From: an uncultured Hyphomicrobiales bacterium
GTDB lineage: Bacteria > Pseudomonadota > Alphaproteobacteria > Rhizobiales > Beijerinckiaceae
Direction of reading: 5' to 3'
Length of the DNA stretch: 64,000 bases
Assembly: GCA_903861645.1 (NCBI GenBank)
Contig: CAIOVE010000065.1
Location: 138 to 64,137, forward strand
Shown: piece by piece, positions 1 through 64,000 of the stretch
How the letters are laid out: every line of letters starts with the position of its first letter
Position numbering within the stretch: position 1 is the stretch's first letter
Notes under the pieces: model-generated
Told to the model about the DNA's origin: nothing
Database searches by the model: none
What the model saw: the letters and a program-made list of their open reading frames with translations, nothing else
Made by a program: the position numbers and the translations under genes

Positions 1-406
1 GAACAAGCTCCCGCAAGATCGATTTGCGATCCGCGCGCAGCGCGCCCTCGGCGATGGGAACGAAGCGCTCCGCCGTGGCGGGCGAAACGCCATCGCCGTT
101 GAACACGCGAAAGCCCTTGTCGGTCACGACGACATCGCCGCGCCGCAATGTGTCATCCGCGATGAAGTCCTCGACGCGCCCCTTCGGGATCGCCGGCTCG
201 GCCTTTCGCGCCGCGGCGCGCGCGATCGTGTCGAGCCGCGCCTCCTCCGCGAAGGCCGCGTTGGCGCGGCGCGCGGCCTCGACGCGCGCGCTCCACGCCT
301 CGCGCGAGGGATTGGGCTCGTCGGTTTGGGCGCGCGCGCACCCGCCGGCGACCGCCAGACAAACAGTCAGGCGCGTGAGCCAGGGGATCGCGGCGTGGAG
401 GGTCAT
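1..406 (-). CDS. Exported hypothetical protein, truncated by the window edge
   Basis: Manual translation from ATG 406: MTLHAAIPWLTRLTVCLAVAGGCARAQ... (signal-peptide-like), later DDTLRRGDVVVTDKGFRVFNG; open to position 2; not in the supplied ORF track. Confidence 0.65.
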   Translation of the reverse strand, partial: MTLHAAIPWLTRLTVCLAVAGGCARAQTDEPNPSREAWSARVEAARRANAAFAEEARLDTIARAAARKAEPAIPKGRVEDFIADDTLRRGDVVVTDKGFRVFNGDGVSPATAERFVPIAEGALRADRKSILRELV

Positions 407-472
407 GCGAAAAAGGTCGCCCTTGCCGGGCGACCTGTCAATGAATGAATACCGGCGCGAACGGACCAGCGA

Positions 473-3400
473 TCAAAGGCTCGAAATCTTGCCCTTCGCC
501 GGCGGCTTGACCATCGAGGGCAAGGATGGCTTCGGCTCGGCGCGCGAGGTCTGGGCGTCCCAGCCGCCGGGCGGCTGCGAAACCTCGTTGGCGGCCCGGA
601 TGCTGGCGCGCGGATGGAACGCCGCGACGATGGCTTTCGCCTCGGCCAGTTGCTTGCTGTCGAGCCGGGCGCCGACGTCTTCCTGTTTCTTGGCGGCGTC
701 GCTGTCGCCCTGCGCGGCGGCGATGGCGAACCACGCCCACGACTTGGTCAGGCTCTGCTCGACCCCAAGGCCGCGCGCGTAGAGGATCGCCAGATTGTAC
801 TGGCTGTCGCGCACGCCATAGTCGGCGGCCTGCTGGAACCACGCGGCCGCGGTCGGGTAGTCGGGCTTGCCATCGGCGCCCTCGGCGCTCAGCACGGCCA
901 TGTTGTGCATCGCGCGGATATTGCCGGCCTCGGCGGCGCGCGCGTACCATTCGCGCGCCTTGGGAATGTTGCGCTCGCCGGCCGCGCCGCGCTCGTAGAT
1001 CGAGCCGAGGCGATAGGCGGCTGGCGCGAGGTTCTGCCGCGCGGCGCGGGTCAGCCACTCGATCGCCTGGCTGGGGTCGCGCACGACCACGCGTCCATCG
1101 GCGAAGCGCGTGCCTAATTCATATTGAGCGCTGGCGTCGCCGTTGGCGGCGGCGACCTGCAAACCGCCGGCCTTCGACGGGCCGGCGTTCGGCGGCTCGA
1201 TCGAGCTGACGGGCGCCGGGTCGGTCGCCGGCCGCGCCGCGGCGGATTTAGCGCTGGCCGCGGGCGTTTCGAGCGTCGCGCCCTGCTTTTTGTCTGGGGT
1301 CGCCGGAACCACGGCGGCGGGCGGCGTGGCCTCTGGCGTCACGCGCTCCGGCGTTTTCGCCGTCGTCTGGTCGACCGTTTCAAGTTGCGAGGTCGCCGGG
1401 AGGAAGCGTTTCGACAGTTGCCACGAGCCGAAGGCCACGAAGCCGGCCGCGACAAGGAAGATGATCGGGTATTTGCGGTCGCCAACAAGGTTCACCACCT
1501 TGCCAGCGACGCCGCTGGCGATGCGTTGGCGCGTTTCGCCCTGCGCTTCGGTGGAATTCGCCCAGGCCTTCTGGGCGGCCTCCGCGCGGGCGCGCGCCTC
1601 GGCCTGTTTCTTGTCGACGGCGGCGCCTTCCTTCTGGCGCGCGGCCTTGCTGGTCTTGGCGTCCTTGGCCGACGCGGCCGCGACGGCCTCGCCATTGGCC
1701 TGGGCGGCGCGACGCGCGGCGTCGAGCAGGCGGCGCGCCTCGCTCGCCGGCGGCGCCACGGACGGCGCGCCCTGCCGGTCGGCGCGGGTCGCGGCCGGCG
1801 CCAGCGGCGGCGGGGGCGTCTCCGCCTCGTCGTCATCCGTGCTTTCGTCGAACAAGGAACTGGCGACGGCGGGTCCGGCGCGGCTTTCGTCGAGCGGGCG
1901 TGGCGGGCGCACCATCGGCGCGCTGGCCTCGAACAGGGGGGGCTGGGCTTGCGGCGCGGGCGCGGCGGGCGCGAACACGGGCGCGTCGCCGGTCGCCAGC
2001 ATCGAGCCGGAGCGGCCGTCGCCAACCTCGTCCTCAAGCACGGCGATACGGTCGACGACCTTTTCAAGCGTCTCGTGCACGGCGGTGAGGGTCGAATGGG
2101 TCCGGCGGTCGATCGACTGCTGCATGTCGCGCAGTTCGGCGATTTCGCGCGTGATGGCGCCTGGCGCGGCGTCGCCCGCGGACTGCGTGACAGGCAGCCG
2201 GGCCAGCGCCTCGCTGATGGTCATCTGCGCCGCGCTGCGGGCGGCGGTTTCGGCCGCGTCGACCGCGAGATGGCGGGCGTCCTCGATGCGGTGCGACAGC
2301 TCCGTGATGGCGCTTTCCATCGAGCCGAGGACGCGCCGCCCGTCGTCCACCTTGTCGAGACGCTCCTCGATCGCGGCGAAATGGGCGCGCAGATCGGGTA
2401 GGCCAGCGGGCTCCCCGATCGCGGCCGGGGCCGCGGGCGCCATGTCCATGCGCGCCGCCAGTTGGGCGATGTCGCGACGGATGTCGTCGAACACGTCGGC
2501 GTCGACGCTCGACTTGCCGAGCGCCTCCATGGCGCGCGAGAGATTGGAAACCTCGCCGCGCAAATCCTCGATGACCCGTGCGTCGACCCCGCCCAACGCC
2601 GTGTCGAACTGGGCGCCAACCGCCTTGATCATCCTTTCGATGTGGCTCGTGTCGATCGCCGCGGAGGCTTGCGCGGCGGGCGCCGGGCGCTCGAGCTTGG
2701 CGGCGATGTCGCGCATCATGTTTTCGAGCGCGCTGGTGTCCACTGGCTCGACGCGGGTCGCCAGCGTCGATTGCACGTCGTCCATGCGCCGGACGAGGTC
2801 GTCGATCTGGTTGGACGCGCCCGCCTGCGTGACGGCGTCGTCGATCTTGCGACCGAGGTCGTCGATGCGCTTGGCGAGCAATTCGATCATGCCCATCGGC
2901 GCGCCTGGTTCGCCCGCGGCGCTGGCGGTCGCGTCATCGGCGGTCGCGGCGTCGGTCCGATCCAGGCGATCGGCCAGCCGCGCGATCTGGCGCTCCACCG
3001 TTTCGGTCGCCGGCGGGGACATGATCGCCTTTTGCAGGAGATCGCGGATGTCGCGCGTCTGCGCGTGGATCTCGCCAACCGCGCGCATGTCGATGGCGCC
3101 GTCGCGGCCATGTTCGATCTTGGCGCCAAGCTCGCGGATCGCGCGTTCGATGTTGGCGACGCCGCTGGCCGGGGCGAGTTCCGTCACGGCCCGGCGCAGG
3201 TCGGCGGTCATGTCGGCGATGGGTCGCAGGATCGCGTCCTGCGTGCCCATCCGCATCGAGCTCTCGATGTTCTGTCCGAGCGCGCGCACGGCGCCCTCGA
3301 GCGAAACGACATCCTGACGCGGCGCGAGATCGCCGAGGGATCGCGCCATTTCGTCGATGCGACGACGCAGCGAGTCGAATTCCGGCGCGCTCTGGTCGGC

Positions 3401-4735
3401 GTTTTTCGCCTGTCGCTCGATGCGGCCGACGATGGTCCGCTGGGTTTCCTCGAGACGATGGCCAAGCGCGGCGATCTCGGCCTTCATCGCGCCGACGGCG
3501 GGGTCGACTTGGGCGGGCGTGTCGCGCAGATCGCGCGCCTGTCGCTCGATGCGGCTGACGATGGCCTGCTGGGTTTCCTCGAGGCGGCGGCCAAGCAGGC
3601 CGATTTCGGCCTTGAGCGAGGCGACCGCGGGATCGGGCTGCGCCGCCGGCGCGGGACGCGGCGCCTCGCGCAGGGCGAGAATTTGATGCGTTTCGTCGAG
3701 CTTGCGCGCCAGTTGCGCGACGTCGTCGCGCAATGCGTTGACGGTTGGATCGGGCTGGTGCTGGCGCGCGGACGGCGCGTCATGCTCGACCTCGAAGCGC
3801 GCTCCGGCGAGGGGCGCTCCGTCGAGTTCGCGCTGGCGCCGTGAAATCTGGGCGATGGCGTCGTTCAGGCGTGGCGCGCCGGCGGGCGCGACGCGAACGG
3901 GCGTCTCGGCGCGGCGGCCGAGGGTCGGCGCGGCGATGGAAGCCTGTCGCGAGGACGGCTCCGTGGCGCGCGCCGGCGCGGCGTTCAGCGTGTCGATCAG
4001 ACGGTTCAGTTTCGATTCGATGCGACCGATGTCGTCGGTGGGCGCGACCGGGGTCGCCGACCCGCGACCACCCTCCATCCGTCCAGCCATTTCCTCGAGG
4101 CGGCGTTCAAGGCCGCGCAACGATCGTTCGGATTTCTCGGCTTCCTTGTCGCGCGTCAGCGCCTCGAGCCGCGCGATCTTCTCGACCTCCCGCGTGTCGT
4201 GGCGGGTGTCGGGCTCTTCCGCGGGCCGCGCGAGGCGGTATTCGATTTCCTCGAGCTTGCGCGCCACGTGCGACATGGCGGCGTTGCTTTTGTCGCCGCG
4301 GCTCGCGCCGCGTTCGTAGGCGCGGATCGCGGCGTCCAGCAGCGCCTCGGGATTGGCGACGGAATCGCGCGGATAGTCCTCGTCGGCGAAGCGATCGCGT
4401 CGCGGACGATCAAAGGAGGTTTCACGGACGGGAAGACGGGGGCGCGACCCCGCGCGATCGCGACGGGCGGGCGTTTCGTCGTCGTCATAGGCGTCGCCGC
4501 GGCGGGCGGGCCGGCGTCCGCGTCCTTGCAGGCTGGCCAGTCGCGCGGTGACGGCTTCCAGCCTGCCATCCTCGTCGACATCCTCGACGGGCACGCCAAG
4601 GTCGCGCGCCTGTTCCGAAATCACGTCATTGAGCCATTCGCCGAGGGACATGCCGGCGCGTCGCGCCGCCTCCCGCGCCGCGTCCCGCGCGTCGAAATCG
4701 ACGCCTTTAATGCTCCAGGGAGCCGCCTTGTTCAT
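473..4735 (-). CDS. podJ: Polar organelle development / localisation factor PodJ (coiled coil, TM, Sel1 repeats)
   Basis: N-terminal PWSIKGVDFDARDAAREAARRAGMSLGEWLN signature, long coiled coil, one TM segment (YPIIFLVAAGFVAFGSW), Sel1 repeats (AQYELG, AAYRLG, AMHNMA, SQYNLA). Confidence 0.85.
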   Translation of the reverse strand: MNKAAPWSIKGVDFDARDAAREAARRAGMSLGEWLNDVISEQARDLGVPVEDVDEDGRLEAVTARLASLQGRGRRPARRGDAYDDDETPARRDRAGSRPRLPVRETSFDRPRRDRFADEDYPRDSVANPEALLDAAIRAYERGASRGDKSNAAMSHVARKLEEIEYRLARPAEEPDTRHDTREVEKIARLEALTRDKEAEKSERSLRGLERRLEEMAGRMEGGRGSATPVAPTDDIGRIESKLNRLIDTLNAAPARATEPSSRQASIAAPTLGRRAETPVRVAPAGAPRLNDAIAQISRRQRELDGAPLAGARFEVEHDAPSARQHQPDPTVNALRDDVAQLARKLDETHQILALREAPRPAPAAQPDPAVASLKAEIGLLGRRLEETQQAIVSRIERQARDLRDTPAQVDPAVGAMKAEIAALGHRLEETQRTIVGRIERQAKNADQSAPEFDSLRRRIDEMARSLGDLAPRQDVVSLEGAVRALGQNIESSMRMGTQDAILRPIADMTADLRRAVTELAPASGVANIERAIRELGAKIEHGRDGAIDMRAVGEIHAQTRDIRDLLQKAIMSPPATETVERQIARLADRLDRTDAATADDATASAAGEPGAPMGMIELLAKRIDDLGRKIDDAVTQAGASNQIDDLVRRMDDVQSTLATRVEPVDTSALENMMRDIAAKLERPAPAAQASAAIDTSHIERMIKAVGAQFDTALGGVDARVIEDLRGEVSNLSRAMEALGKSSVDADVFDDIRRDIAQLAARMDMAPAAPAAIGEPAGLPDLRAHFAAIEERLDKVDDGRRVLGSMESAITELSHRIEDARHLAVDAAETAARSAAQMTISEALARLPVTQSAGDAAPGAITREIAELRDMQQSIDRRTHSTLTAVHETLEKVVDRIAVLEDEVGDGRSGSMLATGDAPVFAPAAPAPQAQPPLFEASAPMVRPPRPLDESRAGPAVASSLFDESTDDDEAETPPPPLAPAATRADRQGAPSVAPPASEARRLLDAARRAAQANGEAVAAASAKDAKTSKAARQKEGAAVDKKQAEARARAEAAQKAWANSTEAQGETRQRIASGVAGKVVNLVGDRKYPIIFLVAAGFVAFGSWQLSKRFLPATSQLETVDQTTAKTPERVTPEATPPAAVVPATPDKKQGATLETPAASAKSAAARPATDPAPVSSIEPPNAGPSKAGGLQVAAANGDASAQYELGTRFADGRVVVRDPSQAIEWLTRAARQNLAPAAYRLGSIYERGAAGERNIPKAREWYARAAEAGNIRAMHNMAVLSAEGADGKPDYPTAAAWFQQAADYGVRDSQYNLAILYARGLGVEQSLTKSWAWFAIAAAQGDSDAAKKQEDVGARLDSKQLAEAKAIVAAFHPRASIRAANEVSQPPGGWDAQTSRAEPKPSLPSMVKPPAKGKISSL
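3400..3751 (-). repeat. Three tandem 39-43 aa repeats inside PodJ
   Basis: DPTVNALRDDVAQLARKLDETHQ / DPAVASLKAEIGLLGRRLEETQQ / DPAVGAMKAEIAALGHRLEETQR start at 3751, 3634, 3505; identical DNA blocks 129 nt apart. Confidence 0.85.
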
Positions 4736-4847
4736 GTCGCGTCCGAAACGGAAAGACCAAAAGAGACTGCCATGAACGCGGCGGTAAAATGCGAATCACT
4801 ACCGCCTTGTTCGTAGCATCGCCGAAACGGACTTTCGAGCCGACATG

Positions 4848-4915
4848 GTAAACACCGCGTTAAGACTGACCGATTTCGGCACAAATCGCTTAACGCGGAG
4901 TAAGGTTGTGTTTAA
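4848..4915. promoter_or_regulatory. CtrA-like sites and 10-bp inverted repeat in the podJ/MerR divergent promoter
   Basis: Minus strand 4863-4848 reads TTAA-cgcggtg-TTTAC (1 mismatch to TTAA-N7-TTAAC); CCGCGTTAAG (4855-4864) and CTTAACGCGG (4889-4898) are a perfect inverted repeat; GANTC at 4793-4797. Confidence 0.6.
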
Positions 4916-5027
4916 TATTTTATACACTTTTTAGTTGCATTTTCCCTCTTTCCGACTTTCAATCGTCTCGAACGGGGCGATTCGCGGCGACCGCGGCGAA
5001 GCTCCCGAGCGACAGGTGGAGCGGACA

Positions 5028-5480
5028 ATGCGGACTGGCGGCGCGGCTACCCATGCGGTGGCGGATGCATCGACGGAATTTCTGACGATCGGCGAGATAG
5101 CCGCGCGATATCAGGTCACCATGCGGGCCTTGCGATTTTACGAGGATCGCGGCCTGCTTTCGCCCCGGCGGATCGACGGGGCCCGGTTTTACGATTCCGC
5201 CGCGACGCGGCAGCTCGAAACCATCCTCAAGGGCAAGCGCCTCGGGTTCAGCCTGACTGAAATCAGGGAACGCGCGCGCGCGGGGCGGCGGGGCGACGCG
5301 GCGGATCTGGCGCTGGGGCCGGAACAGGTCAGCGCCCAGATCGAACTCCTGCATCGTCAGCGCACCGGCATTGAGCGGGCCATCGACGAGTTGCAGGCGA
5401 CGCTGCGCGCGATGCGCGGCCCCGACGACGAAGCGCCGAGGGTTGAATGCGACGCGCCGGGCGAGCGGCATTTCGCCTGA
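5028..5480 (+). CDS. MerR-family transcriptional regulator
   Basis: TIGEIAARYQVTMRALRFYEDRGLLSP...GKRLGFSLTEI HTH; ATG 5028 after GGTGGAG. Confidence 0.9.
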   Translation: MRTGGAATHAVADASTEFLTIGEIAARYQVTMRALRFYEDRGLLSPRRIDGARFYDSAATRQLETILKGKRLGFSLTEIRERARAGRRGDAADLALGPEQVSAQIELLHRQRTGIERAIDELQATLRAMRGPDDEAPRVECDAPGERHFA

Positions 5481-5687
5481 AGTCGGAAGGTCGTCGCCAT
5501 TCGGCGTTATTGCCGCCTATTTTATACGCAACCAATGGGTTTTCTTAATACTTTCGACACGCGGCGCGTGTAGCTTCGTTAATAGCGCGCCATGTTTCCC
5601 GATCATCGCGCGCTTGGGCGCTTGGACTTGGAAGGATCGAACTAGGCTCGATCAGCGCGCGGGGCATTGGCGTCAGGCGGCATTCAA

Positions 5688-6602
5688 ATGGTCAAATATC
5701 GAAACATCCTGTTCGGTTTGTCCCTTCTCGCCGCGGGCGTATGGGTCGGAACCGTGCTTCAGTCCGCGCATCAGGCCACCAACACCGGCTCGGGTTTCGA
5801 GCCGCGATTGCCCGCGTCTCAATCCATGGCCGGCAAATCCGATGAACCGGCGATTGCCGCTCCCGTGGGGCCAAGCCCGCAGTTCAACGCCGTGCTCGAT
5901 TATGCCGGCGTCGGGCTTCTGGGCGTCCTTGTCGTCGGATGTGTCGCCTTCGCCGCGCGGTTGACGAACCGCCGACGCGCGCCACGGGTCGCGTCCTCGG
6001 AACAATCGTCCGCCGCCGTCGTGCTCGCCGAACAGCCCGCGAACGCCAACCACGCCAGCCACGAAGCGCTCGAATATCAGAGGGTGCCGCGCGAGCTCGC
6101 GCACAATCCCTATGGCGCGGAGGGCGCGCATCTGTCCTTCGACGAACGCGTGCGCATCGCCGCGCTGGGCTCCGTGCAGGCTGGCCGCGTCATTGGCGCG
6201 ATCCAGTTCAAGCTCGCGCCGATGCTCGAGCCGGGCGACGAGGACGTGAAGCCCGACCTGAGCCCCATCGCCCATCTGGCCGAACGCTTGGCGCGCAACC
6301 TGCGCCGGAGCGATGGCGTGCGCGTGCTGGGTCCAGACGAGATCGTGATTTTCGTGTCGCTGCTGTCGCGCCGGCGCGAACTCGAGGATATTTCGCTGCG
6401 TCTTCGCCGCGTGCTGGTGAAGGAAGGCCTGGGCGATCAGATTCTCCACAACGGAATCGCGATGTATCCGCTCGATGGCTATACCTGCGGGGAGATGATC
6501 GAGGCAGCCCGCGCGCATCCGGACCTGTTGCCGCCGGCGCCGGCGACCGGCGCCACAACCCTCGCGGGGCCAACCACGCACGCGATCGGCCTTCAGGGCT
6601 GA
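5688..6602 (+). CDS. Membrane-anchored degenerate GGDEF-domain protein
   Basis: Two hydrophobic segments, then RRSD-GVRVL-GPDEIVIFV and NGIAMYPLDG...EMIEAA, typical of the GGDEF fold. Confidence 0.7.
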   Translation: MVKYRNILFGLSLLAAGVWVGTVLQSAHQATNTGSGFEPRLPASQSMAGKSDEPAIAAPVGPSPQFNAVLDYAGVGLLGVLVVGCVAFAARLTNRRRAPRVASSEQSSAAVVLAEQPANANHASHEALEYQRVPRELAHNPYGAEGAHLSFDERVRIAALGSVQAGRVIGAIQFKLAPMLEPGDEDVKPDLSPIAHLAERLARNLRRSDGVRVLGPDEIVIFVSLLSRRRELEDISLRLRRVLVKEGLGDQILHNGIAMYPLDGYTCGEMIEAARAHPDLLPPAPATGATTLAGPTTHAIGLQG

Positions 6603-6656
6603 CGACGTCGACCGCGATCGCCGATTGACATCGCCGATGCGGCGCGCGGGGCTGGC

Positions 6657-7712
6657 ATGGCCGGCGCGAGTGATTATCTTGCGGCGATGTCCCTGTCCGA
6701 CGTGCTGACAATCGCCCCCGCCGGCCTCTATTGCCCGGCCGGCGATTTTTACATCGACCCCCTGCGACCGGTCGCCCGCGCCCTGATCACCCATGGGCAC
6801 GCCGACCACGCGCGCGCCGGGCACGGCGCCGTGCTGGCGACGCGCGAGACGCTCGACATCATGGCGCTGCGGTATGGCGAAAAATTCGCCGCGTCGCGAC
6901 AGGCGATGGCGCCGGGCGAACGAATTACGCTCGGCGACGTCGCGATCAGCTTCCATCCGGCGGGTCATGTGTTGGGCTCGGCCCAGATTCTCGTCGAGTC
7001 CAAAGGCTATCGTGTCGTCGTCTCCGGCGATTACAAGCGCGCCCGCGATCCGACCTGCGCGCCGTTCGAGCCCGTGCGCTGTCATGCCTTCGTTTCCGAG
7101 GCGACTTTCGGTCTGCCGGTGTTCCGCCACCCCGACGCGGCGGGCGAGGTTGATCGCTTGCTGCGCTCCATCGCGCTGTTTTCCGATCGCGCGCACATGG
7201 TTGGCGTCTATTCGCTTGGCAAGGCGCAGCGCGTCATGGCGCTGTTGCGCGAGGCCGGGTGGGAGCGGCCGCTGTATATCCATGGCGCGCTGGAAAAAAT
7301 CACCGACTATTACGCCCGCGCGGGCGCGCCGCTTGGCGAGATCAGGAAGGTTTCCGCCGCGGATCGCGCGACGCTCGCCGGCGAAATCACCCTCTGTCCG
7401 CCGTCATCCCTTCAGGATGTCTGGTCGCGCAAGTTCCCCGATCCCGTCACGGCGGTCGCGTCCGGCTGGATGCGCATTCGCGCCTTCGCCCGTCAGCGTG
7501 GCGCGCAACTGCCGCTGGCAATATCCGATCACGCGGACTGGGACGATCTGCGCGCCACGATTCTCGAAACCGGTTGCGAAAGTCTCTGGGTGACCCACGG
7601 CGCCGAGGACGCGCTCGTTCATTGGGCCGGCGGACAAGGCATCGACGCGCGACCATTGCGCCTCGTGGGCTATGGCGAGGGCGACGAGGAAACCGCGGAG
7701 GGCCCCGCGTGA
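6657..7712 (+). CDS. Ligase-associated DNA damage response exonuclease (MBL fold)
   Basis: ITHGHADHARAGH, PAGHVLGSAQ, SGDYK, SEATFGLPVF, SDHADW, VTHG motifs; start may be ATG 6687. Confidence 0.92.
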   Translation: MAGASDYLAAMSLSDVLTIAPAGLYCPAGDFYIDPLRPVARALITHGHADHARAGHGAVLATRETLDIMALRYGEKFAASRQAMAPGERITLGDVAISFHPAGHVLGSAQILVESKGYRVVVSGDYKRARDPTCAPFEPVRCHAFVSEATFGLPVFRHPDAAGEVDRLLRSIALFSDRAHMVGVYSLGKAQRVMALLREAGWERPLYIHGALEKITDYYARAGAPLGEIRKVSAADRATLAGEITLCPPSSLQDVWSRKFPDPVTAVASGWMRIRAFARQRGAQLPLAISDHADWDDLRATILETGCESLWVTHGAEDALVHWAGGQGIDARPLRLVGYGEGDEETAEGPA

Positions 7713-9343
7713 ACCGTTTCGCCGCCTTGCTTGACCGTCTCGCGCTGGAGCCCTCGCGCAATAACAAGTTGCGCGTGCTCGCGGCCTATTTCCGCGAGAC
7801 GCCGGATTCCGATCGCGGCCTCGCGCTCGCCGCCATGACGGGCGCGCTGGCCGTCGCCAGTATTCGTCCCGCCACCGTGCGCGCGCTGATCGCCGAGCGC
7901 GTCGACCCCGAACTCTTCGCGCTCTCGTATGATTTCGTTGGCGACCTCTCCGAGACCGTCGCGCTGATGTGGCCCGTCGATCCCGCGCGCCATCACAATC
8001 GCGCGCCCGCGCCCTCGCTTTCGGCCATCGTCGAAACCTTGCGGGCGACCGGCAAGCGCGACGCGCCGGCGCGGCTGGCGGGTTTCCTCGACGATCTCGA
8101 CGAGACCGGCCGCTGGGCGTTGTTGAAACTGCTCACCGGCGCGCTGCGCATCGGCGTTTCCGCGCGCCTCGCCAAGACCGCCGTCGCCGCCTTGGGCGAT
8201 GTTTCCATCGAGGATGTCGAGGAAGTCTGGCACGGACTCGCGCCACCCTACGCCGAATTGTTCGCATGGGCCGAGGGACGCGGTCCGCGGCCCGTCAGCG
8301 ACGACCCCGCGCCGTTCCGCGCGCCCATGCTCGCGCACGCCTTGACTCCCGCCGACATGGAGGCGCTCGACCCGCGCGATTACATCGCCGAATGGAAATG
8401 GGATGGCGTGCGCGTTCAGGCGGCCGTCGTCGACCGCGCGGATGGCGCGCGCGTCGCGCGGCTTTATTCGCGCGCCGGCGAGGACATGAGCGGCGCCTTT
8501 CCCGACATGATCGAGGCGCTGCTGGCGTCAACATTTGTCAACGTGATTCTCGATGGCGAACTGCTCGTGCGCGACGGCGCCGCCATTCGCCCCTTCGCCG
8601 ATTTGCAGCAACGCCTCAATCGCAAGGCGCCCACGGCGAAAATGCTGCGCGACTTTCCACCGCTGTTGCGCGTCTACGATCTGCTGCTGGACGCGAGCGA
8701 GGATATTCGCGCGACGCCCTTCGCGGCGCGCAGACGGCGACTGGAAACGTTGATGCGCGAAAATCCCGGCGCCGCGTTCGATCTGTCGCCGCTCGTACCC
8801 TTCGCGTCGTTTGACGAACTGGCGGACATGCGGCGCGAAGGCCCGACGGCGACCGAGGGCGTCATGCTCAAGCGCGCCGACTCCGTCTATGTGACCGGGC
8901 GCCCCAAGGGCCCGTGGTGGAAGTGGAAGCGCGAGCCTTATAACGTTGACGCGGTGCTGATGTACGCGCAGCGCGGCCACGGCAAGCGCGCCTCGCTCTA
9001 TTCCGATTTCACCTTCGGCGTCTGGCGCGACGGCGATTTGTTGCCGGTCGGAAAGTCCTATTTCGGCTTCACCGACGCCGAGCTTTCGCAACTCGACAAA
9101 TGGGTGCGCGAGAACACGACCAACCGCTTCGGTCCCGTGCGCGAGGTGGCCCATGGCGCGGACGATGGCCTCGTGCTCGAAATCGCCTTCGAGGGATTGA
9201 ACCGCTCGACCCGGCACAAATCGGGACTGGCGATGCGCTTCCCGCGCATCGCCCGCATTCGCTGGGACAAGAAGGCCGGCGAGGCCGACGCCATCGCGGC
9301 GCTGGAGGCCCTGCTGCCCGCGCCGGCCGTTCAGCCGCCGTAG
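7709..9343 (+). CDS. ATP-dependent DNA ligase (cisplatin damage response type)
   Basis: EWKWDGVR motif I, LDGEL, EGVMLK, WWKWK, YAQRGHGKR, RFPRIARIRWDK; GTG 7709 overlaps the exonuclease stop (GTGA). Confidence 0.93.
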   Translation: MNRFAALLDRLALEPSRNNKLRVLAAYFRETPDSDRGLALAAMTGALAVASIRPATVRALIAERVDPELFALSYDFVGDLSETVALMWPVDPARHHNRAPAPSLSAIVETLRATGKRDAPARLAGFLDDLDETGRWALLKLLTGALRIGVSARLAKTAVAALGDVSIEDVEEVWHGLAPPYAELFAWAEGRGPRPVSDDPAPFRAPMLAHALTPADMEALDPRDYIAEWKWDGVRVQAAVVDRADGARVARLYSRAGEDMSGAFPDMIEALLASTFVNVILDGELLVRDGAAIRPFADLQQRLNRKAPTAKMLRDFPPLLRVYDLLLDASEDIRATPFAARRRRLETLMRENPGAAFDLSPLVPFASFDELADMRREGPTATEGVMLKRADSVYVTGRPKGPWWKWKREPYNVDAVLMYAQRGHGKRASLYSDFTFGVWRDGDLLPVGKSYFGFTDAELSQLDKWVRENTTNRFGPVREVAHGADDGLVLEIAFEGLNRSTRHKSGLAMRFPRIARIRWDKKAGEADAIAALEALLPAPAVQPP

Positions 9344-9621
9344 TTCTTCGTCAGGTAATCGGCGATGACCTTGGCGTCCGTGTCATTGATGTCGGCGCCG
9401 AAGGCCGCCTTCATCTTGGTGACTTCCGCCGTCCATGTCTTCGCGTCCATGAACGGCGAATTCATCAGCACGTAATCGAGGCTGTGGCAGGCCGCGCAAT
9501 TGTTTTGCACGGTGTCGACGCCTTCGCCGGGCTTCAACTTGATGGCGAATTCGTCGGCGCGCGCGGCGGCCCCCGCGAGACCCAGCGCGAGGGCGGCGAC
9601 GATGAGTCGTGAATGGTTCAT
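9331..9621 (-). CDS. sorB: Monoheme cytochrome c, SorB-type subunit
   Basis: Signal peptide, CAACHSLDY heme motif, WTAEVTKM..AFGA; directly downstream of sorA. Confidence 0.85.
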   Translation of the reverse strand: MNHSRLIVAALALGLAGAAARADEFAIKLKPGEGVDTVQNNCAACHSLDYVLMNSPFMDAKTWTAEVTKMKAAFGADINDTDAKVIADYLTKNYGG

Positions 9622-9632
9622 GGTCGTCTCCC

Positions 9633-10838
9633 TCAGGCGATGTCGAGCGTGATCTTCTGGATCACGTTGTGATGGTAGCCGGGCGGATTGAAGATCGCCG
9701 TCGACACCTGCGTCTGGCCGGCCTTGTTCGTCGCCCGCGCCATGACCGACAGCTTGCCGCGCCGCGGCTTGCCGAGCGCGAAGCTGAACGTCCGGAACGA
9801 GAAGCGACCAAGGTCGGGCCCGAGCGTCGCCTCGCGCCAGCTTTTTCCGTCGTCGGTCGATACCTCGACGCGCGCCACGCCGCGGCCGCTGTCCCACGCG
9901 ACGCCGCCGATCGACAGCGAGGCGCCGGCCCTGGCCTTCGCGCCATCCGCATGGCTGGTGATCAGCGAATTCACCATCATCTCGGTGATCGGCGTATTGG
10001 CTGGCGTTTCCTGGCTGATGAAACGATCCGTCGAGGGAAACAGGCCTAGCGGCACCCGATAGGCGGACTTCATCCAGAATCCGTCGAAGGGCTTGTCGGA
10101 GAAACTGATCTCCGTGATGTGTTTCATCCAGTAGGTCGCGGTCCAGCCGGGCGCGATGAGGCGCGCGGGAAACCCGTTCCAGTGGGGCAGGGGCGCGCCG
10201 TTCATTTCGTAGGCGACGATGGTGTTTTCATCGAGCGCCTTCCAGATGGGCAGGCTCTTGACGAAGTTAGGCGTTTTCGGATTGACCGCGCCATCCGCGC
10301 CGCGGAACACGATCTCGATCGCCTCCTTGGGAACGCCCGCCTTCTCCAGAATGTCCTTCAGGCGCGCGCCCTTCCAGCGGGCGTTGCCCATCGCGCCATA
10401 GCCCCATTCGACGCCCGGCACGTGCGGCTGCGACAGGCCGCGCCGGTTGCCCGAGCATTGACAGACCGCCGTCACCTCGACCGCGGGATAGTCGCGCTTG
10501 AGGTCGTCGAGCGTCAGCGTCAGCGGATTGGCGCCGCCGCCGATTTTCAGGGACCATTTGGCCGCGTCCACCTGGGGAATGTCGGCGAGGTGGTAGCGCA
10601 CGAAAAACGCGTCGTTCGGCGTGATGGCGTCGCGGAAATACTCGACCGGCGTCTCGAAGTTCGGCGGACGATAGGACAGCTTGATGAGCGGCTTCTTGCC
10701 CGGCAGCGCCTCCAGCGGGGCGTTGTCGACCACGCCCGCGGGCACGCCGGGCGAAACCGGGGCCATGGCGAGCGCGGCGCTCGCCCTCATGGTCGCGAGG
10801 CCGGCGGCTCCCGCCAGCAGGCTGCGTCTGTCCATCAT
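9633..10838 (-). CDS. sorA: Sulfite:cytochrome c oxidoreductase molybdopterin subunit
   Basis: Tat signal MMDRRSLL, FFVRYH, CQCSGNRR Moco cysteine, HWNGFPARL, GVAWDSG; RBS AAGGAGG. Confidence 0.9.
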   Translation of the reverse strand: MMDRRSLLAGAAGLATMRASAALAMAPVSPGVPAGVVDNAPLEALPGKKPLIKLSYRPPNFETPVEYFRDAITPNDAFFVRYHLADIPQVDAAKWSLKIGGGANPLTLTLDDLKRDYPAVEVTAVCQCSGNRRGLSQPHVPGVEWGYGAMGNARWKGARLKDILEKAGVPKEAIEIVFRGADGAVNPKTPNFVKSLPIWKALDENTIVAYEMNGAPLPHWNGFPARLIAPGWTATYWMKHITEISFSDKPFDGFWMKSAYRVPLGLFPSTDRFISQETPANTPITEMMVNSLITSHADGAKARAGASLSIGGVAWDSGRGVARVEVSTDDGKSWREATLGPDLGRFSFRTFSFALGKPRRGKLSVMARATNKAGQTQVSTAIFNPPGYHHNVIQKITLDIA

Positions 10839-10926
10839 GCGTTCCTCCTTGAGGACTGGTTGAGCGTTTTTAATTCTAATCAAAACAGTCGGAATTAGGC
10901 AAGTCGACAAAAAATGGCGAAGACCT

Positions 10927-10955
10927 CTTGCGACCGGCGGGGCCGGCTCCCATTT
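10927..10955 (+). promoter_or_regulatory. RpoH (sigma32)-type promoter of ibpA
   Basis: CTTG (10927-10930)-N18-CCCATTT (10949-10955). Confidence 0.65.
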
Positions 10956-11021
10956 CCTCCCTGCGCGGGCCAATTCGGACGCGCGTTCAGCGGCGCCCCG
11001 CTCTCAGGGGGCCGGGCGTCG

Positions 11022-11048
11022 AGTCGCTTCTCAGGAGGACTTTACATG
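11022..11048 (+). promoter_or_regulatory. ROSE-type RNA thermometer, SD-sequestering hairpin
   Basis: AGUC-G-CUUC-UCA-GGAGGACU pairs the Shine-Dalgarno with a bulged G in UCGCU, directly before the sHSP ATG at 11046. Confidence 0.8.
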
Positions 11049-11528
11049 CGTACCTATGATCTGTCGCCTCTCTACCGTTCCACCGTCGGTTTCGACCGTC
11101 TGTTTTCCCTGCTTGATCAGGTGACGGGCCCCGAGCAGGCGCCCACCTATCCGCCCTACAATATCGAGCGCACGGGCGAGAATAATTATCGCATCAGCGT
11201 CGCCGTGGCCGGGTTCGAGGAATCCGAACTGACCATCGAGACGAAGGACAACACGCTGCTGATCCGCGGCTCCCGCGAGGTCAAGGCGCCGGAAGCCGAG
11301 GCCGCCCAGCCCCGCACCGAGGTGCTCTATCAGGGCATCGCCGCCCGCGCCTTCGAGCGTCGCTTTCAGCTCGCCGACCACGTACAGGTGACCGGCGCCA
11401 GCCTGCGCAACGGCCTGTTGCATGTCGAGCTCGTGCATGAGGTGCCGGAAGCGCGCAAGCCGCGCCGCATCGAGATCGGATCGTCCGCCCCGCGTGTCGT
11501 CGAGGCCGACGCCCGCAAGGCGGCGTAG
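11046..11528 (+). CDS. ibpA: Small heat-shock protein Hsp20
   Basis: MRTYDLSPLYRSTVGFDRL, YPPYNIE, LYQGIAARAFERRFQLAD, NGLLHVEL. Confidence 0.95.
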   Translation: MRTYDLSPLYRSTVGFDRLFSLLDQVTGPEQAPTYPPYNIERTGENNYRISVAVAGFEESELTIETKDNTLLIRGSREVKAPEAEAAQPRTEVLYQGIAARAFERRFQLADHVQVTGASLRNGLLHVELVHEVPEARKPRRIEIGSSAPRVVEADARKAA

Positions 11529-11551
11529 TCCGGTTCACCCGGTCAATAACG

Positions 11552-11579
11552 AAAGGGCGCCCGTCGGGGCGCCCTTTTT
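11552..11579. terminator. Bidirectional intrinsic terminator
   Basis: AAAGGGCGCCC-gtcg-GGGCGCCCTTT(TT) between convergent genes. Confidence 0.9.
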
Positions 11580-11600
11580 GTTTGCCTGAACCCGCGCGCC

Positions 11601-12311
11601 TCAGTCGAGCGGATTGATCGGCACGCCGTTGGCGTAGCCAGCCTTGGGCGCCGGTGGCGCGACGGGCGGCTTGGCGACGGGGGGCTTGGGGGCGGGCGCG
11701 GTGTCGGCGACGGCGGGCTGCGGTTCGCTTCTGGCCGCCGGCGCCGGGGTTTTGGCCGGCGCGGGCATGGGCGGGTTCGCCGCGGGCGTTTCAACGACGG
11801 GCGGTTGGGCGGGCGTCGAGCGGGCAACCTTTTTGGGCGCTTTTGGCTTGCCCGGTTGCGGCGCCTCTGCGGCGGGCGGCCTTGCGCGTTGCGCGGGCAG
11901 GGGCGCCGCGTCGCCATTTTCGAGATAACCCGTGCTTGGTCCCCGAACGACCGGAGCGTCGCCGAATTCGGAGTCGCGCGTCAGCGGGCGCGCCGGCCGC
12001 GGCTCGGTCGAGGCGAACTTTTGCAGGATCGCGCCATCGACCGGGTCGATCACCAGCCGGGCGCGCCGACCGCCCTGATCGATCACATCGGCGAGCACCA
12101 CGTCGCCATTGAACCGCAGCGGACCGAGTAGACTGTAGCCCATGCGCCGCAGGCGGTATTCCACCGCGCGGGGCGGCGCGGCGGGCCGGGTCTCGGGAAA
12201 GGTCCGGGCGCCGAACCAGCCAAAGAACTGGGCGCGCGCCGGCGTGCTGGCGGCCAGCGTGGCCATGGCGGCCAGCGCGATCAGGCCCTTGCGCGAAGCA
12301 TGCTGAATCAT
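11601..12311 (-). CDS. Exported protein with PepSY-like domain and Pro/Ala-rich tail
   Basis: Signal peptide ending ARA-Q, LRRMGY...RARLVIDPVDGAIL segment, long Pro-rich region, terminal PINPLD. Confidence 0.65.
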   Translation of the reverse strand: MIQHASRKGLIALAAMATLAASTPARAQFFGWFGARTFPETRPAAPPRAVEYRLRRMGYSLLGPLRFNGDVVLADVIDQGGRRARLVIDPVDGAILQKFASTEPRPARPLTRDSEFGDAPVVRGPSTGYLENGDAAPLPAQRARPPAAEAPQPGKPKAPKKVARSTPAQPPVVETPAANPPMPAPAKTPAPAARSEPQPAVADTAPAPKPPVAKPPVAPPAPKAGYANGVPINPLD

Positions 12312-12399
12312 GGTCCACTCCCGATGGACCCGCGCGACGCGGGCCGTGGCGTTCGAGGTCATCTATCCCCCCGATTAAGGCAAGTATGGGACGGAAATA

Positions 12400-13464
12400 T
12401 CACGCGAGCGCGCCGGCCGCCGTCGCGATGAACGCGTCGACCTCCTCGATCGTCGTGGCGAAGGACGAGACCAGCCGCAGTTGAATTTCGTCCGGCGAAA
12501 GGCTGTCGACGTCCTCCAGACCGCGGACGCCCCAGTCGTAATAGCGCGCGCCCGCCGTCTTCAGCGCCGCCTCGGCGACGCGCGGCAGGATCGCGAAAAC
12601 CTCGTTGGCTTCGCAACCATGGGGTATGCGCGCGCCGGGCAGCCCCGCCAGTCCCCGCGCCAGCCGGCGCGCCATGGCGTTGGCGCGGGTCGCGAGTTCG
12701 AGCCAGTGGCCATCGGCCAGATAGGCCCCCATCTGCGCGCCGAGGTAGCGCCCCTTGGACATCGTGTGCCCCGCGCGCTTGCGGCGATAGGCGAAATCGA
12801 TGGCGCGGGCGGGGTCGAAGAACACCACCGCCTCGCAGAACAACGTGCCGTTCTTGCTGGCGCCGAAGGACAGGACATCGACCCCGGTCTTCCATGTCAT
12901 TTGCGCCGGCGTCGCGCCAAGCGCGACGATCGCGTTGGCGAAGCGCGCGCCATCCATGTGCACCCTCACGCCCGACGCGTGGGCGAGATCCGCGAGGGCG
13001 GCGATTTCGTCGATCGAATAGAGCGTGCCGCTCTCGCTCGCCTGGGTGATCGACAGGGCCGCCGGCTGGGTCTGCTTGACCAGCCCGCGCGGATAGGCGC
13101 GCAGGGCGGCGCGCAACATGTCGGGCGCGATCTTGCCGCGCGCGCCGGGCAGCCCGACCAGCTTGGCGCCGGCGGTGAAAAACTCCGGCGCGCCGCATTC
13201 GTCGTCCATCACATGGGCGTCGTGGTGGCAGAAGATCGTCCCCCACGGCGGCGTCAGCGCCGCGAGCGCCAGCGCGTTGGCCGCCGTTCCCGTGGGCACG
13301 AGAAACACGGCGCAGTCGCGCTCGAACAGATTCGAGACGGCGATTTCGGCACCCGCCGTCCAGGGATCGGCGCCATAGGGCGTCGCCGGTCCCTCGTTGG
13401 CGGCGATCAACGCCTCCAGAACTTTCGGCGACGCGCCGGATGCGTTATCGCTGGAAAAATTCAT
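12400..13464 (-). CDS. ltaE: Low-specificity L-threonine aldolase
   Basis: MNFSSDN, TGTAANALAL, VHMDGARFANA, SFGASKNG (PLP lysine). Confidence 0.9.
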   Translation of the reverse strand: MNFSSDNASGASPKVLEALIAANEGPATPYGADPWTAGAEIAVSNLFERDCAVFLVPTGTAANALALAALTPPWGTIFCHHDAHVMDDECGAPEFFTAGAKLVGLPGARGKIAPDMLRAALRAYPRGLVKQTQPAALSITQASESGTLYSIDEIAALADLAHASGVRVHMDGARFANAIVALGATPAQMTWKTGVDVLSFGASKNGTLFCEAVVFFDPARAIDFAYRRKRAGHTMSKGRYLGAQMGAYLADGHWLELATRANAMARRLARGLAGLPGARIPHGCEANEVFAILPRVAEAALKTAGARYYDWGVRGLEDVDSLSPDEIQLRLVSSFATTIEEVDAFIATAAGALA

Positions 13465-13771
13465 GCGGGCCGGCCATCGCTCGGGGAACCTTCGGGCGAT
13501 GTTGTGGCTTTTTCGACTCGCCTTCGCAATGCCGCGCCGTCAAAACCCCGCGACACGCCTAATTTCGCGGCGTCGCCCGCTTGTGCCCGAAATATAAATC
13601 TGCGATTGTCGCGATCCACGAATAGGACAGGGTTGCTGACCATTCCCTGTTCCTAGGCGTGGCGCGATTGAACCTTCCATGCAAGATGGGCCGGACCGAT
13701 GGGTCGGGCGGGATTTGACGGGGCGCGGCGCGATGGCCGCGGAGGTTGAATTCCCGCGGGGCCAGGAAGCC

Positions 13772-13787
13772 GGGCGCGGATATTGCT
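13772..13787 (+). promoter_or_regulatory. Candidate sigma54 promoter upstream of gltB
   Basis: GGGCGCG-GATA-TTGCT, exact GG-N10-GC spacing. Confidence 0.4.
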
Positions 13788-13825
13788 AGCAACATGGACG
13801 GCCAGGAGCCGGTTGGAGCGTGGGA

Positions 13826-18628
<4,803 letters not shown>

Positions 18629-18631
18629 GTC

Positions 18632-20053
18632 ATGGGCAAGGTAACGGGTTTCCTCGAAATCGACCGGCAGGATCGCAAGTACAAGCCGGCCGCCGACCGC
18701 ATCCGCCACTACCGCGAATTCGTCATCCCGCTCAGCGAGGAGGCGACGACGCAGCAGGCGGCGCGCTGCATGAACTGCGGCATTCCCTACTGCCACAACG
18801 GCTGTCCGGTGAATAACCAGATCCCCGACTGGAACGATCTCGTCTATCGCAACGAGTGGGAAGAGGCCTGCCGCAATCTCCACTCGACCAACAACTTCCC
18901 CGAGTTCACCGGGCGCATTTGCCCGGCGCCTTGCGAGGCGTCGTGCACGCTGAACATCGAGGACACGCCGGTCACCATCAAGACAATCGAATGCGCGATC
19001 GTCGATCGCGGCTTCAAGCAGGGCTGGATCAAGCCAGAGGCGCCGACGAAATCGACCGGCAAGAAGATCGCCGTCGTCGGCTCGGGGCCCGCGGGCCTCG
19101 CCTGCGCGCAGCAACTGCGCCGCGCCGGCCACGAGGTGCATGTCTACGAGAAGAACGCCTTCCCCGGCGGCCTGCTGCGTTACGGCATTCCCGACTTCAA
19201 GCTCGAGAAGACCGTGGTCGAGCGCCGCGTCGGCCAGATGACCGCCGAGGGCGTCGTGTTCCATTGCGGCGTCAACGTCGGCGTCGACGTGAGCGTGGAC
19301 AAGCTCGTGGCCGACTACGACGCCGTCGCGCTGGCGGGCGGTTCGGAATCGCCGCGCGATCTGAAAATCCCCGGCCGCGAACTCGCGGGCGTGCATTTCG
19401 CCATGGAGTTCCTGCCGCAGCAGAACCGCCGCGTGTCGGAAGAGCCGTTGCAGACCAACGAGCAGATTCTGGCGAGCGGCAAGAATGTCGTCGTCATCGG
19501 CGGCGGCGACACGGGCTCCGACTGCATCGGCACCTCGGTGCGGCAGGGCGCGCTCAAGGTCACCCAGTTCGAAATCATGCCGACGCCGCCGGTGAAGGAA
19601 AACAAGCTCCTGAACTGGCCCGACTGGCCGCTCAAGTTGCGCACCTCCTCCAGCCACGAGGAAGGCGCGGAGCGCGAGTTCGCCGTCAACACGGTCGCGT
19701 TCCTCGGCGACGAGAGCGGCGCGTTGCGGGCGCTGAAATGCGTGCGCGTCGACGGCAAGTTCCAGCCGATCGCGGGCACCGAGTTCGAAATCAAGGCCGA
19801 GCTTGCCTTGCTGGCCATGGGCTTTGTCGCCCCCGTGCACGACGGCTTGCTGAACGCGCTCGGCGTCAAGTACGACGCGCGCGGCAACGTGGCCGCCGAC
19901 ACGCGCGCCTATAAATCGTCGGTCGAGAAGGTCTGGGCCTGCGGCGACATGCGTCGCGGCCAGTCGCTGGTCGTCTGGGCCATTCGCGAGGGTCGCCAGT
20001 GCGCCGCGTCCATCGACGAGCACCTGATGGGCGCGACCACGCTGCCGCGCTGA
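18632..20053 (+). CDS. gltD: Glutamate synthase small subunit
   Basis: [54 protein letters not shown]. Confidence 0.97.
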
Positions 20054-20069
20054 ATCTTGGTCGGCGTCC

Positions 20070-20975
20070 CTATGGGGCGCCGACGCGCAGGCGTTCCCTC
20101 AGTCGCGGCGCGACGAAATCGATGAACGCTCGTGTTTTCCGGGGCAGCAGCGTTCGCGCCGGGTAGATCAGATGCACGGGCCATGGATCGGGCTCGTACG
20201 CATCGAGAACCGTGGCGAGCGCGCCGGAAGCGAAGGCCTCGACGGTCTGGTAGGACAGGACGCGGGTGACGCCGATGCCGGCGATGGCCGCGTCGATCGC
20301 CGCTTCCGTGGTGTTGACGCGCAAGCGAAATCGCGGCGCGACGCTGAGCGACCGTGCGCCATCCCTGAAAACCCATCCATCCGGCTGCGTCATGCCCTCG
20401 TAGGCGACGCCATCATGCGCGCCGAGATCGTCTGGATGCGCGGGTGTTCCCCGTGACGCGAAATAGGCGGGACTGCCGCAGACGACGCGCCTGATCACGC
20501 CCAGCCGCGTGGCGGTCAGCCCGCTGTCGGGCAAGGCGCCAATGCGAATGGCGAGATCGACGTGCTCCTCCTGGAGATTGACCAGCCGGTCGCCCTGGAC
20601 GAGGCGTATCGAAATATTCGAATGGGCGGCGAGAAAAGCCGTCGCCAGCGGCAGAACATGCAATCGACCCAGAACAATGGGCGCCGCGATGGTCAGGTCG
20701 CCGCGCGGTTCGCTATATTCGCCCGCCGCGGCGCGCTCGGCCTCGGCGACCTGTTCCAGAATACTCTTGCTGGCCAGCACGTAGGATTGGCCCGCGTCCG
20801 TGAGGGTCAACTTGCGGCTCGAACGCCGCAGCAGTTGCGCGCCGAGCCGCGCCTCGAGATCGGACACCTTTCGGCTCACCGTGGCGAGCGGCATGCCAAG
20901 TCGTCGCCCGGCGGCCGAGAGACTTCCGGCCTCGACCGCCTCAAGCAGGATCGACATGGCTTCCAGCCGGTCCAT
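20070..20975 (-). CDS. LysR-family transcriptional regulator
   Basis: MDRLEAM...GSLSAAGRRL...VSRKVSDLEARLG HTH; divergent from the AhpD-like gene. Confidence 0.93.
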   Translation of the reverse strand: MDRLEAMSILLEAVEAGSLSAAGRRLGMPLATVSRKVSDLEARLGAQLLRRSSRKLTLTDAGQSYVLASKSILEQVAEAERAAAGEYSEPRGDLTIAAPIVLGRLHVLPLATAFLAAHSNISIRLVQGDRLVNLQEEHVDLAIRIGALPDSGLTATRLGVIRRVVCGSPAYFASRGTPAHPDDLGAHDGVAYEGMTQPDGWVFRDGARSLSVAPRFRLRVNTTEAAIDAAIAGIGVTRVLSYQTVEAFASGALATVLDAYEPDPWPVHLIYPARTLLPRKTRAFIDFVAPRLRERLRVGAP

Positions 20976-21090
20976 TTAGTTTCCAGTTTTCGGTAGGATG
21001 GTTCCTTATATTGGCGCCTGACGCATTTATTTGGAAGGCTCTAGTTTCGGATCACCGGCCGCGATGGCCGCATCCGCCAAGGAGCCCGTC

Positions 21091-21642
21091 ATGTCCCGCA
21101 TTGCCATTCCCGCTACTATCGCCGCCGCGCCGACCGACTCCCAGCCGCTTCTGGAGGCGGTCCACAAGCAGCTTGGCGTCACGCCCAACCTGTTCCGTCT
21201 CGTGGGCGTCAGCCCCGCCGCCCTCGCGGGCTACCTTGGCCTGTCCGGCGCGCTGGGCAAGGGCGCGTTGCCCGCCGCCGCCCGCGAGCGCATCGCGCTG
21301 GCCGTCGCCGAAATCAATGGTTGCGGCTACTGTCTCGCGGCGCACGCCTATCTCGGCAAGAACCTGGCGCGGCTGGACGACGCCGAGATCGAGGCCAACC
21401 GGCGCGGCGGCTCGCATGACGCGAAGGCGGACGCCGCCGTGACCTTCGCCGCGAGGGTCACGCGCCAGCGCGGCCATGTGGAAGCCGCCGATCTCAACGC
21501 CCTGAAACTCGCCGGCTACGATGACGCGCAGGCGATCGAGATCGTCGCGCATGTCGCGCTGAACACGCTGACCAATTACGTCAACGAGGTTTTCGCCACC
21601 GACGTCGACTTTCCCGTCGCCGCGCCGCTGCTGGCGGCCTGA
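21091..21642 (+). CDS. AhpD-like / carboxymuconolactone decarboxylase family protein
   Basis: RERIALAVAEINGCGYCLAAH (CxxC-x3-H). Confidence 0.9.
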   Translation: MSRIAIPATIAAAPTDSQPLLEAVHKQLGVTPNLFRLVGVSPAALAGYLGLSGALGKGALPAAARERIALAVAEINGCGYCLAAHAYLGKNLARLDDAEIEANRRGGSHDAKADAAVTFAARVTRQRGHVEAADLNALKLAGYDDAQAIEIVAHVALNTLTNYVNEVFATDVDFPVAAPLLAA

Positions 21643-21711
21643 ACCATGCAGGGTGGCCGCCGGGACGCCGAGCCCGGCGGTGGCCTTCACATCGTGAAAT
21701 GGAGCACAGTC

Positions 21712-22176
21712 ATGAGCCGACCGCCTCTGCCGCCCTTCACCGCCGAAACCGCCGCGCAAAAAGCCCGCATGGCCGAGGACGCCTGGAACGGGCGCGATCC
21801 CGCGCGCGTCGCGCTCGCCTATAGCGTCGACAGCCGGTGGCGCAATCGCGCCGAGTTCCTCGAGGGCCGCCCGGCCATCGAGGCGTTCCTGACGCGCAAA
21901 TGGCATCGCGAACTCGATTACCGCCTGATCAAGGAAGTCTGGGCCTTTCGCGACAATCGCATCGCCGTTCGCTTCGCCTATGAATGGCGGGACGATAGCG
22001 GCCACTGGTTTCGTAGCTTCGGCAACGAAAACTGGGAGTTCGACGCGGAAGGCCTCATGCGCCTGCGCATCGCCAGCATCAACGACGCGCCGATCGCGGA
22101 AGCGGACCGCAAGTTCCACTGGCCCCTCGGTCGCCGGCCGGATGACCACTCCGGCTTGAGCGACCTCGGCCTCTAG
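21712..22176 (+). CDS. NTF2/SnoaL-like DUF1348 protein
   Basis: [10 protein letters not shown]...RMAEDAWN...[13 protein letters not shown]...GNENWEFD. Confidence 0.9.
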
Positions 22177-22212
22177 GCGGGAGCAGGGGCTCGCCCGTCG
22201 CGAAACGCGCCA

Positions 22213-22241
22213 TTGCGTCGCGCCCGGAAAGGGCGTATAAG
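22213..22241 (+). promoter_or_regulatory. sigma70-type promoter of rhlE
   Basis: TTGCGT-N17-TATAAG, implying a leader of about 160 nt. Confidence 0.6.
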
Positions 22242-22408
22242 ACTTTTGCTGCATCGCGGCAAAGGACTCCGGTCGCGTAGGCCGACTTAAGACAATCGGC
22301 GCGCCGTCGAGTCCCCTTTATCCCCCCAGACAGCCCAATCTACGCGGGGCGGTCCCAGCCCCGTCCCGGCGCGCGGATTCCGCTTGTCGGGCATTCGAAA
22401 GTATTTTT

Positions 22409-23770
22409 GTGACTCAATTCACGGACCTCGGCCTCGCCGAGCCCCTTCTTCGCGCCCTGACGCAGGAAGGCTACACGACCCCCACGCCGATCCAGGCCAA
22501 GGCCATTCCGCCGCTGTTGCAGAACAAGGATCTGCTCGGCATCGCACAGACGGGCACCGGCAAGACCGCGGCCTTCGCGCTGCCGATCATCAACCGCTTC
22601 CTGCTCAATCCGAAGCGGCCCGCCCCGAAGACGGCGCGCGCGCTGATCCTCGCTCCGACGCGCGAACTGGCCACCCAGATCGCCACGAGCTTTCGCGCCT
22701 ATGGGCGCTTCGCCGGCATTCGCGTCGCCATCGTCATCGGCGGCGTCAGCCCCGGCCCGCAGGCGCAGGCCATGGCGGGCGGCCTCGATGTTCTCGTGGC
22801 GACCCCCGGCCGCCTGCTCGACCACATGTCGACGGGCGCCGTGAAGCTGAACGAGACCGAGGTTCTCGTGCTCGACGAGGCCGATCACATGCTCGACCTC
22901 GGCTTCGTCGTGCCGATCCGCAAGATCCTGCAGAAGCTGCCGAAGGCGCGCCAGAGCCTGTTCTTCTCGGCGACCATGCCGCGCGAGATCGCCTCGCTGG
23001 CGTCGGAGATGCTGAGCAACCCGATCGAGGTCAAGGTGACCCCCGTCGCCGCGACCGCCGAGCGTGTCGCGCAGGAAGTCTTCCTGATCGAGACCGGCGG
23101 CAAGCCGGCGCTGCTCGCCGAACTGCTGCGCCGTCCCGGCTTCTCGCGCTCGATCGTCTTCACGCGCACCAAGCGCGGGGCGGATCGCGTCGCCAAGCAC
23201 ATTGAGGCCGCCGGCATCCCCGCGGCCGCCATCCACGGCAACAAGAGCCAGAACCAGCGCCAGCGCGCCCTCGACGACTTCAAGAAGGGCAAGACCGCCG
23301 TTCTCGTCGCCACCGACATCGCCGCCCGCGGCATCGACATCGACGACGTCAGCCACGTGGTGAACTTCGACCTGCCGGAAGTGCCCGAGGCTTACGTGCA
23401 CCGCATCGGCCGCACGGCGCGCGCGGGCAAGGAAGGCATCGCCATTTCGCTCTGCGCGCCCGACGAGCGCGCCCTGCTGCGGGCGATCGAGAAGCTGACC
23501 CGCCAGACCCTGCCGGTCGTCGACCGGCGCGGCACGCTGCCGTCGGTTTCGCTGAAGGGTCTCGTCGCCGAGCATCGCGATCCCCGCGCGGCGGCCACGG
23601 ATGGCCAGCGCGCCACCCGCGAGAACCAGAACCGTCCGTATCATCCGGCTCGTTCTGGTCCGCGCAACGGTCCGCGCCCCGAGGCGCGCGCCGGTGAACA
23701 GCGCGCCCCCAAGGCCGCCCGCGACAACCGGCGCCCCTATCCGGGCCCGCGCGCCGCGCAGCAGGTCTGA
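22409..23770 (+). CDS. rhlE: DEAD-box RNA helicase
   Basis: Q motif PTPIQ, AQTGTGKT, PTRELA, DEAD, SAT, HRIGRTAR; GTG start. Confidence 0.9.
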   Translation: MTQFTDLGLAEPLLRALTQEGYTTPTPIQAKAIPPLLQNKDLLGIAQTGTGKTAAFALPIINRFLLNPKRPAPKTARALILAPTRELATQIATSFRAYGRFAGIRVAIVIGGVSPGPQAQAMAGGLDVLVATPGRLLDHMSTGAVKLNETEVLVLDEADHMLDLGFVVPIRKILQKLPKARQSLFFSATMPREIASLASEMLSNPIEVKVTPVAATAERVAQEVFLIETGGKPALLAELLRRPGFSRSIVFTRTKRGADRVAKHIEAAGIPAAAIHGNKSQNQRQRALDDFKKGKTAVLVATDIAARGIDIDDVSHVVNFDLPEVPEAYVHRIGRTARAGKEGIAISLCAPDERALLRAIEKLTRQTLPVVDRRGTLPSVSLKGLVAEHRDPRAAATDGQRATRENQNRPYHPARSGPRNGPRPEARAGEQRAPKAARDNRRPYPGPRAAQQV

Positions 23771-23851
23771 TCCAACCGGCGCGATGCGCCGCATTGACCC
23801 GGTTCGCGCCGCCCGTTACCCAACGGAGGAACGCGAACCGGGAGAAACGCC

Positions 23852-24910
23852 ATGGACACGGCGCCACAGCTAGGCACGTCGGCGGAGTTGCCGGCCGATT
23901 ATCGCGCCCGCCTCGCCGACCTCCACGTATTGCCGGCCTGGACGCTGCTGCGCGCGGTCATGCCGGTCGGCGCCGCGGTCCAGAAGGCGGTCGCCTTTCA
24001 TTGGCCCTACGCCCGATTGCGCGAGGAATTGCTGCGCGCCGGCGATCTCGTGCCGGTCGAGAAGGCCGAGCGTCGCGTCCTCGCGCTGATCAATCCCGGC
24101 CTCAATCCCGATAGTCTGGCGACGCTGCCCTCGATCTTCTTCGGCCTGCAACTGATCAGGCCCGGCGAGCGCGCGCCCAACCACAAGCACATACCCGCCG
24201 CGGTCCGCGTGATCCTGGAGGGCTCGGGCGCCTATACGACCGTCGAGGGCGAGAAGCTCGCCATGGAGCCGGGCGATCTCATCCTGACGCCGCCCAACCA
24301 CTGGCATGACCACGGCCACGAGGGCCGGACGCCGATGATCTGGATGGACGTGCTCGACCATCCGCTCGCCGTGCCGCTCGATATTTCCTACGTCACGCCG
24401 GGCAAGCTCGCGACATTCGGCGAAAACACGCTCGACGCGGGCGACACCGCCTATCGCTGCGCGGGCGTCGCGCCCTACCGCCCCCTTGGCCACAAGCCGC
24501 CGGATTATCCGCTGCGGCGCTATCGCTGGTCGCGCGTGCGCGAGGCGCTCGCCGCGCTGGCGGAGGCGAACGATCCGACGACGCCGGTTCACCTGCGCTA
24601 CATCAATCCGGAAACCGGTGACACGGCGATCAGGACGCTCGATTTTTCCGCGCGCGAGTTGCGGCCCGGCGAAAGCGTCGCGATCCGGCGCTCGTCCGCC
24701 AATCGCATGTTCCTGACGCTGGAGGGCGAGGGCGTCATCGCCATCAACGGCGCCGAACACGCCTGCGCCCATGGCGACGCCGTCGCTGTTCCGACCTACG
24801 CGTCGGTGACGCTGACAAACGCCGCGGCGCGCGCGCCGTGGCGTCTGTTGCAGGTCGACGACACGCCGACCCAGACCAAGCTGGGTTTCTACGAGGAGCC
24901 GGCGGTCTAG
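23852..24910 (+). CDS. Bicupin ring-cleaving dioxygenase, gentisate 1,2-dioxygenase-like
   Basis: AERRVLALINPGL, HKHIPAAVRVILEG, WHDHGH, WMDVLD. Confidence 0.85.
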   Translation: MDTAPQLGTSAELPADYRARLADLHVLPAWTLLRAVMPVGAAVQKAVAFHWPYARLREELLRAGDLVPVEKAERRVLALINPGLNPDSLATLPSIFFGLQLIRPGERAPNHKHIPAAVRVILEGSGAYTTVEGEKLAMEPGDLILTPPNHWHDHGHEGRTPMIWMDVLDHPLAVPLDISYVTPGKLATFGENTLDAGDTAYRCAGVAPYRPLGHKPPDYPLRRYRWSRVREALAALAEANDPTTPVHLRYINPETGDTAIRTLDFSARELRPGESVAIRRSSANRMFLTLEGEGVIAINGAEHACAHGDAVAVPTYASVTLTNAAARAPWRLLQVDDTPTQTKLGFYEEPAV

Positions 24911-25761
24911 ATCACCACGACCTTCGCGCCCTTCTGGACGCGTTGATAGAGGTCCATGACATCGGCGTTGTTCATGCGAATGCAGCCTGATGACACCGCA
25001 TGGCCGATCGTGTCGGGCTCGTTGGTGCCGTGGATGCGGAACAGCGTGTCCTTGTTGCCCTGAAACAGATAGAGCGCGCGCGCGCCCAGCGGATTGTCGA
25101 GCCCGCCCTCCATGTGGCGCGGCAGATCCGGCCGGCGCAGCAGCATGTCGGAGGGCGGCGTCCAGCCGGGCCAGAAGGCCTTGCGGCCAATACGCGCCGA
25201 GCCTTTCCAGAGAAAGCCCTCGCGGCCGACGCCCACGCCATATTCGATCGCCTGACCATTGCCGAGCGACAGGTAGAGCTTGCGCGCGCCCGTGTTGATG
25301 GTGATCACACCCGCCGGCTGGCCCGTGGGGTCGGCGACCAGCCGCTTGACGGACTGCGTTTCATCAACCTCGGAATCGTAATCGACCCGCGTGGAATAGG
25401 CGGGGTCCGCGTCCGCCGGCAACGAGGCGACGCGCGTACCCGGTCGTGGCGCGAGAGTCATGGGCGCGCCGGCCCCGATGTCTTCGTCGTCGAGAGAGGC
25501 GTCGCGTCCGTCGCGCGCGCCGGGCGGCGGCAGCGGGCGCTGGCTGATGACGCCGCCGCGTGGATGCTGACGGGGCGCGGGATCGATATCCGCGTCGTCG
25601 TCCCATGGTTGCAAGGCGCCATTCGGCTGGTAGCCGCCCGGCGCCGCGCGATAACCGGGCGGCGGTTGCGTCGGATAGGGCGAATAGGTTTGCGCCGCGG
25701 AGGCGCCGACGGCGAAGGCGATGGCAAGCATCGTCAGGGGAATAACGCGGTAAATGGACAT
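24907..25761 (-). CDS. L,D-transpeptidase (ErfK/YbiS family)
   Basis: Signal peptide, YGVGVGREG, NPLGARALYL, RIHGTNEP...SSGCIRM. Confidence 0.93.
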   Translation of the reverse strand: MSIYRVIPLTMLAIAFAVGASAAQTYSPYPTQPPPGYRAAPGGYQPNGALQPWDDDADIDPAPRQHPRGGVISQRPLPPPGARDGRDASLDDEDIGAGAPMTLAPRPGTRVASLPADADPAYSTRVDYDSEVDETQSVKRLVADPTGQPAGVITINTGARKLYLSLGNGQAIEYGVGVGREGFLWKGSARIGRKAFWPGWTPPSDMLLRRPDLPRHMEGGLDNPLGARALYLFQGNKDTLFRIHGTNEPDTIGHAVSSGCIRMNNADVMDLYQRVQKGAKVVVI

Positions 25762-25887
25762 GATCCTCGATCCCGGACGCTCCGTCATGACCGGAGACCC
25801 GGCTTAGAGAACCAAAAGGCGGCGAAATCTTGAAGGGCGCGACGCGTGGCGGGCGCGCTTCATCACATTTCGGTTAGGTCGCGCGGA

Positions 25888-26928
25888 TCATTCCGCCGCG
25901 ACGCGCCTTTCATTGGCCTCTTCCTCCAGCTTGCGCCTGATGATGCGCCGCGCCGCCACGCCCGCGCGGTCGAAGGCGAGGCTGACCATCGGCGCGCCCG
26001 ACGTGTCGCTGTCGATGAGCGCCTGCTGCTGCTCGACGATCGCCGCGTCCTCGCGGAACGCCAGATCGATCATGCGCTGATAGGTGGCCTGAATGACGGG
26101 ATCGTCGAGCGCCCAGTCGCGCACGGTGAACCAGAAGTAATGGCACGTCGTGTCGGTCTCGGGCGTGAAGGCGTTGAGCACGATATGCGTCGGCTTGCCG
26201 AAGGGCTCGTCGGCGCCGGCGGCGCGCGCGCCCAGCGTCACCCAGCAATACATGGGCGCGCGGAACTCGAACAACTGCCAGCGATCGATCTTGTCGTGCA
26301 GGTTGCGTGCGGCCTTGTAGATTGGCGCGGTGTCGACGTTGTACATGTGACGCTGAGCGCGCACGACATCGTTCTCGACGGAGACCTCCAGCGGCGTTTC
26401 GGTGACGCCGCCGCCCGCCAGCGTCGTCTTGTGCACGAAGACGACATGCGTGAGATCGAGGATGTTGTCGATCATCAACTGGTAGTTGCCCTTGATGTGC
26501 AGATAACCCTTCACATGCGCCCAGTCGGGATGATCGGCCTGATGGAAGTCGGGGATCAGCGATTCATCGACGCGCTCGACCTCGCCCATCCAGATGAAAA
26601 TCATGTTGTGGCGCTCGACCGTCGGATAATGCCGCGCGCGGAAATGGCGGCCAACCGGCGTGTCGCCCGGCACGTGCGTGCAATCGCCGTTGCCGCCAAA
26701 ACGGATGCCATGATAGCCGCAGGCGAGATCGTCGCCGTGAATATCGCCGATGGAGAGCGGCGCCTTGCGATGTGGGCAGCGGTTGGTCAACGTGTGGACC
26801 GCGCCGCTCTTGCCGCGATAGACGACGACCGGCTCGTTGCAGATGACGCGCGCGAGCGGCCTGTCGCCGATCTCGTCGCTCATCGCCGCGACATACCACT
26901 GATTGCGCAAGAATGCTTCGCCGCCCAT
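25888..26928 (-). CDS. Rieske non-heme iron oxygenase, VanA/DdmC-like
   Basis: CPH...CGYH Rieske ligands, NILDLTHVVFVH mononuclear Fe motif, FREDAAIVEQQQ; RBS GGAGGAG. Confidence 0.9.
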   Translation of the reverse strand: MGGEAFLRNQWYVAAMSDEIGDRPLARVICNEPVVVYRGKSGAVHTLTNRCPHRKAPLSIGDIHGDDLACGYHGIRFGGNGDCTHVPGDTPVGRHFRARHYPTVERHNMIFIWMGEVERVDESLIPDFHQADHPDWAHVKGYLHIKGNYQLMIDNILDLTHVVFVHKTTLAGGGVTETPLEVSVENDVVRAQRHMYNVDTAPIYKAARNLHDKIDRWQLFEFRAPMYCWVTLGARAAGADEPFGKPTHIVLNAFTPETDTTCHYFWFTVRDWALDDPVIQATYQRMIDLAFREDAAIVEQQQALIDSDTSGAPMVSLAFDRAGVAARRIIRRKLEEEANERRVAAE

Positions 26929-27087
26929 GCGTCTCCTCCCACGGTGGATTCTGGGCGCGCGCCCACGTTCCTTGCGAGACAGGCTAATTCCCGACGCGGC
27001 AAACTTCAATCCGCGGTCGCGCGGTGAAGGGCGCTTGCTAGTCGCCCGCGGACCGGCCTAGTCTGCCCGGATAAACGGGAGGGAACC

Positions 27088-28446
27088 ATGGCCGAGTCAG
27101 CGCCGAGCTTCAACGCCGAGGAAGAGGCCGCCTTCAAGAAGGTCTCGCGCCGGATTCTCTGGTTCATCCTCCTGCTGGCGATCGTCAATTATCTCGATCG
27201 CACCAACGCCGGCTTCGCCCAGCTCACCATGGGCAAGGAACTCGGTATTTCCGCCTTCGTCTTTGGCTGGTCGGTGACGATATTTTCCATCGTCTACGCG
27301 GCGTTCGAGATTCCCAGCAATCTCGCCCTGCAGAAATTCGGCGCGCGCATCTGGCTCGCCCGCATCATGATCACCTGGGGCGTCGCGTCGGCGGGTTGCG
27401 CGCTGGCGATGGGCGCGTCGAGTTATCTGACGTTGCGCGGCCTTGTCGGCGCGGCGGAAGCGGGCTTCATTCCCGGCCTCGTGCTCTATCTGACCTACTG
27501 GTATCCGCAATATTATCGCGCCCGCGCGCAGGCGAGCTTCATGATCTCGCAACCCATAGCGATCGCCGGCGGCTCGATTGTGTCGGGCCTCATCCTGAAC
27601 AATCTCGATGGTTTCGGCGGGTTGTCGGGCTGGCGCTGGCTGTTCATCGTCGAGGGTCTGCCGGCGATCCTGCTTGGTGTGATGATCCTGTTCTATCTCT
27701 CCGACCGACCGTCGACGGCCCATTGGCTGACGCCGCGCGAGCGCGAGGTCATCGACGCCGCCGTGCGCCGAGAAGCCGAGCAGCGCGAGAAGACCGTGGC
27801 GTTCAAGAAGGGTTCGCTGCTGTCGATGCTGTTCAGCCGCGACATGCTGTTGATCTCGCTGGCCTACTTCACGCTCATCGGCAATTTTGGCTCGGGCGGC
27901 TACTGGACGCCGCAGATCGTGCGCGCGATCAGCCGTCCGGATCAGCCCTACTGGCTGACCGGCTTGCTGTCGGCGGGCCCCTATCTGCTGGCCATCGCGG
28001 CGATTCCCGCCTGGTCCACCTTTTCGGACCGGATCAAGGAACGCTACTGGTGCGCCATCATTCCGATGGCGATTGGCGGCGTGGGCTGGCTCGTCGCCGT
28101 GCTGGCGCCAACGGCGCAGACGCAATATCTCGGGCTGGTGATCGCGCAGCTTTTCACGCTGCCGGTCTGGTCGTTGTTCTTCACCATGCCCTCGTCGGTC
28201 CTGCCGCGCACGGCGCACGCGACGGGCATCGCCTTCATGAACACGATGGGCATGGTCGGCGCGTCGGTCGCGCCGCTGGTGATCGGCTATCTGCGCGACA
28301 CGACGGGCGGCTTCACGGCGCCCATGACGGTGATCGGCGCGTCGGTCATCGCCGGCGCAGCGGTCATGTTGCTGGTGCCACGCCACCTGCTGGTGGGCAC
28401 GGGCGAGAACCCCGCCGCGCGGGCGGCGCCCGCGGCCGGCGAATAG
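27088..28446 (+). CDS. MFS transporter, ACS family
   Basis: NYLDRTN, FEIPSN, GARIWLARIMITWG, AEAGFIPG, GWRWLFIVEGLPA. Confidence 0.93.
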   Translation: MAESAPSFNAEEEAAFKKVSRRILWFILLLAIVNYLDRTNAGFAQLTMGKELGISAFVFGWSVTIFSIVYAAFEIPSNLALQKFGARIWLARIMITWGVASAGCALAMGASSYLTLRGLVGAAEAGFIPGLVLYLTYWYPQYYRARAQASFMISQPIAIAGGSIVSGLILNNLDGFGGLSGWRWLFIVEGLPAILLGVMILFYLSDRPSTAHWLTPREREVIDAAVRREAEQREKTVAFKKGSLLSMLFSRDMLLISLAYFTLIGNFGSGGYWTPQIVRAISRPDQPYWLTGLLSAGPYLLAIAAIPAWSTFSDRIKERYWCAIIPMAIGGVGWLVAVLAPTAQTQYLGLVIAQLFTLPVWSLFFTMPSSVLPRTAHATGIAFMNTMGMVGASVAPLVIGYLRDTTGGFTAPMTVIGASVIAGAAVMLLVPRHLLVGTGENPAARAAPAAGE

Positions 28447-28447
28447 G

Positions 28448-29485
28448 TCAGGAGAAGGCGGCCCGCAGATCGAGCGTGTCCTTCACGCCCACGTCGGCGA
28501 AATGGTCGTGCAGCCACAGTCTGGCGGCCGCTCGGCCAATATCGCGCATGGCGACGATCGAGTCCCAGGAGGCGTCGAGCTTCGAGGCGGCGGAAAAAGC
28601 CTTCATCGGTTCGGCGCCATCGATGCGGTGCATGATCGGCCGCTTGTATTCGGGGGCGCCGAGCTTGCCCTCGTCGACGAGGCGCTGGACGAATTCCACC
28701 GCGCGGTATTCGCGCAGCAACGCGCCATTGAACGTGATCTCGTTCAGGCGGTTCTGGATTTCGGCGGCGGTTTTCGGCGTCTCCAGTCGCTCGACCGGAT
28801 TGATCTGGACGACGAGCACGTCGGGCGAGGCGGATTCGTAGAACAGCGGAAACAGCGGCGGGTTGCCCATGTAGCCGCCGTCCCAATGGGGCGCGCCGTC
28901 GATCTCGACCGCCTGAAAAACCATCGGCAGGCAGGCCGACGCCAGCACATGCTCGACGCGCAGATCCTTGCGCTCGAAGATGGCGATCTTGCCCGTGTGG
29001 ACATTGGTCGCCGAGATGAAAAGCTTGAGTTGGTCGCAGGCGCGGACCTTCTTGAAGTCGATCGCCTTTTCCAGCAGTTCGCGCAGCGGATTGACGTTGA
29101 GCGGATTGAACTCGTAGGGCGAGGCGTAATGCGTCAGCGCGTCCATCCAGAAATACATGGGCGACTTGTCGAAGCCGAATGGCTTGAAGAACTCATCGAA
29201 CGCGCTTGAGCGCCCGCCCGACAGCGAACCCGCGTCGCTGACGGCCTTCCAGAAATTGGTGAGATGGCGGCGGGCGCCCTCGCGCCCGCCCTCCAGATAA
29301 CCCTCGGCGTAGACGACGGCGTTCATCGCGCCGGCGCTCGCGCCCGTGATGGCCTCGACGTCGAGACGACCGTCCTCGAGAATATGATCGAGAACGCCCC
29401 AGGTGAAGGCGCCATGGGCGCCGCCGCCTTGCAGGGCGAGATTGATCTTCTTCTTGCCGTCCCAGTCGATGGCGGGCTTTTTCAT
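28448..29485 (-). CDS. Patatin-like phospholipase/esterase
   Basis: LQGGGAHGAF, GASAG, DGG motifs; start overlaps bdhA stop (TAATG). Confidence 0.9.
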   Translation of the reverse strand: MKKPAIDWDGKKKINLALQGGGAHGAFTWGVLDHILEDGRLDVEAITGASAGAMNAVVYAEGYLEGGREGARRHLTNFWKAVSDAGSLSGGRSSAFDEFFKPFGFDKSPMYFWMDALTHYASPYEFNPLNVNPLRELLEKAIDFKKVRACDQLKLFISATNVHTGKIAIFERKDLRVEHVLASACLPMVFQAVEIDGAPHWDGGYMGNPPLFPLFYESASPDVLVVQINPVERLETPKTAAEIQNRLNEITFNGALLREYRAVEFVQRLVDEGKLGAPEYKRPIMHRIDGAEPMKAFSAASKLDASWDSIVAMRDIGRAAARLWLHDHFADVGVKDTLDLRAAFS

Positions 29486-30270
29486 TATTCGGCGGTCCAG
29501 CCGCCGTCGATGGAGATATTCGCGCCGGTGATCTGCGCCGCCGCGTCCGAGCACAGGAACACCGCGAGCGCGGCGACCTGATCGACCGTGACGAATTCCT
29601 TGGTCGGCTGAGCGTGCAGCAGGACGTCGTTGATGACCTGCTCCTTCGTCAGATGGCGCGCGGCCATCGTGTCGGGGATCTGCTTTTCAACCAGCGGCGT
29701 CCAGACATAGCCGGGCGAGATGCAGTTCGACGTCACGCCGAACGTCGCGAGTTCCAGCGCCGCGGTCTTGCTGAGGCCGTCGAGGCCATGCTTGGCGGTG
29801 ACATAGGCCGACTTGAACGGCGAGGCGACCTTGGAGTGGGCCGAGGCGGTGTTGACGATCCGGCCCCATTTGCGCGCCTTCATGCCGGGCATCGCCGCGC
29901 GGATCGCGTGGAAGGCCGACGACAGGTTGATCGCGATGATCTGGTCCCATTTCTCGATGGGGAATTCCTCGATCGGCGCGACGAACTGAATGCCGGCGTT
30001 GTTGACGAGAATGTCGCAGGAGCCGAGCTCGTCCTCGGCGTGCTTGATCATGGCGGCGATTTCGGCGGGCTTAGACATGTCGGCGCCGTCATAAAGGCAC
30101 TTGACGCCAAAATCGGCCTCGATCTTCGCGCGCTCCGCCTCGACGGCGGCCGGATCGCCAAAGCCGTTGATCAGGATATTCGCGCCTTCGGCGGCCAGCG
30201 CGCGGGCGATGCACAGGCCAATGCCGCTTGTCGAACCGGTCACCACGGCGTTACGGGACTTGAGGCTCAT
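29485..30270 (-). CDS. bdhA: D-3-hydroxybutyrate dehydrogenase
   Basis: TGSTSGIG, NNAGIQFVAPIEEFP, SAYVTAKHG, PGYVWTPLV, QPTKEF. Confidence 0.93.
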   Translation of the reverse strand: MSLKSRNAVVTGSTSGIGLCIARALAAEGANILINGFGDPAAVEAERAKIEADFGVKCLYDGADMSKPAEIAAMIKHAEDELGSCDILVNNAGIQFVAPIEEFPIEKWDQIIAINLSSAFHAIRAAMPGMKARKWGRIVNTASAHSKVASPFKSAYVTAKHGLDGLSKTAALELATFGVTSNCISPGYVWTPLVEKQIPDTMAARHLTKEQVINDVLLHAQPTKEFVTVDQVAALAVFLCSDAAAQITGANISIDGGWTAE

Positions 30271-30398
30271 CTGGATCTCCCTGAACTGGCGGCCGGAGCC
30301 GATGCGGTTTCATACCGCGTCGCACAAAAAAAAGCGACCCGCCTTCCGGCGTCGACGACCGAAGGCGGCAATCCGCCTGATTCCGGAACAATCAATTT

Positions 30399-30426
30399 AC
30401 TAAAAGTGGTCATAAGAACTTTTAGT
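30399..30426. promoter_or_regulatory. AT-rich inverted repeat, candidate operator
   Basis: ACTAAAAGT-N10-ACTTTTAGT between divergent bdhA and the GGDEF/EAL gene. Confidence 0.5.
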
Positions 30427-32888
30427 TGAACGATTTAACGTTGCGGCAATGGTCGGAACGCATTTTCGGGTCCGTGATTTCAAGAGAGCCGCGTTTCATG
30501 CCGTCGCCATTCGACCGACTGTTGGACCTATTCTGGCGGACGCCCTTCCTCGGCGGCAAAAACGTCAACGTGGCCGCCGCCCAGCGCGACGAATTGCGCG
30601 CCCGGCAGCTTCAGGCCGTTCTGTCGCTCGCGCCCATCATGATGGCGGCGAATATCATCAATCTGGCGATCATCGATTTCCTGTTCTGGAATTCCGGCCA
30701 CCAGGTCTATCTGAGCCTCTGGACGTCGTTGCTGTTCGCCGTGCTGGGCGTCTGGGCGGTCAAGTGGCGGCGCGCGCGCGGGCGCGCGGAGCGACAGCGG
30801 GCCTCGCCGCGCGGCGTGCGTCTTTTGACCTTGAGCGCCGCCGTGTTCGGCGTGATCTGGGCGTCTCCGCTCATTGTCATGTTCGGCGATGTCGGCGAGG
30901 CGCGGCGCATTATCCTGGCCACCTGCGCAGCGGGCATGATCAGCGGCGGCGCCCTCGCCCTTGCCACCGTGTGGCAGGCGGCGTTGGTGTTCGCCCTCGC
31001 CATCGAACTGCCGACGGCCTGGCTGCTGATCGCCACCGGCGACCCCATGTATATAGGTCTGGCGGCCCTGTCCGCTTCCTTTGGCGCGCTCATCGCGAGC
31101 ACCGTGGTCGAGCGCGGCCGACGCTTCGCCGAGCAATTCGTCACTTCGTTGAACATGCGCGAACAGGGGCAGGTGATCAGCCTGCTGCTGAAGGAATTCG
31201 AGGAAAGCTCCAGCGACTGGCTGTGGGAGGTCGACGCGCGCGGCAAGTTGATTCGCGTCTCGCAGCGTCTCGCCTCCCTCGCGGGATCGACGATCGAAGG
31301 CCTCAACGGACGCTCGGCGATTGAATTTCTCGCGGGCGAACAACCACGGGGCAAGATCAGGCCCGATTCGCCCGTCGCCCGGCTGGGAGCCCATTTCCGC
31401 CGCAAGGAGCCCTTTCGCGATCTGATGCTGAATCCGCGGATCAATGGCGAGCATCGCTGGTGGTCGCTGTCGGCCAAGCCATTGTTCGACAACGAGGGCC
31501 AGTTCCTGGGCTATCGCGGCGTGGGCTCGGACGTGACGGAAGCCAAGCGCGCCGAGGATTCCATGACGCGCATGGCGAGCTACGACACGCTTACCGGCCT
31601 GCCCAATCGCACCCTTCTCAATCTGCGCATGACCAACCTGCTGGAGCGGCAAAATCGCGACGCCGGTCGTTTCGCCGTGCTCAGTCTCGATCTCGACCGG
31701 TTCAAGAACGTCAATGACACGCTCGGCCACGAGGTCGGCGACCGCCTGCTCGTCGAGGTCGCCCGGCGCATCGGCGCGGTGCTGCGCGCGCGCGACATCG
31801 CCGCCCGGTTTGGCGGCGATGAGTTCGTCATCCTGCAGGCCAATGTCAGTCAGCCTTCCGACGCGAGCGCGCTCGCCCGGCGCGTGATCGATTCGCTAGG
31901 CGCCCCCTACGATATCGAGGGGCACCGCATTCTCGTGGGCGCGAGCGTTGGCGTCGCGATGGCGCCCGATCACGGTGAAACGGCCGAGGAACTGCTGCGC
32001 AATTCCGATCTCGCCCTCTACAGGGCCAAGGCCGACGGCAAGGGGCGGCATCGCTTCTTCGCGCCGTCGATGAACACCATCATGCAATCGCGTCGCCTGC
32101 TCGAGGTCGATCTGCGCGAGGCCATCGATGCCGGCAAGCTGGAGGTCTATTTCCAGCCGCTGATCGATATTTACAGCGGGCGGATCAGCGCCTGCGAGGC
32201 GCTCGTGCGCTGGGACCATCCCGTCAAGGGCTTCGTGCCGCCCGTCGACTTCATTCCGCTCGCGGAAGAGACGGGGCTGGTCGTCGCCCTCGGCGAATTC
32301 GTGTTGCGCAAGGCCTGCGCCGAGGCGGCGAGCTGGACGCGCGATATTCGCGTGGCCGTCAATCTCTCGTCGGTGCAATTCCGCGCCGGCAATCTCGTGT
32401 CGCTGGTGAACGGCGTGCTCGCCGAAACGGGCCTCGCGCCCGAGCGTCTCGAACTCGAAATCACCGAATCGATTCTCATCGAGGATCGCGACGACGCGCT
32501 CGCGACCCTTTCGGCCTTGCGCGAACGGGGCGTGCGGATCGCGCTGGACGATTTCGGCACGGGCTATTCCTCGCTCGCCTATCTGTCGAGCTTCCCGTTC
32601 GACAAGATCAAGATCGACCAGTCCTTCGTGCGCGACGTGGCGGTCCGCAAGGATTCGGCGGCGATCATTCGCGCGATCACGAGCCTCGCGGATACCCTGG
32701 GCATGTGCACCACGGCGGAGGGCGTCGAGAACATGGAGGAGCTCAACTGGCTGCGCTCGCAGGGGTGCGGCGAGGCGCAAGGGTTCCTGTTCAGCCGGCC
32801 CATGCCGGCGAGCGATTTGAAGTCCTTGCTGGGCCTGGCTGGCAGCGCGCCGCCCGAACTCGTGACACCCCACGAAATCGCCGCCTGA
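30426..32888 (+). CDS. Membrane-bound PAS-GGDEF-EAL protein
   Basis: Several TM helices, SSDWLWE PAS, RFGGDEF with RARD I-site, EAL, DDFGTGYSSL, AEGVE; start TTG 30426 or ATG 30498. Confidence 0.92.
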   Translation: MNDLTLRQWSERIFGSVISREPRFMPSPFDRLLDLFWRTPFLGGKNVNVAAAQRDELRARQLQAVLSLAPIMMAANIINLAIIDFLFWNSGHQVYLSLWTSLLFAVLGVWAVKWRRARGRAERQRASPRGVRLLTLSAAVFGVIWASPLIVMFGDVGEARRIILATCAAGMISGGALALATVWQAALVFALAIELPTAWLLIATGDPMYIGLAALSASFGALIASTVVERGRRFAEQFVTSLNMREQGQVISLLLKEFEESSSDWLWEVDARGKLIRVSQRLASLAGSTIEGLNGRSAIEFLAGEQPRGKIRPDSPVARLGAHFRRKEPFRDLMLNPRINGEHRWWSLSAKPLFDNEGQFLGYRGVGSDVTEAKRAEDSMTRMASYDTLTGLPNRTLLNLRMTNLLERQNRDAGRFAVLSLDLDRFKNVNDTLGHEVGDRLLVEVARRIGAVLRARDIAARFGGDEFVILQANVSQPSDASALARRVIDSLGAPYDIEGHRILVGASVGVAMAPDHGETAEELLRNSDLALYRAKADGKGRHRFFAPSMNTIMQSRRLLEVDLREAIDAGKLEVYFQPLIDIYSGRISACEALVRWDHPVKGFVPPVDFIPLAEETGLVVALGEFVLRKACAEAASWTRDIRVAVNLSSVQFRAGNLVSLVNGVLAETGLAPERLELEITESILIEDRDDALATLSALRERGVRIALDDFGTGYSSLAYLSSFPFDKIKIDQSFVRDVAVRKDSAAIIRAITSLADTLGMCTTAEGVENMEELNWLRSQGCGEAQGFLFSRPMPASDLKSLLGLAGSAPPELVTPHEIAA

Positions 32889-32947
32889 GGCCGGGAACCA
32901 TCGATTCGCGGTGGCGGCGACCGCCCCGAATGGAATAGGATGCGCGC

Positions 32948-33436
32948 GTGAGCACGACCCGCGCCCCCACTGGCAAGCCGACCGCCGCGCCCCGCGATCA
33001 TTCGCATTGCGCGCATGATCCCGCGCGCGCCCATCATGGCCATGGCCTGAGCCTGACCCATTCGCGCCAACGGATCCTCGACGAACTCTGCGCGGCGGGT
33101 CGCCCGGTTGGCGCCTATGAAATGATTGACATTCTCGCCGAACGCTCGGGCAAGCGACCGGCGCCGATCTCGGTCTATCGCGCGCTCGATTTTCTCGTCG
33201 ACAACGGACTTGTGCACAGGCTCGCGTCCCGCAACGCCTTTCTCGCCTGCGCCCACGGGCACGGCGAACGCGAGGCCGTCGTTTTCCTGATTTGCGACCA
33301 GTGCGGTTCGGTGGAGGAAGCGGTCTCCAACGCCGTCAACAGCGGGCTCGCCGGCGTGGCCGCGCAAACCGGCTTCGCCGTGCGGTCCCGCGTCATCGAA
33401 ATCGCTGGACAGTGCCGCGCGTGCGCGGCCGCGTGA
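32948..33436 (+). CDS. zur: Fur-family regulator, Zur-like
   Basis: His-rich N-terminus, GAYEM, SVYRALDFL, HRLASRNAFLAC, CDQC and CRAC. Confidence 0.75.
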   Translation: MSTTRAPTGKPTAAPRDHSHCAHDPARAHHGHGLSLTHSRQRILDELCAAGRPVGAYEMIDILAERSGKRPAPISVYRALDFLVDNGLVHRLASRNAFLACAHGHGEREAVVFLICDQCGSVEEAVSNAVNSGLAGVAAQTGFAVRSRVIEIAGQCRACAAA

Positions 33437-33466
33437 CCATCGCCCGGCTCGCCACCGCGAGGCGTT

Positions 33467-35785
33467 TTATCGGGCTTGTTCGTCGAGCGCCTGTCTGACC
33501 TTCAACGCGAGATCGCGCCGCCGATAGGGCTTGCTCAGCAGCAGCACGCCGCGATCGAGCCTGCCATGATGAACAATGGCGTTCTCCGTGTAGCCGGACG
33601 TGAAAAGCACCCGCAGATCCGGACGTATCTCGCGGGACTTGTCGGCGAGTTGTCGCCCGTTCATGCCGCCGGGCATCACGACGTCCGTGAACAGAAGATC
33701 GATGTCGGGCTCCGATTTCAGTATCTGCAAGGCGTCGGCTCCGCCGCGGGCGCCTATCGTGCGGTAGCCAAGGCTGCCAAGCAGTTCCGACACGAACTCG
33801 CGCACGAGATCGTCGTCCTCGACGACCAGAATGCGTTCATTGCCATCCGGCGGCGCGGATGTCTCGGCTTCCTCGATTTCCGCGTGCGCGCCATCCGGCG
33901 CCCGCGGCAAATAGAGCTTCACGGTCGTGCCGTGACCGGGTTCGGAATAGATGTTGATGTGTCCGGAGGACTGCTTGATGAACCCATAGACCATGCTGAG
34001 GCCGAGGCCACTGCCCTTGCCGACTTCCTTGGTGGTGTAAAAAGGCTCGAACGCCCGCGCGATGATCTTCTCGCTCATGCCCTCGCCGGTGTCGGAAATC
34101 GACACCAGCACATATTGCCCGGGCGTCACCTCGTCGTGCGCGCGCGCATAGGCCGTGTCCAGCGCCGTGTTGGCGGTCTCGATCGTCAATCGACCGCCGC
34201 CGGGCATCGCGTCGCGCGCGTTGATGGCGAGGTTCAGAATGGCTGATTCGAGTTGACCGGGATCGATCACGGCTTGCCAGAGGCCCGCCCTGCCGACGAT
34301 CTCGATCTCGATATCCTCGCTCAGGGTCCGGCGCAGAAGTCCATCCATGCCCGCGATGAGCTTGTCGACCTGAATGGCGCGCGGCTCGAGGGGTTGCCGA
34401 CGCGCGAAGGCAAGCAAGCGCTTGGTCAGTTCGGCGCCGCGGTCGGCCGCCGTCTCGATCATCTGCGCCAGAACGCGCAACTGCTTATCATCGGACAAGC
34501 GACCGACGAGGGCCTCGGCATTGCCGATGATGACGGTCAGCAGATTGTTGAAGTCATGCGCCACGCCGCCGGTCAACTGCCCCACCGCCTCCAGCTTTTG
34601 CGATTGCCGGAGCTGCGCGTCGAGTTCGCGGCGCGTGGTGACGTCCTGAATGCTGCCGAAAACGCGGATCGCCCGGCCCGCCTCGTCGCGCACGACCGCG
34701 CCGCGCACGGCGACCGTGGCGACGCTTTCGTCGGCGCGGATAAAGCGATACTCGTTTTCCCACGACGAGATATCGCCATTGAACAGCGGAATATGGCTTT
34801 GATCTGCGAGCGCGCGGTCGTCTGGATGAACATGGCTCATCCATGCATCGGGGCCGCGCGCGAAGTCGGCGGGCTCATAGCCAAACATGCGCTTGAGGCC
34901 GTCGTTCCACCAGACGTTTCCGGATTTGAGATCCCAGTCCCAGATGGCGTCGTTCGTCGCCTGCGCGATCAGTTGAAAGCGCTCGGCCGAGGCCTTTGCG
35001 TCGGCTTCCGCCATCTTTCGCGCGGTGATGTCCTCGGAAAAGATGACAATGCCGCCGATGCCGTCGCGCGGGTGATGCCAGGGACGGACCTCGCGCCGGA
35101 ACCATTGAATGGCCCCGTCCGCGCGGCGCAGTTCCTCGTCGTCCGACTGGACAACCTCGCCGGCCAGCGCGCGCGTGTTGATGTCTTTCCAGCGTTCGGG
35201 AATGTCCGGAAAGACATTGTAATGCGGCAGGCCGATGATGTCGGCGGGCAGGCGGTATTCGTTGCGCCAGCGCGCGCTGGCGGCGAGATAGCGCATGTCC
35301 AGATCGAACATGGCGATCGCGGCGGGCGCCTGATCGACGAAAACCATCAGGCCAGCCTCGCTTTGCCTGACCGCCTCGGCGTTGGCGATCTGCACGCGCG
35401 CCTGTCGCAGCAGATCGGCCATCGCCACGATGATCGCGCAACTGAGCATGAAGGCCAGAAGGCCCAGCACGTCGGCGGATTGGGCGATGGGCGCGATGAA
35501 AAGATGCGCGAGCAGGCCGCAGAGAACCATGGCCAGCAGGCCGCCGGAAAATCCGCCGATCAACGCCGACGCGGCGACCGCCGGAAAAAACGTGACGTAA
35601 ACCAGCCGACCCTCGAGCGCGCCAAGGAACGCGGCGCGCAGCGCGACGGCAAGCGCGCAAGCGACCAGGGCGATGCCCAGTCGCCAGGCGAGCGGCCAGG
35701 AATCCATGGCCCCCAGATGCGCGAGAACACGACTGGGGGCGCGCGCGTGTCCCGATCGCGCCTGCGAAGTTGGCATTTCCGTCAT
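33467..35785 (-). CDS. Hybrid sensor histidine kinase (TM-PAS-PAS-HK-REC)
   Basis: AHDFNNLL H-box, NARDAM, DTGEG, GSGLGL, REC FTDVVMPGG; start uncertain (35707-35842). Confidence 0.92.
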   Translation of the reverse strand: MTEMPTSQARSGHARAPSRVLAHLGAMDSWPLAWRLGIALVACALAVALRAAFLGALEGRLVYVTFFPAVAASALIGGFSGGLLAMVLCGLLAHLFIAPIAQSADVLGLLAFMLSCAIIVAMADLLRQARVQIANAEAVRQSEAGLMVFVDQAPAAIAMFDLDMRYLAASARWRNEYRLPADIIGLPHYNVFPDIPERWKDINTRALAGEVVQSDDEELRRADGAIQWFRREVRPWHHPRDGIGGIVIFSEDITARKMAEADAKASAERFQLIAQATNDAIWDWDLKSGNVWWNDGLKRMFGYEPADFARGPDAWMSHVHPDDRALADQSHIPLFNGDISSWENEYRFIRADESVATVAVRGAVVRDEAGRAIRVFGSIQDVTTRRELDAQLRQSQKLEAVGQLTGGVAHDFNNLLTVIIGNAEALVGRLSDDKQLRVLAQMIETAADRGAELTKRLLAFARRQPLEPRAIQVDKLIAGMDGLLRRTLSEDIEIEIVGRAGLWQAVIDPGQLESAILNLAINARDAMPGGGRLTIETANTALDTAYARAHDEVTPGQYVLVSISDTGEGMSEKIIARAFEPFYTTKEVGKGSGLGLSMVYGFIKQSSGHINIYSEPGHGTTVKLYLPRAPDGAHAEIEEAETSAPPDGNERILVVEDDDLVREFVSELLGSLGYRTIGARGGADALQILKSEPDIDLLFTDVVMPGGMNGRQLADKSREIRPDLRVLFTSGYTENAIVHHGRLDRGVLLLSKPYRRRDLALKVRQALDEQAR

Positions 35786-35967
35786 GCGCGTCACCGCCAT
35801 CGCCCGTTTCTTCAGCCGGCCTCGGCTGCTATTGTGGTTCATGAACGCCGGCTCGGACGGGTGAAGATACTAGTCTTGCTGGCGCGCCGCACAAGGCGAA
35901 CTAAAGATGCAAGCAACGGTCGACGGGCGCCGCCCGCCGGCCACGATCACGAACGACGGAGCACGGC

Positions 35968-36579
35968 ATGAGCAACGCGTCGCCCAACGATCGTCCGGAG
36001 ACCTATTCCGCCGCCTCCAAGTGGCTGCACTGGCTCATCGCCGGTCTTGTGCTCGTCGCCCTGCCCATGGGCGTCATTCTCGACAAATTGCCGGAAGGGC
36101 CCTTGCAGGATCGGCTTTTCGACCTGCATCGGTCGCTCGGCGTGCTCGTTCTGGCGCTGGCCGTCTTGCGCGTCGCCGCGCGCTGGACATTTGGCGCGCC
36201 CGCGCCGGCGGCGAGCCTGACGCCTTTCGAGCGGGCCGCGTCCGCCGCCGCCCATCATTCCCTGCTGCTGTTGCTTTTCCTGCAACCCATCGTCGGCTGG
36301 CTGTCGATGGACGCCTACCGCGCCGATGTATCGGTCTTCGGCCTGTTCACATTGCCGCATCTGCTGCCGCAAGGCGACGCCGCCTACAAACTGTTGTCGG
36401 GCGCGCACACCGTTCTCGGCTATCTCATGGCGCTGATCCTCGTCGCGCATATCGGCGGCGGCTTGCTGCACGGCTTCGTCAAGCGCGACGGCGTGCTCAA
36501 CCGAATGTTGCCGGCCAACTGGGGACGATCTCTCGATCAGTCGGCGGGACCGGCGGGCAAGGCGAAAAGGTCCGAGTGA
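35968..36579 (+). CDS. Cytochrome b561 family protein
   Basis: KWLHWLIA, LHRSLG, AHHSL, AHIGGGLLH heme histidines. Confidence 0.9.
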   Translation: MSNASPNDRPETYSAASKWLHWLIAGLVLVALPMGVILDKLPEGPLQDRLFDLHRSLGVLVLALAVLRVAARWTFGAPAPAASLTPFERAASAAAHHSLLLLLFLQPIVGWLSMDAYRADVSVFGLFTLPHLLPQGDAAYKLLSGAHTVLGYLMALILVAHIGGGLLHGFVKRDGVLNRMLPANWGRSLDQSAGPAGKAKRSE

Positions 36580-37391
36580 CCGATCACGCAGGCCTCGGCG
36601 GCGCGTCTCGACGCGCGCCACGCCTCGACATCGTCCGGCGCGACCAGTCTTGTTTCCGCCACCGCCGCCGCCGCGCCATCGGCGAGCGCGGCGATAAGCC
36701 GGGCGTCATCCGTGCCAAGGCGCCACGGGCTTTCGCCCACATGCATGTCCCAGCCAAGCTCCTCGAAGGCGGCGCGCAGCAGCGTCGGCGCGTCGGGCCC
36801 GGCGGCGGGGCCAAACCCCTTGTCGCCGCCCTGATGCACGTGGAACGCCTCCAGCATGGCGGCGTCCGCCGCATGCGGCGGGGTCCAGCGCTCGACGCCG
36901 TTATAGGTGAGCGCGGCGTAAAGCGGCAGGTTGCGCAAGGCCAGCGCGCCGATAAAGCGATCAAGCCAGGGCGCGGAAACCAGATCGAACAGGGCGGCGG
37001 CCGTGACGAGATCGCAGCCCGCGTCGAGCAACGCCTCCATGTCGCTCGACAGGTCCGCGCAATGGAGGGCGACCTCGACGACCTTGCCGTCCTTTTCCAG
37101 CGTTACGCCGCCCCCTGCGTCGAGGCGATGCGCGTCGGCCCAACGGATCAGCGCCTCGCGGGCCGCGTCGAGCAGCGCGGCGTCGTTGTCGACCAATCGC
37201 CAGCGCTGCCGCGCGCCCAGACGCGGCGCCAGCGCCCGCAAATTCGAGCCGGACCCGCAACCGAGATCGACGATCTCCGGCAGCGCGAGGCGGGCCAAAT
37301 GCGCGACCACGCGCGTCAGGGTCGCCGGATCGCGGGCGCGATGGTCGGCTGGTTCGCGCAACGCCAGCCAGTCGGCGGAAAATCCGGTCAT
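36537..37391 (-). CDS. Class I SAM-dependent methyltransferase
   Basis: MTGFSADWLALREPAD, VDLGCGSGSN; ATG overlaps GT4 stop (ATGA). Confidence 0.85.
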   Translation of the reverse strand: MTGFSADWLALREPADHRARDPATLTRVVAHLARLALPEIVDLGCGSGSNLRALAPRLGARQRWRLVDNDAALLDAAREALIRWADAHRLDAGGGVTLEKDGKVVEVALHCADLSSDMEALLDAGCDLVTAAALFDLVSAPWLDRFIGALALRNLPLYAALTYNGVERWTPPHAADAAMLEAFHVHQGGDKGFGPAAGPDAPTLLRAAFEELGWDMHVGESPWRLGTDDARLIAALADGAAAAVAETRLVAPDDVEAWRASRRAAEACVIGHSDLFALPAGPAD

Positions 37392-38449
37392 TTCCGCTCC
37401 TTGGCGACCCGGTCGAGAACGCCGAGCACGGTGATGGCGCAATCCCGCCAGCGTGGCAGGGACTGTCCGGCCCGCCACGAATTCTCCGCCAGGCGCTGAC
37501 GCAACGGCTCCTCGGAAATGACCCGCGACAAAGCCTCGGCGAGGGCGGGGGCGTCGCCGGGCGGGACTTTCAGGCCGGCGGAATCCGGCACCGTGCGCGC
37601 CGCCGCCCCGCCCGTGGTCGCGACGATGGGCAGGCCGCGCGCCATGGCCTCGGAGAGGGCCATGCCATAGCCCTCGTAATGCGAGGACAGCGCGAAGACA
37701 TCGGCGCGGTCGTATTCGGCGGCGAGTTCTTCCGCGCTTTTTTCGCCGACCAGCGCCACCCGGTCGGCAAGACCGTTTTCGGCGATCTGGGCGCGCAGGG
37801 CGGCGACGGTGTCGGTCGCCCGATCCAGGGCGCCCACCAGCCGCAATCGCCAGTTCAGATCCTTCAGGTCGGCGAGCGCGCGCACCAGCACGTCGAACCC
37901 CTTGCGCGGCACGATGGCTCCGACGGCGAGCAGGACGATCGCCGGCCCGCCCGAGCCGCGCGCGCGCCGGGCCGCGTCGACGCCCGGTTCGGCGACGGTG
38001 ATCCTGGCCGCGGGGACCGCGAAATCCGCGGCTAGGGTCTCTCCCGTCGTTTCGCTGGTGACGATGACCGCGTCCACCCGCGCCAGCGCGGCGCGCTCTG
38101 TATTGACGAGTCTTTCGGCCGTCGCGGGATCAAGCCCGGCCTCCAGCCCCAGCGGGTGATGCACGAGCGCGACGATGGGGTTTTCGATGGTCGCCAGTCC
38201 CGCCGCCGGCAGGGCGCCGTGGGCAAGGCCGTCGATGAGCAACACCGTGTCCTTGTCGACCGCGCGCAACAGCGCGAGGGTCTCCTCGACGTCGCCGGGC
38301 GTGGGTAGCGGGAAAGAGCCCGGCAACCGCAGATAGTCCAACCGGGCGCCGAGCGCCTCCGCCTCGGCCATCACGCGCCGGTCGTAGCCATAACCGCCGG
38401 TCAGTGTCGAAAGATCGCCAGGAATGGCGAAGCAGGCGCGTGCATACAT
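37388..38449 (-). CDS. Glycosyltransferase family 4
   Basis: FAIPGDL..LTGGYGYD, PRKGFDVL, YEGYGMALSEAMARGLP. Confidence 0.92.
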   Translation of the reverse strand: MYARACFAIPGDLSTLTGGYGYDRRVMAEAEALGARLDYLRLPGSFPLPTPGDVEETLALLRAVDKDTVLLIDGLAHGALPAAGLATIENPIVALVHHPLGLEAGLDPATAERLVNTERAALARVDAVIVTSETTGETLAADFAVPAARITVAEPGVDAARRARGSGGPAIVLLAVGAIVPRKGFDVLVRALADLKDLNWRLRLVGALDRATDTVAALRAQIAENGLADRVALVGEKSAEELAAEYDRADVFALSSHYEGYGMALSEAMARGLPIVATTGGAAARTVPDSAGLKVPPGDAPALAEALSRVISEEPLRQRLAENSWRAGQSLPRWRDCAITVLGVLDRVAKERK

Positions 38450-38510
38450 GCGATGTGTCCCAAGCCCGCCCATCGGGTAACAGCGCGACCGCGCGCGATC
38501 AACCCGATCG

Positions 38511-38525
38511 GTTCATCGACCGTTC
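38511..38525. promoter_or_regulatory. Alphaproteobacterial LexA box candidate
   Basis: Exact GTTC-atcgacc-GTTC in intergenic DNA. Confidence 0.45.
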
Positions 38526-38545
38526 AGCCGGATCGGTCTAGCTTC

Positions 38546-38560
38546 TTAACAGGTCGTTAA
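38546..38560. promoter_or_regulatory. CtrA box
   Basis: Exact TTAA-caggtcg-TTAA ending 38 nt upstream of the ATG at 38598. Confidence 0.75.
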
Positions 38561-38597
38561 TCCGGGCGCGGGCGCGCCGCGATTGGAGGACAGTCCG

Positions 38598-39116
38598 ATG
38601 CGTTTGAAATCAGGCATGAAATCGATCGTTTTGGCGGTGGCGCTCTGCTTTTCGGCGGTCGCGCTGACAGGCGGCGACGCCGAGGCGAGGGCGCGCGGCG
38701 GCGGCGGTGGCGGTGGCGGAGCGCCCCGTGGCTTCGCCGCTCCACGCATGTCCGCTCCACGCATGTCCGCGCCGCGCTTCGTCGCGCCCCGCGCGATGGC
38801 GCCGCGTTACATGGCGCCGCGGATTGTCCGAGGCGGCGCGGGCGCCATTCGCGCGCCGGGCATGCGCTATGTCACCCCGCCTCGCTATGTCGCGCCCCGC
38901 GGGGCGGCGCCCAGATACGCCGTTGGCGCGGGCGCGGGACGCGCCTATCCGCGCTTCCTTGGCCATGCGCGGCGCCATTTCTGGCGCGGGCGGTGGCTCT
39001 GGGTCGGCGTGCCGCTGGCGGCCTACGCCTATGATCCCTGCTGGACGCGCGTGTGGACCGACTGGGGATGGGGCTGGTTCTACGCCTGCGGCTACGATCC
39101 CGATTACGGCTACTGA
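38598..39116 (+). CDS. Secreted Gly/Arg-rich protein with APRxx repeats and Trp/Tyr/Cys tail
   Basis: GGAGGA RBS, signal peptide ending AEA-R, poly-Gly, APRxx repeats, C-terminal CWTRVWTDWGWGWFYAC. Confidence 0.75.
   Translation: MRLKSGMKSIVLAVALCFSAVALTGGDAEARARGGGGGGGGAPRGFAAPRMSAPRMSAPRFVAPRAMAPRYMAPRIVRGGAGAIRAPGMRYVTPPRYVAPRGAAPRYAVGAGAGRAYPRFLGHARRHFWRGRWLWVGVPLAAYAYDPCWTRVWTDWGWGWFYACGYDPDYGY
38738..38827 (+). repeat. 15-bp tandem repeat encoding APRxx pentapeptides
   Basis: CGCTCCACGCATGTC twice exactly, followed by four degenerate copies. Confidence 0.85.
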
Positions 39117-39125
39117 GAGAGCCGC

Positions 39126-39530
39126 TCAGGCCGCCACGTCGCCCTCGTACCACGCGCGGGCGACGTGCGATTCGTGTAGGGTGACGCGGATTTTCGCGAC
39201 TCCCTCGCCGCCCGGTCCCAGCGCGCCGTTTCGCGCCGCCGCCGCCATGGCGTCGAAAATGTGCTTCGAAAGGAATTCGGTGGTCGTCTGCTTGCCCGCG
39301 AAGGCCTCGACGTCGTCGAGATTGCGATAGTTCAGCGGCCCCAGCACGCCCTTCAGCGCGTCATGCGCGCGCCCGATGTCGACCACGACGCCATCGGCGG
39401 TCAGTTCGTGGCGAAAGAACGCCACGTCAACGACGAATGTCGCGCCGTGCAACCGCTGCGCCGGCCCGAACAGCTCGCCCTTGAAACTATGGGCGATCAT
39501 GATGTGTTCACGCACTTCGATGGCGAACAT
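39126..39530 (-). CDS. QueD/6-pyruvoyl-tetrahydropterin synthase-like T-fold protein (divergent)
   Basis: [34 protein letters not shown]. Confidence 0.85.
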
Positions 39531-39673
39531 GGCGACCTCTTCATCCAAAGACGGGCGACCCGCATAGCATGGCGCCGCGTCGCGCCGATACCGCGGCGGG
39601 CTGGAATCCCGCGCTCCGATCGGCGATGATGGGGAAAGCGAACGCACAAGATCGTGACTTCGGGGGAAACGCA

Positions 39674-40651
39674 ATGAAGATCAATCGCCGCCAGTTTCAT
39701 GGCGTGGCGGCCGGCGTCGGCGCGCTGGCGCTGACGGGCGGCGCGGCGCGCGCGCAAAACTGGCCGGACCGGCCGATCCACCTCGTCGTGACATTTCCGC
39801 CCGGCGGCACCAACGACATCATCGCGCGGTTGATGGGCGATGAACTGTCGCGCCGTTTCGGCCAGCCCTTCATCATCGACAACAAGTTCGGCGGCGGCGG
39901 CAACATCGGCGCGGAGGGCGTGGTGCGCGCCGCGCCCGATGGCTACACCTTGTTGCAGGCGACCGCCGCCAACGCCACCAACGCGGCGCTCTATCCCAAC
40001 CTGCCCTTCAACTTCCAGCGCGATCTCGCGCCCGTGGCGGGCATCTACGGCCTGCCGCTGGTGCTCGTGACGCGCCCCAATTTCGTGGCGCAAACCATTC
40101 CCGAGCTGATCGCCTACGCCAGGGCCAACCCCGACAAGATCAGCCACGGGTCGGGCGGCGTCGGCAGCATTTCCCACATCTGCGCGGAAATGTTCAAGGC
40201 GATGAGCGGCATCCGCATGGTGCACGTGCCCTATCGCGGCAGCACGATCGAACTTGGCGATCTCGTCGCGGGGCGCATCGAAATGGCCTTCGACCCCCTG
40301 CCGAGTTCGCTCGACTATATTCGCGACGGTCGCCTGAAGGCGCTGGCGGTGACAACCCTCGCCCGGTCGGAAACCCTGCCGGATGTTCCCACGGTGGCGA
40401 GTTTCCTGCCGGGCTACGAGGCCAATGTATGGGTGGGCCTTTGCGCGCCCCGCGCCTTGCCGGCCGACCTCATCCAGCGGCTCAACACGGAAATCAACGC
40501 GGTGCTCGCCGATGCGGCGTTTCGCAAGCGGATGCTTGACCTCGGCGCCTCGCCGCTGCCATTGACCCCGGCCGCCTTCGGCAAGCTGATCGCCGACGAT
40601 ACGGAAAAATGGACGAAGGTCATCAACGCCGCCGGCATCAAGGCGGAATAG
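39674..40651 (+). CDS. Bug/TctC-family solute-binding protein
   Basis: Tat-like RRQF signal, [29 protein letters not shown]. Confidence 0.92.
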
Positions 40652-40660
40652 CGCGGGCGA

Positions 40661-41659
40661 ATGGAGGGAAACGTGAGGTTTGCGATCGTCGCCGCGCTCG
40701 GGCTGAGCCTTTGGGGACCATGCGCCGGGGCCGCCGACAGGATTGTCGTCGGCACCGTGCCCAACATTGGCGATGGTCCGCTCATTTGCGCCATGGAGCG
40801 TGGCTATTTTCGCGCCGACGGCATCGAGATCGATCTGACGCCCTTTCGCACGGCGTCGGAGATGACGCCGATGATCGCCCGCGGCGACATCGCCCTCATG
40901 GGCGGTGGCGTCAGCGTGTCCTATTTCAACGGCGTCTCGCGCGGTCTGCCCCTGCGCTACTTCGTCAACCGCGCGAAGGCGCCCGTCTGGCATGGCCTGA
41001 TCACGCGCGCCGGTCTCGCCGACAAGGTGAAGACGGCGCGCGATCTCAAGGGTCTGAGCATCGCCACGACGGCGGCGGGCGGTCTGTCGGAATATGAACT
41101 TGGCAAGACGCTGGAATCCGTCGGCCTGTCGCTCGACGACGTGGAGACCAAGCATCTCGGCATGCCGGAATCGGTGATCGCCGTCGACAACGGCGCCGTC
41201 GACGCGGCCGTTTTCGTGCCGCCCTTCGACACGGCGGCGATCAAGGGCGGCGGGCGCCATTTGCTCTATGTCGACGAGGCGGTGAAGCCGCGCATGGAGG
41301 TCAGCGGCCTCATGTACAACACCGACTGGGCCGCGAAAAACGCCGGCCTGCTCGACCGCTTCACAAGGGCCTACATTCGTGGCGCGCGCTGTTATCTCGA
41401 AGCCGCGCGCAACGGCGCCAACCGCGACGAGGTCGTCGATTATTTCGTCAAATATTCCCCGGTGAAGGACCGCGCGATCTTCGCGTCCATGCGCTGGTCG
41501 GAAATCGATCCGGATGGGCGCGTCGCCGTGGATTCGCTTCTCGACCAGCAGGATTTTTACAAGCGCCGGGGTTACCTCGGCGCGTCCTCGCCCATCGACG
41601 CGCTCGTCGACACGAATGTCGTCGAGCGCGCGCTCGCGCGTCTCGCGAGTGGCAAATAG
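40661..41659 (+). CDS. NitT/TauT/SsuA-type ABC solute-binding protein
   Basis: Signal peptide, GYFRADGIEI, DLKGLSI, GAVDAA, FTRAYIRG. Confidence 0.85.
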   Translation: MEGNVRFAIVAALGLSLWGPCAGAADRIVVGTVPNIGDGPLICAMERGYFRADGIEIDLTPFRTASEMTPMIARGDIALMGGGVSVSYFNGVSRGLPLRYFVNRAKAPVWHGLITRAGLADKVKTARDLKGLSIATTAAGGLSEYELGKTLESVGLSLDDVETKHLGMPESVIAVDNGAVDAAVFVPPFDTAAIKGGGRHLLYVDEAVKPRMEVSGLMYNTDWAAKNAGLLDRFTRAYIRGARCYLEAARNGANRDEVVDYFVKYSPVKDRAIFASMRWSEIDPDGRVAVDSLLDQQDFYKRRGYLGASSPIDALVDTNVVERALARLASGK

Positions 41660-41690
41660 CGACGGCCTGGAGCCGTCGCCATCGCCGGAT

Positions 41691-43382
41691 TCAATGCTGG
41701 TCGAACACCGTCTGATAGGCGGCGACCGCCGCCTTGATCGCATCGAGCTCCGCCGAGGTCGGCCGGTCGGGATCGCGCGCCGCCGGCAGGCTGCCGAACT
41801 TCAGCAGACACGCCATGAGCAGGAAGCGCGCCTTGGTCGCGGTGAGATCGGTCGCCGCGATCTGGAACTCGTGCGGATCGGCGAAACCCTCGGTCGCGTT
41901 GCGCCCCACCTTGGCGACGGGAATGCCGCTGAAGCAGGCTTTGAGCAACAGTTTGTGGCGAGCCGTCGATGGCGTCGAGCCATAGGGCACGAGGCCCTCG
42001 TTGACGAACCCTGTCAACATGCCGAGCTTCAGCTTGTGCTCGATCGACGCGATGAGATCGTGCTCGAGCGCGGGATCGTCGCCGAATTCCAGCGTCGAAT
42101 AACTGCCATCCTTGACGATGGAAACGAAGGGAATGGCGCCCGGCAGCAACTTGCCGGCGGCGTCCTTCACCGTCACCGGCACATGCTCGATGCCGTTCGC
42201 GCCTTGCTTGACCGCCTTGACCACCGAGGGAAGCTGAGTAATGCGCACGTCCGACTTATACGTGTGCTTGAAGACCGGCAGATAGGTCAGCGCCAGCCGT
42301 CCGGTGTGGCTGACGTTGCCGATGATGCCGCCATGGCCGCCGGTGGCGCGGTAGCCGCCGGGTCGCGCGTCGACCTTGGCGACCTCGCGCGACGCGAATA
42401 TCTGCTGTTCCTGAATGACCACGACGCCGCATTTGTCGCGACCCTGTTCGTCGGCCCAGATGCGGGAATCTATATAGGCCGCGCTGTCGACGATGTTCTT
42501 GGGGCCGTCGTTGCTGATCTGGCCCTGCGGACGCTGCGCCGCGTTGCCGCAGATCGGCCGTGTCGTGTCGATGAGCAGGTTGAACCAGTAGGCGGTTTCC
42601 TCGACCTGCGGACTGCCCTGCGTCCAGATGACGCCGTCGTAATCGCCGCTCGTCGTCAGCGCCTGCATGTCGTTGGTGACCTTGGCGAGCATGGGCCGCG
42701 GCGGCGCGTTCGCCATGTGATAGGGCTTGTAGCCGAAGTAATTGTGGCCGCGCAGTTCGGGCGGAATGTCGCCCTCGCCCTTGTCCTTGCGCAGCCTGGC
42801 GGGCAGGCCCTTGGTGAAGCCGCCGGGAGGCGCGCCGCGATAAAAGTCCACGTCGGCGATGGCGGAAATCTGGTTGGCGACGCCCTCGACGCCGATGGCG
42901 AAACGATCGATTTCCTCGAAGCTGCGCGAGCCGTCGGGAAAGAATCCCTGCCGCGCCTTGGCGCTGCCGGGAGCCGCGCATTCTTCTTCCCATGGCGCGC
43001 CGTCCGCCTGCATGGCCATGTAGGGCAGGGGATAGAGCCCGTCCTCTGGACGCAACTCGATTTCGTAAACGGGCTTGTCCGCCTCGCTCGTCTTCTCCTT
43101 CTTGAAGACGCCGTCGGGGCCGATGTAGCCATCCGGCGGGCCATAGAGTTCGGCGGCGTCCGACTCAAGCGGATGCGCGGAGAATTGCTCGACATAGACC
43201 TTCGCCGGCGCGGCGAGCCGCTGCAGGCGCAGCGCGTCATAGGCCATCGGCGATCCGTCGGGATTAAGCCGGGGCGGCAGGCCATGTTTCGCGCGCGCCT
43301 TGTTGGAGGTCACCAGCGGCGGCGTGTTCTGGATCGTCGCGGTCGGACCAGCGAGATGGGCGATCCGTGTTTTCCTTGCCAT
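41691..43382 (-). CDS. Divergent asparaginase/glutaminase-fold amidohydrolase
   Basis: PTATIQ, TQGSPQVEETAYWF, AAQRP...NDGPKNI, SREVAK align to type I/II asparaginase motifs. Confidence 0.75.
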   Translation of the reverse strand: MARKTRIAHLAGPTATIQNTPPLVTSNKARAKHGLPPRLNPDGSPMAYDALRLQRLAAPAKVYVEQFSAHPLESDAAELYGPPDGYIGPDGVFKKEKTSEADKPVYEIELRPEDGLYPLPYMAMQADGAPWEEECAAPGSAKARQGFFPDGSRSFEEIDRFAIGVEGVANQISAIADVDFYRGAPPGGFTKGLPARLRKDKGEGDIPPELRGHNYFGYKPYHMANAPPRPMLAKVTNDMQALTTSGDYDGVIWTQGSPQVEETAYWFNLLIDTTRPICGNAAQRPQGQISNDGPKNIVDSAAYIDSRIWADEQGRDKCGVVVIQEQQIFASREVAKVDARPGGYRATGGHGGIIGNVSHTGRLALTYLPVFKHTYKSDVRITQLPSVVKAVKQGANGIEHVPVTVKDAAGKLLPGAIPFVSIVKDGSYSTLEFGDDPALEHDLIASIEHKLKLGMLTGFVNEGLVPYGSTPSTARHKLLLKACFSGIPVAKVGRNATEGFADPHEFQIAATDLTATKARFLLMACLLKFGSLPAARDPDRPTSAELDAIKAAVAAYQTVFDQH

Positions 43383-43416
43383 GTCTTGCAACTCCGTTTT
43401 GACGTGATCCGGTATG

Positions 43417-44376
43417 TCAGGCGGCGGTCGCCCGCGTGGGATGAACCATGGACTTTTCGATCATCGCATGCACGCCCTTCGAACCATTGACGGTTTGCGT
43501 GACGCGCAGATCGGCGGCGAGGCTGCACAGCATGTAGGCGTCCTCCGGCGAGAGATTGGCCTTCTCGCCCAGCAAGGCGATCATGTCGCGCAGGGCCGCG
43601 ACCGCGCACTGATCGAGATCGGGGTCCATGCCCATGGTGATGTAATGCGTCGGCGTCTCCGCGCGCGGATACGTGAAGTTCAGATCGTCGCGCACGACGA
43701 AGGTGAATTTGCCGCGCAGCGCCGTCTCGATGGCGGTGCCGTCGACCTCGCCGTCGCCCTGACAGCCATGCCCGTCGCCGCAGGAGAACAGCGCGCCCTC
43801 GACGAAAACGGGCAGATACAGCGTCGCGCCGGCCATCAACTCCTTGTTGTCGAGGTTGCCGCCATGGGCGCGCGGAATGATCGAGGTGATCTTGCCCCAG
43901 CCTTTCGGTGGCGCGACGCCCATGACGCCGAAGAAGGGTTTCAACGGCAATTCGAGACCCCAGGGCATCACGCCGACCATGCGCTTCTCGTCGAGCGGAA
44001 TGACGGTCGCGCGCGGTTCATCGACCGCGTGGGGCAGCGTGCCGCCAAGCGGGCGAATGGAGTTCACGCCCCAGTCCTGAAGCAACGACACCTCGTCGAT
44101 GCGAACCTCCAGCACCATGCCGGGTTTCGCGCCCGCGATATGCACGGGGCCGGTGAGAATATGCGGGCCTGGACCTTGCTGCGCGTGTTTGTGAATGAGC
44201 GTGAGCGCCTCGGGAATGTGAAACTTGTCCGCCGGCGGCAGAAAGGCTGGATTGCCCGACATGGTGTCAATGGTGACGCTGTCGCCACTTTGAACATGCA
44301 GCACCGGCTTGGCGACGGGATCAAAAAATCCCCACTGGCAGGTCGCCGGACCCGCGCTCACCTCGTAATGCGCCAT
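43417..44376 (-). CDS. Acetamidase/formamidase family protein
   Basis: HILTGPV, PFFGVMG, HGGNLDN, GDGHGCQGDGEV; RBS AGGAGG. Confidence 0.92.
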   Translation of the reverse strand: MAHYEVSAGPATCQWGFFDPVAKPVLHVQSGDSVTIDTMSGNPAFLPPADKFHIPEALTLIHKHAQQGPGPHILTGPVHIAGAKPGMVLEVRIDEVSLLQDWGVNSIRPLGGTLPHAVDEPRATVIPLDEKRMVGVMPWGLELPLKPFFGVMGVAPPKGWGKITSIIPRAHGGNLDNKELMAGATLYLPVFVEGALFSCGDGHGCQGDGEVDGTAIETALRGKFTFVVRDDLNFTYPRAETPTHYITMGMDPDLDQCAVAALRDMIALLGEKANLSPEDAYMLCSLAADLRVTQTVNGSKGVHAMIEKSMVHPTRATAA

Positions 44377-44453
44377 GCCATTCCTCCTGAACGCGAACCC
44401 ATGGAACGTCGGATTTTTTGACGCGCGCGTCGCGACATCGCGCGTCGTCCATC

Positions 44454-44469
44454 TGGCGCCAGCCTTGCA
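44454..44469 (+). promoter_or_regulatory. sigma54 promoter candidate for the ABC transporter operon
   Basis: TGGCGCC-AGCC-TTGCA, exact GG-N10-GC. Confidence 0.65.
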
Positions 44470-44481
44470 ATAACTTTGCCA
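44466..44481 (-). promoter_or_regulatory. sigma54 promoter candidate for the amidase/asparaginase-like arm
   Basis: Minus strand TGGCAAA-GTTA-TTGCA, exact GG-N10-GC. Confidence 0.6.
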
Positions 44482-44534
44482 TAGCTGTTCCCGCGTGGCC
44501 ATCGCATCAGGCGATCGCGCGCATGGAGGATGCC

Positions 44535-46124
44535 ATGCTTCGACTTCCCGCATTCAGATCATTTCGTCTCGCGCTCGCCGCGCTGACGGTCGCGTCGGCG
44601 CCGCTGGCGGCGCGCGCCGAAACAACCCTTCGCGTCGCGATGACCGCCGCGGACATTCCCGACTGGCGCGGTCAGCCCGATCAGGGATTCGAGGGCAACC
44701 GCTTTGTTGGCTTCACGCTCTATGATTCCCTCATCCTCTGGGATCTGTCGAGCAGCGACAAGGAAGTCGGCCTCAAGCCGGGGCTGGCGACGAAGTGGGC
44801 CATCGACCCCAACGACAACAAGCGCTGGATTTTCGATCTGCGCGAAGGCGTGAAATTCCACGACGGATGCGACTGGAACGCCGACAACGCCGTGTGGAAT
44901 TTCGAGCGACTTATCTCCGATAAAAATCCGGCCTTCACGCCATATAACTTCGGACGCGCGCGGTCTCGGACAAATAACATCGATCACATGGAGAAAATAA
45001 GCGACTACCAGATCGCCTTCCACACCAAGGTTCCGGAGTCACTGTTCTTTTTCAACATGCCATATCTGTTCATGCTGTCGAAATGCGCCGTCGAGAAGGC
45101 CGGCAACAATCTCGACGAGTTCGCCAAGCATCCCGCCGGCTCGGGCCCCTACAAATTCGCCAGCGTCGTGCCGCACGAACGGCTCGAATTGGTGAAAAAC
45201 ACCGATTACTGGGACAAGGATCGCGTCCCCAAGCATGATCGCCTTGTCCTGTTGCCAATGCCCGAGGCGACCACGCGCGTCGCGGCGCTGCTTTCCGGGC
45301 AGGTTGACTTCGTCGAGGCGCCGCCGCCCGACGCGGTGCCCGCGCTCAAGGCCGCCAATATGCGGATCGTGACCAATTCCTATCCGCATATATGGCCCTA
45401 TCTTCTGAATGTCGCGCGTGGCCCCTTCAAGGACGTGAAGGTGCGGCAGGCGGCGAACTGGGCGATGAACCGGCCGGAAATGGTCGACTTGCTCTCCGGC
45501 CTCGCGGCGCCGAGCGGTGGCGTCTTCGTCACGCAGCAGAAATATTATGGCCACCCGATGGAGTACGGCTACGACCCGAAGAAGGCGACCGCCCTGCTGA
45601 AGGAAGCCGGCTGCTATCCGTGTGAAATCAACATCGGCATTTCCACTTCCGGCTCCGGCCAGATGCAGCCGCTGCCGATGAACGAACTCGTCAAGGAGCA
45701 ACTGGAAGCGGTCGGCTTCAAGGTGAAGTTTGATACGCTGGACTGGAATTCGCTGCTCGATGTTTTCTTCAAGGGACAGGAAAAGTTCCCCTATGACGGC
45801 ATCAATTTCAGCAGCGGCGCCTCCGATGCGCTCAACTTCGTCAAGAGCCAGATGAGCAAATACAACGCGCCGCTGGGCGGCAACTGGGGTTGGTATTTCA
45901 ATCCCGAGGTCGATGCGCTCGGCGAGAAGGTGCTGGCGAGCTTCGATCCGGCCGAATGGGAGCCGATGGTCGTCAAGATGCACGAGATCATCGTTCGCGA
46001 TGCCCGCAATCTGTTCATCGTGACCGATCTGAACCCACGCGCCCTGTCGCCGCGCGTCAAGGGCTTCGTGCAGGCGCAGAGCTGGATTCAGGACATGACC
46101 CCGATTTCCATCGATCCGAAATAG
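44535..46124 (+). CDS. ABC transporter solute-binding protein, peptide/nickel family 5
   Basis: Signal peptide, LREGVKFHDG, GSGPYK, VRQAANWA; RBS GGAGG. Confidence 0.93.
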   Translation: MLRLPAFRSFRLALAALTVASAPLAARAETTLRVAMTAADIPDWRGQPDQGFEGNRFVGFTLYDSLILWDLSSSDKEVGLKPGLATKWAIDPNDNKRWIFDLREGVKFHDGCDWNADNAVWNFERLISDKNPAFTPYNFGRARSRTNNIDHMEKISDYQIAFHTKVPESLFFFNMPYLFMLSKCAVEKAGNNLDEFAKHPAGSGPYKFASVVPHERLELVKNTDYWDKDRVPKHDRLVLLPMPEATTRVAALLSGQVDFVEAPPPDAVPALKAANMRIVTNSYPHIWPYLLNVARGPFKDVKVRQAANWAMNRPEMVDLLSGLAAPSGGVFVTQQKYYGHPMEYGYDPKKATALLKEAGCYPCEINIGISTSGSGQMQPLPMNELVKEQLEAVGFKVKFDTLDWNSLLDVFFKGQEKFPYDGINFSSGASDALNFVKSQMSKYNAPLGGNWGWYFNPEVDALGEKVLASFDPAEWEPMVVKMHEIIVRDARNLFIVTDLNPRALSPRVKGFVQAQSWIQDMTPISIDPK

Positions 46125-46229
46125 GCTTGCCTTTCCGGGGCGCGATATATCGCGCTCCGGCCTTCCTTGGCGCCGGTATTGCATTTTCGTTTCGGCGGGC
46201 TCGTTTCGCGCCCGCGCATGGAGAGGCCC

Positions 46230-47186
46230 ATGTGGCGATACGCCGCGCGACGCATTCTCATGACGATCCCCATCGCGCTCGGGGTCAGCGCGATCTGCTA
46301 CGCGCTCATCCTGCTCGCGCCCGGCGACCCCATCCAGTCGATGCTGCCGCCCGACGCGACACCAGAGGAAGTCGCCTATCTCAAGAAGGCCTATGGCTTC
46401 GACAAGCCCGTGCCGGTGCAATATTTCCTTTGGCTGATGCGCGCGCTGTCGGGCGATCTCGGCGCCTCGATCCAGACCCATCGTCCCGTCGCGCTCGAGG
46501 TGATGACGGCGTTGTCGAACACCTTTATCATCGCGGTCGGCGCGGTGCTGCTCGCGTTCACCCTTGCTTTCGTCATGGGCACCATCGCCGCCTATCACGT
46601 GGGCAAGCCGACGGATCGCGCGCTGACGGGCGTCGCGGTCATGGGCGTCAGCATTCCGAACTATTGGCTGGGCATTGTCTTCATCATCATCTTCGCGGTG
46701 AAGCTCGGCGTGCTGCCCGCCACGGGCATGGGCTCGCAAGGTTCGGCGAACTTCAACATCTTCGACTGGGCGCAATTGAAATACGCGGTCCTGCCGATCC
46801 TCACCATGGCGATGACGCCGCTCGGCATCATCATGCGCAGCACGCGCGCGGCTGTCGCCGACGTGCTCAACCAGGATTTCATCCAGATGCTGCGCGCCAA
46901 GGGGTTGCGACCCTTCGCCGTGTTGCGGCACGCGGTGCGCAACGCCCTGCCGCAGGTGTTGACGGTCATGGGCCTGCAACTTGGCTATCTCGTGGGCGGA
47001 TCGATCCTCATCGAAACCATCTTCGCCTGGCCGGGCACCGGCTTTCTGATGAGCAAGGCCATCCTCACGCGCGACGTGCCGCTGCTGCAAGGGGCTATCC
47101 TCGTGCTCGCCATGGCCTTCGTCACCATCAATCTGGCCGTAGATCTTTTGCAGGCGGCGATCGACCCGCGCATCAAGCGCGCCTAG
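46230..47186 (+). CDS. ABC permease, DppB-like
   Basis: APGDP, YGFDKP, FIQMLRAKGL...HAVRNAL, ETIFAWPG. Confidence 0.93.
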   Translation: MWRYAARRILMTIPIALGVSAICYALILLAPGDPIQSMLPPDATPEEVAYLKKAYGFDKPVPVQYFLWLMRALSGDLGASIQTHRPVALEVMTALSNTFIIAVGAVLLAFTLAFVMGTIAAYHVGKPTDRALTGVAVMGVSIPNYWLGIVFIIIFAVKLGVLPATGMGSQGSANFNIFDWAQLKYAVLPILTMAMTPLGIIMRSTRAAVADVLNQDFIQMLRAKGLRPFAVLRHAVRNALPQVLTVMGLQLGYLVGGSILIETIFAWPGTGFLMSKAILTRDVPLLQGAILVLAMAFVTINLAVDLLQAAIDPRIKRA

Positions 47187-47199
47187 GCGGAACGACAAC

Positions 47200-48099
47200 A
47201 TGAGCGACGTGAATGCCGCCACGCTAGCCGATTTCGCCGCGAGCGAGGCGTCGCCGCCGGTGCGCGGCTACTGGGCAAGCGTCGGGCATCGGCTGCGATA
47301 TGATTACGCGACGCTGTTCTTTCTCTCGGTGATCATCGTCGTGGCCCTTCTGGCCATCTGCGCGCCATGGCTCGCGCCTTTCGATCCCACCAAGACGGCG
47401 ATGGCCTATCGGCTGAAACCCGTCGGCTTCAAGAACTTCATGCTTGGCACGGACGATCTTGGTCGCGACATGCTGTCCCGTCTTTTGTGGGGCGGGCGCA
47501 CCTCCCTGATCATGGGCATGGTTCCCGTGGGCGTCGCCACGGTGATCGGCGGCTTTCTGGGGGTTCTCGCCGGATTCGTCGGCGGCAGGGTCAACACGCT
47601 GATCATGCGCGCGATGGACATATTCTACGCGTTTCCCTCCGTGCTGCTGGCGGTCGCGATTTCCGGCACGCTTGGCGGCGGCATCAAGAACGGCATGCTC
47701 GCGCTGACGATCGTGTTCATTCCGCCGCTCTGCCGCGTCGCTGAATCCGCCACCACGCTCGTGCGCGGACTGGACTTCGTCGAGGCGGCGCGCGCCAGCG
47801 GCGCGACGACCCTGTCGATCATCTTGCACCACGTCCTCGGCAACGTGCTCAGCCCCATCCTCATCTTCGCGTCGAGCCTGATCTCGGTGTCGATTTTGCT
47901 CGGTTCCGGTCTGTCCTTCCTCGGCCTTGGCGTCGAGCCGCCGACGCCCGACTGGGGCCTGATGCTGTCGGCCCTGCGATCGGGAATTTATATTCAGCCA
48001 CTCGTCTGCGCCCTGCCGGGCGTCGCGATTTTCATCACATCGCTTTCGTTCAATCTCGTCAGCGACGGGTTGCGACAGGCGATGGATGTCAAGGCCTAG
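47200..48099 (+). CDS. ABC permease, DppC-like
   Basis: LGTDDLGRD, FVEAARASGA, LSFLGLG...PDWG. Confidence 0.93.
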   Translation: MSDVNAATLADFAASEASPPVRGYWASVGHRLRYDYATLFFLSVIIVVALLAICAPWLAPFDPTKTAMAYRLKPVGFKNFMLGTDDLGRDMLSRLLWGGRTSLIMGMVPVGVATVIGGFLGVLAGFVGGRVNTLIMRAMDIFYAFPSVLLAVAISGTLGGGIKNGMLALTIVFIPPLCRVAESATTLVRGLDFVEAARASGATTLSIILHHVLGNVLSPILIFASSLISVSILLGSGLSFLGLGVEPPTPDWGLMLSALRSGIYIQPLVCALPGVAIFITSLSFNLVSDGLRQAMDVKA

Positions 48100-48108
48100 G
48101 GAGCGCGC

Positions 48109-49191
48109 ATGCGCCTGATCACCGAACGACCGGATACCAGACCGACGCCCGCGGCGAGCCGCGACCGCGGCGGGCCGCAGCAACCTATCCTGATCGTCAA
48201 TGGCCTGCGCAAGTATTTCCCGATCAAGGGCGGCCTGCTGCAACGCAAGGTCGCCGAGGTGAAGGCGGTCGACGGCGTCGACTTTTCGGTGATGAAGGGG
48301 GAGACGCTCGGCATTGTCGGCGAATCCGGTTGCGGCAAGTCCACCCTCGCCCGCCTGTTGATGCATCTGATCCCGAAGGACGAGGGCGAGTTGATCTTCG
48401 ACGGCGATCCCGTCGACGACATCCGCGGCCTGTCGCTACGCGACCTTCGGCGCGATCTGCAAATGGTCTTTCAGGACAGTTATTCGTCGCTCAATCCACG
48501 GTTGCCGATTCAGGACTCCATCGCCTATGGCCCGCGCGTGCATGGCGTCGGCAAGGCCGAGGCGGCCGCGCTCGCCGCCGACCTGCTCAACAAGGTGGGG
48601 TTGCGGCCCTCCATGTTCGGTGCGCGCTATCCGCATGAACTGTCGGGCGGCCAGCGCCAGCGCGTCAACATCGCGCGCGCGCTGGCGCTCGATCCGCGCA
48701 TGCTGATCCTCGACGAGGCCGTGTCGGCGCTGGACAAGTCCGTCGAGGCGCAGGTGCTCAATCTGCTGTCGCGGCTCAAGCGCGAACTCAATCTGACGTA
48801 TCTGTTCATTTCGCACGATCTCAGCGTGGTTCAGTACGTGTCGGATCGCGTGCTGGTGATGTATCTCGGTCAGGTCGTTGAAATCGGTCCCGTCGACGCG
48901 ATCTATGCCGCGCCGCGGCATCCCTACACCCGCGCCCTGCTGGATTCCCGCCTTTCGATGAATCCGCTGGAGCGCATGAGTGAGCCGCCGCTGTCGGGCG
49001 ATCCGCCCAATCCAGTCAATCCGCCGAGCGGTTGTCGCTTCCGCACGCGCTGCGCCTTCGCGGAATCCGTGTGCGCCGAGCGGCAGCCCCGTCTCGCCGC
49101 CGCCGATGGCGGCGCGCATCTGGTCGCCTGCCACATGGCCGACGCCGAATCCGGCCATGGCCGCGCGGGCCTTTCCGCGCCGCTGCATTGA
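48109..49191 (+). CDS. ABC ATP-binding protein, DppF-like
   Basis: GESGCGKST, ELSGGQRQR, LDEAVSALD, C-terminal CRFRTRC. Confidence 0.93.
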   Translation: MRLITERPDTRPTPAASRDRGGPQQPILIVNGLRKYFPIKGGLLQRKVAEVKAVDGVDFSVMKGETLGIVGESGCGKSTLARLLMHLIPKDEGELIFDGDPVDDIRGLSLRDLRRDLQMVFQDSYSSLNPRLPIQDSIAYGPRVHGVGKAEAAALAADLLNKVGLRPSMFGARYPHELSGGQRQRVNIARALALDPRMLILDEAVSALDKSVEAQVLNLLSRLKRELNLTYLFISHDLSVVQYVSDRVLVMYLGQVVEIGPVDAIYAAPRHPYTRALLDSRLSMNPLERMSEPPLSGDPPNPVNPPSGCRFRTRCAFAESVCAERQPRLAAADGGAHLVACHMADAESGHGRAGLSAPLH

Positions 49192-50237
49192 TGGAGACGG
49201 ACATGCCGCTCGACGCGCTCGCCGACGCCACGCCCGCGGGCGTACAGATCGCAAGGCCTCTCGTCGAGGTGCGCGACCTCAACGTGCGCTTTGTCAGTCG
49301 CGACTCCCGCACCAACGCGGTCAATGGCGTTTCCTTCAGCCTGCAAGCGGGCGAGGTCCTCTGCATCATCGGCGAGTCAGGCTCGGGCAAGTCCGTGACC
49401 ATGCGCGCGCTGATGAAAATGCTGCCAGAAGGCAAGACCCGTATCGAGGGTTATCTGCGCGTCGGCGAACATCTCATCGCCGACATGACGGACCGGCAGA
49501 TGCGCGCCATTCGCGGCGCCGAGGTGTCGATGATCTTTCAGGAGCCGATGACGGCGCTCGACCCGGTCTGCACCATCGGCCAGCAGATCGCCGAAACCAT
49601 CATGCGGCACGAGGGCTGTTCGCGAAAGGTCGCCGACGCGCGCGCGCTCGAATTGTTGCAAGTGGTGCGCATTCCCTCGCCCGAGCGACGGCTGAAGGCC
49701 TATCCGCATGAATTGTCGGGCGGCCTGCGCCAACGCTCCATGATCGCCATCGCGCTGTCGTGCCGGCCGCGCCTGCTGTTGGCGGACGAGCCCACCACCG
49801 CGCTCGACGCCACCGTGCAGGCGCAGGTGCTGGTTCTCATGCGCAAGCTGCAACGGGAACTGGGCATGGCGATGATTTTCGTCACCCATGACCTCGGCGT
49901 CGCCGCGCAGATCGCCGACAAGGTGGCGGTCATGTACGCTGGTCGCATGGTTGAATACGGCCCCGTCGCCGAGGTGCTCAATTCGCCGCGTCATCCCTAC
50001 ACGCGCGCCATGCTCGCCTCCAACGTGCATGGCCACGCGCGTGGCGAGGATCTCGACACGATCCCCGGTTCGCCGCCGGACATGCGGCGGCCCATTCGCG
50101 GTTGCGCCTTCGCGCCGCGCTGCAAGGTCGCCCGGACATCTTGCGCGATCGAACCGCCGCCCGTCGTCCATCTCGGGCCCGACCGCTACTTCGCCTGCAT
50201 CGCCAACGACGCTTCCGCCGAAGCCGCAGCCACCTGA
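49191..50237 (+). CDS. ABC ATP-binding protein, DppD-like
   Basis: GESGSGKS, ELSGGLRQR, DEPTTALD; ATG overlaps the previous TGA. Confidence 0.93.
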   Translation: METDMPLDALADATPAGVQIARPLVEVRDLNVRFVSRDSRTNAVNGVSFSLQAGEVLCIIGESGSGKSVTMRALMKMLPEGKTRIEGYLRVGEHLIADMTDRQMRAIRGAEVSMIFQEPMTALDPVCTIGQQIAETIMRHEGCSRKVADARALELLQVVRIPSPERRLKAYPHELSGGLRQRSMIAIALSCRPRLLLADEPTTALDATVQAQVLVLMRKLQRELGMAMIFVTHDLGVAAQIADKVAVMYAGRMVEYGPVAEVLNSPRHPYTRAMLASNVHGHARGEDLDTIPGSPPDMRRPIRGCAFAPRCKVARTSCAIEPPPVVHLGPDRYFACIANDASAEAAAT

Positions 50238-50265
50238 GTTCAACCGCGCAGCAAGGGATATCGCC

Positions 50266-50976
50266 ATGCATGATTTCACAATGCCGCAATGGGCCATCGA
50301 TCGCGTTCTCGCCCGCCGTCCCCGTCGTTACGTCCACGACGACTTGGACCCGCGCAAGACCGCGCTCGTGGTGGTCGATCTGCAAAACGGGTTCATGGAC
50401 CCGGCCCACACGGCCTATCCGATCAAGACCGCCGTTGGCACCGTGCCGGCCGTCAATCGTCTCGCGGCCACCGTGCGCAAGACCGGCGGCAAGGTCGTCT
50501 GGATCAAGAACACGATCGACGAGAGCAATCTTGAAACCTGGTCGCACTGGTTCGCGATGGGCAAGCCCGAATTGAAGAACCAGCGCATCGAAGCCTTCCA
50601 GGATGGCGCGCCGGGCCACGCGATTTATCCAACCCTCGAGGTCAGGCCCGAGGACGACATCGTCAAGAAGTTCCGCTTCAGCGCCTTCCTGCCTGAATCA
50701 TCCAACCTCGCCGAAATGCTGCGCGCCGCCGGCATCGAAACCGTGCTGATCGTCGGCACCGTCACCAACGTGTGCTGCGAGTCCTCCGCCCGCGACGCGA
50801 TGATGATGAACTTCAAGACGATCATGGTCAGCGATGGCAATTCGGCGTCGAGCGATCACGAGCATACGGCGACGCTCGCGTCGTTTCAGGCGATATTCGG
50901 CGACGTCATGGATACCGACACGGTGTGCGGTTTCCTCGAGGCCAATTGCGCGACCACGGCGATGGCGGCGGAGTAG
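50266..50976 (+). CDS. Isochorismatase-family cysteine hydrolase
   Basis: VVDLQNGF, KFRFSAF, GTVTNVCCESSARDA (Asp-Lys-Cys triad). Confidence 0.92.
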   Translation: MHDFTMPQWAIDRVLARRPRRYVHDDLDPRKTALVVVDLQNGFMDPAHTAYPIKTAVGTVPAVNRLAATVRKTGGKVVWIKNTIDESNLETWSHWFAMGKPELKNQRIEAFQDGAPGHAIYPTLEVRPEDDIVKKFRFSAFLPESSNLAEMLRAAGIETVLIVGTVTNVCCESSARDAMMMNFKTIMVSDGNSASSDHEHTATLASFQAIFGDVMDTDTVCGFLEANCATTAMAAE

Positions 50977-51090
50977 CCGGACGTCGCCGCCCGCGGCGGC
51001 CGGGCGCATTGACTTGCATGGCCGCGCCCATCATTTTCCTCGCCAATTCGGGCGCGTCCACGGCGCGCCCGACGCGCCGCGGAGGAAACC

Positions 51091-51969
51091 ATGGGATTCG
51101 TCGTCAACAAGCTGTCGAACACGGTCGCGGAAGTCGTCGGCCTCGATGGTTCGAAGCCCATGGCGCCGGAGGATATCGCGCGGCTGAAGGCGACCTTCCT
51201 TTCGCATCCCATCATGTGCCTGCGCGACCAGAAGCTGACCCCCGCCCAACAAGGCGCCTTCGCGCGGCAATGGGGTCCGCTGGAGGGGCAGGATCGCAGC
51301 GCGTTCTGCCATCCCGAGGACAAGGACATTCTCATTCTGTCGAATGACAGGCGGCCCGATGGCTCGCAGGTCGGCATCGTCGACGCCGGCGATTTCTGGC
51401 ATTCGGATTCGTCGCATCTCGCCGAACCCTGCCGCATCACGACGCTGCACGCGGTCCGCAATCCCGCCAGGGGCGGCGACACGTATTTCCTCGACATGCG
51501 CGCGGTCTACGACGCCTTGCCCGAGCATCTGAAAAAACGCGTCGCCGGCCGCGACGCCATCCATCACGTCGCCAAGACGCTCAACCCGCGCGTCGCCGTC
51601 TCGACCGAGCGCGCCGGCGCGGTCGAATATTACAAGCAGCGCGAGAAGGAGACGAAGCCCGTCACGCAACCCATCGTGCGGACGCATCCGGAAACCGGCC
51701 GGCAGGCGCTCTATATCTCGCCGCGCTTCACCATCGCCATCGATGGCATGGACGACGCCGAGGCGCAGCCGCTGCTCGACGAACTCTTCCGCTTCATGTT
51801 CTCGAATCCGGCCTGGCAATACACCCACAAATGGCGCGACGGCGATCTCGTCATGTGGGACAACGCCTGCCTCAATCACATGGCGGGCGGCGGCTACGAA
51901 TATCCCGACGTGCGCTGGATGCATCGCGCGACGGTCGTCGGCGATCGGCCTTACTACAGAGCGGCGTAA
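51091..51969 (+). CDS. TauD/TfdA-family Fe(II)/2-oxoglutarate dioxygenase
   Basis: WHSD, GGDTYF, PIVRTHPETG, WDNACLNH, MHRATV. Confidence 0.92.
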   Translation: MGFVVNKLSNTVAEVVGLDGSKPMAPEDIARLKATFLSHPIMCLRDQKLTPAQQGAFARQWGPLEGQDRSAFCHPEDKDILILSNDRRPDGSQVGIVDAGDFWHSDSSHLAEPCRITTLHAVRNPARGGDTYFLDMRAVYDALPEHLKKRVAGRDAIHHVAKTLNPRVAVSTERAGAVEYYKQREKETKPVTQPIVRTHPETGRQALYISPRFTIAIDGMDDAEAQPLLDELFRFMFSNPAWQYTHKWRDGDLVMWDNACLNHMAGGGYEYPDVRWMHRATVVGDRPYYRAA

Positions 51970-51970
51970 A

Positions 51971-52717
51971 TCAGCCTTCGGACTGGCGCCCGTGCGGCGT
52001 CGGCGCGAGGGCGGGCGCGATCTGGATGCGCCCTCGCCGCTGCGCCTTGCGCGCGCCCACTAGCCGATAGACCTGCTTGGTCGCCTCGATGACATGCACG
52101 CCGCCGCCGGGAAGCGCGAAGCGACCGCCGAAACGCTCGAAGGCCCCCGCCGCCCCCAGAAACAATGGGCGCTCGAAGGGTGGCACGTAGAGCGCCTCCG
52201 TCTCGTGAGCCGGCGAAAAGAGCGCCTCGCGCAAAAGCTCGCGCAACTGGCCGCGCGAATAGGGCTGGCCCTGTCCGAAGGGCGTCGTCTCGCGGCGCGC
52301 CCACAGTCCCCGGCGATTGGGCGCCACCAGCATCATGCGGCCGCCCGGCGTCAGCACGCGCCAGACCTCGGCGAGCAATTCACGCGGCGCCTCGCAAACC
52401 TCCAGCGCGTGGATGACCAGCACGCGGTCCATGCAGCCATCGGGCAGGGGCAGCATGGTCACGTCGACCAGCGCCGAGGCGGACGATTGCTGGTCGGGCC
52501 AGTGCATGACGCCCTGTTCGGCGGGCATGAAGGCCAGCACGCGCACCGCCTCGTCGCGGAATTCGTCGAGATAGGGCGTGGCGTAGCCGAGGCCGAGGAT
52601 CGAAAACCCCGGACACGACGGCCATCGCTCGCGCACCAGCCGGCCTACGGCGCGGCGCGCGGCGCGCCCCAGAGGCGTGGCGTAGAAGGAGCGGAGATCG
52701 ACGACGTCGAGCGGCAT
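51971..52717 (-). CDS. Class I SAM-dependent methyltransferase (YafS-like)
   Basis: DVVDLRSFYATPLG, LGLGYATPYL, HALEV, PFGQGQPYS. Confidence 0.85.
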   Translation of the reverse strand: MPLDVVDLRSFYATPLGRAARRAVGRLVRERWPSCPGFSILGLGYATPYLDEFRDEAVRVLAFMPAEQGVMHWPDQQSSASALVDVTMLPLPDGCMDRVLVIHALEVCEAPRELLAEVWRVLTPGGRMMLVAPNRRGLWARRETTPFGQGQPYSRGQLRELLREALFSPAHETEALYVPPFERPLFLGAAGAFERFGGRFALPGGGVHVIEATKQVYRLVGARKAQRRGRIQIAPALAPTPHGRQSEG

Positions 52718-52796
52718 GTGCCGAGTGTCGCACGAAGCGCCCGCGCGGGGAATGCGCGCCATTGCCTCCCGCCGCGGCTCCCGCCATATGCGGGGC

Positions 52797-55271
52797 ATGA
52801 AGTTCACGCCACCCCTGCCCATCGACGAGGTTCTGGGCGACCTGACCGCGATGCTCGCCACGGGCAATGCCGCGGTGCTCGTCGCGCCGCCGGGCGCCGG
52901 CAAGACGACGCGCGTCCCGCTGGCGCTGCTCGACGCGCCCTGGGCGGCGGGCAAGAAGCTGATCTTGCTGGAGCCGCGCCGGCTCGCCGCGCGGGCCGCC
53001 GCCGCGCGCATGGCCGACACGCTCGGCGAGGCGGTCGGCGAAACCATTGGTCTGCGTGTGCGCATGGAATCGCGCGTCTCCGCGCGCACCCGCGTCGAGG
53101 TCGTGACCGAGGGCGTCTTCGCCCGCATGATCCTTGACGATCCCGAATTGTCGGGCGTCGCGGGCGTGTTGTTCGACGAGTTTCACGAACGCTCGCTCGA
53201 CGCCGACCTTGGCCTCGCGCTGGCGCTCGACGCGCAGGGCGCGCTGCGCGAGGATTTGCGCTTGCTGGTCATGTCCGCGACGCTCGACGGCGCGCGCGTA
53301 GCCCGGCTCGTGCACGGCGCGCCGGTCATTGAATCCAGTGGTCGCGCCTATCCCGTGGAGACCCGCCACGTCCCCCGCGATCCCCGCGCGCGGATCGAGG
53401 ACGAGGTGGTCCGCGTGGTCACGGCCGCGCTGCGGGCCGAGCCGGGGTCGCTGCTGGTTTTCCTGCCGGGGCAGGGTGAAATCCTGCGCGTGGCCGAACG
53501 GCTGCGCGAGAACATCCGCGACGACGCCATCGACATCGCGCCGCTGTTCGGCGCGATGGATCGCCGCGCCCAGGATCTCGCGGTGTCGCCCGCCGCGCCG
53601 GGGCGGCGAAAAATCGTGCTCGCGACCTCCATCGCCGAGACCTCGCTTACCATCGAGGGCGTCCGGGTCGTGATCGACAGCGGGCTCGTCCGCGCGCCGC
53701 GCTACGAGCCCGACATCGGCCTGACGCGGCTGGAGACTATTCGTGTGTCGCGCGCGGCGGCCGACCAGCGTCGTGGCCGCGCGGGGCGCACCGAGCCCGG
53801 CGTCTGCTATCGCCTGTGGGAGGAAGCCGCGACCGGCGCGCTCGACGCCTTCTCCACGCCGGAAATCCTCGCGGCGGACCTGTCCGGCCTCATTCTCGAC
53901 CTCGCCGCCTGGGGCGCGCGCGATCCCGCCTCGCTCGCCTGGCTGGACCCGCCGCCGGCGCCAGCGGTCAAGGAGGCCCGCGCGCTGCTGGAGGGCCTCG
54001 GCGCGCTCGATCGCGATGGGGGCATCACGGACGAAGGCCGCGCCATCCGCGCGCTGCCCTTGCCGCCGCGCCTCGCCCGCATGGTCGTCGACGCCGCGCG
54101 CCAGGGGTGCGCGCCGCTGGCGGCCGAACTCGCGGTGGCGCTGGTCGAGCGGGGCCTTGGCGGCGACGCGGTCGACCTGACGGACCGGGTGGAGCGCCTG
54201 TCGCGCGACCGCTCGCGGCGCGCCGAGGACGCCCGGCGGCTGGCGCGCGGCTGGGCGCGGGTGGCGTCGGAGGGCGCGCGGGTCGCGCGCGAGGCTCCCG
54301 AAATGAGCGCCGGCGCGCTGATCGCGCTGGCCTATCCCGATCGCGTGGCGAAAGCGCGCGGCAAGCCCGGCGAATTTCTGATGGCGAACGGGCGCGCGGC
54401 CACGTTGGAGCCGCACGAGCGGCTGGCGCGCGAACCCTTTCTCGCCATCGCGGAGATCGCCGGCCGCGCTGCCGCCGCGCGGATTCTAGCCGCCGCGCCG
54501 CTGACGCTGGAGGAGATCGAGGCCGCCGCCGGCGACGCACTCCAGATCCGCGAGGAAATCACCTTCGACCGCGGCGCCGCGGCCCTGCGGACCCGTCGCG
54601 TCCGGCGTATCGGCGCGCTGACGCTCGCCGAGCAGGTTCGCCCGACCCCGCCCGGCGCGGCCTCGGCGATTCTGCTCGCCGAGGGCGTCGCCGCGCTTGG
54701 CCTGAACCGCCTGCCGTGGACGAAGGCGCTGACCCAGTGGCGGGACCGCGTCATGTTCCTGCGCCGGGCCGAGGGCGAGGAATGGCCGGACCTCTCCGAC
54801 GCGGCGCTGACGGCGACGATCGGCGACTGGCTGGCGCCCCATCTCGACGGCAAGACGGCGCTGACCGGCATCGGCGCGGACGATCTCTCGGAGGCGCTGC
54901 GCGCCCTGTTGCCCTGGGACATGGCCAGACGACTGGAGGCCGAGGCGCCGACCCATTTCGCCGCGCCCACGGGCAACGCCGTCGCGCTCGATTACGAGGC
55001 CGAGGGCGGCCCGGCGCTCGCCATCCGCGTGCAGGAACTGTTCGGCCTGTCGACCCACCCCGCCATCGCGGGCGGGCGCGTGCCGCTGACCCTGCACCTG
55101 CTGTCGCCAGCCCATCGGCCGATCCAGATCACCCGCGATCTCCCGGGCTTCTGGAAAGGTTCATGGAGCGCCGTCAAAACGGAAATGAAGGGCCGCTATC
55201 CCCGCCACGTCTGGCCCGACGACCCCGCCGCCGCCACGCCAACGGCGCGCGCCAAGCCGCGGGGAACCTGA
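52797..55271 (+). CDS. hrpB: ATP-dependent RNA helicase HrpB
   Basis: APPGAGKTT, EPRRLAA, DEFHERS, SAT, ATSIAETSLTI, QRRGRAGR, C-terminal LLSPAHRPIQITRDLPGFW. Confidence 0.95.
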   Translation: MKFTPPLPIDEVLGDLTAMLATGNAAVLVAPPGAGKTTRVPLALLDAPWAAGKKLILLEPRRLAARAAAARMADTLGEAVGETIGLRVRMESRVSARTRVEVVTEGVFARMILDDPELSGVAGVLFDEFHERSLDADLGLALALDAQGALREDLRLLVMSATLDGARVARLVHGAPVIESSGRAYPVETRHVPRDPRARIEDEVVRVVTAALRAEPGSLLVFLPGQGEILRVAERLRENIRDDAIDIAPLFGAMDRRAQDLAVSPAAPGRRKIVLATSIAETSLTIEGVRVVIDSGLVRAPRYEPDIGLTRLETIRVSRAAADQRRGRAGRTEPGVCYRLWEEAATGALDAFSTPEILAADLSGLILDLAAWGARDPASLAWLDPPPAPAVKEARALLEGLGALDRDGGITDEGRAIRALPLPPRLARMVVDAARQGCAPLAAELAVALVERGLGGDAVDLTDRVERLSRDRSRRAEDARRLARGWARVASEGARVAREAPEMSAGALIALAYPDRVAKARGKPGEFLMANGRAATLEPHERLAREPFLAIAEIAGRAAAARILAAAPLTLEEIEAAAGDALQIREEITFDRGAAALRTRRVRRIGALTLAEQVRPTPPGAASAILLAEGVAALGLNRLPWTKALTQWRDRVMFLRRAEGEEWPDLSDAALTATIGDWLAPHLDGKTALTGIGADDLSEALRALLPWDMARRLEAEAPTHFAAPTGNAVALDYEAEGGPALAIRVQELFGLSTHPAIAGGRVPLTLHLLSPAHRPIQITRDLPGFWKGSWSAVKTEMKGRYPRHVWPDDPAAATPTARAKPRGT

Positions 55272-55274
55272 GGG

Positions 55275-56258
55275 TCAGGCTTCCACCACGAAATGACCCG
55301 TGCCCGTGGTCGCCTCCGCGTCGGCGTGCGCGCGGGCGAGTTCCGCCAGCGGATAGACGCCGCCGACCCGGTGGCGCAGGGCGCCCGCCTCCTCGGCGGC
55401 GATGATGCCCGCGCAGGTCGCCGCGAAGGCCGGCTCGCTCAGCAGGTAAACGAAGATCAGATGGACCGACAGGTTGCGCGCCTTGCGACCGGACATGGCG
55501 AGCGACAGCGTCGGAACGCTGGCCGCGCCGAACGAAACGACCGCGCCGTTCTCCGCGACGATCTTCTCGTCGAGCCCGATATTGCCGGGCAGATCGACAT
55601 CGACCACGAGATCGACGCCCTTGCCGCCGGTTTCGGCCAGCAGGCGCGCGGCGAGATCGTCGGTCTTGCGATCCAGCACGACATCGGCGCCGAGCCCGAG
55701 AATGGTTGCGCGCGCCGCGTCCCCGCCGCCCGTCGAGGCGATGACCCGCGCGCCGCGCCACTTGGCGAATTGCACGGCGTAGGCGCCGACGCGGCCCGTT
55801 GCGCCAGGCACGTAGACCGTCTTGCCCTCGACCGACCCGGCCACATGGACCGCGTGATAGCCGGTCATGGCGGGGATGCCGAGGCAGGCGCCTTCGACGA
55901 AGCTCGTCCGGTCGGGCAGGCGCTGAACGAAGCGCGCAGGAAGCGCCACATATTCAGCCGCCGTGCCGAACGGCCTCGCCCACTGGGCGTTGTAGCACCA
56001 GACGCGATCGCCGATGTTGAAGCCGGAGGCGCCCGCGCCCAGCGCCGCGACCACGCCCGCGCCATCCGAATGCGGGACAACGCGCGGAAATTCAGCCGGA
56101 ACCTTCACGTTGGCGCGGCGCTTGTAATCGGAGGGGTTGATGCCGGACGCGTGGACCCTGATCAGGATTTCGCCGGGGCCGGGACGGGGCGCGTCCATCT
56201 CGCCGACCTTGATGACCTCGTGGGCCGGACCCGTCTTCTCGTACCATCCCGCGCGCAT
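55275..56258 (-). CDS. NADPH:quinone reductase (MDR/zeta-crystallin family)
   Basis: GINPSDYK, PHSDGAG, GATGRVG. Confidence 0.9.
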   Translation of the reverse strand: MRAGWYEKTGPAHEVIKVGEMDAPRPGPGEILIRVHASGINPSDYKRRANVKVPAEFPRVVPHSDGAGVVAALGAGASGFNIGDRVWCYNAQWARPFGTAAEYVALPARFVQRLPDRTSFVEGACLGIPAMTGYHAVHVAGSVEGKTVYVPGATGRVGAYAVQFAKWRGARVIASTGGGDAARATILGLGADVVLDRKTDDLAARLLAETGGKGVDLVVDVDLPGNIGLDEKIVAENGAVVSFGAASVPTLSLAMSGRKARNLSVHLIFVYLLSEPAFAATCAGIIAAEEAGALRHRVGGVYPLAELARAHADAEATTGTGHFVVEA

Positions 56259-56363
56259 GTCGTTTCTCCTTGCCGAATCCGGCGAAAGTGACGACAGAAT
56301 GGGCGAAGAGCAAGCGCTCGCGCCGCCGATGGCGCGGTCATGTGGATTTTTCACGCGGGATCG

Positions 56364-56393
56364 TTGACGTCCGCCGGGTTTGCTGCTTATAAC
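56364..56393 (+). promoter_or_regulatory. sigma70-type promoter of rpsT
   Basis: TTGACG-N18-TATAAC. Confidence 0.65.
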
Positions 56394-56472
56394 CCGCGAC
56401 CTTTCGGGCCGTCAGGCGCCGGGAAACGATTTTTTGGTCGCGCGAGTTTTCGCCGACTTCCCCGAGGATACA

Positions 56473-56739
56473 ATGGCTAACACCTCTTCGGCCAAAAAGG
56501 CCGTCCGCAAGATTGCCCGTCGCACCGCGGTGAACCGGTCCCGCCGCAGCCAGATGCGCACCTACGTCAAGAAGGTCGAGGAAGCCCTCGCGACGGGCGA
56601 TCAGGCCGCCGCCGCCGCCGCCTTCGACGCCGCCCAGCCACTGGTGATGCGCGCCGCCCAGAAGGGTATCCTCCACAAGAACACCGCCTCGCGGAAAATT
56701 TCGCGCCTGAGCGCGCGGGTGAAGGCCTTGGCCAAGTAA
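56473..56739 (+). CDS. rpsT: 30S ribosomal protein S20
   Basis: [14 protein letters not shown]...[12 protein letters not shown]. Confidence 0.98.
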
Positions 56740-56771
56740 GCCAGCCAACCCCCATCTCATTGAGCTTCCCG

Positions 56772-56795
56772 AACCCGGCCTCGCGCCGGGTTTTT
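56772..56795 (+). terminator. rpsT intrinsic terminator
   Basis: AACCCGGC-ctcgc-GCCGGGTT followed by a T run. Confidence 0.85.
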
Positions 56796-56905
56796 GATTC
56801 CAGCGTTGAATAAATCCGTTATCTAAGTGTCATACGAACGAAATGTGTCGGATTGGACACACCACAAAGGAAGTTCGCGGAGCGCTTGTCGCGGCGTCGC
56901 GTCGA

Positions 56906-56931
56906 ATATGAAAATATTATTATTTTCATAT
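56906..56931. repeat. AT-rich 11-bp inverted repeat
   Basis: ATATGAAAATA-ttat-TATTTTCATAT. Confidence 0.8.
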
Positions 56932-57117
56932 AGTTAGTCATAAAGAGCCGGGGCGTCCCCAGGGAAGCGCGCTTGACTCGCGCGGGAGCCGGAAACGTTC
57001 CGGCACTGGAACAATTGTAGCGAGCGGGACACGGGTTCGCGCAAACATCGAAAAAACAGAAGGTTGACGCCTGCCGCGCGCGGGCTGGCCCGCTGTCGGG
57101 GTCGGGGACGCGGACCG

Positions 57118-57133
57118 TTAACGATAATTTAAC
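57118..57133. promoter_or_regulatory. CtrA box in the rpsT-dnaA spacer
   Basis: Exact TTAA-cgataat-TTAAC. Confidence 0.8.
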
Positions 57134-57633
57134 GTCTTTCCCTTGCGCGGGAAGGCGTCTGTGTTACGTCTTAATCACACACGGAATGAGCGTTCGCCGA
57201 TAAAGGAGCGCAGGGGCTTAGGAGCTAAAATCGCGAAAAGAGGCCAGCGGATGTAGTACATTCGCGCGGGGCGGTCACGCCTTGCGTTGAGTGCATTCGG
57301 CATCACTAAATCCGCCTTTTCGTTATGTATAATGCTTACGGCCCCATCGGCGTTGCTTGCTGAACGGCGAGCGACTGGATGCGAAGATTGAGATGTGGGG
57401 CAAGTGCGTGGCAAAAATATCAAAAAACACCGGAAGCAAAATCCCGTTCCACGCCAGCCACGTTGAATCCAATTGTCACGGTGCATGCGTCCGGTTTCGA
57501 CCGCGCGATGACCGATACCGACCCCACGCGTAGCGCCGGGTCCATTCACGATTGAGTGCCGCGTTGAATTGACGTGCGTCGCGCGTCGCGTTTCCGCGTG
57601 TTTTTGACAGATTTAATGCCGAGGTTCGCCGTT

Positions 57634-59124
57634 ATGGCCGAGAAACGTCTATTTCCGTCCACACCCGATTACGCCGAGGCTTGGTCGCGCACCTGCCGCC
57701 GCCTGCGCGCCGAACTGGGCGAGGACGTCTATAATTCCTGGTTCCATCGCCTTGAGCTCGACGAAGTGGATAACGGCGTGGCGCTGTTGTCGGTGCCGAC
57801 GAAATTTCTCAAGAGCTGGATCCACTCCAACTACACCGACCGTATTCTCGCGACGTTTTGCGCCGAGGCGCCCGATATCACGGGTATATCCGTCTGCGTG
57901 CGCCTGTCCTCGCGCGCGATGCCGACGCGGCTGCCCGGCGATCAGTTCCGCGCCGCGCCGACGGTGGTCGAGCCGCGGCCCAGCGCCGCGCCGGACGCCC
58001 GCCGTCCCGCGCCGGTCGAGCCTCGCGAGGACGTCCGACCCGGCAAGGCCAAGCCCGCCCAGCCAGCCGATTTCGACGCCATCATGGGCTCGCAGCTCGA
58101 CCGTCGCCTGACCTTCGCCAATTTTCACGTGGGCAAGAGCAATCATTTCGCCCATGCCGCAGCCATGCGCGTGGCCGAGGCGCCGCTCGGCGAGGCGGCA
58201 ATCTACAATCCGCTGTATATTCACGCGGCGGTGGGTCTCGGGAAAACCCACCTTTTGCAGGCCATCGCCCACGCCGCGCAGGAAAAGGGCCACCGCGTCA
58301 TCTATCTGACGGCGGAGACCTTCATGTATCGCTTCGCCTGCGCGCTGAAATCCCAGAACGCGCTGGCGTTCAAGGACAAGTTGCGCGGCATCGACGTTCT
58401 CGTGATCGACGACGTGCAGTTTCTTCAGGGCAAGTCGATCCAGCACGAGTTCTGTCACACGCTGAACGCGCTGATTGACGCGGGCCGCCAGGTCGTTGTC
58501 GCGGCTGATCGCCCGCCGGGCGAACTGGAGAGCCTCGACGAGCGCGTGCGGTCGCGCCTCATGGGCGGCCTGAGCACGGATATCGGGCCGCTCGACGAGG
58601 AATTGCGTCTGGGCATTCTACGCTCGCGCATCGCCGCGACGCGCGCCAAGCAGCCGGGCTTTGACGTGCCCGCGCCGGTGGTCGCCTACGTGGCGCGCGC
58701 GGTTGACAGCAACGGCCGCGATCTAGAAGGCGCCGTCAGCCGTCTGCTGGGTCGGGCCACGCTCACCGGCGCTCCGCTGACGGTGGAAATCGCCGAGGAC
58801 GCCATTCGCGATCTCGTTCGTTCGCGCGAGCCCAAGCGCGTGAAGATCGAGGACATCCAGAAGCTGGTGGCGAGCCACTACAATGTCAGCCGGGCGGATA
58901 TTCTCTCGGCGCGCCGCACCGCGGTTGTCGTGCGCCCGCGTCAGATCGCCATGTATCTGTCCAAGGTGCTGACGCCGCGGTCCCTGCCGGAGATCGGCCG
59001 CCGTTTCGGCGGGCGCGATCACACGACCGTGCTGCACGCGGTGCGCAAGATCGAGGGACTTTCGCACACCGACGGCTCGCTCGGCGAGGAAATCGAACTG
59101 CTGAAGCGCATGTTGATGGACTGA
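57634..59124 (+). CDS. dnaA: Chromosomal replication initiator DnaA
   Basis: [38 protein letters not shown]; start 57634 (57616 alternative). Confidence 0.98.
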
Positions 59125-59150
59125 CCAATCCCGCGTTCACGGATTTTTGC

Positions 59151-59180
59151 GCGCGCCCGGAGCAATCCGGGCGCGTTTTT
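59151..59180 (+). terminator. dnaA intrinsic terminator
   Basis: CGCGCCCGG-agcaat-CCGGGCGCG-TTTTT. Confidence 0.8.
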
Positions 59181-59182
59181 CA

Positions 59183-59211
59183 TTGACATGCGGCGCCGCA
59201 CAATTCATAAG
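59183..59211 (+). promoter_or_regulatory. sigma70-type promoter of the MarR-efflux operon
   Basis: TTGACA-N17-CATAAG; short palindromes ATAAgcagcgTTAT and AGGTaACCT nearby are possible MarR operators. Confidence 0.5.
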
Positions 59212-59244
59212 CAGCGTTATCATATTCAAGGTAACCTATCAGTC

Positions 59245-59700
59245 GTGCCCACGATCCCCGAGAGCGATCTGCTGTTCCTGATCCACGACGTGGCGCGCCT
59301 CATGCGCACCCGGGCGGACCAGCGCGCGCGCGCTCACGGCATGACGCGGGCGCAATGGGTCATCCTGATCCGTCTCAACATGCATCCGGGCATGTCGCAG
59401 AACGAACTCGCCAGCCTGGTGGAGGTGGAGCCCATCACCATCGCCCGCCTGATCGACCGGCTGGAGGCGCGCGGGTTGGTCGAGCGTCGCCACGACCCGC
59501 GCGACCGGCGCGTCCGGCGGCTGCATCTGACGCCCGAGGCGCAACCCTATCTCGCCCTCCTGCAAGCCTACGCCGACGATTTGCGGCGGATGCTGTCGGC
59601 GGGCATCGACGACGAAACGCTGGAGAAGGTGACCACCGCTCTCCTGACCATCAAGGACAACCTCCTCGCCGAAAAGCGCGAGGGGGCCAAGGCTGGCTAG
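59245..59700 (+). CDS. MarR-family regulator (SlyA-like)
   Basis: GMTRAQW, SQNELA..VEVEPITIARLIDRLE, DRRVRRL; GTG start. Confidence 0.92.
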   Translation: MPTIPESDLLFLIHDVARLMRTRADQRARAHGMTRAQWVILIRLNMHPGMSQNELASLVEVEPITIARLIDRLEARGLVERRHDPRDRRVRRLHLTPEAQPYLALLQAYADDLRRMLSAGIDDETLEKVTTALLTIKDNLLAEKREGAKAG

Positions 59701-59707
59701 TTCGACC

Positions 59708-60976
59708 ATGAGCACCATCGCAAGCAAGACCAAGACCCGCGCGGAATCGTCCGACAACGTGCTGCGCGCCGAGGCCCCGCAAAACGATCCCGCGCCGCCG
59801 TCGCGTCCCGGACCCGAGGCCCGTACGCCGTCGGCGGCGCCGACCGGCGAGGCGCCCGCCGCCGCGCCGGGCAAGGCGCCCGGTGGGCGCAATGTCGCGC
59901 GCCTGACGCTGATGGCGCTCGGCGTCGTCGGCGTGGTGGTGATCGGCTCGGGCTACTGGTTGCGCGGCGGTCGATGGATATCGACCGACGACGCCTATAT
60001 CCGCGCGCCCAAACTGATGGTCTCGACGGATATTTCCGGCATCGTCGCCAGCGTGGACGTGCGCGAGGGCCAGTCGGTGAAGGCCGGCGACGTGCTCTTC
60101 CGCGTCGATCGCCGGCAGTTCGAGATCGCGCTGGCTTCGGCGAAGGCCGATCTTGAAACCATGCGGATCAGCCTCACGGCGGCGAAAGCCGACTACGCGC
60201 AGTTGCAGAGCGGCATCGCCGCGCAGGACGCGCAGGTGGCGCTGGCCCAGATCAACTTCGACCGCTCCGCCGATCTGCTCAAGACCAATTCGGGCACGAA
60301 GGCAGCCTTCGATCAGGCGCGTTTCGCGCTCGAGGCGGCGCGCCAGCAACTTCAGGCCCTGCGCCGCCAGTCGGACGCGGCGCTCGTGCGTCTCGGCGGT
60401 TCGGCGGACACGCCGGTCGAAGAGTTGCCGCAATACCTCGGCGCCAGGTCGCGGCTCGACGAGGCCACGCGGCAACTCGACCACACCATCGTGCGGGCGC
60501 CTTTCGACGGCGTCGTCACGCAGGTCGACAAGCTGCAACCGGGCACCTACCTCGTGTCGCAAACCGCGGCGCTCACCAACACCGGCGCGGTGGCGCTGGT
60601 GGCGAGCAGCGGGTTCTTCATCGAAGCCAACGTGAAGGAAACCGATCTCACCTTCATCAAGATTGGCGACCCCGTCGAAGTCGCCGTCGACGCCTATCCC
60701 GGCCGCGCCTGGAAGGGCGTTGTCGACTCCATCGCGCCCGCCAGCGGCTCGGAATTCTCGATCATCCCCGCGCAGAACGCGAGCGGCAACTGGGTCAAGG
60801 TCGTGCAGCGCGTGCCGCTGCGCGTGAAGCTCATCCCCGATGGCGACGCGCCCGCCCTGCGCGCCGGCATGAGCGTTGTCGCCGACATCGACACCGGTCA
60901 TGTCCGCCATCTCTCGGAACTCTGGACGCCGGCGGCGCCCCCCCAAGGCAAGGCCCATGGCGACGACAAGCCCTAG
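59708..60976 (+). CDS. EmrA-like HlyD-family membrane fusion protein
   Basis: STDDAY, IVRAPFDG, ANVKET, PAQNASGNWVKVVQRVP. Confidence 0.93.
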   Translation: MSTIASKTKTRAESSDNVLRAEAPQNDPAPPSRPGPEARTPSAAPTGEAPAAAPGKAPGGRNVARLTLMALGVVGVVVIGSGYWLRGGRWISTDDAYIRAPKLMVSTDISGIVASVDVREGQSVKAGDVLFRVDRRQFEIALASAKADLETMRISLTAAKADYAQLQSGIAAQDAQVALAQINFDRSADLLKTNSGTKAAFDQARFALEAARQQLQALRRQSDAALVRLGGSADTPVEELPQYLGARSRLDEATRQLDHTIVRAPFDGVVTQVDKLQPGTYLVSQTAALTNTGAVALVASSGFFIEANVKETDLTFIKIGDPVEVAVDAYPGRAWKGVVDSIAPASGSEFSIIPAQNASGNWVKVVQRVPLRVKLIPDGDAPALRAGMSVVADIDTGHVRHLSELWTPAAPPQGKAHGDDKP

Positions 60977-62510
60977 CGCGCCGATCACACCGCATCGTAC
61001 GCTCATCACCATCTGCACGATGGTGGCGACATTGATGCAGGTGCTCGACTCGACCATCGCCAACGTCGCGCTGCCCTACATGCAAGGGTCGCTGTCGACC
61101 ACGTCGGACCAGATTTCCTGGGTGCTGACGTCCTATATCGTCGCCGCCGCCATCATGACGGCGCCGGTGGGCTGGCTGTCGTCGCGCTTCGGGCGGAAAA
61201 ACTTCTTCATTTTCTGCCTCGTCGGCTTCACGTTGACGTCGATGCTGTGCGGCGTCGCCCAGTCGCTCGAGCAGATGGTCGTGTTCCGTCTGATGCAGGG
61301 AATATGCGGCGCCGCGATCGTGCCGCTGTCGCAGGCGATCATGCTCGATATCTATCCCATCGAGCAGCGTGGTCAGGCCATGGTCATGTGGGGCATGGGC
61401 GTGATGGTTGGCCCCATCATCGGGCCGACGCTCGGCGGCTGGCTGACGGACGCCTACGACTGGCGCTGGGTGTTCTTCATCAACCTGCCGTTCGGCATCA
61501 TCGCGACATCGGGCTTCGCCATTTTCATGAAGGAAAAGCGCGGCGCGCCCGCGCCGCCCTTCGACTGGACCGGCTTCACCGCCCTGTCGCTGGGCATCGG
61601 CGCGCTGCAACTGCTGCTTGATCGGGGCGGCGGCAACGACTGGTTCGAATCGAGCGAGACCCTCATCGAGGCCGCGCTGGCGGGTCTCGGCCTCTATCTG
61701 TTCATCGTGCACGTCTGGCTGGCGGAAAAGCCCTTCATCCAGCCGGCGATGTTTTCGGACGTGAATTACGCCTCCGGCTTCGCGCTGATGTTCGCGGTCG
61801 GCATCGTGCTGCTGGCGAGCACCGTGCTGCTCGCGCCCTATCTCCAGACGTTGGGCGGCTACCCGGTCTGGCAGGCCGGCCTGCTGATGGCGCCGCGCGG
61901 CCTTGGCACGATGATCGGCATGATGGTGGCCGGCCGACTTGGCGGCAAGGTCGATCCGCGCGCGGTCATGATCGCCGGCCTCGGCTTTCTTGCCTTTTCC
62001 TTCTGGGAGGAAGCGCGCTGGACGCCCGCGGTATCCACCTCGGCGCTGACCTTCGTCACGACGATCCAGGGTTTCGCGCTTGGTCTCGTGTTCATACCCT
62101 TGCAAATGATCGCCTACGCGACGCTGGCGCCACGCTACCGGGCGGACGCGACCGCCCTGTTCAGCCTCGTGCGTAACGTCGGCTCGGCGATTGGCGTTTC
62201 CATCGCTTCCTTCATGCTGACGCGCAGCGCGCAGATCGCTCATTCGCAGATCGCCGACACGCTGACGCCGTTTAACCGGATGATGCAGACCGGCGGCGCC
62301 TATCTGATGTGGAACGCGGCGACCTCCGCCGGTCTTTCGGCGCTCGACGGCGAGGTGTCGCGGCAGGCGCTGGCCATCGCCTATTCCAATGATTTCATGC
62401 TGATGTTCTGGATCAGCTTTCCCACCGCGGCGCTTGTTCTGCTCATGCGCGGCCCCTCGCGCACCGGAGCCGCCGCCGGCCAGCCCGCTCCGCACGCGGC
62501 GATGGACTGA
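60957..62510 (+). CDS. EmrB-like DHA2 MFS efflux pump
   Basis: MQVLDSTIANVALP, WVLTSY, GPIIGPTLGG, WRWVFFINLP. Confidence 0.93.
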   Translation: MATTSPSAPITPHRTLITICTMVATLMQVLDSTIANVALPYMQGSLSTTSDQISWVLTSYIVAAAIMTAPVGWLSSRFGRKNFFIFCLVGFTLTSMLCGVAQSLEQMVVFRLMQGICGAAIVPLSQAIMLDIYPIEQRGQAMVMWGMGVMVGPIIGPTLGGWLTDAYDWRWVFFINLPFGIIATSGFAIFMKEKRGAPAPPFDWTGFTALSLGIGALQLLLDRGGGNDWFESSETLIEAALAGLGLYLFIVHVWLAEKPFIQPAMFSDVNYASGFALMFAVGIVLLASTVLLAPYLQTLGGYPVWQAGLLMAPRGLGTMIGMMVAGRLGGKVDPRAVMIAGLGFLAFSFWEEARWTPAVSTSALTFVTTIQGFALGLVFIPLQMIAYATLAPRYRADATALFSLVRNVGSAIGVSIASFMLTRSAQIAHSQIADTLTPFNRMMQTGGAYLMWNAATSAGLSALDGEVSRQALAIAYSNDFMLMFWISFPTAALVLLMRGPSRTGAAAGQPAPHAAMD

Positions 62511-62646
62511 GCGCGGCGGCGCCGGCCACGCGACACAATCGCGCTTGCCCGCACAATCCACTGGCGCGCGACGCCGGAATGCTTTTTATTGCCCGCCGAG
62601 CGGACGACCGCCATCGATTGACCGACACGCAATACGGAGAAACATT

Positions 62647-63315
62647 ATGGGAGAGCATATCGAATTGACCGCCAGGGACGGCGTCAAGATCGGCGCCTAT
62701 CTGGCCCGACCGACCGGCGCGCCCAAGGGCGGCATCGTCGTCATTCAGGAAATCTTCGGCGTCAACCATCACATCCGCGCCACCGCCGATCTCTACGCCT
62801 CGCATGGCTACGTCGCCGTCGCGCCGGCGATCTACGATCGCGTGCAGAAGAACTACGAGACGGGCTACGAGCAGGCCGACGTGCAGGCCGGCGCCGCCCT
62901 GCGCGGCAAGTGCAAGAACGAGGATTTCATGGCCGACATCGCCGCGGCCATCGCCAAGGCGTCGGAAGGCGGCAAGGTCGGCGTCGTCGGCTATTGCCTC
63001 GGCGGCACGCTGACCTTCCTGTCCGCCTGCAATCTCTCCGGACTGAGCGCGGCGGTCGGCTATTACGGCGGCGGCATCGCGGCGGCCTGCGACCAGAAGC
63101 CGAAGGTTCCGACCATTCTGTTCTTCGGCGAGACCGATCACTCGATCCCCATGTCCGACGTTGAAAAGATCAAGGCCGCGCGGCCGGAGGTCGCGAGCCA
63201 CGTGTTCATGGGCGTTGGCCACGGATTCAACTGCGACGAGCGCGGCGCCTACAACAAGGAAGCCGCCGACGCCGCGCGCAAGCAGGCCCTCGACTTCTTC
63301 GCCAAGCATCTGTGA
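62647..63315 (+). CDS. Dienelactone hydrolase family protein
   Basis: QEIFGVN, GYCLGG nucleophile elbow, HGFNCD. Confidence 0.92.
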   Translation: MGEHIELTARDGVKIGAYLARPTGAPKGGIVVIQEIFGVNHHIRATADLYASHGYVAVAPAIYDRVQKNYETGYEQADVQAGAALRGKCKNEDFMADIAAAIAKASEGGKVGVVGYCLGGTLTFLSACNLSGLSAAVGYYGGGIAAACDQKPKVPTILFFGETDHSIPMSDVEKIKAARPEVASHVFMGVGHGFNCDERGAYNKEAADAARKQALDFFAKHL

Positions 63316-63377
63316 CGCCCTGACCGTCGACGGCGGCGCCGCGCGCGCCGCCGCTCCATCGCCCGCGAGGAATAGCC

Positions 63378-64000
63378 ATGATCGTCGAGAACCAGCTGCA
63401 ACTGACCGATTTCGCGCTTGATGTCATGAAGCGCACGCCCGATCCGCGCCTGCGCGAGATCACCACGTCGCTGATCAAGCACCTGCACGCCTTCGTGCGC
63501 GAGACTCGCCTGACCGAGCGCGAATTCCAGGACGGTTGCGCGCTGATCGCCGAACTTGGCCAGCGCACCAACGATCTGCACAACGAGGTCGTGTTGATGG
63601 CGGGCTCGCTTGGCGTGTCCTCGCTGGTTTGCCTGCTCAACAACGGCGACAACGGCAACACCGAAACCAACCAGAACCTGCTCGGGCCTTTCTGGCGGCT
63701 GAATTCGCCGCGGATGAAAAACGGCGAGAGCATCAACCCCAAGGGCACGCCGGGCACGGCCATGTTCGTCAAGGCGCGCTTCGTCGACACCGCGGGCAAG
63801 CCGATCGAGGGCGCCGAGGTCGATATCTGGCAGGCGGACGACGATGGCTTCTACGAGAACCAGCTCGACCGCGAATACGACATGAACCTGCGCGGCAAGT
63901 TCACCACCGACGCCAACGGCGAAATCTCGTTCCGCAGCATCATGCCGCTTGGCTATCCGATTCCGACCGAGGGGCCCGTCGGCCGCCTGCTGAAGGCGCA
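63378..64000 (+). CDS. Intradiol ring-cleavage dioxygenase (hydroxyquinol/catechol 1,2-dioxygenase family), truncated by the window edge
   Basis: Manual translation: RLREITTSLIKHLHAFVRE, LLGPFW, VDIWQADDDGFYENQ, NLRGKF, GYPIPTEGPVG; not in the supplied ORF track. Confidence 0.88.
   Translation, partial: MIVENQLQLTDFALDVMKRTPDPRLREITTSLIKHLHAFVRETRLTEREFQDGCALIAELGQRTNDLHNEVVLMAGSLGVSSLVCLLNNGDNGNTETNQNLLGPFWRLNSPRMKNGESINPKGTPGTAMFVKARFVDTAGKPIEGAEVDIWQADDDGFYENQLDREYDMNLRGKFTTDANGEISFRSIMPLGYPIPTEGPVGRLLKA

Follow-up and report, generated by a model that had tools for sequence, protein, structure and literature searches.

The window analyzed here is a stretch of 64,000 nucleotides from an uncultured Hyphomicrobiales bacterium. 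The locus of interest within it comprises the following features:

35968-36579, plus strand: cytochrome b561 (PF01292, E = 1.4e-23)
36537-37391, minus strand: class I SAM-dependent methyltransferase, 284 aa (PF13649, E = 7e-7)
37388-38473, minus strand: GT4 glycosyltransferase (GT-B, retaining type), 361 aa (PF00534, E = 3.5e-33; PF13439, E = 2.8e-11), with an alternative start at 38449
38474-38582, no strand: divergent spacer between the GT4 gene and the APR-repeat ORF, the presumed promoter region of the GT4-methyltransferase pair
38583-39116, plus strand: ORF of a putative secreted Gly-/APR-repeat protein with a signal-peptide-like N-terminus, a Gly run and APR-type repeats
39126-39530, minus strand: T-fold protein of the PTPS-IV (SCO6650) type, 134 aa (PF01242, E = 8e-22), monocistronic here

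As the first-pass annotation had it, the genes of the PTPS-fold protein, GT4 and the methyltransferase are all located on the minus strand at these coordinates. The coupling that it claimed for the last two is also found: the GT4 stop and the methyltransferase start share the tetranucleotide ATGA, and an AAGGAG Shine-Dalgarno sequence lies just 5' of the methyltransferase start. By this reading of the sequence, the methyltransferase is translationally coupled to GT4. The PTPS-IV and GT4 genes are, however, split by the plus-strand APR-repeat ORF, which is convergent with the former and divergent from the latter, and the trio is not one operon in this genome. The distance from PTPS-IV to the methyltransferase is 1.74 kb, compared to about 1.05-1.1 kb in the relatives. 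The APR-repeat ORF had no Pfam or NCBIfam match in a profile search and lies outside the conserved module; in the nearest relative (G018), the corresponding spacer has only a weak match to it, at the C-terminus. The GT4/APR spacer contains GTTC-N7-GTTC at 38511-38525 and TTAA-N7-TTAA at 38546-38560, and a consensus scan of 38474-38582 gave no sigma-70-like site.

The T-fold protein had been described as QueD-like, with AQRLHGAT in place of the canonical metal-binding and catalytic motif and with a presumably different chemistry. Residues 24-31 do read so, and the stretch of E. coli QueD opposite AQRLHGA is CGRLHGH. In the alignment, QueD Cys27 is replaced by Ala24, His33 by Ala30 and the Asp70/His71 pair by Asn/Tyr; His16 (His14 here), His31 (His28) and Glu110 (Glu120) are kept. 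Two of the three zinc His ligands (H14 and H28) are thus retained. The roles of the QueD zinc ligands and Cys are set out in PMC9894224. The protein scores 36.3 bits with the QueD model TIGR03367, well under its cut-off of 89.25. The loss of the Cys, of the Asp-His pair and of one zinc His, together with this score, bears out the expectation of a different chemistry, and judged by these residues the protein cannot carry out that of QueD.

What did not survive is the notion that the family is unrecognized. The sequence FGPAQ, which occupies residues 21-25, is the named signature of subfamily PTPS-IV of COG0720 (PMC5445326), and by its motifs the window protein belongs to this subfamily and not to QueD. 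A solved homologue exists as well: over residues 1-129, the protein matches S. coelicolor SCO6650 (PDB 3D7J, E = 2.9e-45), deposited as 'uncharacterized'. F21, G22 and A24 do not vary among 25 cluster representatives, and P23 hardly does; further invariant residues are H14, H28, D51, D72, E85 and E120. The structure paper of SCO6650 reportedly describes no bound zinc and no catalysis of the PTPS reaction. The gene of a GCH II paralogue, SCO6655, is located in the vicinity of SCO6650.

The GT4 protein combines an N-terminal Glyco_transf_4 and a C-terminal Glycos_transf_1 domain. Its nearest solved relatives in a PDB sequence search were a sucrose-phosphate-synthase-like protein (6KIH), MshA and PimB', and the search returned no BGluT chains at E ≤ 1e-6. 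The sucrose-phosphate-synthase-like protein and MshA use small phosphorylated acceptors. The model of the methyltransferase (pLDDT 95.7) has a class I methyltransferase fold, for which Foldseek found many class I methyltransferases with a probability of 1.0, all of them generic small-molecule types with TM ≤ 0.6. The family motifs are WLxLREPxDxxAR, DLGxGxG, HQxxDKGFG and GHxDL; motif I reads DLGCGSGS, with G46 and G48 invariant. Neither the GT4 fold nor the methyltransferase fold indicates the acceptor.

We compared the locus with 80 named loci from Alpha-, Beta- and Gammaproteobacteria and Acidobacteriota. These are the closest relatives of the query, and the counts are hence biased towards Alphaproteobacteria; the denominators vary with the available flank. 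The usual order in these genomes, across several phyla, is MDR dehydrogenase-like gene, PTPS-IV, GT4 and methyltransferase, and in L002-L011 these four genes adjoin one another. GT4 is found directly downstream of PTPS-IV in 63 of 68 named loci, the methyltransferase is in place in 58 of 68, and the MDR gene lies upstream of PTPS-IV in 62 of 69. The three window genes, whose co-occurrence in other bacteria the first-pass annotation had stated, are contiguous in all 10 relatives that were fetched and in 55 of the 68 named loci with enough flank, an association that is far beyond chance. A RibD_C paralogue occurs within 10 kb in 43 of 59 named loci, and GCH II is near in 21 of 59. Cytochrome b561 is a common neighbor of the cluster, though not a constant one. 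In the window, its gene is convergent with that of the methyltransferase, the two 3' ends overlapping by 43 bp; the two genes are adjacent in 6 of 10 relatives, and 26 of 59 named loci have cytochrome b561 within 10 kb.

Phylogenetic profiling covered 61 relatives. PTPS-IV, the methyltransferase and MDR occur together in families f1 (36/36), f2, f15, f20 and f23, and the combination was not found in most other families of this set. The RibD_C paralogue, detected in 38 of the 61 genomes, tracks the presence pattern of PTPS-IV, and it was absent at E 1e-20 from one complete relative (G058) that has MDR, PTPS-IV, GT4 and the methyltransferase. Altogether, the cluster is present in at least 596 sequenced species of several phyla and in about 6% of the sampled Pseudomonadota. 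Of the partners that had been proposed, GCH II and a RibD-like protein do co-occur with the trio, and so does an MDR protein, but the latter has no zinc ligands and is not the zinc dehydrogenase that had been expected.

These partners are missing from the window, as had been stated, and were found elsewhere in the genome. Contig C4 carries the MDR gene together with an OpgH unit, and contig C85 carries a long RibA and the RibD_C paralogue. PTPS-IV is linked to GT4 and the methyltransferase alone, and the gene set is divided over at least three places. Several genomes of the same genus have a split cluster too; as every gene has been kept in them, the whole set appears to be under selection. 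The C85 RibA scores above the NF006456 cut-off and has its zinc Cys ligands and Tyr105 intact; in the RibBA on C75 the Cys ligands are lost. The C85 protein is probably also the housekeeping GCH II, in which case its linkage to the cluster could partly reflect riboflavin metabolism. The RibD_C paralogue is a stand-alone protein with no deaminase domain, and it falls under every NCBIfam cut-off. In an alignment, the C4 MDR protein has SRGTE and G-Y at the expected Cys and GHE positions and keeps the nucleotide site GAGVVG; its ADH_zinc_N score is 29 bits against a cut-off of 31.8. A zinc-dependent alcohol/polyol dehydrogenase was considered for this protein and ruled out, as the catalytic zinc ligands are not present.

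On balance, we favor the explanation that the trio constitutes the T-fold and tailoring part of the PTPS-IV (SCO6650-type) cluster, which would define a pathway derived from GCH II. From GTP, the cluster probably produces a methylated pterin- or pyrimidine-like compound that bears a sugar. We infer the substrate and the order of steps as follows. The long RibA on C85 would open GTP to 2,5-diamino-6-ribosylamino-4(3H)-pyrimidinone 5'-phosphate, the ribosyl chain of which would be reduced to ribityl by the RibD_C paralogue. The zinc-less MDR-type NAD(P) oxidoreductase on C4 and PTPS-IV, predicted to be zinc-less too, would then remodel the RibD_C product, one option being that a side-chain hydroxyl is oxidized and a ring then closed. 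The Glu residue kept in PTPS-IV would serve as the anchor of 2-amino-4-oxopyrimidine rings. Finally, GT4 may attach a sugar from a nucleotide sugar, and the coupled methyltransferase may methylate the product; that the product of the T-fold protein is both glycosylated and methylated is plausible from the gene order. Counting against this pathway are the minority share of loci with GCH II nearby (21 of 59) and the relative G058, with no RibD_C paralogue at E 1e-20.

A different role for the cluster is suggested by the surroundings of the MDR gene, which lie outside the window and whose tie to the cluster the first-pass annotation had missed. In 45 of 60 named loci, an OpgH paralogue is oriented divergently from MDR, and in our genome it still adjoins MDR on C4 (NF003963, 913 bits; cut-off, 884). 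Its neighbor encodes a protein of about 300 aa with a signal peptide and no Pfam match at the sequence level. In a structure comparison, this protein resembled OpgG (Z 13.9, rmsd 3.4, 214 aligned residues) and OpgD (Z 13.4), with the next best match at 7.5, and Foldseek also assigned it to the OpgG/OpgD fold (E = 4e-4). The gene that comes after it encodes an HGSNAT/DUF1624 acyltransferase. A second, separate OpgH paralogue, with an adjacent 559-aa gene, is found on C58. The whole cluster might accordingly decorate or prime a periplasmic beta-1,2-glucan, with GT4 and the methyltransferase acting on the glucan or its primer. The GTP-derived compound would be its substituent or cap; the OpgH paralogue would export it, and its handling would fall to the short OpgG-like protein and the DUF1624 acyltransferase. 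However, the OpgH unit is missing from gammaproteobacterial and acidobacterial loci (L084, L086, L092 and L062) that all retain MDR, PTPS-IV, GT4 and the methyltransferase, and a divergent adjacency can mean shared regulation only. We know of no description of a glucan substituent of this kind, and we regard such a role as rather improbable.

We give a similarly low weight to a true pterin pathway via GTP cyclohydrolase I, in which 7,8-dihydroneopterin triphosphate, or a compound close to it, would be the substrate of PTPS-IV. GT4 and the methyltransferase would then produce a methylated pterin glycoside, comparable to cyanobacterial pteridine glycosides or the proposed 2'-O-methylmonapterin, and RibA and RibD_C would be mere neighbors. 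FolE and FolB are indeed encoded in this genome, and the pterin-anchoring Glu is retained in PTPS-IV. Bacteria are also known to have pterin glycosides and methylated monapterin, both summarized in a review that names no methyltransferase for the latter (PMC13259868). Furthermore, a published network analysis (AGeNNT) reported FolE2, not RibA, near PTPS-IV genes (PMC5445326), so that dihydroneopterin triphosphate may be the starting point in some lineages. In the loci that we examined, on the other hand, the linked GTP-opening enzyme is GCH II, accompanied by the dedicated RibD_C paralogue, which mirrors the presence of PTPS-IV across genomes. The reported lack of PTPS activity in SCO6650 also speaks against this pathway.

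It is very doubtful that PTPS-IV is the missing QueD (CPH4 synthase) of the organism. Such a role would explain why the genome encodes QueC (230 bits) and Tgt (503 bits) while a search for a separate canonical queD, as the first-pass annotation had suggested, gave none: the window protein is the sole PF01242 match of the whole genome. However, a model that picks up QueE in 9 control genomes did not find it in this genome either, and the de novo queuosine route is hence two steps short. QueC is located on another contig, adjoining nuo genes, and PTPS-IV follows the MDR, GT4 and methyltransferase genes rather than que genes. Relatives G050, G037, G013, G022 and G032 keep PTPS-IV beside a canonical QueD, and the replaced residues and low TIGR03367 score described above point in the same direction. 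A function in cofactor F420 biosynthesis, for which there is an unpublished statement by Zallot et al. 2016 (PMC5041015), is less credible still, as a search of this genome, 100% complete by marker genes, gave neither CofD (TIGR01819) nor CofH (TIGR03551), and the conserved glycosyltransferase, methyltransferase and MDR partners are foreign to the known F420 pathway. As neither canonical queD and queE nor F420 genes were detected, both roles are unlikely.

Returning to the GCH II-derived pathway, our best inference for its product is a 2-amino-4-oxopyrimidine or pterin glycoside, possibly tied to a periplasmic glucan. We also entertain, as an unlikely extension, that this GTP-derived, glycosylated and methylated compound, which would be new to the literature, is passed to a second, dedicated OpgH/OpgG-like system, where it would serve as primer, cap or substituent of periplasmic beta-1,2-glucan, and that cytochrome b561 couples it to the membrane redox chain. 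If so, the cell would possess a glucan-tethered or periplasmic redox-active or signaling heterocycle.

The window trio is a further case of a widespread and already recognized orphan cluster; within the pterin-synthase family, PTPS-IV has been an orphan ever since SCO6650 was solved. Our analysis adds that the gene set is retained in full even where its members are dispersed in the genome, that in these bacteria it relies on a GTP cyclohydrolase II that is probably the only active one of the cell, and that Alpha- and Betaproteobacteria have it coupled to a compact second OpgH/OpgG-like glucan unit. Knowing the compound would close a gap in GTP-derived metabolism and might bear on periplasmic pterin signaling or envelope glucan chemistry.

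Among known systems, SCO6650 is the closest. It matches the window protein over the full length, shares with it the motifs IAHS, FGPAQxLHGAT, VVDIG, NLD, TTTE and ESH, and has likewise lost the QueD/PTPS Cys and third His; the window protein differs in being alphaproteobacterial and in having its partners scattered over several contigs. E. coli QueD has in common with it the T-fold (PF01242), the first and second zinc His and the pterin-anchoring Glu110, but the two are only about 25% identical and the window gene has no link to queC or queE. The cyanobacterial pteridine glycoside pathway (BGluT/PgtA) resembles the proposed route in that a GTP-derived pterin is produced with a PTPS-fold enzyme before a nucleotide-sugar GT-B enzyme glycosylates it. 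Its PTPS, however, is of the canonical zinc/Cys type and is supplied by GCH I, and no RibA, RibD_C, MDR or methyltransferase partners have been described for it. With the early riboflavin pathway the cluster shares GCH II and a RibD_C-type pyrimidine reductase, whereas it has no lumazine or riboflavin synthase, and it differs from that pathway and its toxoflavin-type offshoots by the additional T-fold protein, MDR, GT4 and methyltransferase. The C4 unit, finally, is similar to the OpgG/OpgH system (E. coli; Xanthomonas OpgD) in having an OpgH above the cut-off and a secreted neighbor with the OpgG/OpgD N-terminal fold, but its OpgG-like protein is about 300 rather than about 500 aa long and it is separate from the OpgH copy on C58.

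The genes at 36537-39530 of the window are real, but they make an unremarkable addition to an orphan cluster that is already known. On the best-supported account, the window carries the T-fold gene and the tailoring genes of the PTPS-IV cluster, PTPS-IV being the subfamily of COG0720 typified by S. coelicolor SCO6650. Interest in the locus is moderate: no product has yet been assigned to this pathway. This analysis adds the scattered arrangement of the gene set, an apparent reliance on a single active GTP cyclohydrolase II (GCH II) and the OpgG-like fold of a neighbour protein. The first-pass annotation described the QueD-like, GT4 and methyltransferase genes as co-oriented, and all three indeed lie on the minus strand.

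Genes in and around the trio
35968-36579, plus strand: cytochrome b561, converging on the methyltransferase gene
36537-37391, minus strand: class I SAM methyltransferase, 284 aa (PF13649)
37388-38473, minus strand: GT4 glycosyltransferase, 361 aa (PF00534, E 3.5e-33, and PF13439)
38583-39116, plus strand: APR ORF, putative secreted protein (signal-peptide-like N-terminus, glycine run, APR-type repeats, Trp/Tyr-rich C-terminus)
39126-39530, minus strand: PTPS-fold protein, 134 aa (PF01242, E 8e-22)

The stop codon of GT4 and the start codon of the methyltransferase share an ATGA, and an AAGGAG lies just 5' of this start, which makes the annotated translational coupling of the two genes credible. 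The trio is not one unit in this genome: the APR ORF splits PTPS-IV from GT4, and its stop codon is 9 bp from that of PTPS-IV. This ORF has no family match, and the same, enlarged PTPS-IV/GT4 spacer of the nearest relative (G018) shows only a weak C-terminal match to it. It appears to be an insertion between the two genes, of which the G018 match would be a remnant. The methyltransferase and cytochrome b561 genes run towards each other and share 43 bp at their 3' ends (36537-36579). Within the 109 bp that separate GT4 from the APR ORF, GTTC-N7-GTTC (38511-38525), LexA-like in its letters only, stands beside TTAA-N7-TTAA (38546-38560), likewise CtrA-like in its letters only. A scan for sigma-70 promoters and terminators gave uninformative output, and no riboswitch or other Rfam element was found near the cluster genes in eight loci totalling 143 kb.

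The reported divergence of the T-fold protein from the QueD motif was borne out. In an alignment to E. coli QueD (K-12 record), Cys27 is replaced by Ala24, His33 by Ala30 and Asp70/His71 by Asn/Tyr, and His16, His31 and Glu110 are retained. In the E. coli enzyme, both histidines of the Cx3HGH motif and the N-terminal histidine bind zinc, and the cysteine is catalytic (PMC9894224). The window protein scores 36 bits with the QueD model, the cut-off of which is 89. It matches SCO6650 (PDB 3D7J, deposited as uncharacterized) over the full length with an E of 2.9e-45, and it contains FGPAQ, the PTPS-IV signature (PMC5445326). Sixteen positions (A13, H14, S15, F21, G22, A24, H28, G29, T31, D51, L71, D72, T84, E85, E120 and A124) are invariant in 25 representatives of 50%-identity clusters, which marks the family as tightly conserved and, to judge from these residues, possessed of an active site of its own. 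The T-fold protein is thus a PTPS-IV and not a QueD. According to its structure paper, SCO6650 is said to have neither bound zinc nor PTPS activity. No informative PTPS-IV domain fusion was found among the tandem triplications and one RNase_T fusion, the latter a possible artefact, that we saw. Six proteins of the representative library (P0131, P0144, P0145, P0150, P0179 and P0205; 373-855 aa) carry three tandem PTPS-IV-like domains per chain, and two of them have about 400 further residues without a Pfam match.

In all of the 10 fetched relatives, PTPS-IV, GT4 and the methyltransferase follow one another in this order without interruption. To identify recurrent neighbours, ORF calls were clustered and then searched against Pfam and NCBIfam; the trio does co-occur with the GCH II, RibD-like and dehydrogenase-like genes named in the first-pass annotation.

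Recurrent neighbours of PTPS-IV, counted at loci with enough flank among the best 80, these being closest to the query, so that the counts lean towards Alphaproteobacteria
GT4: directly downstream, 63/68
Methyltransferase: downstream, 58/68 (together with GT4, 55/68)
MDR-type dehydrogenase-like gene: directly upstream, 62/69
OpgH (NF003963, 913 bits against a cut-off of 884): divergent, 45/60
RibD_C-only reductase: within 10 kb, 43/59
Long GCH II (NF006456, above cut-off): within 10 kb, 21/59
Cytochrome b561: within 10 kb, 26/59
300-aa protein without an assigned family: recurrent
HGSNAT/DUF1624 acyltransferase: recurrent
YfhO-like membrane protein: recurrent

When each species was represented by a single genome, an FGPAQ-type protein was found in at least 596 species. 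Alpha-, Beta- and Gammaproteobacteria and Acidobacteriota are represented among the best 80 loci of this set; two more loci are in metagenome-assembled genomes labelled Actinomycetota, a label that depends on their binning. When the phylum was sampled evenly, PTPS-IV turned up in 18 of 300 other genomes. The window genome was also compared with 61 relatives: PTPS-IV, the methyltransferase and MDR share the same families, namely 36/36 genomes of the genus and four other families of the order, and 38 of the 61 have the RibD_C paralogue.

No member of the set is missing from this genome, but the genes are dispersed. The proposed search for partner genes outside the window located MDR on contig C4, where it is divergent from OpgH, followed by a protein of the 300-aa type and then the acyltransferase. 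RibA and RibD_C form a divergent pair on C85, and the YfhO-like gene is on C79. In the nearest relatives (G018 and G011), PTPS-IV, GT4, the methyltransferase, cytochrome b561, RibD_C and RibA are still together, and several further members of the genus have MDR or RibD_C at a distance or on another contig. The cluster genes are retained whatever their linkage.

The 377-aa long RibA (C85:17394-18527) retains Cys54, Cys65, Cys67 and Tyr105, whereas the GCH II-like C-terminal domain of a RibBA fusion (C75:29834-30988) is RibBX-like and has lost the three cysteine zinc ligands, which probably leaves the former as the one active GCH II of the cell. In that case riboflavin synthesis would also draw on it, so that its linkage is weaker as evidence. 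The RibD_C paralogue has no deaminase domain, falls below every curated cut-off and has much the same score with the bacterial as with the archaeal reductase models. The expected Zn-dehydrogenase partner is present as the MDR gene, but its zinc ligands are not: the protein keeps GxGxxG and has SRGTE and G-Y at the ligand positions. Its distant relatives are polyol dehydrogenases, threonine dehydrogenases and BchC. Among solved structures, GT4 is most closely related to MshA, PimB' and a sucrose-phosphate-synthase-like protein. Fold and protein-atlas searches for the acceptor of the methyltransferase (model pLDDT 95.7) gave only generic small-molecule methyltransferases.

From the family identities, gene order and co-occurrence, which were observed, we infer the following chemistry. 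The GCH II product would enter the pathway and be reduced by RibD_C and oxidized by MDR; the T-fold step of PTPS-IV would follow, and the outcome would be a 2-amino-4-oxopyrimidine or pterin-type compound, which GT4 may glycosylate and the methyltransferase may methylate. Of the earlier proposal of a glycosylated and methylated T-fold product, the co-occurrence of the genes is confirmed, and the chemistry keeps this conditional form. A pterin route fed by GCH I instead of GCH II is a less likely alternative.

Another less likely alternative is that the cluster decorates or primes a periplasmic glucan, which would fit the link to OpgH and an OpgG-like protein. The OpgH neighbour in the unit on C4 (locus L013, whole unit C4:15920-19895) has about 300 aa, a signal peptide and no Pfam match. 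The model of this neighbour (pLDDT 83; Foldseek E 4e-4) resembles OpgG of E. coli (Z 13.9 and rmsd 3.4 over 214 residues) and, with Z 13.4, the beta-1,2-glucan-bound OpgD of Xanthomonas; the match after these two is at 7.5. A separate OpgH paralogue adjoins a 559-aa gene on C58, which suggests that the C4 OpgH, the modelled OpgG/OpgD-fold protein and the DUF1624/HGSNAT acyltransferase make up an extra, compact Opg-type system. A glucan role would not fit those gammaproteobacterial and acidobacterial PTPS-IV loci that have no such unit.

A QueD role is rejected on the residues, the model score and the absence of QueE: a model that picks up QueE in nine control genomes found none in this genome. 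PTPS-IV is the sole PF01242 match here, and a search for a separate canonical queD found none; canonical QueD is also missing in most genomes of the genus. With neither protein, the predicted de novo preQ0 route is short of two steps, and the presence of QueC (C104:10751-11497, adjoining nuo genes) and Tgt (C97:7229-8287) suggests that a 7-deazaguanine intermediate is salvaged and not made de novo. Relatives with canonical QueD retain PTPS-IV too, which makes it an unlikely replacement QueD. An F420 link of PTPS-IV, mentioned as unpublished (PMC5041015), is disfavoured by our failure to find CofD and CofH, and this role is rejected for this genome. Nor does PTPS-IV have to fill a gap in folate synthesis, as the genome has both FolE and FolB.

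For the PTPS-IV cluster, neither riboswitches nor domain fusions nor the literature indicated a product, and full-text searches on the cluster, SCO6650, SCO6655 and PTPS-IV found no functional paper. Bacterial pterin glycosides have been described, and 2'-O-methylmonapterin has been proposed in a review that names no methyltransferase for it (PMC13259868); we treat both as analogies only.

Follow-up and report, generated by a model that had tools for sequence, protein, structure and literature searches.

A widely shared gene module with three amide-hydrolase folds, a family-5 ABC importer and sigma-54 promoter motifs, and its possible role in nitrogen scavenging

The Rut pathway for pyrimidines (RutA–G), for which NtrC/sigma-54 control is established in E. 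coli, includes an isochorismatase-like Asp-Lys-Cys hydrolase, RutB, and the transporter RutG. In the lower pathway for biuret, triuret and cyanuric acid (BiuH, TrtA, AtzE and AtzF), an isochorismatase-family cysteine hydrolase and one or more amidase-signature (AS) amidases remove amide nitrogens one after another, and in Methylophilus a system for short-chain amides and urea scavenges nitrogen by means of an FmdA/AmdA-family amidase (fmdA) and an importer that depends on a binding protein (fmdDEF). Within the window, by which we mean the whole 64,000-nucleotide stretch of DNA analyzed, lies a locus that resembles each of these systems in part. Like Rut, it encodes an isochorismatase-like hydrolase (Isoc) and is predicted to be under NtrC/sigma-54 control, but it carries a five-gene ABC system where Rut has RutG, and profile matches revealed no gene for RutA or for any of RutC through RutG in this region of the window. 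The cysteine hydrolase also recalls the biuret pathway; however, the window contains no AS amidase, and the asparaginase-fold (AspL) and FmdA/AmdA-family (Fmd) proteins of the locus have no counterpart in that pathway, to which literature searches found no paper linking either. The amidase-plus-importer arrangement matches that of Methylophilus, except that this locus has a family-5 importer of the peptide/nickel type and two further hydrolases. One subgroup of AspL loci (L013 and the L029 group) does use a Peripla_BP_5/6-type importer, as the Methylophilus system does.

Third-position GC guided the choice of reading frames, and every element was then confirmed by Pfam and NCBIfam matches, which bear out the gene positions and families given in a preliminary description of this DNA, among them its three different amide-hydrolase folds. 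The minus strand encodes AspL (positions 41691–43382; PF00710, E = 6e-12) and Fmd (43417–44376; PF03069, E = 2e-28). On the plus strand follow the genes for a family-5 substrate-binding protein, SBP (44535–46124; SBP_bac_5, E = 1e-77), a permease of the DppB/NikB type, PermB (46218 or 46230–47186; BPD_transp_1 and BPD_transp_1_N), a permease of the DppC/NikC type, PermC (47200–48099; BPD_transp_1 and OppC_N), a first ATPase of the DppF/OppF type (48109–49191) and a second of the OppD type (49194–50237), both matching ABC_tran and oligo_HPY, and Isoc (50266–50976; PF00857, E = 6e-37). A gene for a TauD/TfdA-family 2-oxoglutarate dioxygenase comes next on the same strand (51091–51969; PF02668, E = 7e-60). 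The importer is the complete five-gene set that had been described, with the F-type ATPase before the D-type, and it keeps this order in all orthologous loci. The absence of a local regulator was likewise noted correctly, as ORF and profile matches gave no regulator gene between 39.1 and 56.4 kb of the window.

The earlier statement that this combination matches no described pathway also holds, given that literature searches returned no match and all equivalog scores fall below their cut-offs. No component reaches the NCBIfam cut-offs for Rut, biuret, formamidase or taurine equivalogs: the RutB model gives 82 bits for the Isoc-type match (cut-off 378), BiuH 52 bits (cut-off 370), FmdA 62 bits (cut-off 500) and TauD 175 bits (cut-off 313). 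SBP, a protein of 529 aa whose signal peptide ends ARA-ET, lies below every NCBIfam equivalog cut-off for GsiB, NikA, DppA and OppA, and its closest solved structures are YliB/GsiB and DppA, at 110–130 bits. The best NCBIfam matches of PermB, all below cut-off, are nickel, glutathione and oligopeptide permeases. The first ATPase scores 362 bits with NF008453 and 333 bits with OppF, and the second 340 bits with the OppD model NF007010.

Comparison with ~120 related loci established that positions 41691–50976 are a conserved and widely shared 9.3-kb module, with TauD outside it. Its core consists of the ABC importer and Isoc, which AspL usually accompanies. Optional members are Fmd and two genes missing in the window, those for an AS amidase and a GntR regulator. 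About 28 of 80 AspL loci carry an orthologous importer (55–83% identity) in divergent and co-linear layouts. Among 19 orthologous importer loci, Isoc directly follows the second ATPase in 15, AspL is present in 12, and Fmd and an AS amidase are each found in 8. The Isoc–AspL pair also stands beside Liv-type and NitT-type importers in three loci, and AspL pairs more generally with Liv importers (urea/amide-type), NitT importers and TctC binding proteins. In 5 of the 80 AspL loci the AspL gene is followed by a urease operon of the same orientation, and the AS amidases of these loci score best against AtzE; by analogy, the urease-linked loci hint at a ureide-type substrate.

The grouping of AspL, Fmd, the ABC genes and Isoc recurs in dozens of genomes, and the reading that these are unrelated genes juxtaposed by chance is contradicted by their joint recurrence at 55–83% identity in Hyphomicrobiales, Rhodobacterales and Rhodospirillales-type genomes, where they are rearranged but linked and share promoter motifs. 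We consider that reading exceedingly improbable, even though the genome does hold many paralogous binding proteins (75 TctC and 24 NMT1). TctC, NMT1 and TauD genes next to the module look incidental. The preliminary description had made TauD an integral step, in which oxidative N-dealkylation of the imported compound would precede sequential deamidation. This accords with the position of the gene, which is co-oriented with Isoc and lies 114 nt beyond it, and with the oxygenases present at some AspL loci, namely luciferase-like monooxygenases in ~7 loci, also on an Agrobacterium vitis plasmid, and unrelated TauD paralogues (28–30% identity) near two loci. However, the 114-nt gap contains a GC-rich hairpin and a sigma-70-like TTGACT box, and in five same-genus genomes the TauD orthologues (66–80% identity) are neighbors of the same methyltransferase gene, paired with it and a TctC-like gene, with no ABC, Isoc or AspL gene nearby. 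Moreover, the TauD orthologue is absent from all 19 orthologous ABC loci, and two same-genus genomes possess the module with no TauD orthologue anywhere. Because the genome encodes 10 TauD paralogues, one or two chance neighbors are expected among ~1200 flanking ORFs. We judge an integral role for TauD quite unlikely; the gene neighborhoods indicate that it is a bystander and not a module member, and the oxidative step is not upheld.

The proposal of sigma-54 control fared better. Strict −24/−12 motifs (TGGC-N7-TTGCA) occur three times in the 64-kb window, all within the module, against an expectation of 0.42. P1 (TGGCGC-N5-TTGCA; 44454–44469, plus strand) precedes the SBP start codon by ~65 nt, and P2, of the same sequence (46168–46183, plus strand), lies between the genes for SBP and PermB. 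P1 recurs ahead of 19 of 28 orthologous SBP genes and in 15 of 20 SBP-centered loci, P2 is kept upstream of PermB in seven loci, and both are conserved above the background of 0.047 motifs per kb. The sigma-54-like P3 (TGGCAA-N5-TTGCA; 44466–44481, minus strand) faces Fmd–AspL and shares with P1 the palindrome TTGCAA, in which the two −12 elements overlap. The nearest relatives do not conserve P3 but have instead a 350–420-nt spacer, a GTATACAAT box and a GntR gene. Elsewhere in the genome the same motif precedes urtA (a urea transporter gene), a xanthine permease gene and a NirA-family gene. Sigma-54 control of the module is thus well supported by promoter sequence. The genome has one rpoN gene and three true sigma-54 activators (enhancer-binding proteins), of which one is unassigned and the other two, NtrC and NtrX, score above their equivalog cut-offs. 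NtrX is without the GAFTGA motif, and NtrC is the only identified nitrogen-type activator of the genome; we infer that NtrC activates the module, although the 158-nt spacer yielded no recognizable binding site for it.

AspL (563 aa) is cytoplasmic, without a signal peptide, and has the whole two-domain fold of the bacterial type II L-asparaginases and glutaminase-asparaginases (E. coli AnsB, Erwinia ErA and Pseudomonas 7A PGA); its AlphaFold model (pLDDT 78) matches whole asparaginases at target-normalized TM scores of 0.74–0.81. Those enzymes are ~330 aa long, whereas AspL, when aligned to the Erwinia enzyme, has an insertion of ~210 aa after the nucleophile strand, in place of the lid loop. 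AspL keeps the N-terminal Thr nucleophile (Thr16), a second hydroxyl residue (Ser257) and the Lys (Lys336), all invariant in 38 homologues, but the HGTDT motif of asparaginases reads QGSPQ, with Thr89 replaced by Ser and Asp90 by Pro258. In canonical asparaginases, such as E. coli asparaginase II, Asp90 also contacts the free α-amino group. Because the Asp of the Thr-Lys-Asp triad is absent, AspL is, as judged from its sequence, a candidate enzyme only. TIGR00520 scores it at 66 bits (cut-off 314), and its homologues number >4000, the best 120 at 74–87% identity. Asn/Gln metabolism is not seen around the gene, whose context points instead to amide/ureide uptake. A precedent for an asparaginase-family enzyme that serves an N-substituted substrate in a catabolic locus is FraE of the Salmonella fructose-asparagine locus, and fraE is among the weak matches to AspL (~32% identity over 28% of AspL length). 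FraE, however, is periplasmic and of normal length, and the kinase and deglycase genes of its locus have no counterparts in the module. Because AspL is found with four different transporter classes, and no second amidase of the three families was recognized in the flanks of 40 of 76 AspL loci, its role may be a more general step than the module suggests.

Orthologue lengths (317–324 aa) and a GGAGGA ribosome-binding site led to the choice of 44376 as the Fmd start. The resulting 319-aa protein, whose gene is separated from AspL by 34 nt in one operon, is closest among solved structures to the uncharacterized “acetamidases” 3b9t and 2ii1, and 16 of the 80 AspL loci have an Fmd orthologue immediately upstream of AspL. 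Isoc (236 aa), with its start codon and ribosome-binding site located, is the end gene of the importer operon. Its Asp38, Lys135 and Cys170 are invariant in 10 orthologues, and its weak matches are RutB, N-carbamoylsarcosine amidase and BiuH, nearest relatives whose substrates are ureido or carbamoyl compounds. The AS amidases of relatives score best or near best against AtzE (266–322 bits, cut-off 426–461).

We regard it as moderately probable that, under nitrogen scarcity, the module imports a small nitrogen-rich amide or ureide from which three hydrolases release the nitrogen. The conserved amide-hydrolase and importer set and the sigma-54 promoters agree with the nitrogen-scavenging cluster envisaged before, now without its TauD step. 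This reading draws on the observed gene content, co-occurrence, promoter motifs, conserved catalytic residues and fold; the substrate class and the order of steps we infer by analogy, because all similarities to characterized enzymes are far below equivalog cut-offs. Nitrogen limitation would trigger two or three transcription units in 41691–50976, with NtrC and sigma-54 RNA polymerase firing P1 (SBP gene) and P2 (PermB through Isoc), and P3 probably firing Fmd–AspL. SBP and the importer would take up a small organic nitrogen compound with carboxamide or carbamoyl/ureido groups. Isoc, whose gene has the closest linkage to the importer, would make the first C–N cleavage in the cytoplasm through its Asp-Lys-Cys residues, and Fmd and AspL (Thr16/Ser257/Lys336), in relatives also an AS amidase, would hydrolyze the remaining amide bonds. 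The products would be ammonia and, in some lineages, urea that passes to a co-transcribed urease.

This urease link is left unexplained if the importer instead takes up di- or oligopeptides (e.g., Asn/Gln-rich or C-terminally amidated peptides, or amidated muropeptides) that the hydrolases deamidate. Membership of the importer in the peptide/opine/nickel (PepT) ABC family, the solved structures nearest to SBP and the classical action of the asparaginase fold on Asn and Gln side chains all favor peptides, but neither the module nor its relatives encode a peptidase, AspL lacks the Asp90 contact to a free α-amino group, and the Liv, NitT and TctC partners of AspL are not peptide carriers; we hold peptide uptake to be unlikely. 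Still less credible, and in our estimation very unlikely, is a role of the ABC system in supplying urease or some other enzyme with nickel, free or chelated, with the hydrolases as unrelated passengers. Both permeases do match nickel or nickel/cobalt permeases best (Opp2B, 274 bits; Opp1C, 253 bits), and the operon runs into urease genes in the five loci mentioned above. However, these permease scores are under the cut-off of 350, GsiB outscores NikA as a match to SBP, a NikR gene is lacking, and most module loci have no urease nearby; the window genome has its urease on a different contig, where urtA has a sigma-54 promoter of its own. In addition, across many genomes the presence of three or four cytoplasmic amidases varies together with that of the importer.

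The base composition of the module (63.7% GC; genome, 65.2%) falls at the 10th percentile of 9.3-kb windows, and a foreign origin is not indicated. The impression that the ABC genes are less GC-rich came in part from comparison with hrpB, which is atypical in its 74% GC, and it proved correct for the SBP gene only, the one low-GC gene of the module at 59.6% (2.4th percentile).

Because the window is GC-rich, reading frames were picked by third-position GC and then checked against Pfam and NCBIfam, and all of the genes named in the preliminary description were recovered by this procedure. On the minus strand lie AspL, a 563-aa protein with an asparaginase domain (41691-43382), and Fmd, a 319-aa FmdA/AmdA-family amidase (43417-44376). 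A 158-nt spacer separates Fmd from the divergent plus-strand gene for SBP, a family-5 substrate-binding protein with a signal peptide and a predicted mature form of about residues 29-529 (44535-46124). This gene is followed on the same strand by genes for two permeases (PermB and PermC), a DppF/OppF-type ATPase and then an OppD-type ATPase, which is the order originally described. Isoc, a 236-aa isochorismatase-like cysteine hydrolase whose start codon was fixed separately, is encoded at 50266-50976 (plus strand) and completes what we call the module (41691-50976). The gene for a TauD-family dioxygenase (51091-51969, plus strand) adjoins the module after a 114-nt gap that contains a GC-rich hairpin and a TTGACT box. 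The surrounding genes (approximately 39-56 kb of the window) include a PTPS-like gene, hrpB and genes for a TctC and an NMT1-type binding protein, a methyltransferase and an alcohol dehydrogenase; as first reported, no local regulator was found among the genes scanned in this interval.

We mapped the window's proteins onto 80 loci fetched around AspL relatives and 40 fetched around SBP relatives, and found that the grouping of amide hydrolases with the importer, the TauD-family gene excepted, recurs in other genomes. An orthologous importer (55-83% identity) is present in about 28 of the 80 AspL loci, laid out either divergently as in the window or co-linearly, and Fmd is located immediately upstream of AspL in 16 of the 80. 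Among 19 loci with the orthologous importer, Isoc directly follows the second ATPase gene in 15, and AspL is present in 12, Fmd in 8, an amidase-signature (AS) amidase in 8, and a GntR/FCD regulator in 5. The importer and Isoc therefore constitute the core, with AspL as the commonest partner and the other amidases interchangeable. The nearest relatives (Terripilifer, Methylocella, Rhizobiales 62-17 and two Beijerinckiaceae-type metagenome-assembled genomes) carry a full form, wherein AspL and Fmd share one strand and SBP(-SBP)-AS amidase-(GntR)-PermB-PermC-ATPase-ATPase-Isoc occupies the other. The window holds a compact form lacking the AS amidase and GntR genes, and the same compact importer operon is present in locus L101. 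Candidate cultured carriers of the module include Methylocella sp. CPCC 101449, Terripilifer ovatus, Kaistia soli DSM 19436, Jannaschia formosa and Lichenifustis flavocetrariae. The TctC (39569-40651) and NMT1-type (40661-41659) binding-protein genes beside the module were treated as incidental, since they are missing from the modules of the nearest relatives and the window's genome encodes 75 TctC-family and 24 NMT1-family binding proteins. The same genome has only three family-5 ABC systems. Elsewhere, 10-13 of 76 AspL loci have such genes nearby.

The TauD-family dioxygenase had been assigned an oxidative step in the pathway, but synteny in relatives led us to reject it as a module member. 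Its orthologues (66-80% identity) are present in five same-genus genomes, in four of which the gene converges on the orthologue of the window's methyltransferase gene and runs divergently from a TctC-like gene; in those four, genes for the importer, Isoc, Fmd and AspL are all missing from its surroundings. Genomes G006 and G017 carry both AspL and TauD, on separate contigs. An AspL orthologue (80%) with adjoining Fmd is found in G016, which has the whole module, and in G004, on whose contig the AspL-Fmd side alone is visible together with a weak AS-amidase match, and the TauD orthologue is absent from both entire genomes. It is likewise absent from all 19 importer loci, two of which hold unrelated paralogues (28-30% identity), a number close to chance expectation because the window's genome alone has 10 TauD paralogues. 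Against the taurine dioxygenase equivalog NF007104 the protein scores 174.6 bits, compared with a curated NCBIfam threshold (the equivalog cut-off) of 313, and no linked tauABC genes are present. TauD is only a neighbour, and gene neighbourhood alone had therefore misled the first reading. Separately, TauD and the convergent SAM-methyltransferase gene form a small unit (51091-53128) that is conserved genus-wide (L095-L098), to which relatives add a divergent, very diverged TctC-like binding protein.

The proposal of sigma-54 control held up well. Across its 64 kb the window contains three copies of the strict motif TGGC-N7-TTGCA, compared with 0.42 expected, and all three are inside the module. 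P1 (44454-44469, plus strand) is upstream of the SBP gene, P3 (44466-44481, minus strand) faces Fmd-AspL, and P2 (46168-46183, plus strand) precedes PermB in the approximately 100-nt SBP-PermB gap, and therefore the binding-protein gene has a predicted promoter of its own, distinct from that of the genes for the membrane components. P1 and P3 face each other (44454-44481) with the palindrome TTGCAA as a common -12 element, and polymerase could not occupy both simultaneously. Transcription would be expected to start near 44481 (plus strand) from P1, 44454 (minus strand) from P3 and 46195 (plus strand) from P2. P1 precedes 19 of 28 orthologous SBP genes (background 0.047 motifs per kb) and occurs in 15 of 20 SBP-centred loci, and P2 is kept before PermB in seven related loci, most of which have an AS amidase gene and a GntR gene between both promoters. 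P3 is peculiar to the window: in the nearest relatives its place is taken by a 350-420 nt spacer that carries a GTATACAAT box, together with a GntR gene.

At the level of motifs and genes, the putative promoters have the GG (-24) and GC (-12) elements at TGGCAC-N5-TTGCA-type spacing, upstream placement and conservation in orthologues, and the genome provides both rpoN, as a single gene, and activators. Three of its proteins count as true sigma-54 activators (enhancer-binding proteins): NtrC and NtrX, each of which scores over its equivalog cut-off, and a response regulator without an assignment. The GAFTGA motif is missing from NtrX. A tighter sigma-54 motif has only 28 sites genome-wide, and these precede, among others, urtA, a xanthine permease gene and a NirA-family gene (all over cut-off), as well as a creatininase-like gene and dctA. 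From these predictions we infer that the module probably belongs to the NtrC nitrogen-limitation regulon. Inspection of the 158-nt spacer by eye for an NtrC-binding site revealed only GC-rich palindromes (GACGCGCGCGTC at 44420-44431).

In our view, the uncharacterised AspL family is the most interesting part of the module. More than 4000 homologues of AspL are known, and the best 120 listed are 74-87% identical to it. AspL aligns to the Erwinia and E. coli asparaginases only across residues 233-392. However, an AlphaFold model (pLDDT 78, pTM 0.77) predicts a two-domain asparaginase fold that matches whole type II asparaginase chains (ErA, HpA and PGA) in Foldseek at E 1e-17, with target-normalised TM scores of 0.74-0.81 and 17-21% identity. 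An insertion of approximately 210 aa (about residues 20-230), modelled at low confidence, follows the first strand at the position of the canonical mobile lid. Across 38 homologues (56-82% identity) there is no variation at Thr16, Thr254, Ser257, Glu261, Lys336 or His563, the C-terminal residue. The N-terminal nucleophile Thr is retained in a GPTAT16IQN motif that diverges from the TGGTIAG-like strand. In place of the second triad Thr89-Asp90-Lys162 (HGTDT...K), AspL reads QGS257P258Q with Lys336 retained, such that the second Thr is replaced by Ser257 and the Asp by a nearly invariant Pro258. The triad Asp of E. coli asparaginase II also touches the substrate alpha-amino group. Because AspL lacks this Asp, we infer from the sequence that AspL probably acts on a substrate other than free Asn or Gln. 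Its length (563 aa vs about 330 aa) and its score against TIGR00520 (65.8 bits vs a cut-off of 314.3) likewise set it apart, and after library clustering at 50% identity the family is left with approximately 20 full-length representatives and 197 matches at E<1e-30, whereas canonical asparaginases appear only near E 1e-10.

AspL is not bound to one transporter type. It is found with Liv-type importers (Peripla_BP_5/6 proteins) and an AS amidase in the L029 group, with NitT/NMT1-type importers, at times with luciferase-like monooxygenases, in L024, L043, L050 and an Agrobacterium vitis plasmid, and also alongside TctC binding proteins. An Isoc-AspL pair stands beside Liv-type and NitT-type importers in L013, L024 and L025, and this recurrent pairing with other importers argues that both enzymes act in one pathway. 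The plasmid locus (L081; CP146243.1, 126.5-135.4 kb), from a grape-gall strain, is a different, oxygenase-linked context for the family. There, an AspL homologue with 57% identity closes an operon whose other genes encode a GntR regulator, an ABC importer of the NitT type, a pair of luciferase-like monooxygenases (NtaA/DmoA-type) and two small unknown proteins, and a flavin reductase gene is located upstream. Some genomes (L005, L040 and L054, the last being G004:C16 and also locus L140) have a pair of AspL paralogues, with 60-68% and 69-80% identity to the window's protein. The pair is in tandem in L005 and L054/L140 and flanks the importer on opposite strands in L040, which suggests duplication and divergence within the family.

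The other module proteins belong to their superfamilies without reaching any specific function that we tested. Isoc scores 127.7 bits against PF00857 (cut-off 27), with Asp38, Lys135 and Cys170 invariant. Its closest characterised relatives are RutB, N-carbamoylsarcosine amidase and BiuH, all far below equivalog cut-offs: RutB yields 81.9 bits vs 377.95, with no RutA or RutC-G partners among the neighbouring genes scanned, and BiuH yields 51.7 bits vs 370, with only 40 bits for the solved BiuH structure 6xjm. Fmd is a member of the FmdA_AmdA superfamily (PF03069, 99.8 bits, cut-off 27) that scores 62 bits vs 500 against the formamidase FmdA equivalog NF045496. Sequence searches of solved structures with Isoc, Fmd, SBP and TauD gave distant matches only, with no ligand-defining relative among them. 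The module resembles the NtrC-driven scavenging operons rut, urt/ure and fmd, and like the lower biuret/triuret pathway it pairs a cysteine hydrolase with serial amidases, but it falls below every equivalog threshold for these systems. A literature search on asparaginase with acetamidase, formamidase, isochorismatase, urease, biuret or triuret yielded no description of the cluster, and the initial impression that it corresponds to no described pathway is thus borne out.

The most likely reading, which we regard as reasonably probable, is that under nitrogen limitation the importer would take up a small compound bearing carboxamide or carbamoyl/ureido groups, Isoc would make the first cleavage, and Fmd and AspL, joined in relatives by the AS amidase, would strip the remaining amide nitrogens. 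The importer has the composition of the peptide/opine/nickel family, TC 3.A.1.5 (SBP_bac_5, two BPD_transp_1 permeases, of which one has OppC_N, and two ATPases with the oligo_HPY tail), and scores below every specific equivalog (Dpp, Opp, Gsi, Nik and Cnt). We consider a peptide-amide system unlikely and nickel import highly improbable. A route dependent on TauD, as first proposed, has in its favour the position of that gene 3' of Isoc and against it the synteny of its orthologues, and is very unlikely. Chance juxtaposition of the module genes, whose grouping recurs across the loci examined, is scarcely credible.

Within the preferred reading of import followed by serial amide hydrolysis, a ureide-type substrate is hinted at by three features. 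A complete operon for urease (UreE-like, UreF, fused UreAB, UreC and UreD) begins approximately 30 nt beyond AspL, in the same orientation, in L041 (about 11.7-16.7 kb of the locus), L051, L053, L056 and L067, which derive from different orders (Lichenifustis, Kaistia, one Rhodobacteraceae genome and two unclassified Proteobacteria). The AS amidases of these loci score highest against AtzE, far below its equivalog cut-off, and the third feature is the set of Isoc relatives. A more specific proposal, which we offer tentatively and regard as rather doubtful, is that AspL represents a new amidohydrolase class (Thr/Ser/Lys centre, no Asp, lid of approximately 210 aa) that would act on a common amide intermediate without a free alpha-amino group, possibly N-acylurea/allophanate-like, to give urea. 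Together with the importer-linked Isoc, it would define an undescribed NtrC-controlled ureide/poly-amide scavenging pathway widespread in soil, freshwater and marine Alphaproteobacteria.

Little of bacterial nitrogen nutrition has been mapped where organic sources beyond amino acids and urea are concerned. The module is common to many Alphaproteobacteria, shares its predicted sigma-54 promoter class with urea, xanthine and nitrite-reductase-family genes, and includes a large enzyme family with an altered catalytic centre. Thousands of genes would gain an annotation if the substrate were identified, and a nitrogen source not previously recognised in soil and water bacteria could come to light.

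Foreign origin of the module, or its carriage on a mobile element, was considered and rejected: its GC content (63.7%, compared with 65.2% for the genome) is at the 10th percentile, and a search around it found neither flanking repeats nor mobility genes. AspL is patchy: 7 of the 19 same-genus genomes have it, and all 12 genomes from other genera of the order lack it. Gain or loss clearly takes place, without a visible mechanism. The ABC genes had been described as less GC-rich than hrpB. This holds for the SBP gene (59.6%, 2.4th percentile), the sole low-GC gene of the module; the remaining genes are not low, and the comparator hrpB is itself extreme at 74%. The longest frames of the methyltransferase gene (51971-53128, minus strand) and hrpB (52716-55271, plus strand) overlap by approximately 400 nt in a region of 72-76% GC, compared with the genome mean of 65%. 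Methyltransferase orthologues are only about 250 aa long, and therefore the true starts of both genes are probably later.

Follow-up and report, generated by a model that had tools for sequence, protein, structure and literature searches.

A 28-bp element at positions 44454-44481 of the 64,000-nucleotide stretch of DNA analysed here (the window) carries two sigma-54-type promoter motifs that lie on opposite strands and are built around one palindromic −12 hexamer (TGGCGCCAGCCTTGCAATAACTTTGCCA, read directly from the sequence). The plus-strand motif, directed at an ABC uptake operon, is, to judge from its conservation at the orthologous position, a genuine sigma-54 promoter. The minus-strand motif, directed at an amidase gene, is plausible but unproven as a promoter. 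Whether the element as a whole would work as a compact bidirectional sigma-54 promoter is a matter on which the motifs and their genomic context leave the scales evenly balanced.

The element occupies a 158-nt gap between two divergent genes, an amidase read on the minus strand from an ATG at 44376 and a solute-binding protein gene read on the plus strand from an ATG at 44535; AGGAGG precedes the former start codon and GGAGGA the latter, and the solute-binding gene has an in-frame alternative ATG at 44523. Leftward, the amidase gene probably forms one operon with an asparaginase-like gene, and in relatives too this neighbour comes after the amidase. Rightward, the binding-protein gene is followed by genes for two permeases, two ATPases, an isochorismatase-like hydrolase, and a TauD-type dioxygenase. 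Pfam searches found no regulator gene of any type in the cluster, in agreement with the initial annotation, which had stated that no enhancer-binding protein is encoded there. The six listed strain differences inside the amidase gene all fall at third codon positions (6/6), and the amidase is therefore under purifying selection and in use. As a separate observation, a small reading frame (start MQDDGDAIAELKERLA... or MTIAPMTKTELAAQLA...) lies between the binding-protein and permease genes in four relatives (L018-L021) and is absent from the present genome. The features of the region are collected in Table 1.

Table 1. Features of the amidase/ABC transporter region, in window coordinates; motif scores are those of the genome's own sigma-54 weight matrix.
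Feature	Position	Strand	Evidence and remarks
Asparaginase-like gene	41691..43382	-	Pfam Asparaginase N-terminal domain; 26 nt downstream of amidase
Amidase, acetamidase/formamidase family, 319 aa, first gene of leftward operon	43417..44376	-	Pfam FmdA_AmdA 9.4e-29
Fast-evolving GC-rich part of the spacer, would-be amidase 5' leader	44389..44447	.	13-16 substitutions and 11-12 deleted nt in two variant strains
91-nt invariant block	44448..44538	.	Holds both motifs and the full 5' leader and start codon of the binding-protein gene
Sigma-54 (-24/-12) promoter of the ABC uptake operon, TGGCGCCAGCCTTGCA	44454..44469	+	Orthologous conservation; 13.3 bits
Palindromic TTGCAA	44465-44470	both	-12 element of both orientations
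Mirror sigma-54-like motif pointing at the amidase, TGGCAAAGTTATTGCA	44466..44481	-	14.2 bits; predicted start ~44455
Family-5 solute-binding protein, signal peptide, first gene of rightward operon	44535..46124	+	Pfam SBP_bac_5 9.9e-78
Candidate sigma-54 promoter, TGGCGCCGGTATTGCA	46168..46183	+	14.8 bits; in the 105-nt gap from binding-protein stop 46124 to permease ATG 46230
Two permease and two ATPase genes, peptide/opine-type ABC transporter	46230..50237	+	Pfam BPD_transp_1, OppC_N, ABC_tran, oligo_HPY

Rereading of the sequence found the two motifs, their GG-N10-GC spacing, the common hexamer and the length of the gap to be exactly as first annotated. The plus strand reads TGGCGCC-AGCC-TTGCA from 44454 to 44469 and the minus strand TGGCAAA-GTTA-TTGCA from 44481 to 44466. 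If +1 is placed 12 nt past the C of the GC dinucleotide, a placement made from motif geometry alone, rightward transcription would start near 44480 and leftward transcription near 44455, 79 nt before the amidase ATG; the predicted starts lie 25 bp from one another and are divergently oriented. Along the DNA, the order is leftward start, rightward −24, common −12, leftward −24, and rightward start. The initial description of the promoters as face-to-face does not survive this geometry, in which the predicted starts diverge and the RNAs would not overlap; as read from the motifs, the arrangement is an interleaved bidirectional one with interdigitated cores. The accompanying proposal that both sites cannot be occupied at once does follow, because the two recognition sites have 12 bp in common and only one orientation should be loadable at a time. 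The spacer is identical in contigs from five independent metagenome runs and is therefore not an assembly artefact; the region was encountered in DNA metagenomes and in no RNA run, the depth of the genome reaching 17-33x in lake samples (runs X1, X2, and X4).

The rightward motif matches 10 of the 11 core positions of TGGCAC-N5-TTGCW, the exception being at −22, where G replaces A; this substitution is frequent in the genome, which has 10 other intergenic sites of the TGGCGC type. Genomes of the same genus that keep the divergent amidase/binding-protein pair have TGGCAY-N5-TTGCW 50-70 nt before the binding-protein start, and such a motif precedes the solute-binding gene at 19 of the 20 genome loci for which upstream sequence exists. 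It is kept down to 41-47% protein identity and into Betaproteobacteria, and many metagenome contigs carry it as well, giving 30 distinct orthologous sequences overall; when the spacers are aligned, MAFFT places CATCTGGCGCCAGCCTTGCA of the present genome against CATCTGGCACTTCCCTTGCA of the relatives. Because the motif is conserved at the orthologous position, its reading as a sigma-54 promoter, already made in the initial annotation, stands, and the rightward promoter may be regarded as ordinary and well supported.

The host genome supplies a setting in which such promoters would be used. It comprises 4.18 Mb in 108 contigs assembled from lake-water metagenomes, and the nearest matches of the binding protein, to Terripilifer ovatus (83%) and next to Methylocella, place the host in Beijerinckiaceae. 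The genome has one rpoN (one Sigma54_DBD gene) and three enhancer-binding-protein genes, which encode NtrC (694.6 bits against an NCBIfam cut-off of 558.6, with an intact GAFTGA in GHERGAFTGA), NtrX (738.6 bits against a cut-off of 600, without GAFTGA), and one response regulator with GAFTGA. From the presence of rpoN and of an NtrC above its cut-off with GAFTGA, we infer, as had been suggested at the outset, that NtrC is the likely activator.

The whole genome was scanned for GG-N10-GC with at least six of seven further core positions, against a rough gene set in which ~78% of the genome is coding. Sites matching 7/7 core positions comprised 9 that are intergenic and no more than 300 nt from a same-strand gene start, 0 other intergenic sites, and 1 within coding sequence, and the corresponding numbers for 6/7 sites were 34, 13, and 18. 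Overall, 43 sites of this quality are intergenic and gene-oriented, 13 are otherwise intergenic, and 19 are coding, despite the ~78% of the genome that is coding, and the enrichment of sigma-54-like sites in the intergenic, gene-oriented class is strong; after subtraction of the coding background, ~90% of sites of such quality are intergenic and gene-oriented. The three sites of the window (44454 plus, 44481 minus, and 46168 plus) all match 6/7 positions and belong to this class. The genes behind the sites include those for a 344-aa glutamine synthetase, an ammonium transporter, a urea-type binding protein, a creatininase, and Bmp and NMT1 binding proteins. By the genes behind them, the ~40-45 candidate sigma-54 sites look like a large NtrC regulon, into which the amidase/ABC cluster would fit, and one that looks unusually large for a 4.2-Mb genome.

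Two further observations concern this set of sites. The ~40-45 candidate promoters stand against only two activators with an intact GAFTGA, namely NtrC and the one response regulator, and nearly all of the target genes encode transporters or hydrolases for nitrogen compounds. Four other opposite-strand pairs of sigma-54 motifs also occur in the genome, all of them back-to-back and in divergent spacers (C79:18311(-)/18321(+), C51:4189(-)/4212(+), C59:11806(-)/11848(+), and C79:11169(-)/11306(+)); their −24 elements are 10, 23, 42, and 137 nt apart, and the tightest of these pairs leave no room between the promoters for activator sites. That divergent pairs are frequent in the genome speaks in favour of a functional leftward half of the element.

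Binding sites for the presumed activator proved elusive. The weak NtrC-like box that had been pointed out at 44301-44315 matches 8/12 consensus positions; 46% of 3,000 control upstream regions score at least as high, and the box is best discarded. The sigma-54 promoters of the present genome show no enrichment of the E. coli-type NtrC box, and nothing survived multiple testing in a de novo activator-site search upstream of 40 sigma-54 sites (4-mer and 3-mer dyads, 5- to 7-mer enrichment). A recognisable NtrC site was found in neither direction from the element.

The leftward motif likewise matches 10 of the 11 core positions of TGGCAC-N5-TTGCW, with A for C/T at −21, and it is intergenic and 90 nt from the amidase ATG, other sites ranging from 14 to 147 nt. 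A weight matrix was built from 40 other sigma-54 sites of the present genome, and under this matrix the three sites of the window fall at ranks 11-15 of 40 (Table 1), the leftward site at rank 14. An earlier matrix built from the orthologous sites had given the leftward motif only 11.9 bits; it was set aside, and the genome's own matrix considered fairer, because the selection of those sites had forced C/T at −21 and the earlier matrix contained family-specific spacer bases. The form TGGCAR-N5-TTGCW occurs only twice in the genome, in both cases intergenic and gene-oriented. Within the window, TGGC-N7-TTGCW was observed 3 times against 0.84 expected, a number reached in 6/100 shuffles, and this count taken alone is a weak test. 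For an estimate of chance that takes the rightward promoter as given, the 12 bases after a real TTGCA-ended promoter were filled from the genome's intergenic DNA in 2,000,000 trials; a mirror site of such quality appeared in 0.13% of them, a figure that is optimistic because the finding was picked for its coincidence, after the fact. A scan of both strands of 44250-44650 revealed no sigma-70-like promoter, and a terminator scan of the same interval found none.

Comparison with relatives separates the two motifs. It had been proposed that conservation of both be sought in orthologous spacers; the plus-strand motif was borne out at the 19 loci described above, and the minus-strand motif is absent from all orthologous spacers. 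The mirror site was found in 0 of ~45 such spacers; the eight orthologous plus-strand sites (of 30) that also end in TTGCAA are likewise without a mirror −24. The leftward motif is confined to the present lineage and is invariant only in two strains that are ~88-90% identical. Closer relatives with a short spacer were sought in genomes and metagenomes, where the best protein identity, besides strain variants, was 76-83%.

The two strains, represented by variant contigs from metagenome runs X4 and X7, divide the spacer into a constant and a variable part. In the 91-nt block that holds both motifs, the X4 variant is unchanged (0 differences) and the X7 variant differs at one position (44506 A>G); the flanks of the block differ by ~10-15%. 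It is the sole conserved non-coding block upstream of the amidase. It also takes in 53 nt of the binding-protein leader, and because that leader lies in the block too, conservation of the block is not specific to the leftward motif. The remainder of the spacer (44389-44447) is variable between the strains, and for this reason an alternative amidase promoter there is unlikely. This variable part, the would-be amidase leader, contains a GC-rich hairpin at 44420-44446 (GACGCGCG-N11-CGCGCGTC, with an 8-bp stem). The hairpin was ruled out as a terminator, having a T-run on neither strand and being unconserved and partly deleted in the variants, and it is probably without function.

The spacers of relatives are quite different in build. 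They are 270-390 nt long and include an AT-rich region with conserved boxes (L003-L009, L058, L059, and L017). The box beside the amidase reads TGTATACA(AT) / TGTATACAAT, in which TGTATACA is palindromic and, as we take it, resembles GntR/HutC-type operators. A second box, TGCTGTCAAGCA, presents TTGACA on the amidase strand and, 17 nt later, (A/T/C)TAGCC, and this TTGACA-N17-TAGCC arrangement may be read as a sigma-70-type amidase promoter; further boxes are GTGCAYCGCAATAA and a second copy of TTGTAT. The present genome is without this ~250-nt control region, only the sigma-54 core being alignable by MAFFT, and because the region is missing here, the amidase has lost its ancestral promoter and operator. 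One possible remnant, TTGCAATAAC-TTTGCC as a descendant of the relatives' GCAATAA-N5-TTTGCC box, was rejected as unproven, because only a 7-mer is in common, the order with respect to the promoter is wrong, and the spacing is 14 nt, not 10 nt. In a metagenome orthologue (L115), positions 362-403 (numbered in the orientation of the window) contain two back-to-back motifs, the leftward TGGCACTTCCGTTGCG and the rightward TGGCACTGCCCTTGCA, which are separated by 10 nt and lie ~360 nt from the amidase. On these motifs, at least one further lineage may also transcribe its amidase operon with sigma-54, through another geometry.

The mirror design was also sought more widely. The strict pattern TGGC-N7-TTGCAA-N7-GCCA occurs in 14/400 other genomes of the order, the reversed control giving 1; 11-12 of the 14 matches are inside long reading frames and 0 are in a divergent spacer. 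The intergenic mirrors without a divergent gene pair lie between co-directional genes (L139) and between convergent genes (L138). Mirror sites can thus come about without having a function, and among the 400 genomes of the order the design does not recur. One of these loci has a structure of its own: at 1501-1546 of L139 (genome G410), the tandem rightward motifs TGGCACGGCGATTGCA and TGGCATTTGTATTGCG, 30 nt apart, are accompanied by the mirror TGGCAAAAGGATTGCA and lie downstream of several TGCA-rich repeats, between the co-directional genes.

These comparisons suggest a route by which a bidirectional promoter could have been assembled. The rightward half would be ancestral and, when nitrogen is limiting, would drive the binding-protein/ABC operon with NtrC as its activator. 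The leftward half would be a lineage-specific gain that followed the loss of ~250 nt including the amidase's sigma-70-type promoter: with a new TGGCA on the 3' side of TTGCAA, the holoenzyme could bind in the reversed orientation and transcribe the amidase/asparaginase-like operon from ~44455. That the element is a working bidirectional promoter which arose de novo in this way, in one Beijerinckiaceae lineage after deletion of the amidase's sigma-70 promoter/operator, has a probability that we would put slightly on the lower side of an even balance. A closed complex with sigma-54 is stable but gives no transcription before it has been remodelled by an ATPase activator. With 12 bp in common, the two closed complexes would load in one orientation at a time, and activated NtrC would fire whichever of them is present. 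A single signal would then turn on the genes of both uptake and hydrolysis, in a ratio set by the relative affinities of the two orientations. At high activation, the two directions would be expected to compete, as they do in sigma-70 bidirectional promoters (PMC12825309). The toggle function that was earlier entertained is pure speculation; nothing seen needs a toggle, and co-activation with competition is simpler.

A serious contender, possible though on the doubtful side, is that the element consists of one real promoter and a chance mirror. The leftward TGGCA would then have arisen by chance among the bases with which the binding-protein mRNA begins, and the amidase would be transcribed from a weak, unrecognised promoter, or poorly. 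Such an account would explain why the leftward motif is in no orthologue and is consistent with the mirrors that exist without a gene to drive (L139 and L138); the invariant block is at least partly explained by the rightward promoter and its leader, and the coincidence was selected post hoc. It must contend, however, with a simulated probability of just 0.13% and with a leftward site that scores as well as the validated rightward site. It also leaves the amidase with no visible alternative promoter, the only room for one being unconserved and marked by 10-12 nt indels even as the amidase itself is under purifying selection.

Far less probable are two readings in which the leftward half acts on the rightward promoter or is no promoter at all. 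The holoenzyme might bind leftward without a productive start, in which case the site would be a built-in competitor of the rightward promoter and would damp or sharpen its activity. This is improbable: the overlap of the binding modes, evident from the sequence and from what it implies for loading, would permit it, and strong activation in one direction can repress the partner in sigma-70 bidirectional promoters (PMC12825309), yet nothing in the sequence distinguishes binding from firing, remodelling by an activator should extend to both closed complexes alike, and the amidase would be left without a promoter. Less credible still, to a degree that makes it very improbable, is that the quasi-palindrome TGGC-N7-TTGCAA-N7-GCCA formed by the 28 bp is the operator of a dimeric transcription factor, with no second promoter. 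Its ends and centre are indeed symmetric, but its 7-nt spacers are not (GCCAGCC versus AAAGTTA), its left half is orthologous to the asymmetric sigma-54 promoters of all relatives, the cluster has no regulator gene, and the pattern elsewhere in the order lies mostly within genes.

The third site of the window, before the first permease gene, directly follows a near-perfect palindrome or hairpin (GCGCGATATATCGCGC at 46140-46155, within 46137-46158). The two closest relatives keep the promoter motif, as TGGCACCTCCTTTGCA after a hairpin of its own in L016 and as TGGCGCCGATGTTGCA in L017. This conserved motif suggests that the membrane components of the transporter are expressed separately, from a sigma-54 promoter at 46168.

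Should the element work as a bidirectional promoter, several consequences would follow. Orientation preference, and not separate regulators, would determine the ratio of two divergent operons, both of which would obey an identical on/off signal. For work on polymerase competition the element would offer a clean minimal system, and for synthetic nitrogen-responsive circuits a very compact part. It would also represent a case of promoter capture: after deletion of its own promoter, a gene would have come under the sigma factor of its neighbour through only a few changed bases. Even with an inert leftward site, the rightward promoter and the internal promoter at 46168 would remain as conserved members of what looks like a large NtrC regulon in a lake bacterium known only from uncultured material.

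The element may be compared with three groups of known systems. Back-to-back divergent pairs of sigma-54 promoters with common activator sites are exemplified by zraP-zraSR of E. coli and nifHDK-nifJ of Klebsiella, and the four back-to-back pairs of the present genome may be set beside them. Like these, the element has two sigma-54 promoters that would serve divergent operons of one regulon under one activator, as predicted here. In the back-to-back pairs, however, each promoter has a core of its own, at a distance of 10 to several hundred nt from the other and with the −24 sides turned towards one another; simultaneous occupancy is possible, and the activator sites usually lie between the cores. 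In the present element, the cores are interdigitated and have a common −12, there is no room between them, and the leftward −24 lies downstream of the rightward −12. In the limited literature searched, sigma-54 promoters with a common −12 element are not described, and the divergent sigma-54 regions found there have separate cores only. The rightward promoter by itself resembles, in the class of its motif, the NtrC/sigma-54 promoters of nitrogen-scavenging genes in Alphaproteobacteria (glnII, amtB, and urea-transporter genes), and it shares that class with the sites upstream of the glutamine synthetase, ammonium-transporter and urea-type binding-protein genes of the present genome; it differs from the known promoters in that a recognisable NtrC site was not found here.

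The closest analogy in design is with the sigma-70 bidirectional promoters with overlapping symmetric −10 elements described by Warman, Grainger and colleagues (bioRxiv 10.1101/2020.01.31.928960; NAR 2026, PMC12825309). In E. coli, the starts of these promoters are divergent and 7-25 bp apart, and the promoters often drive two divergent mRNAs (bioRxiv 10.1101/2020.01.31.928960; PMC12825309). Sigma-54 is mentioned in neither report. Symmetry-built sigma-70 bidirectional promoters are now known to be common, and the rules of their control are only beginning to emerge. The element shares with them a short pseudo-symmetric core read on both strands, a single polymerase orientation at a time, and close divergent starts, with a predicted distance of 25 bp against the 7-25 bp of E. 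coli. By this analogy, it would work like the Warman/Grainger class without being a member of it, its leftward activity being a prediction only. Two differences set it apart. The common element is here the sigma-54 −12 hexamer TTGCAA, whereas in the sigma-70 promoters it is the −10 element, and sigma-54 needs an ATP-driven activator, so that both directions would stay silent until a common signal releases them.
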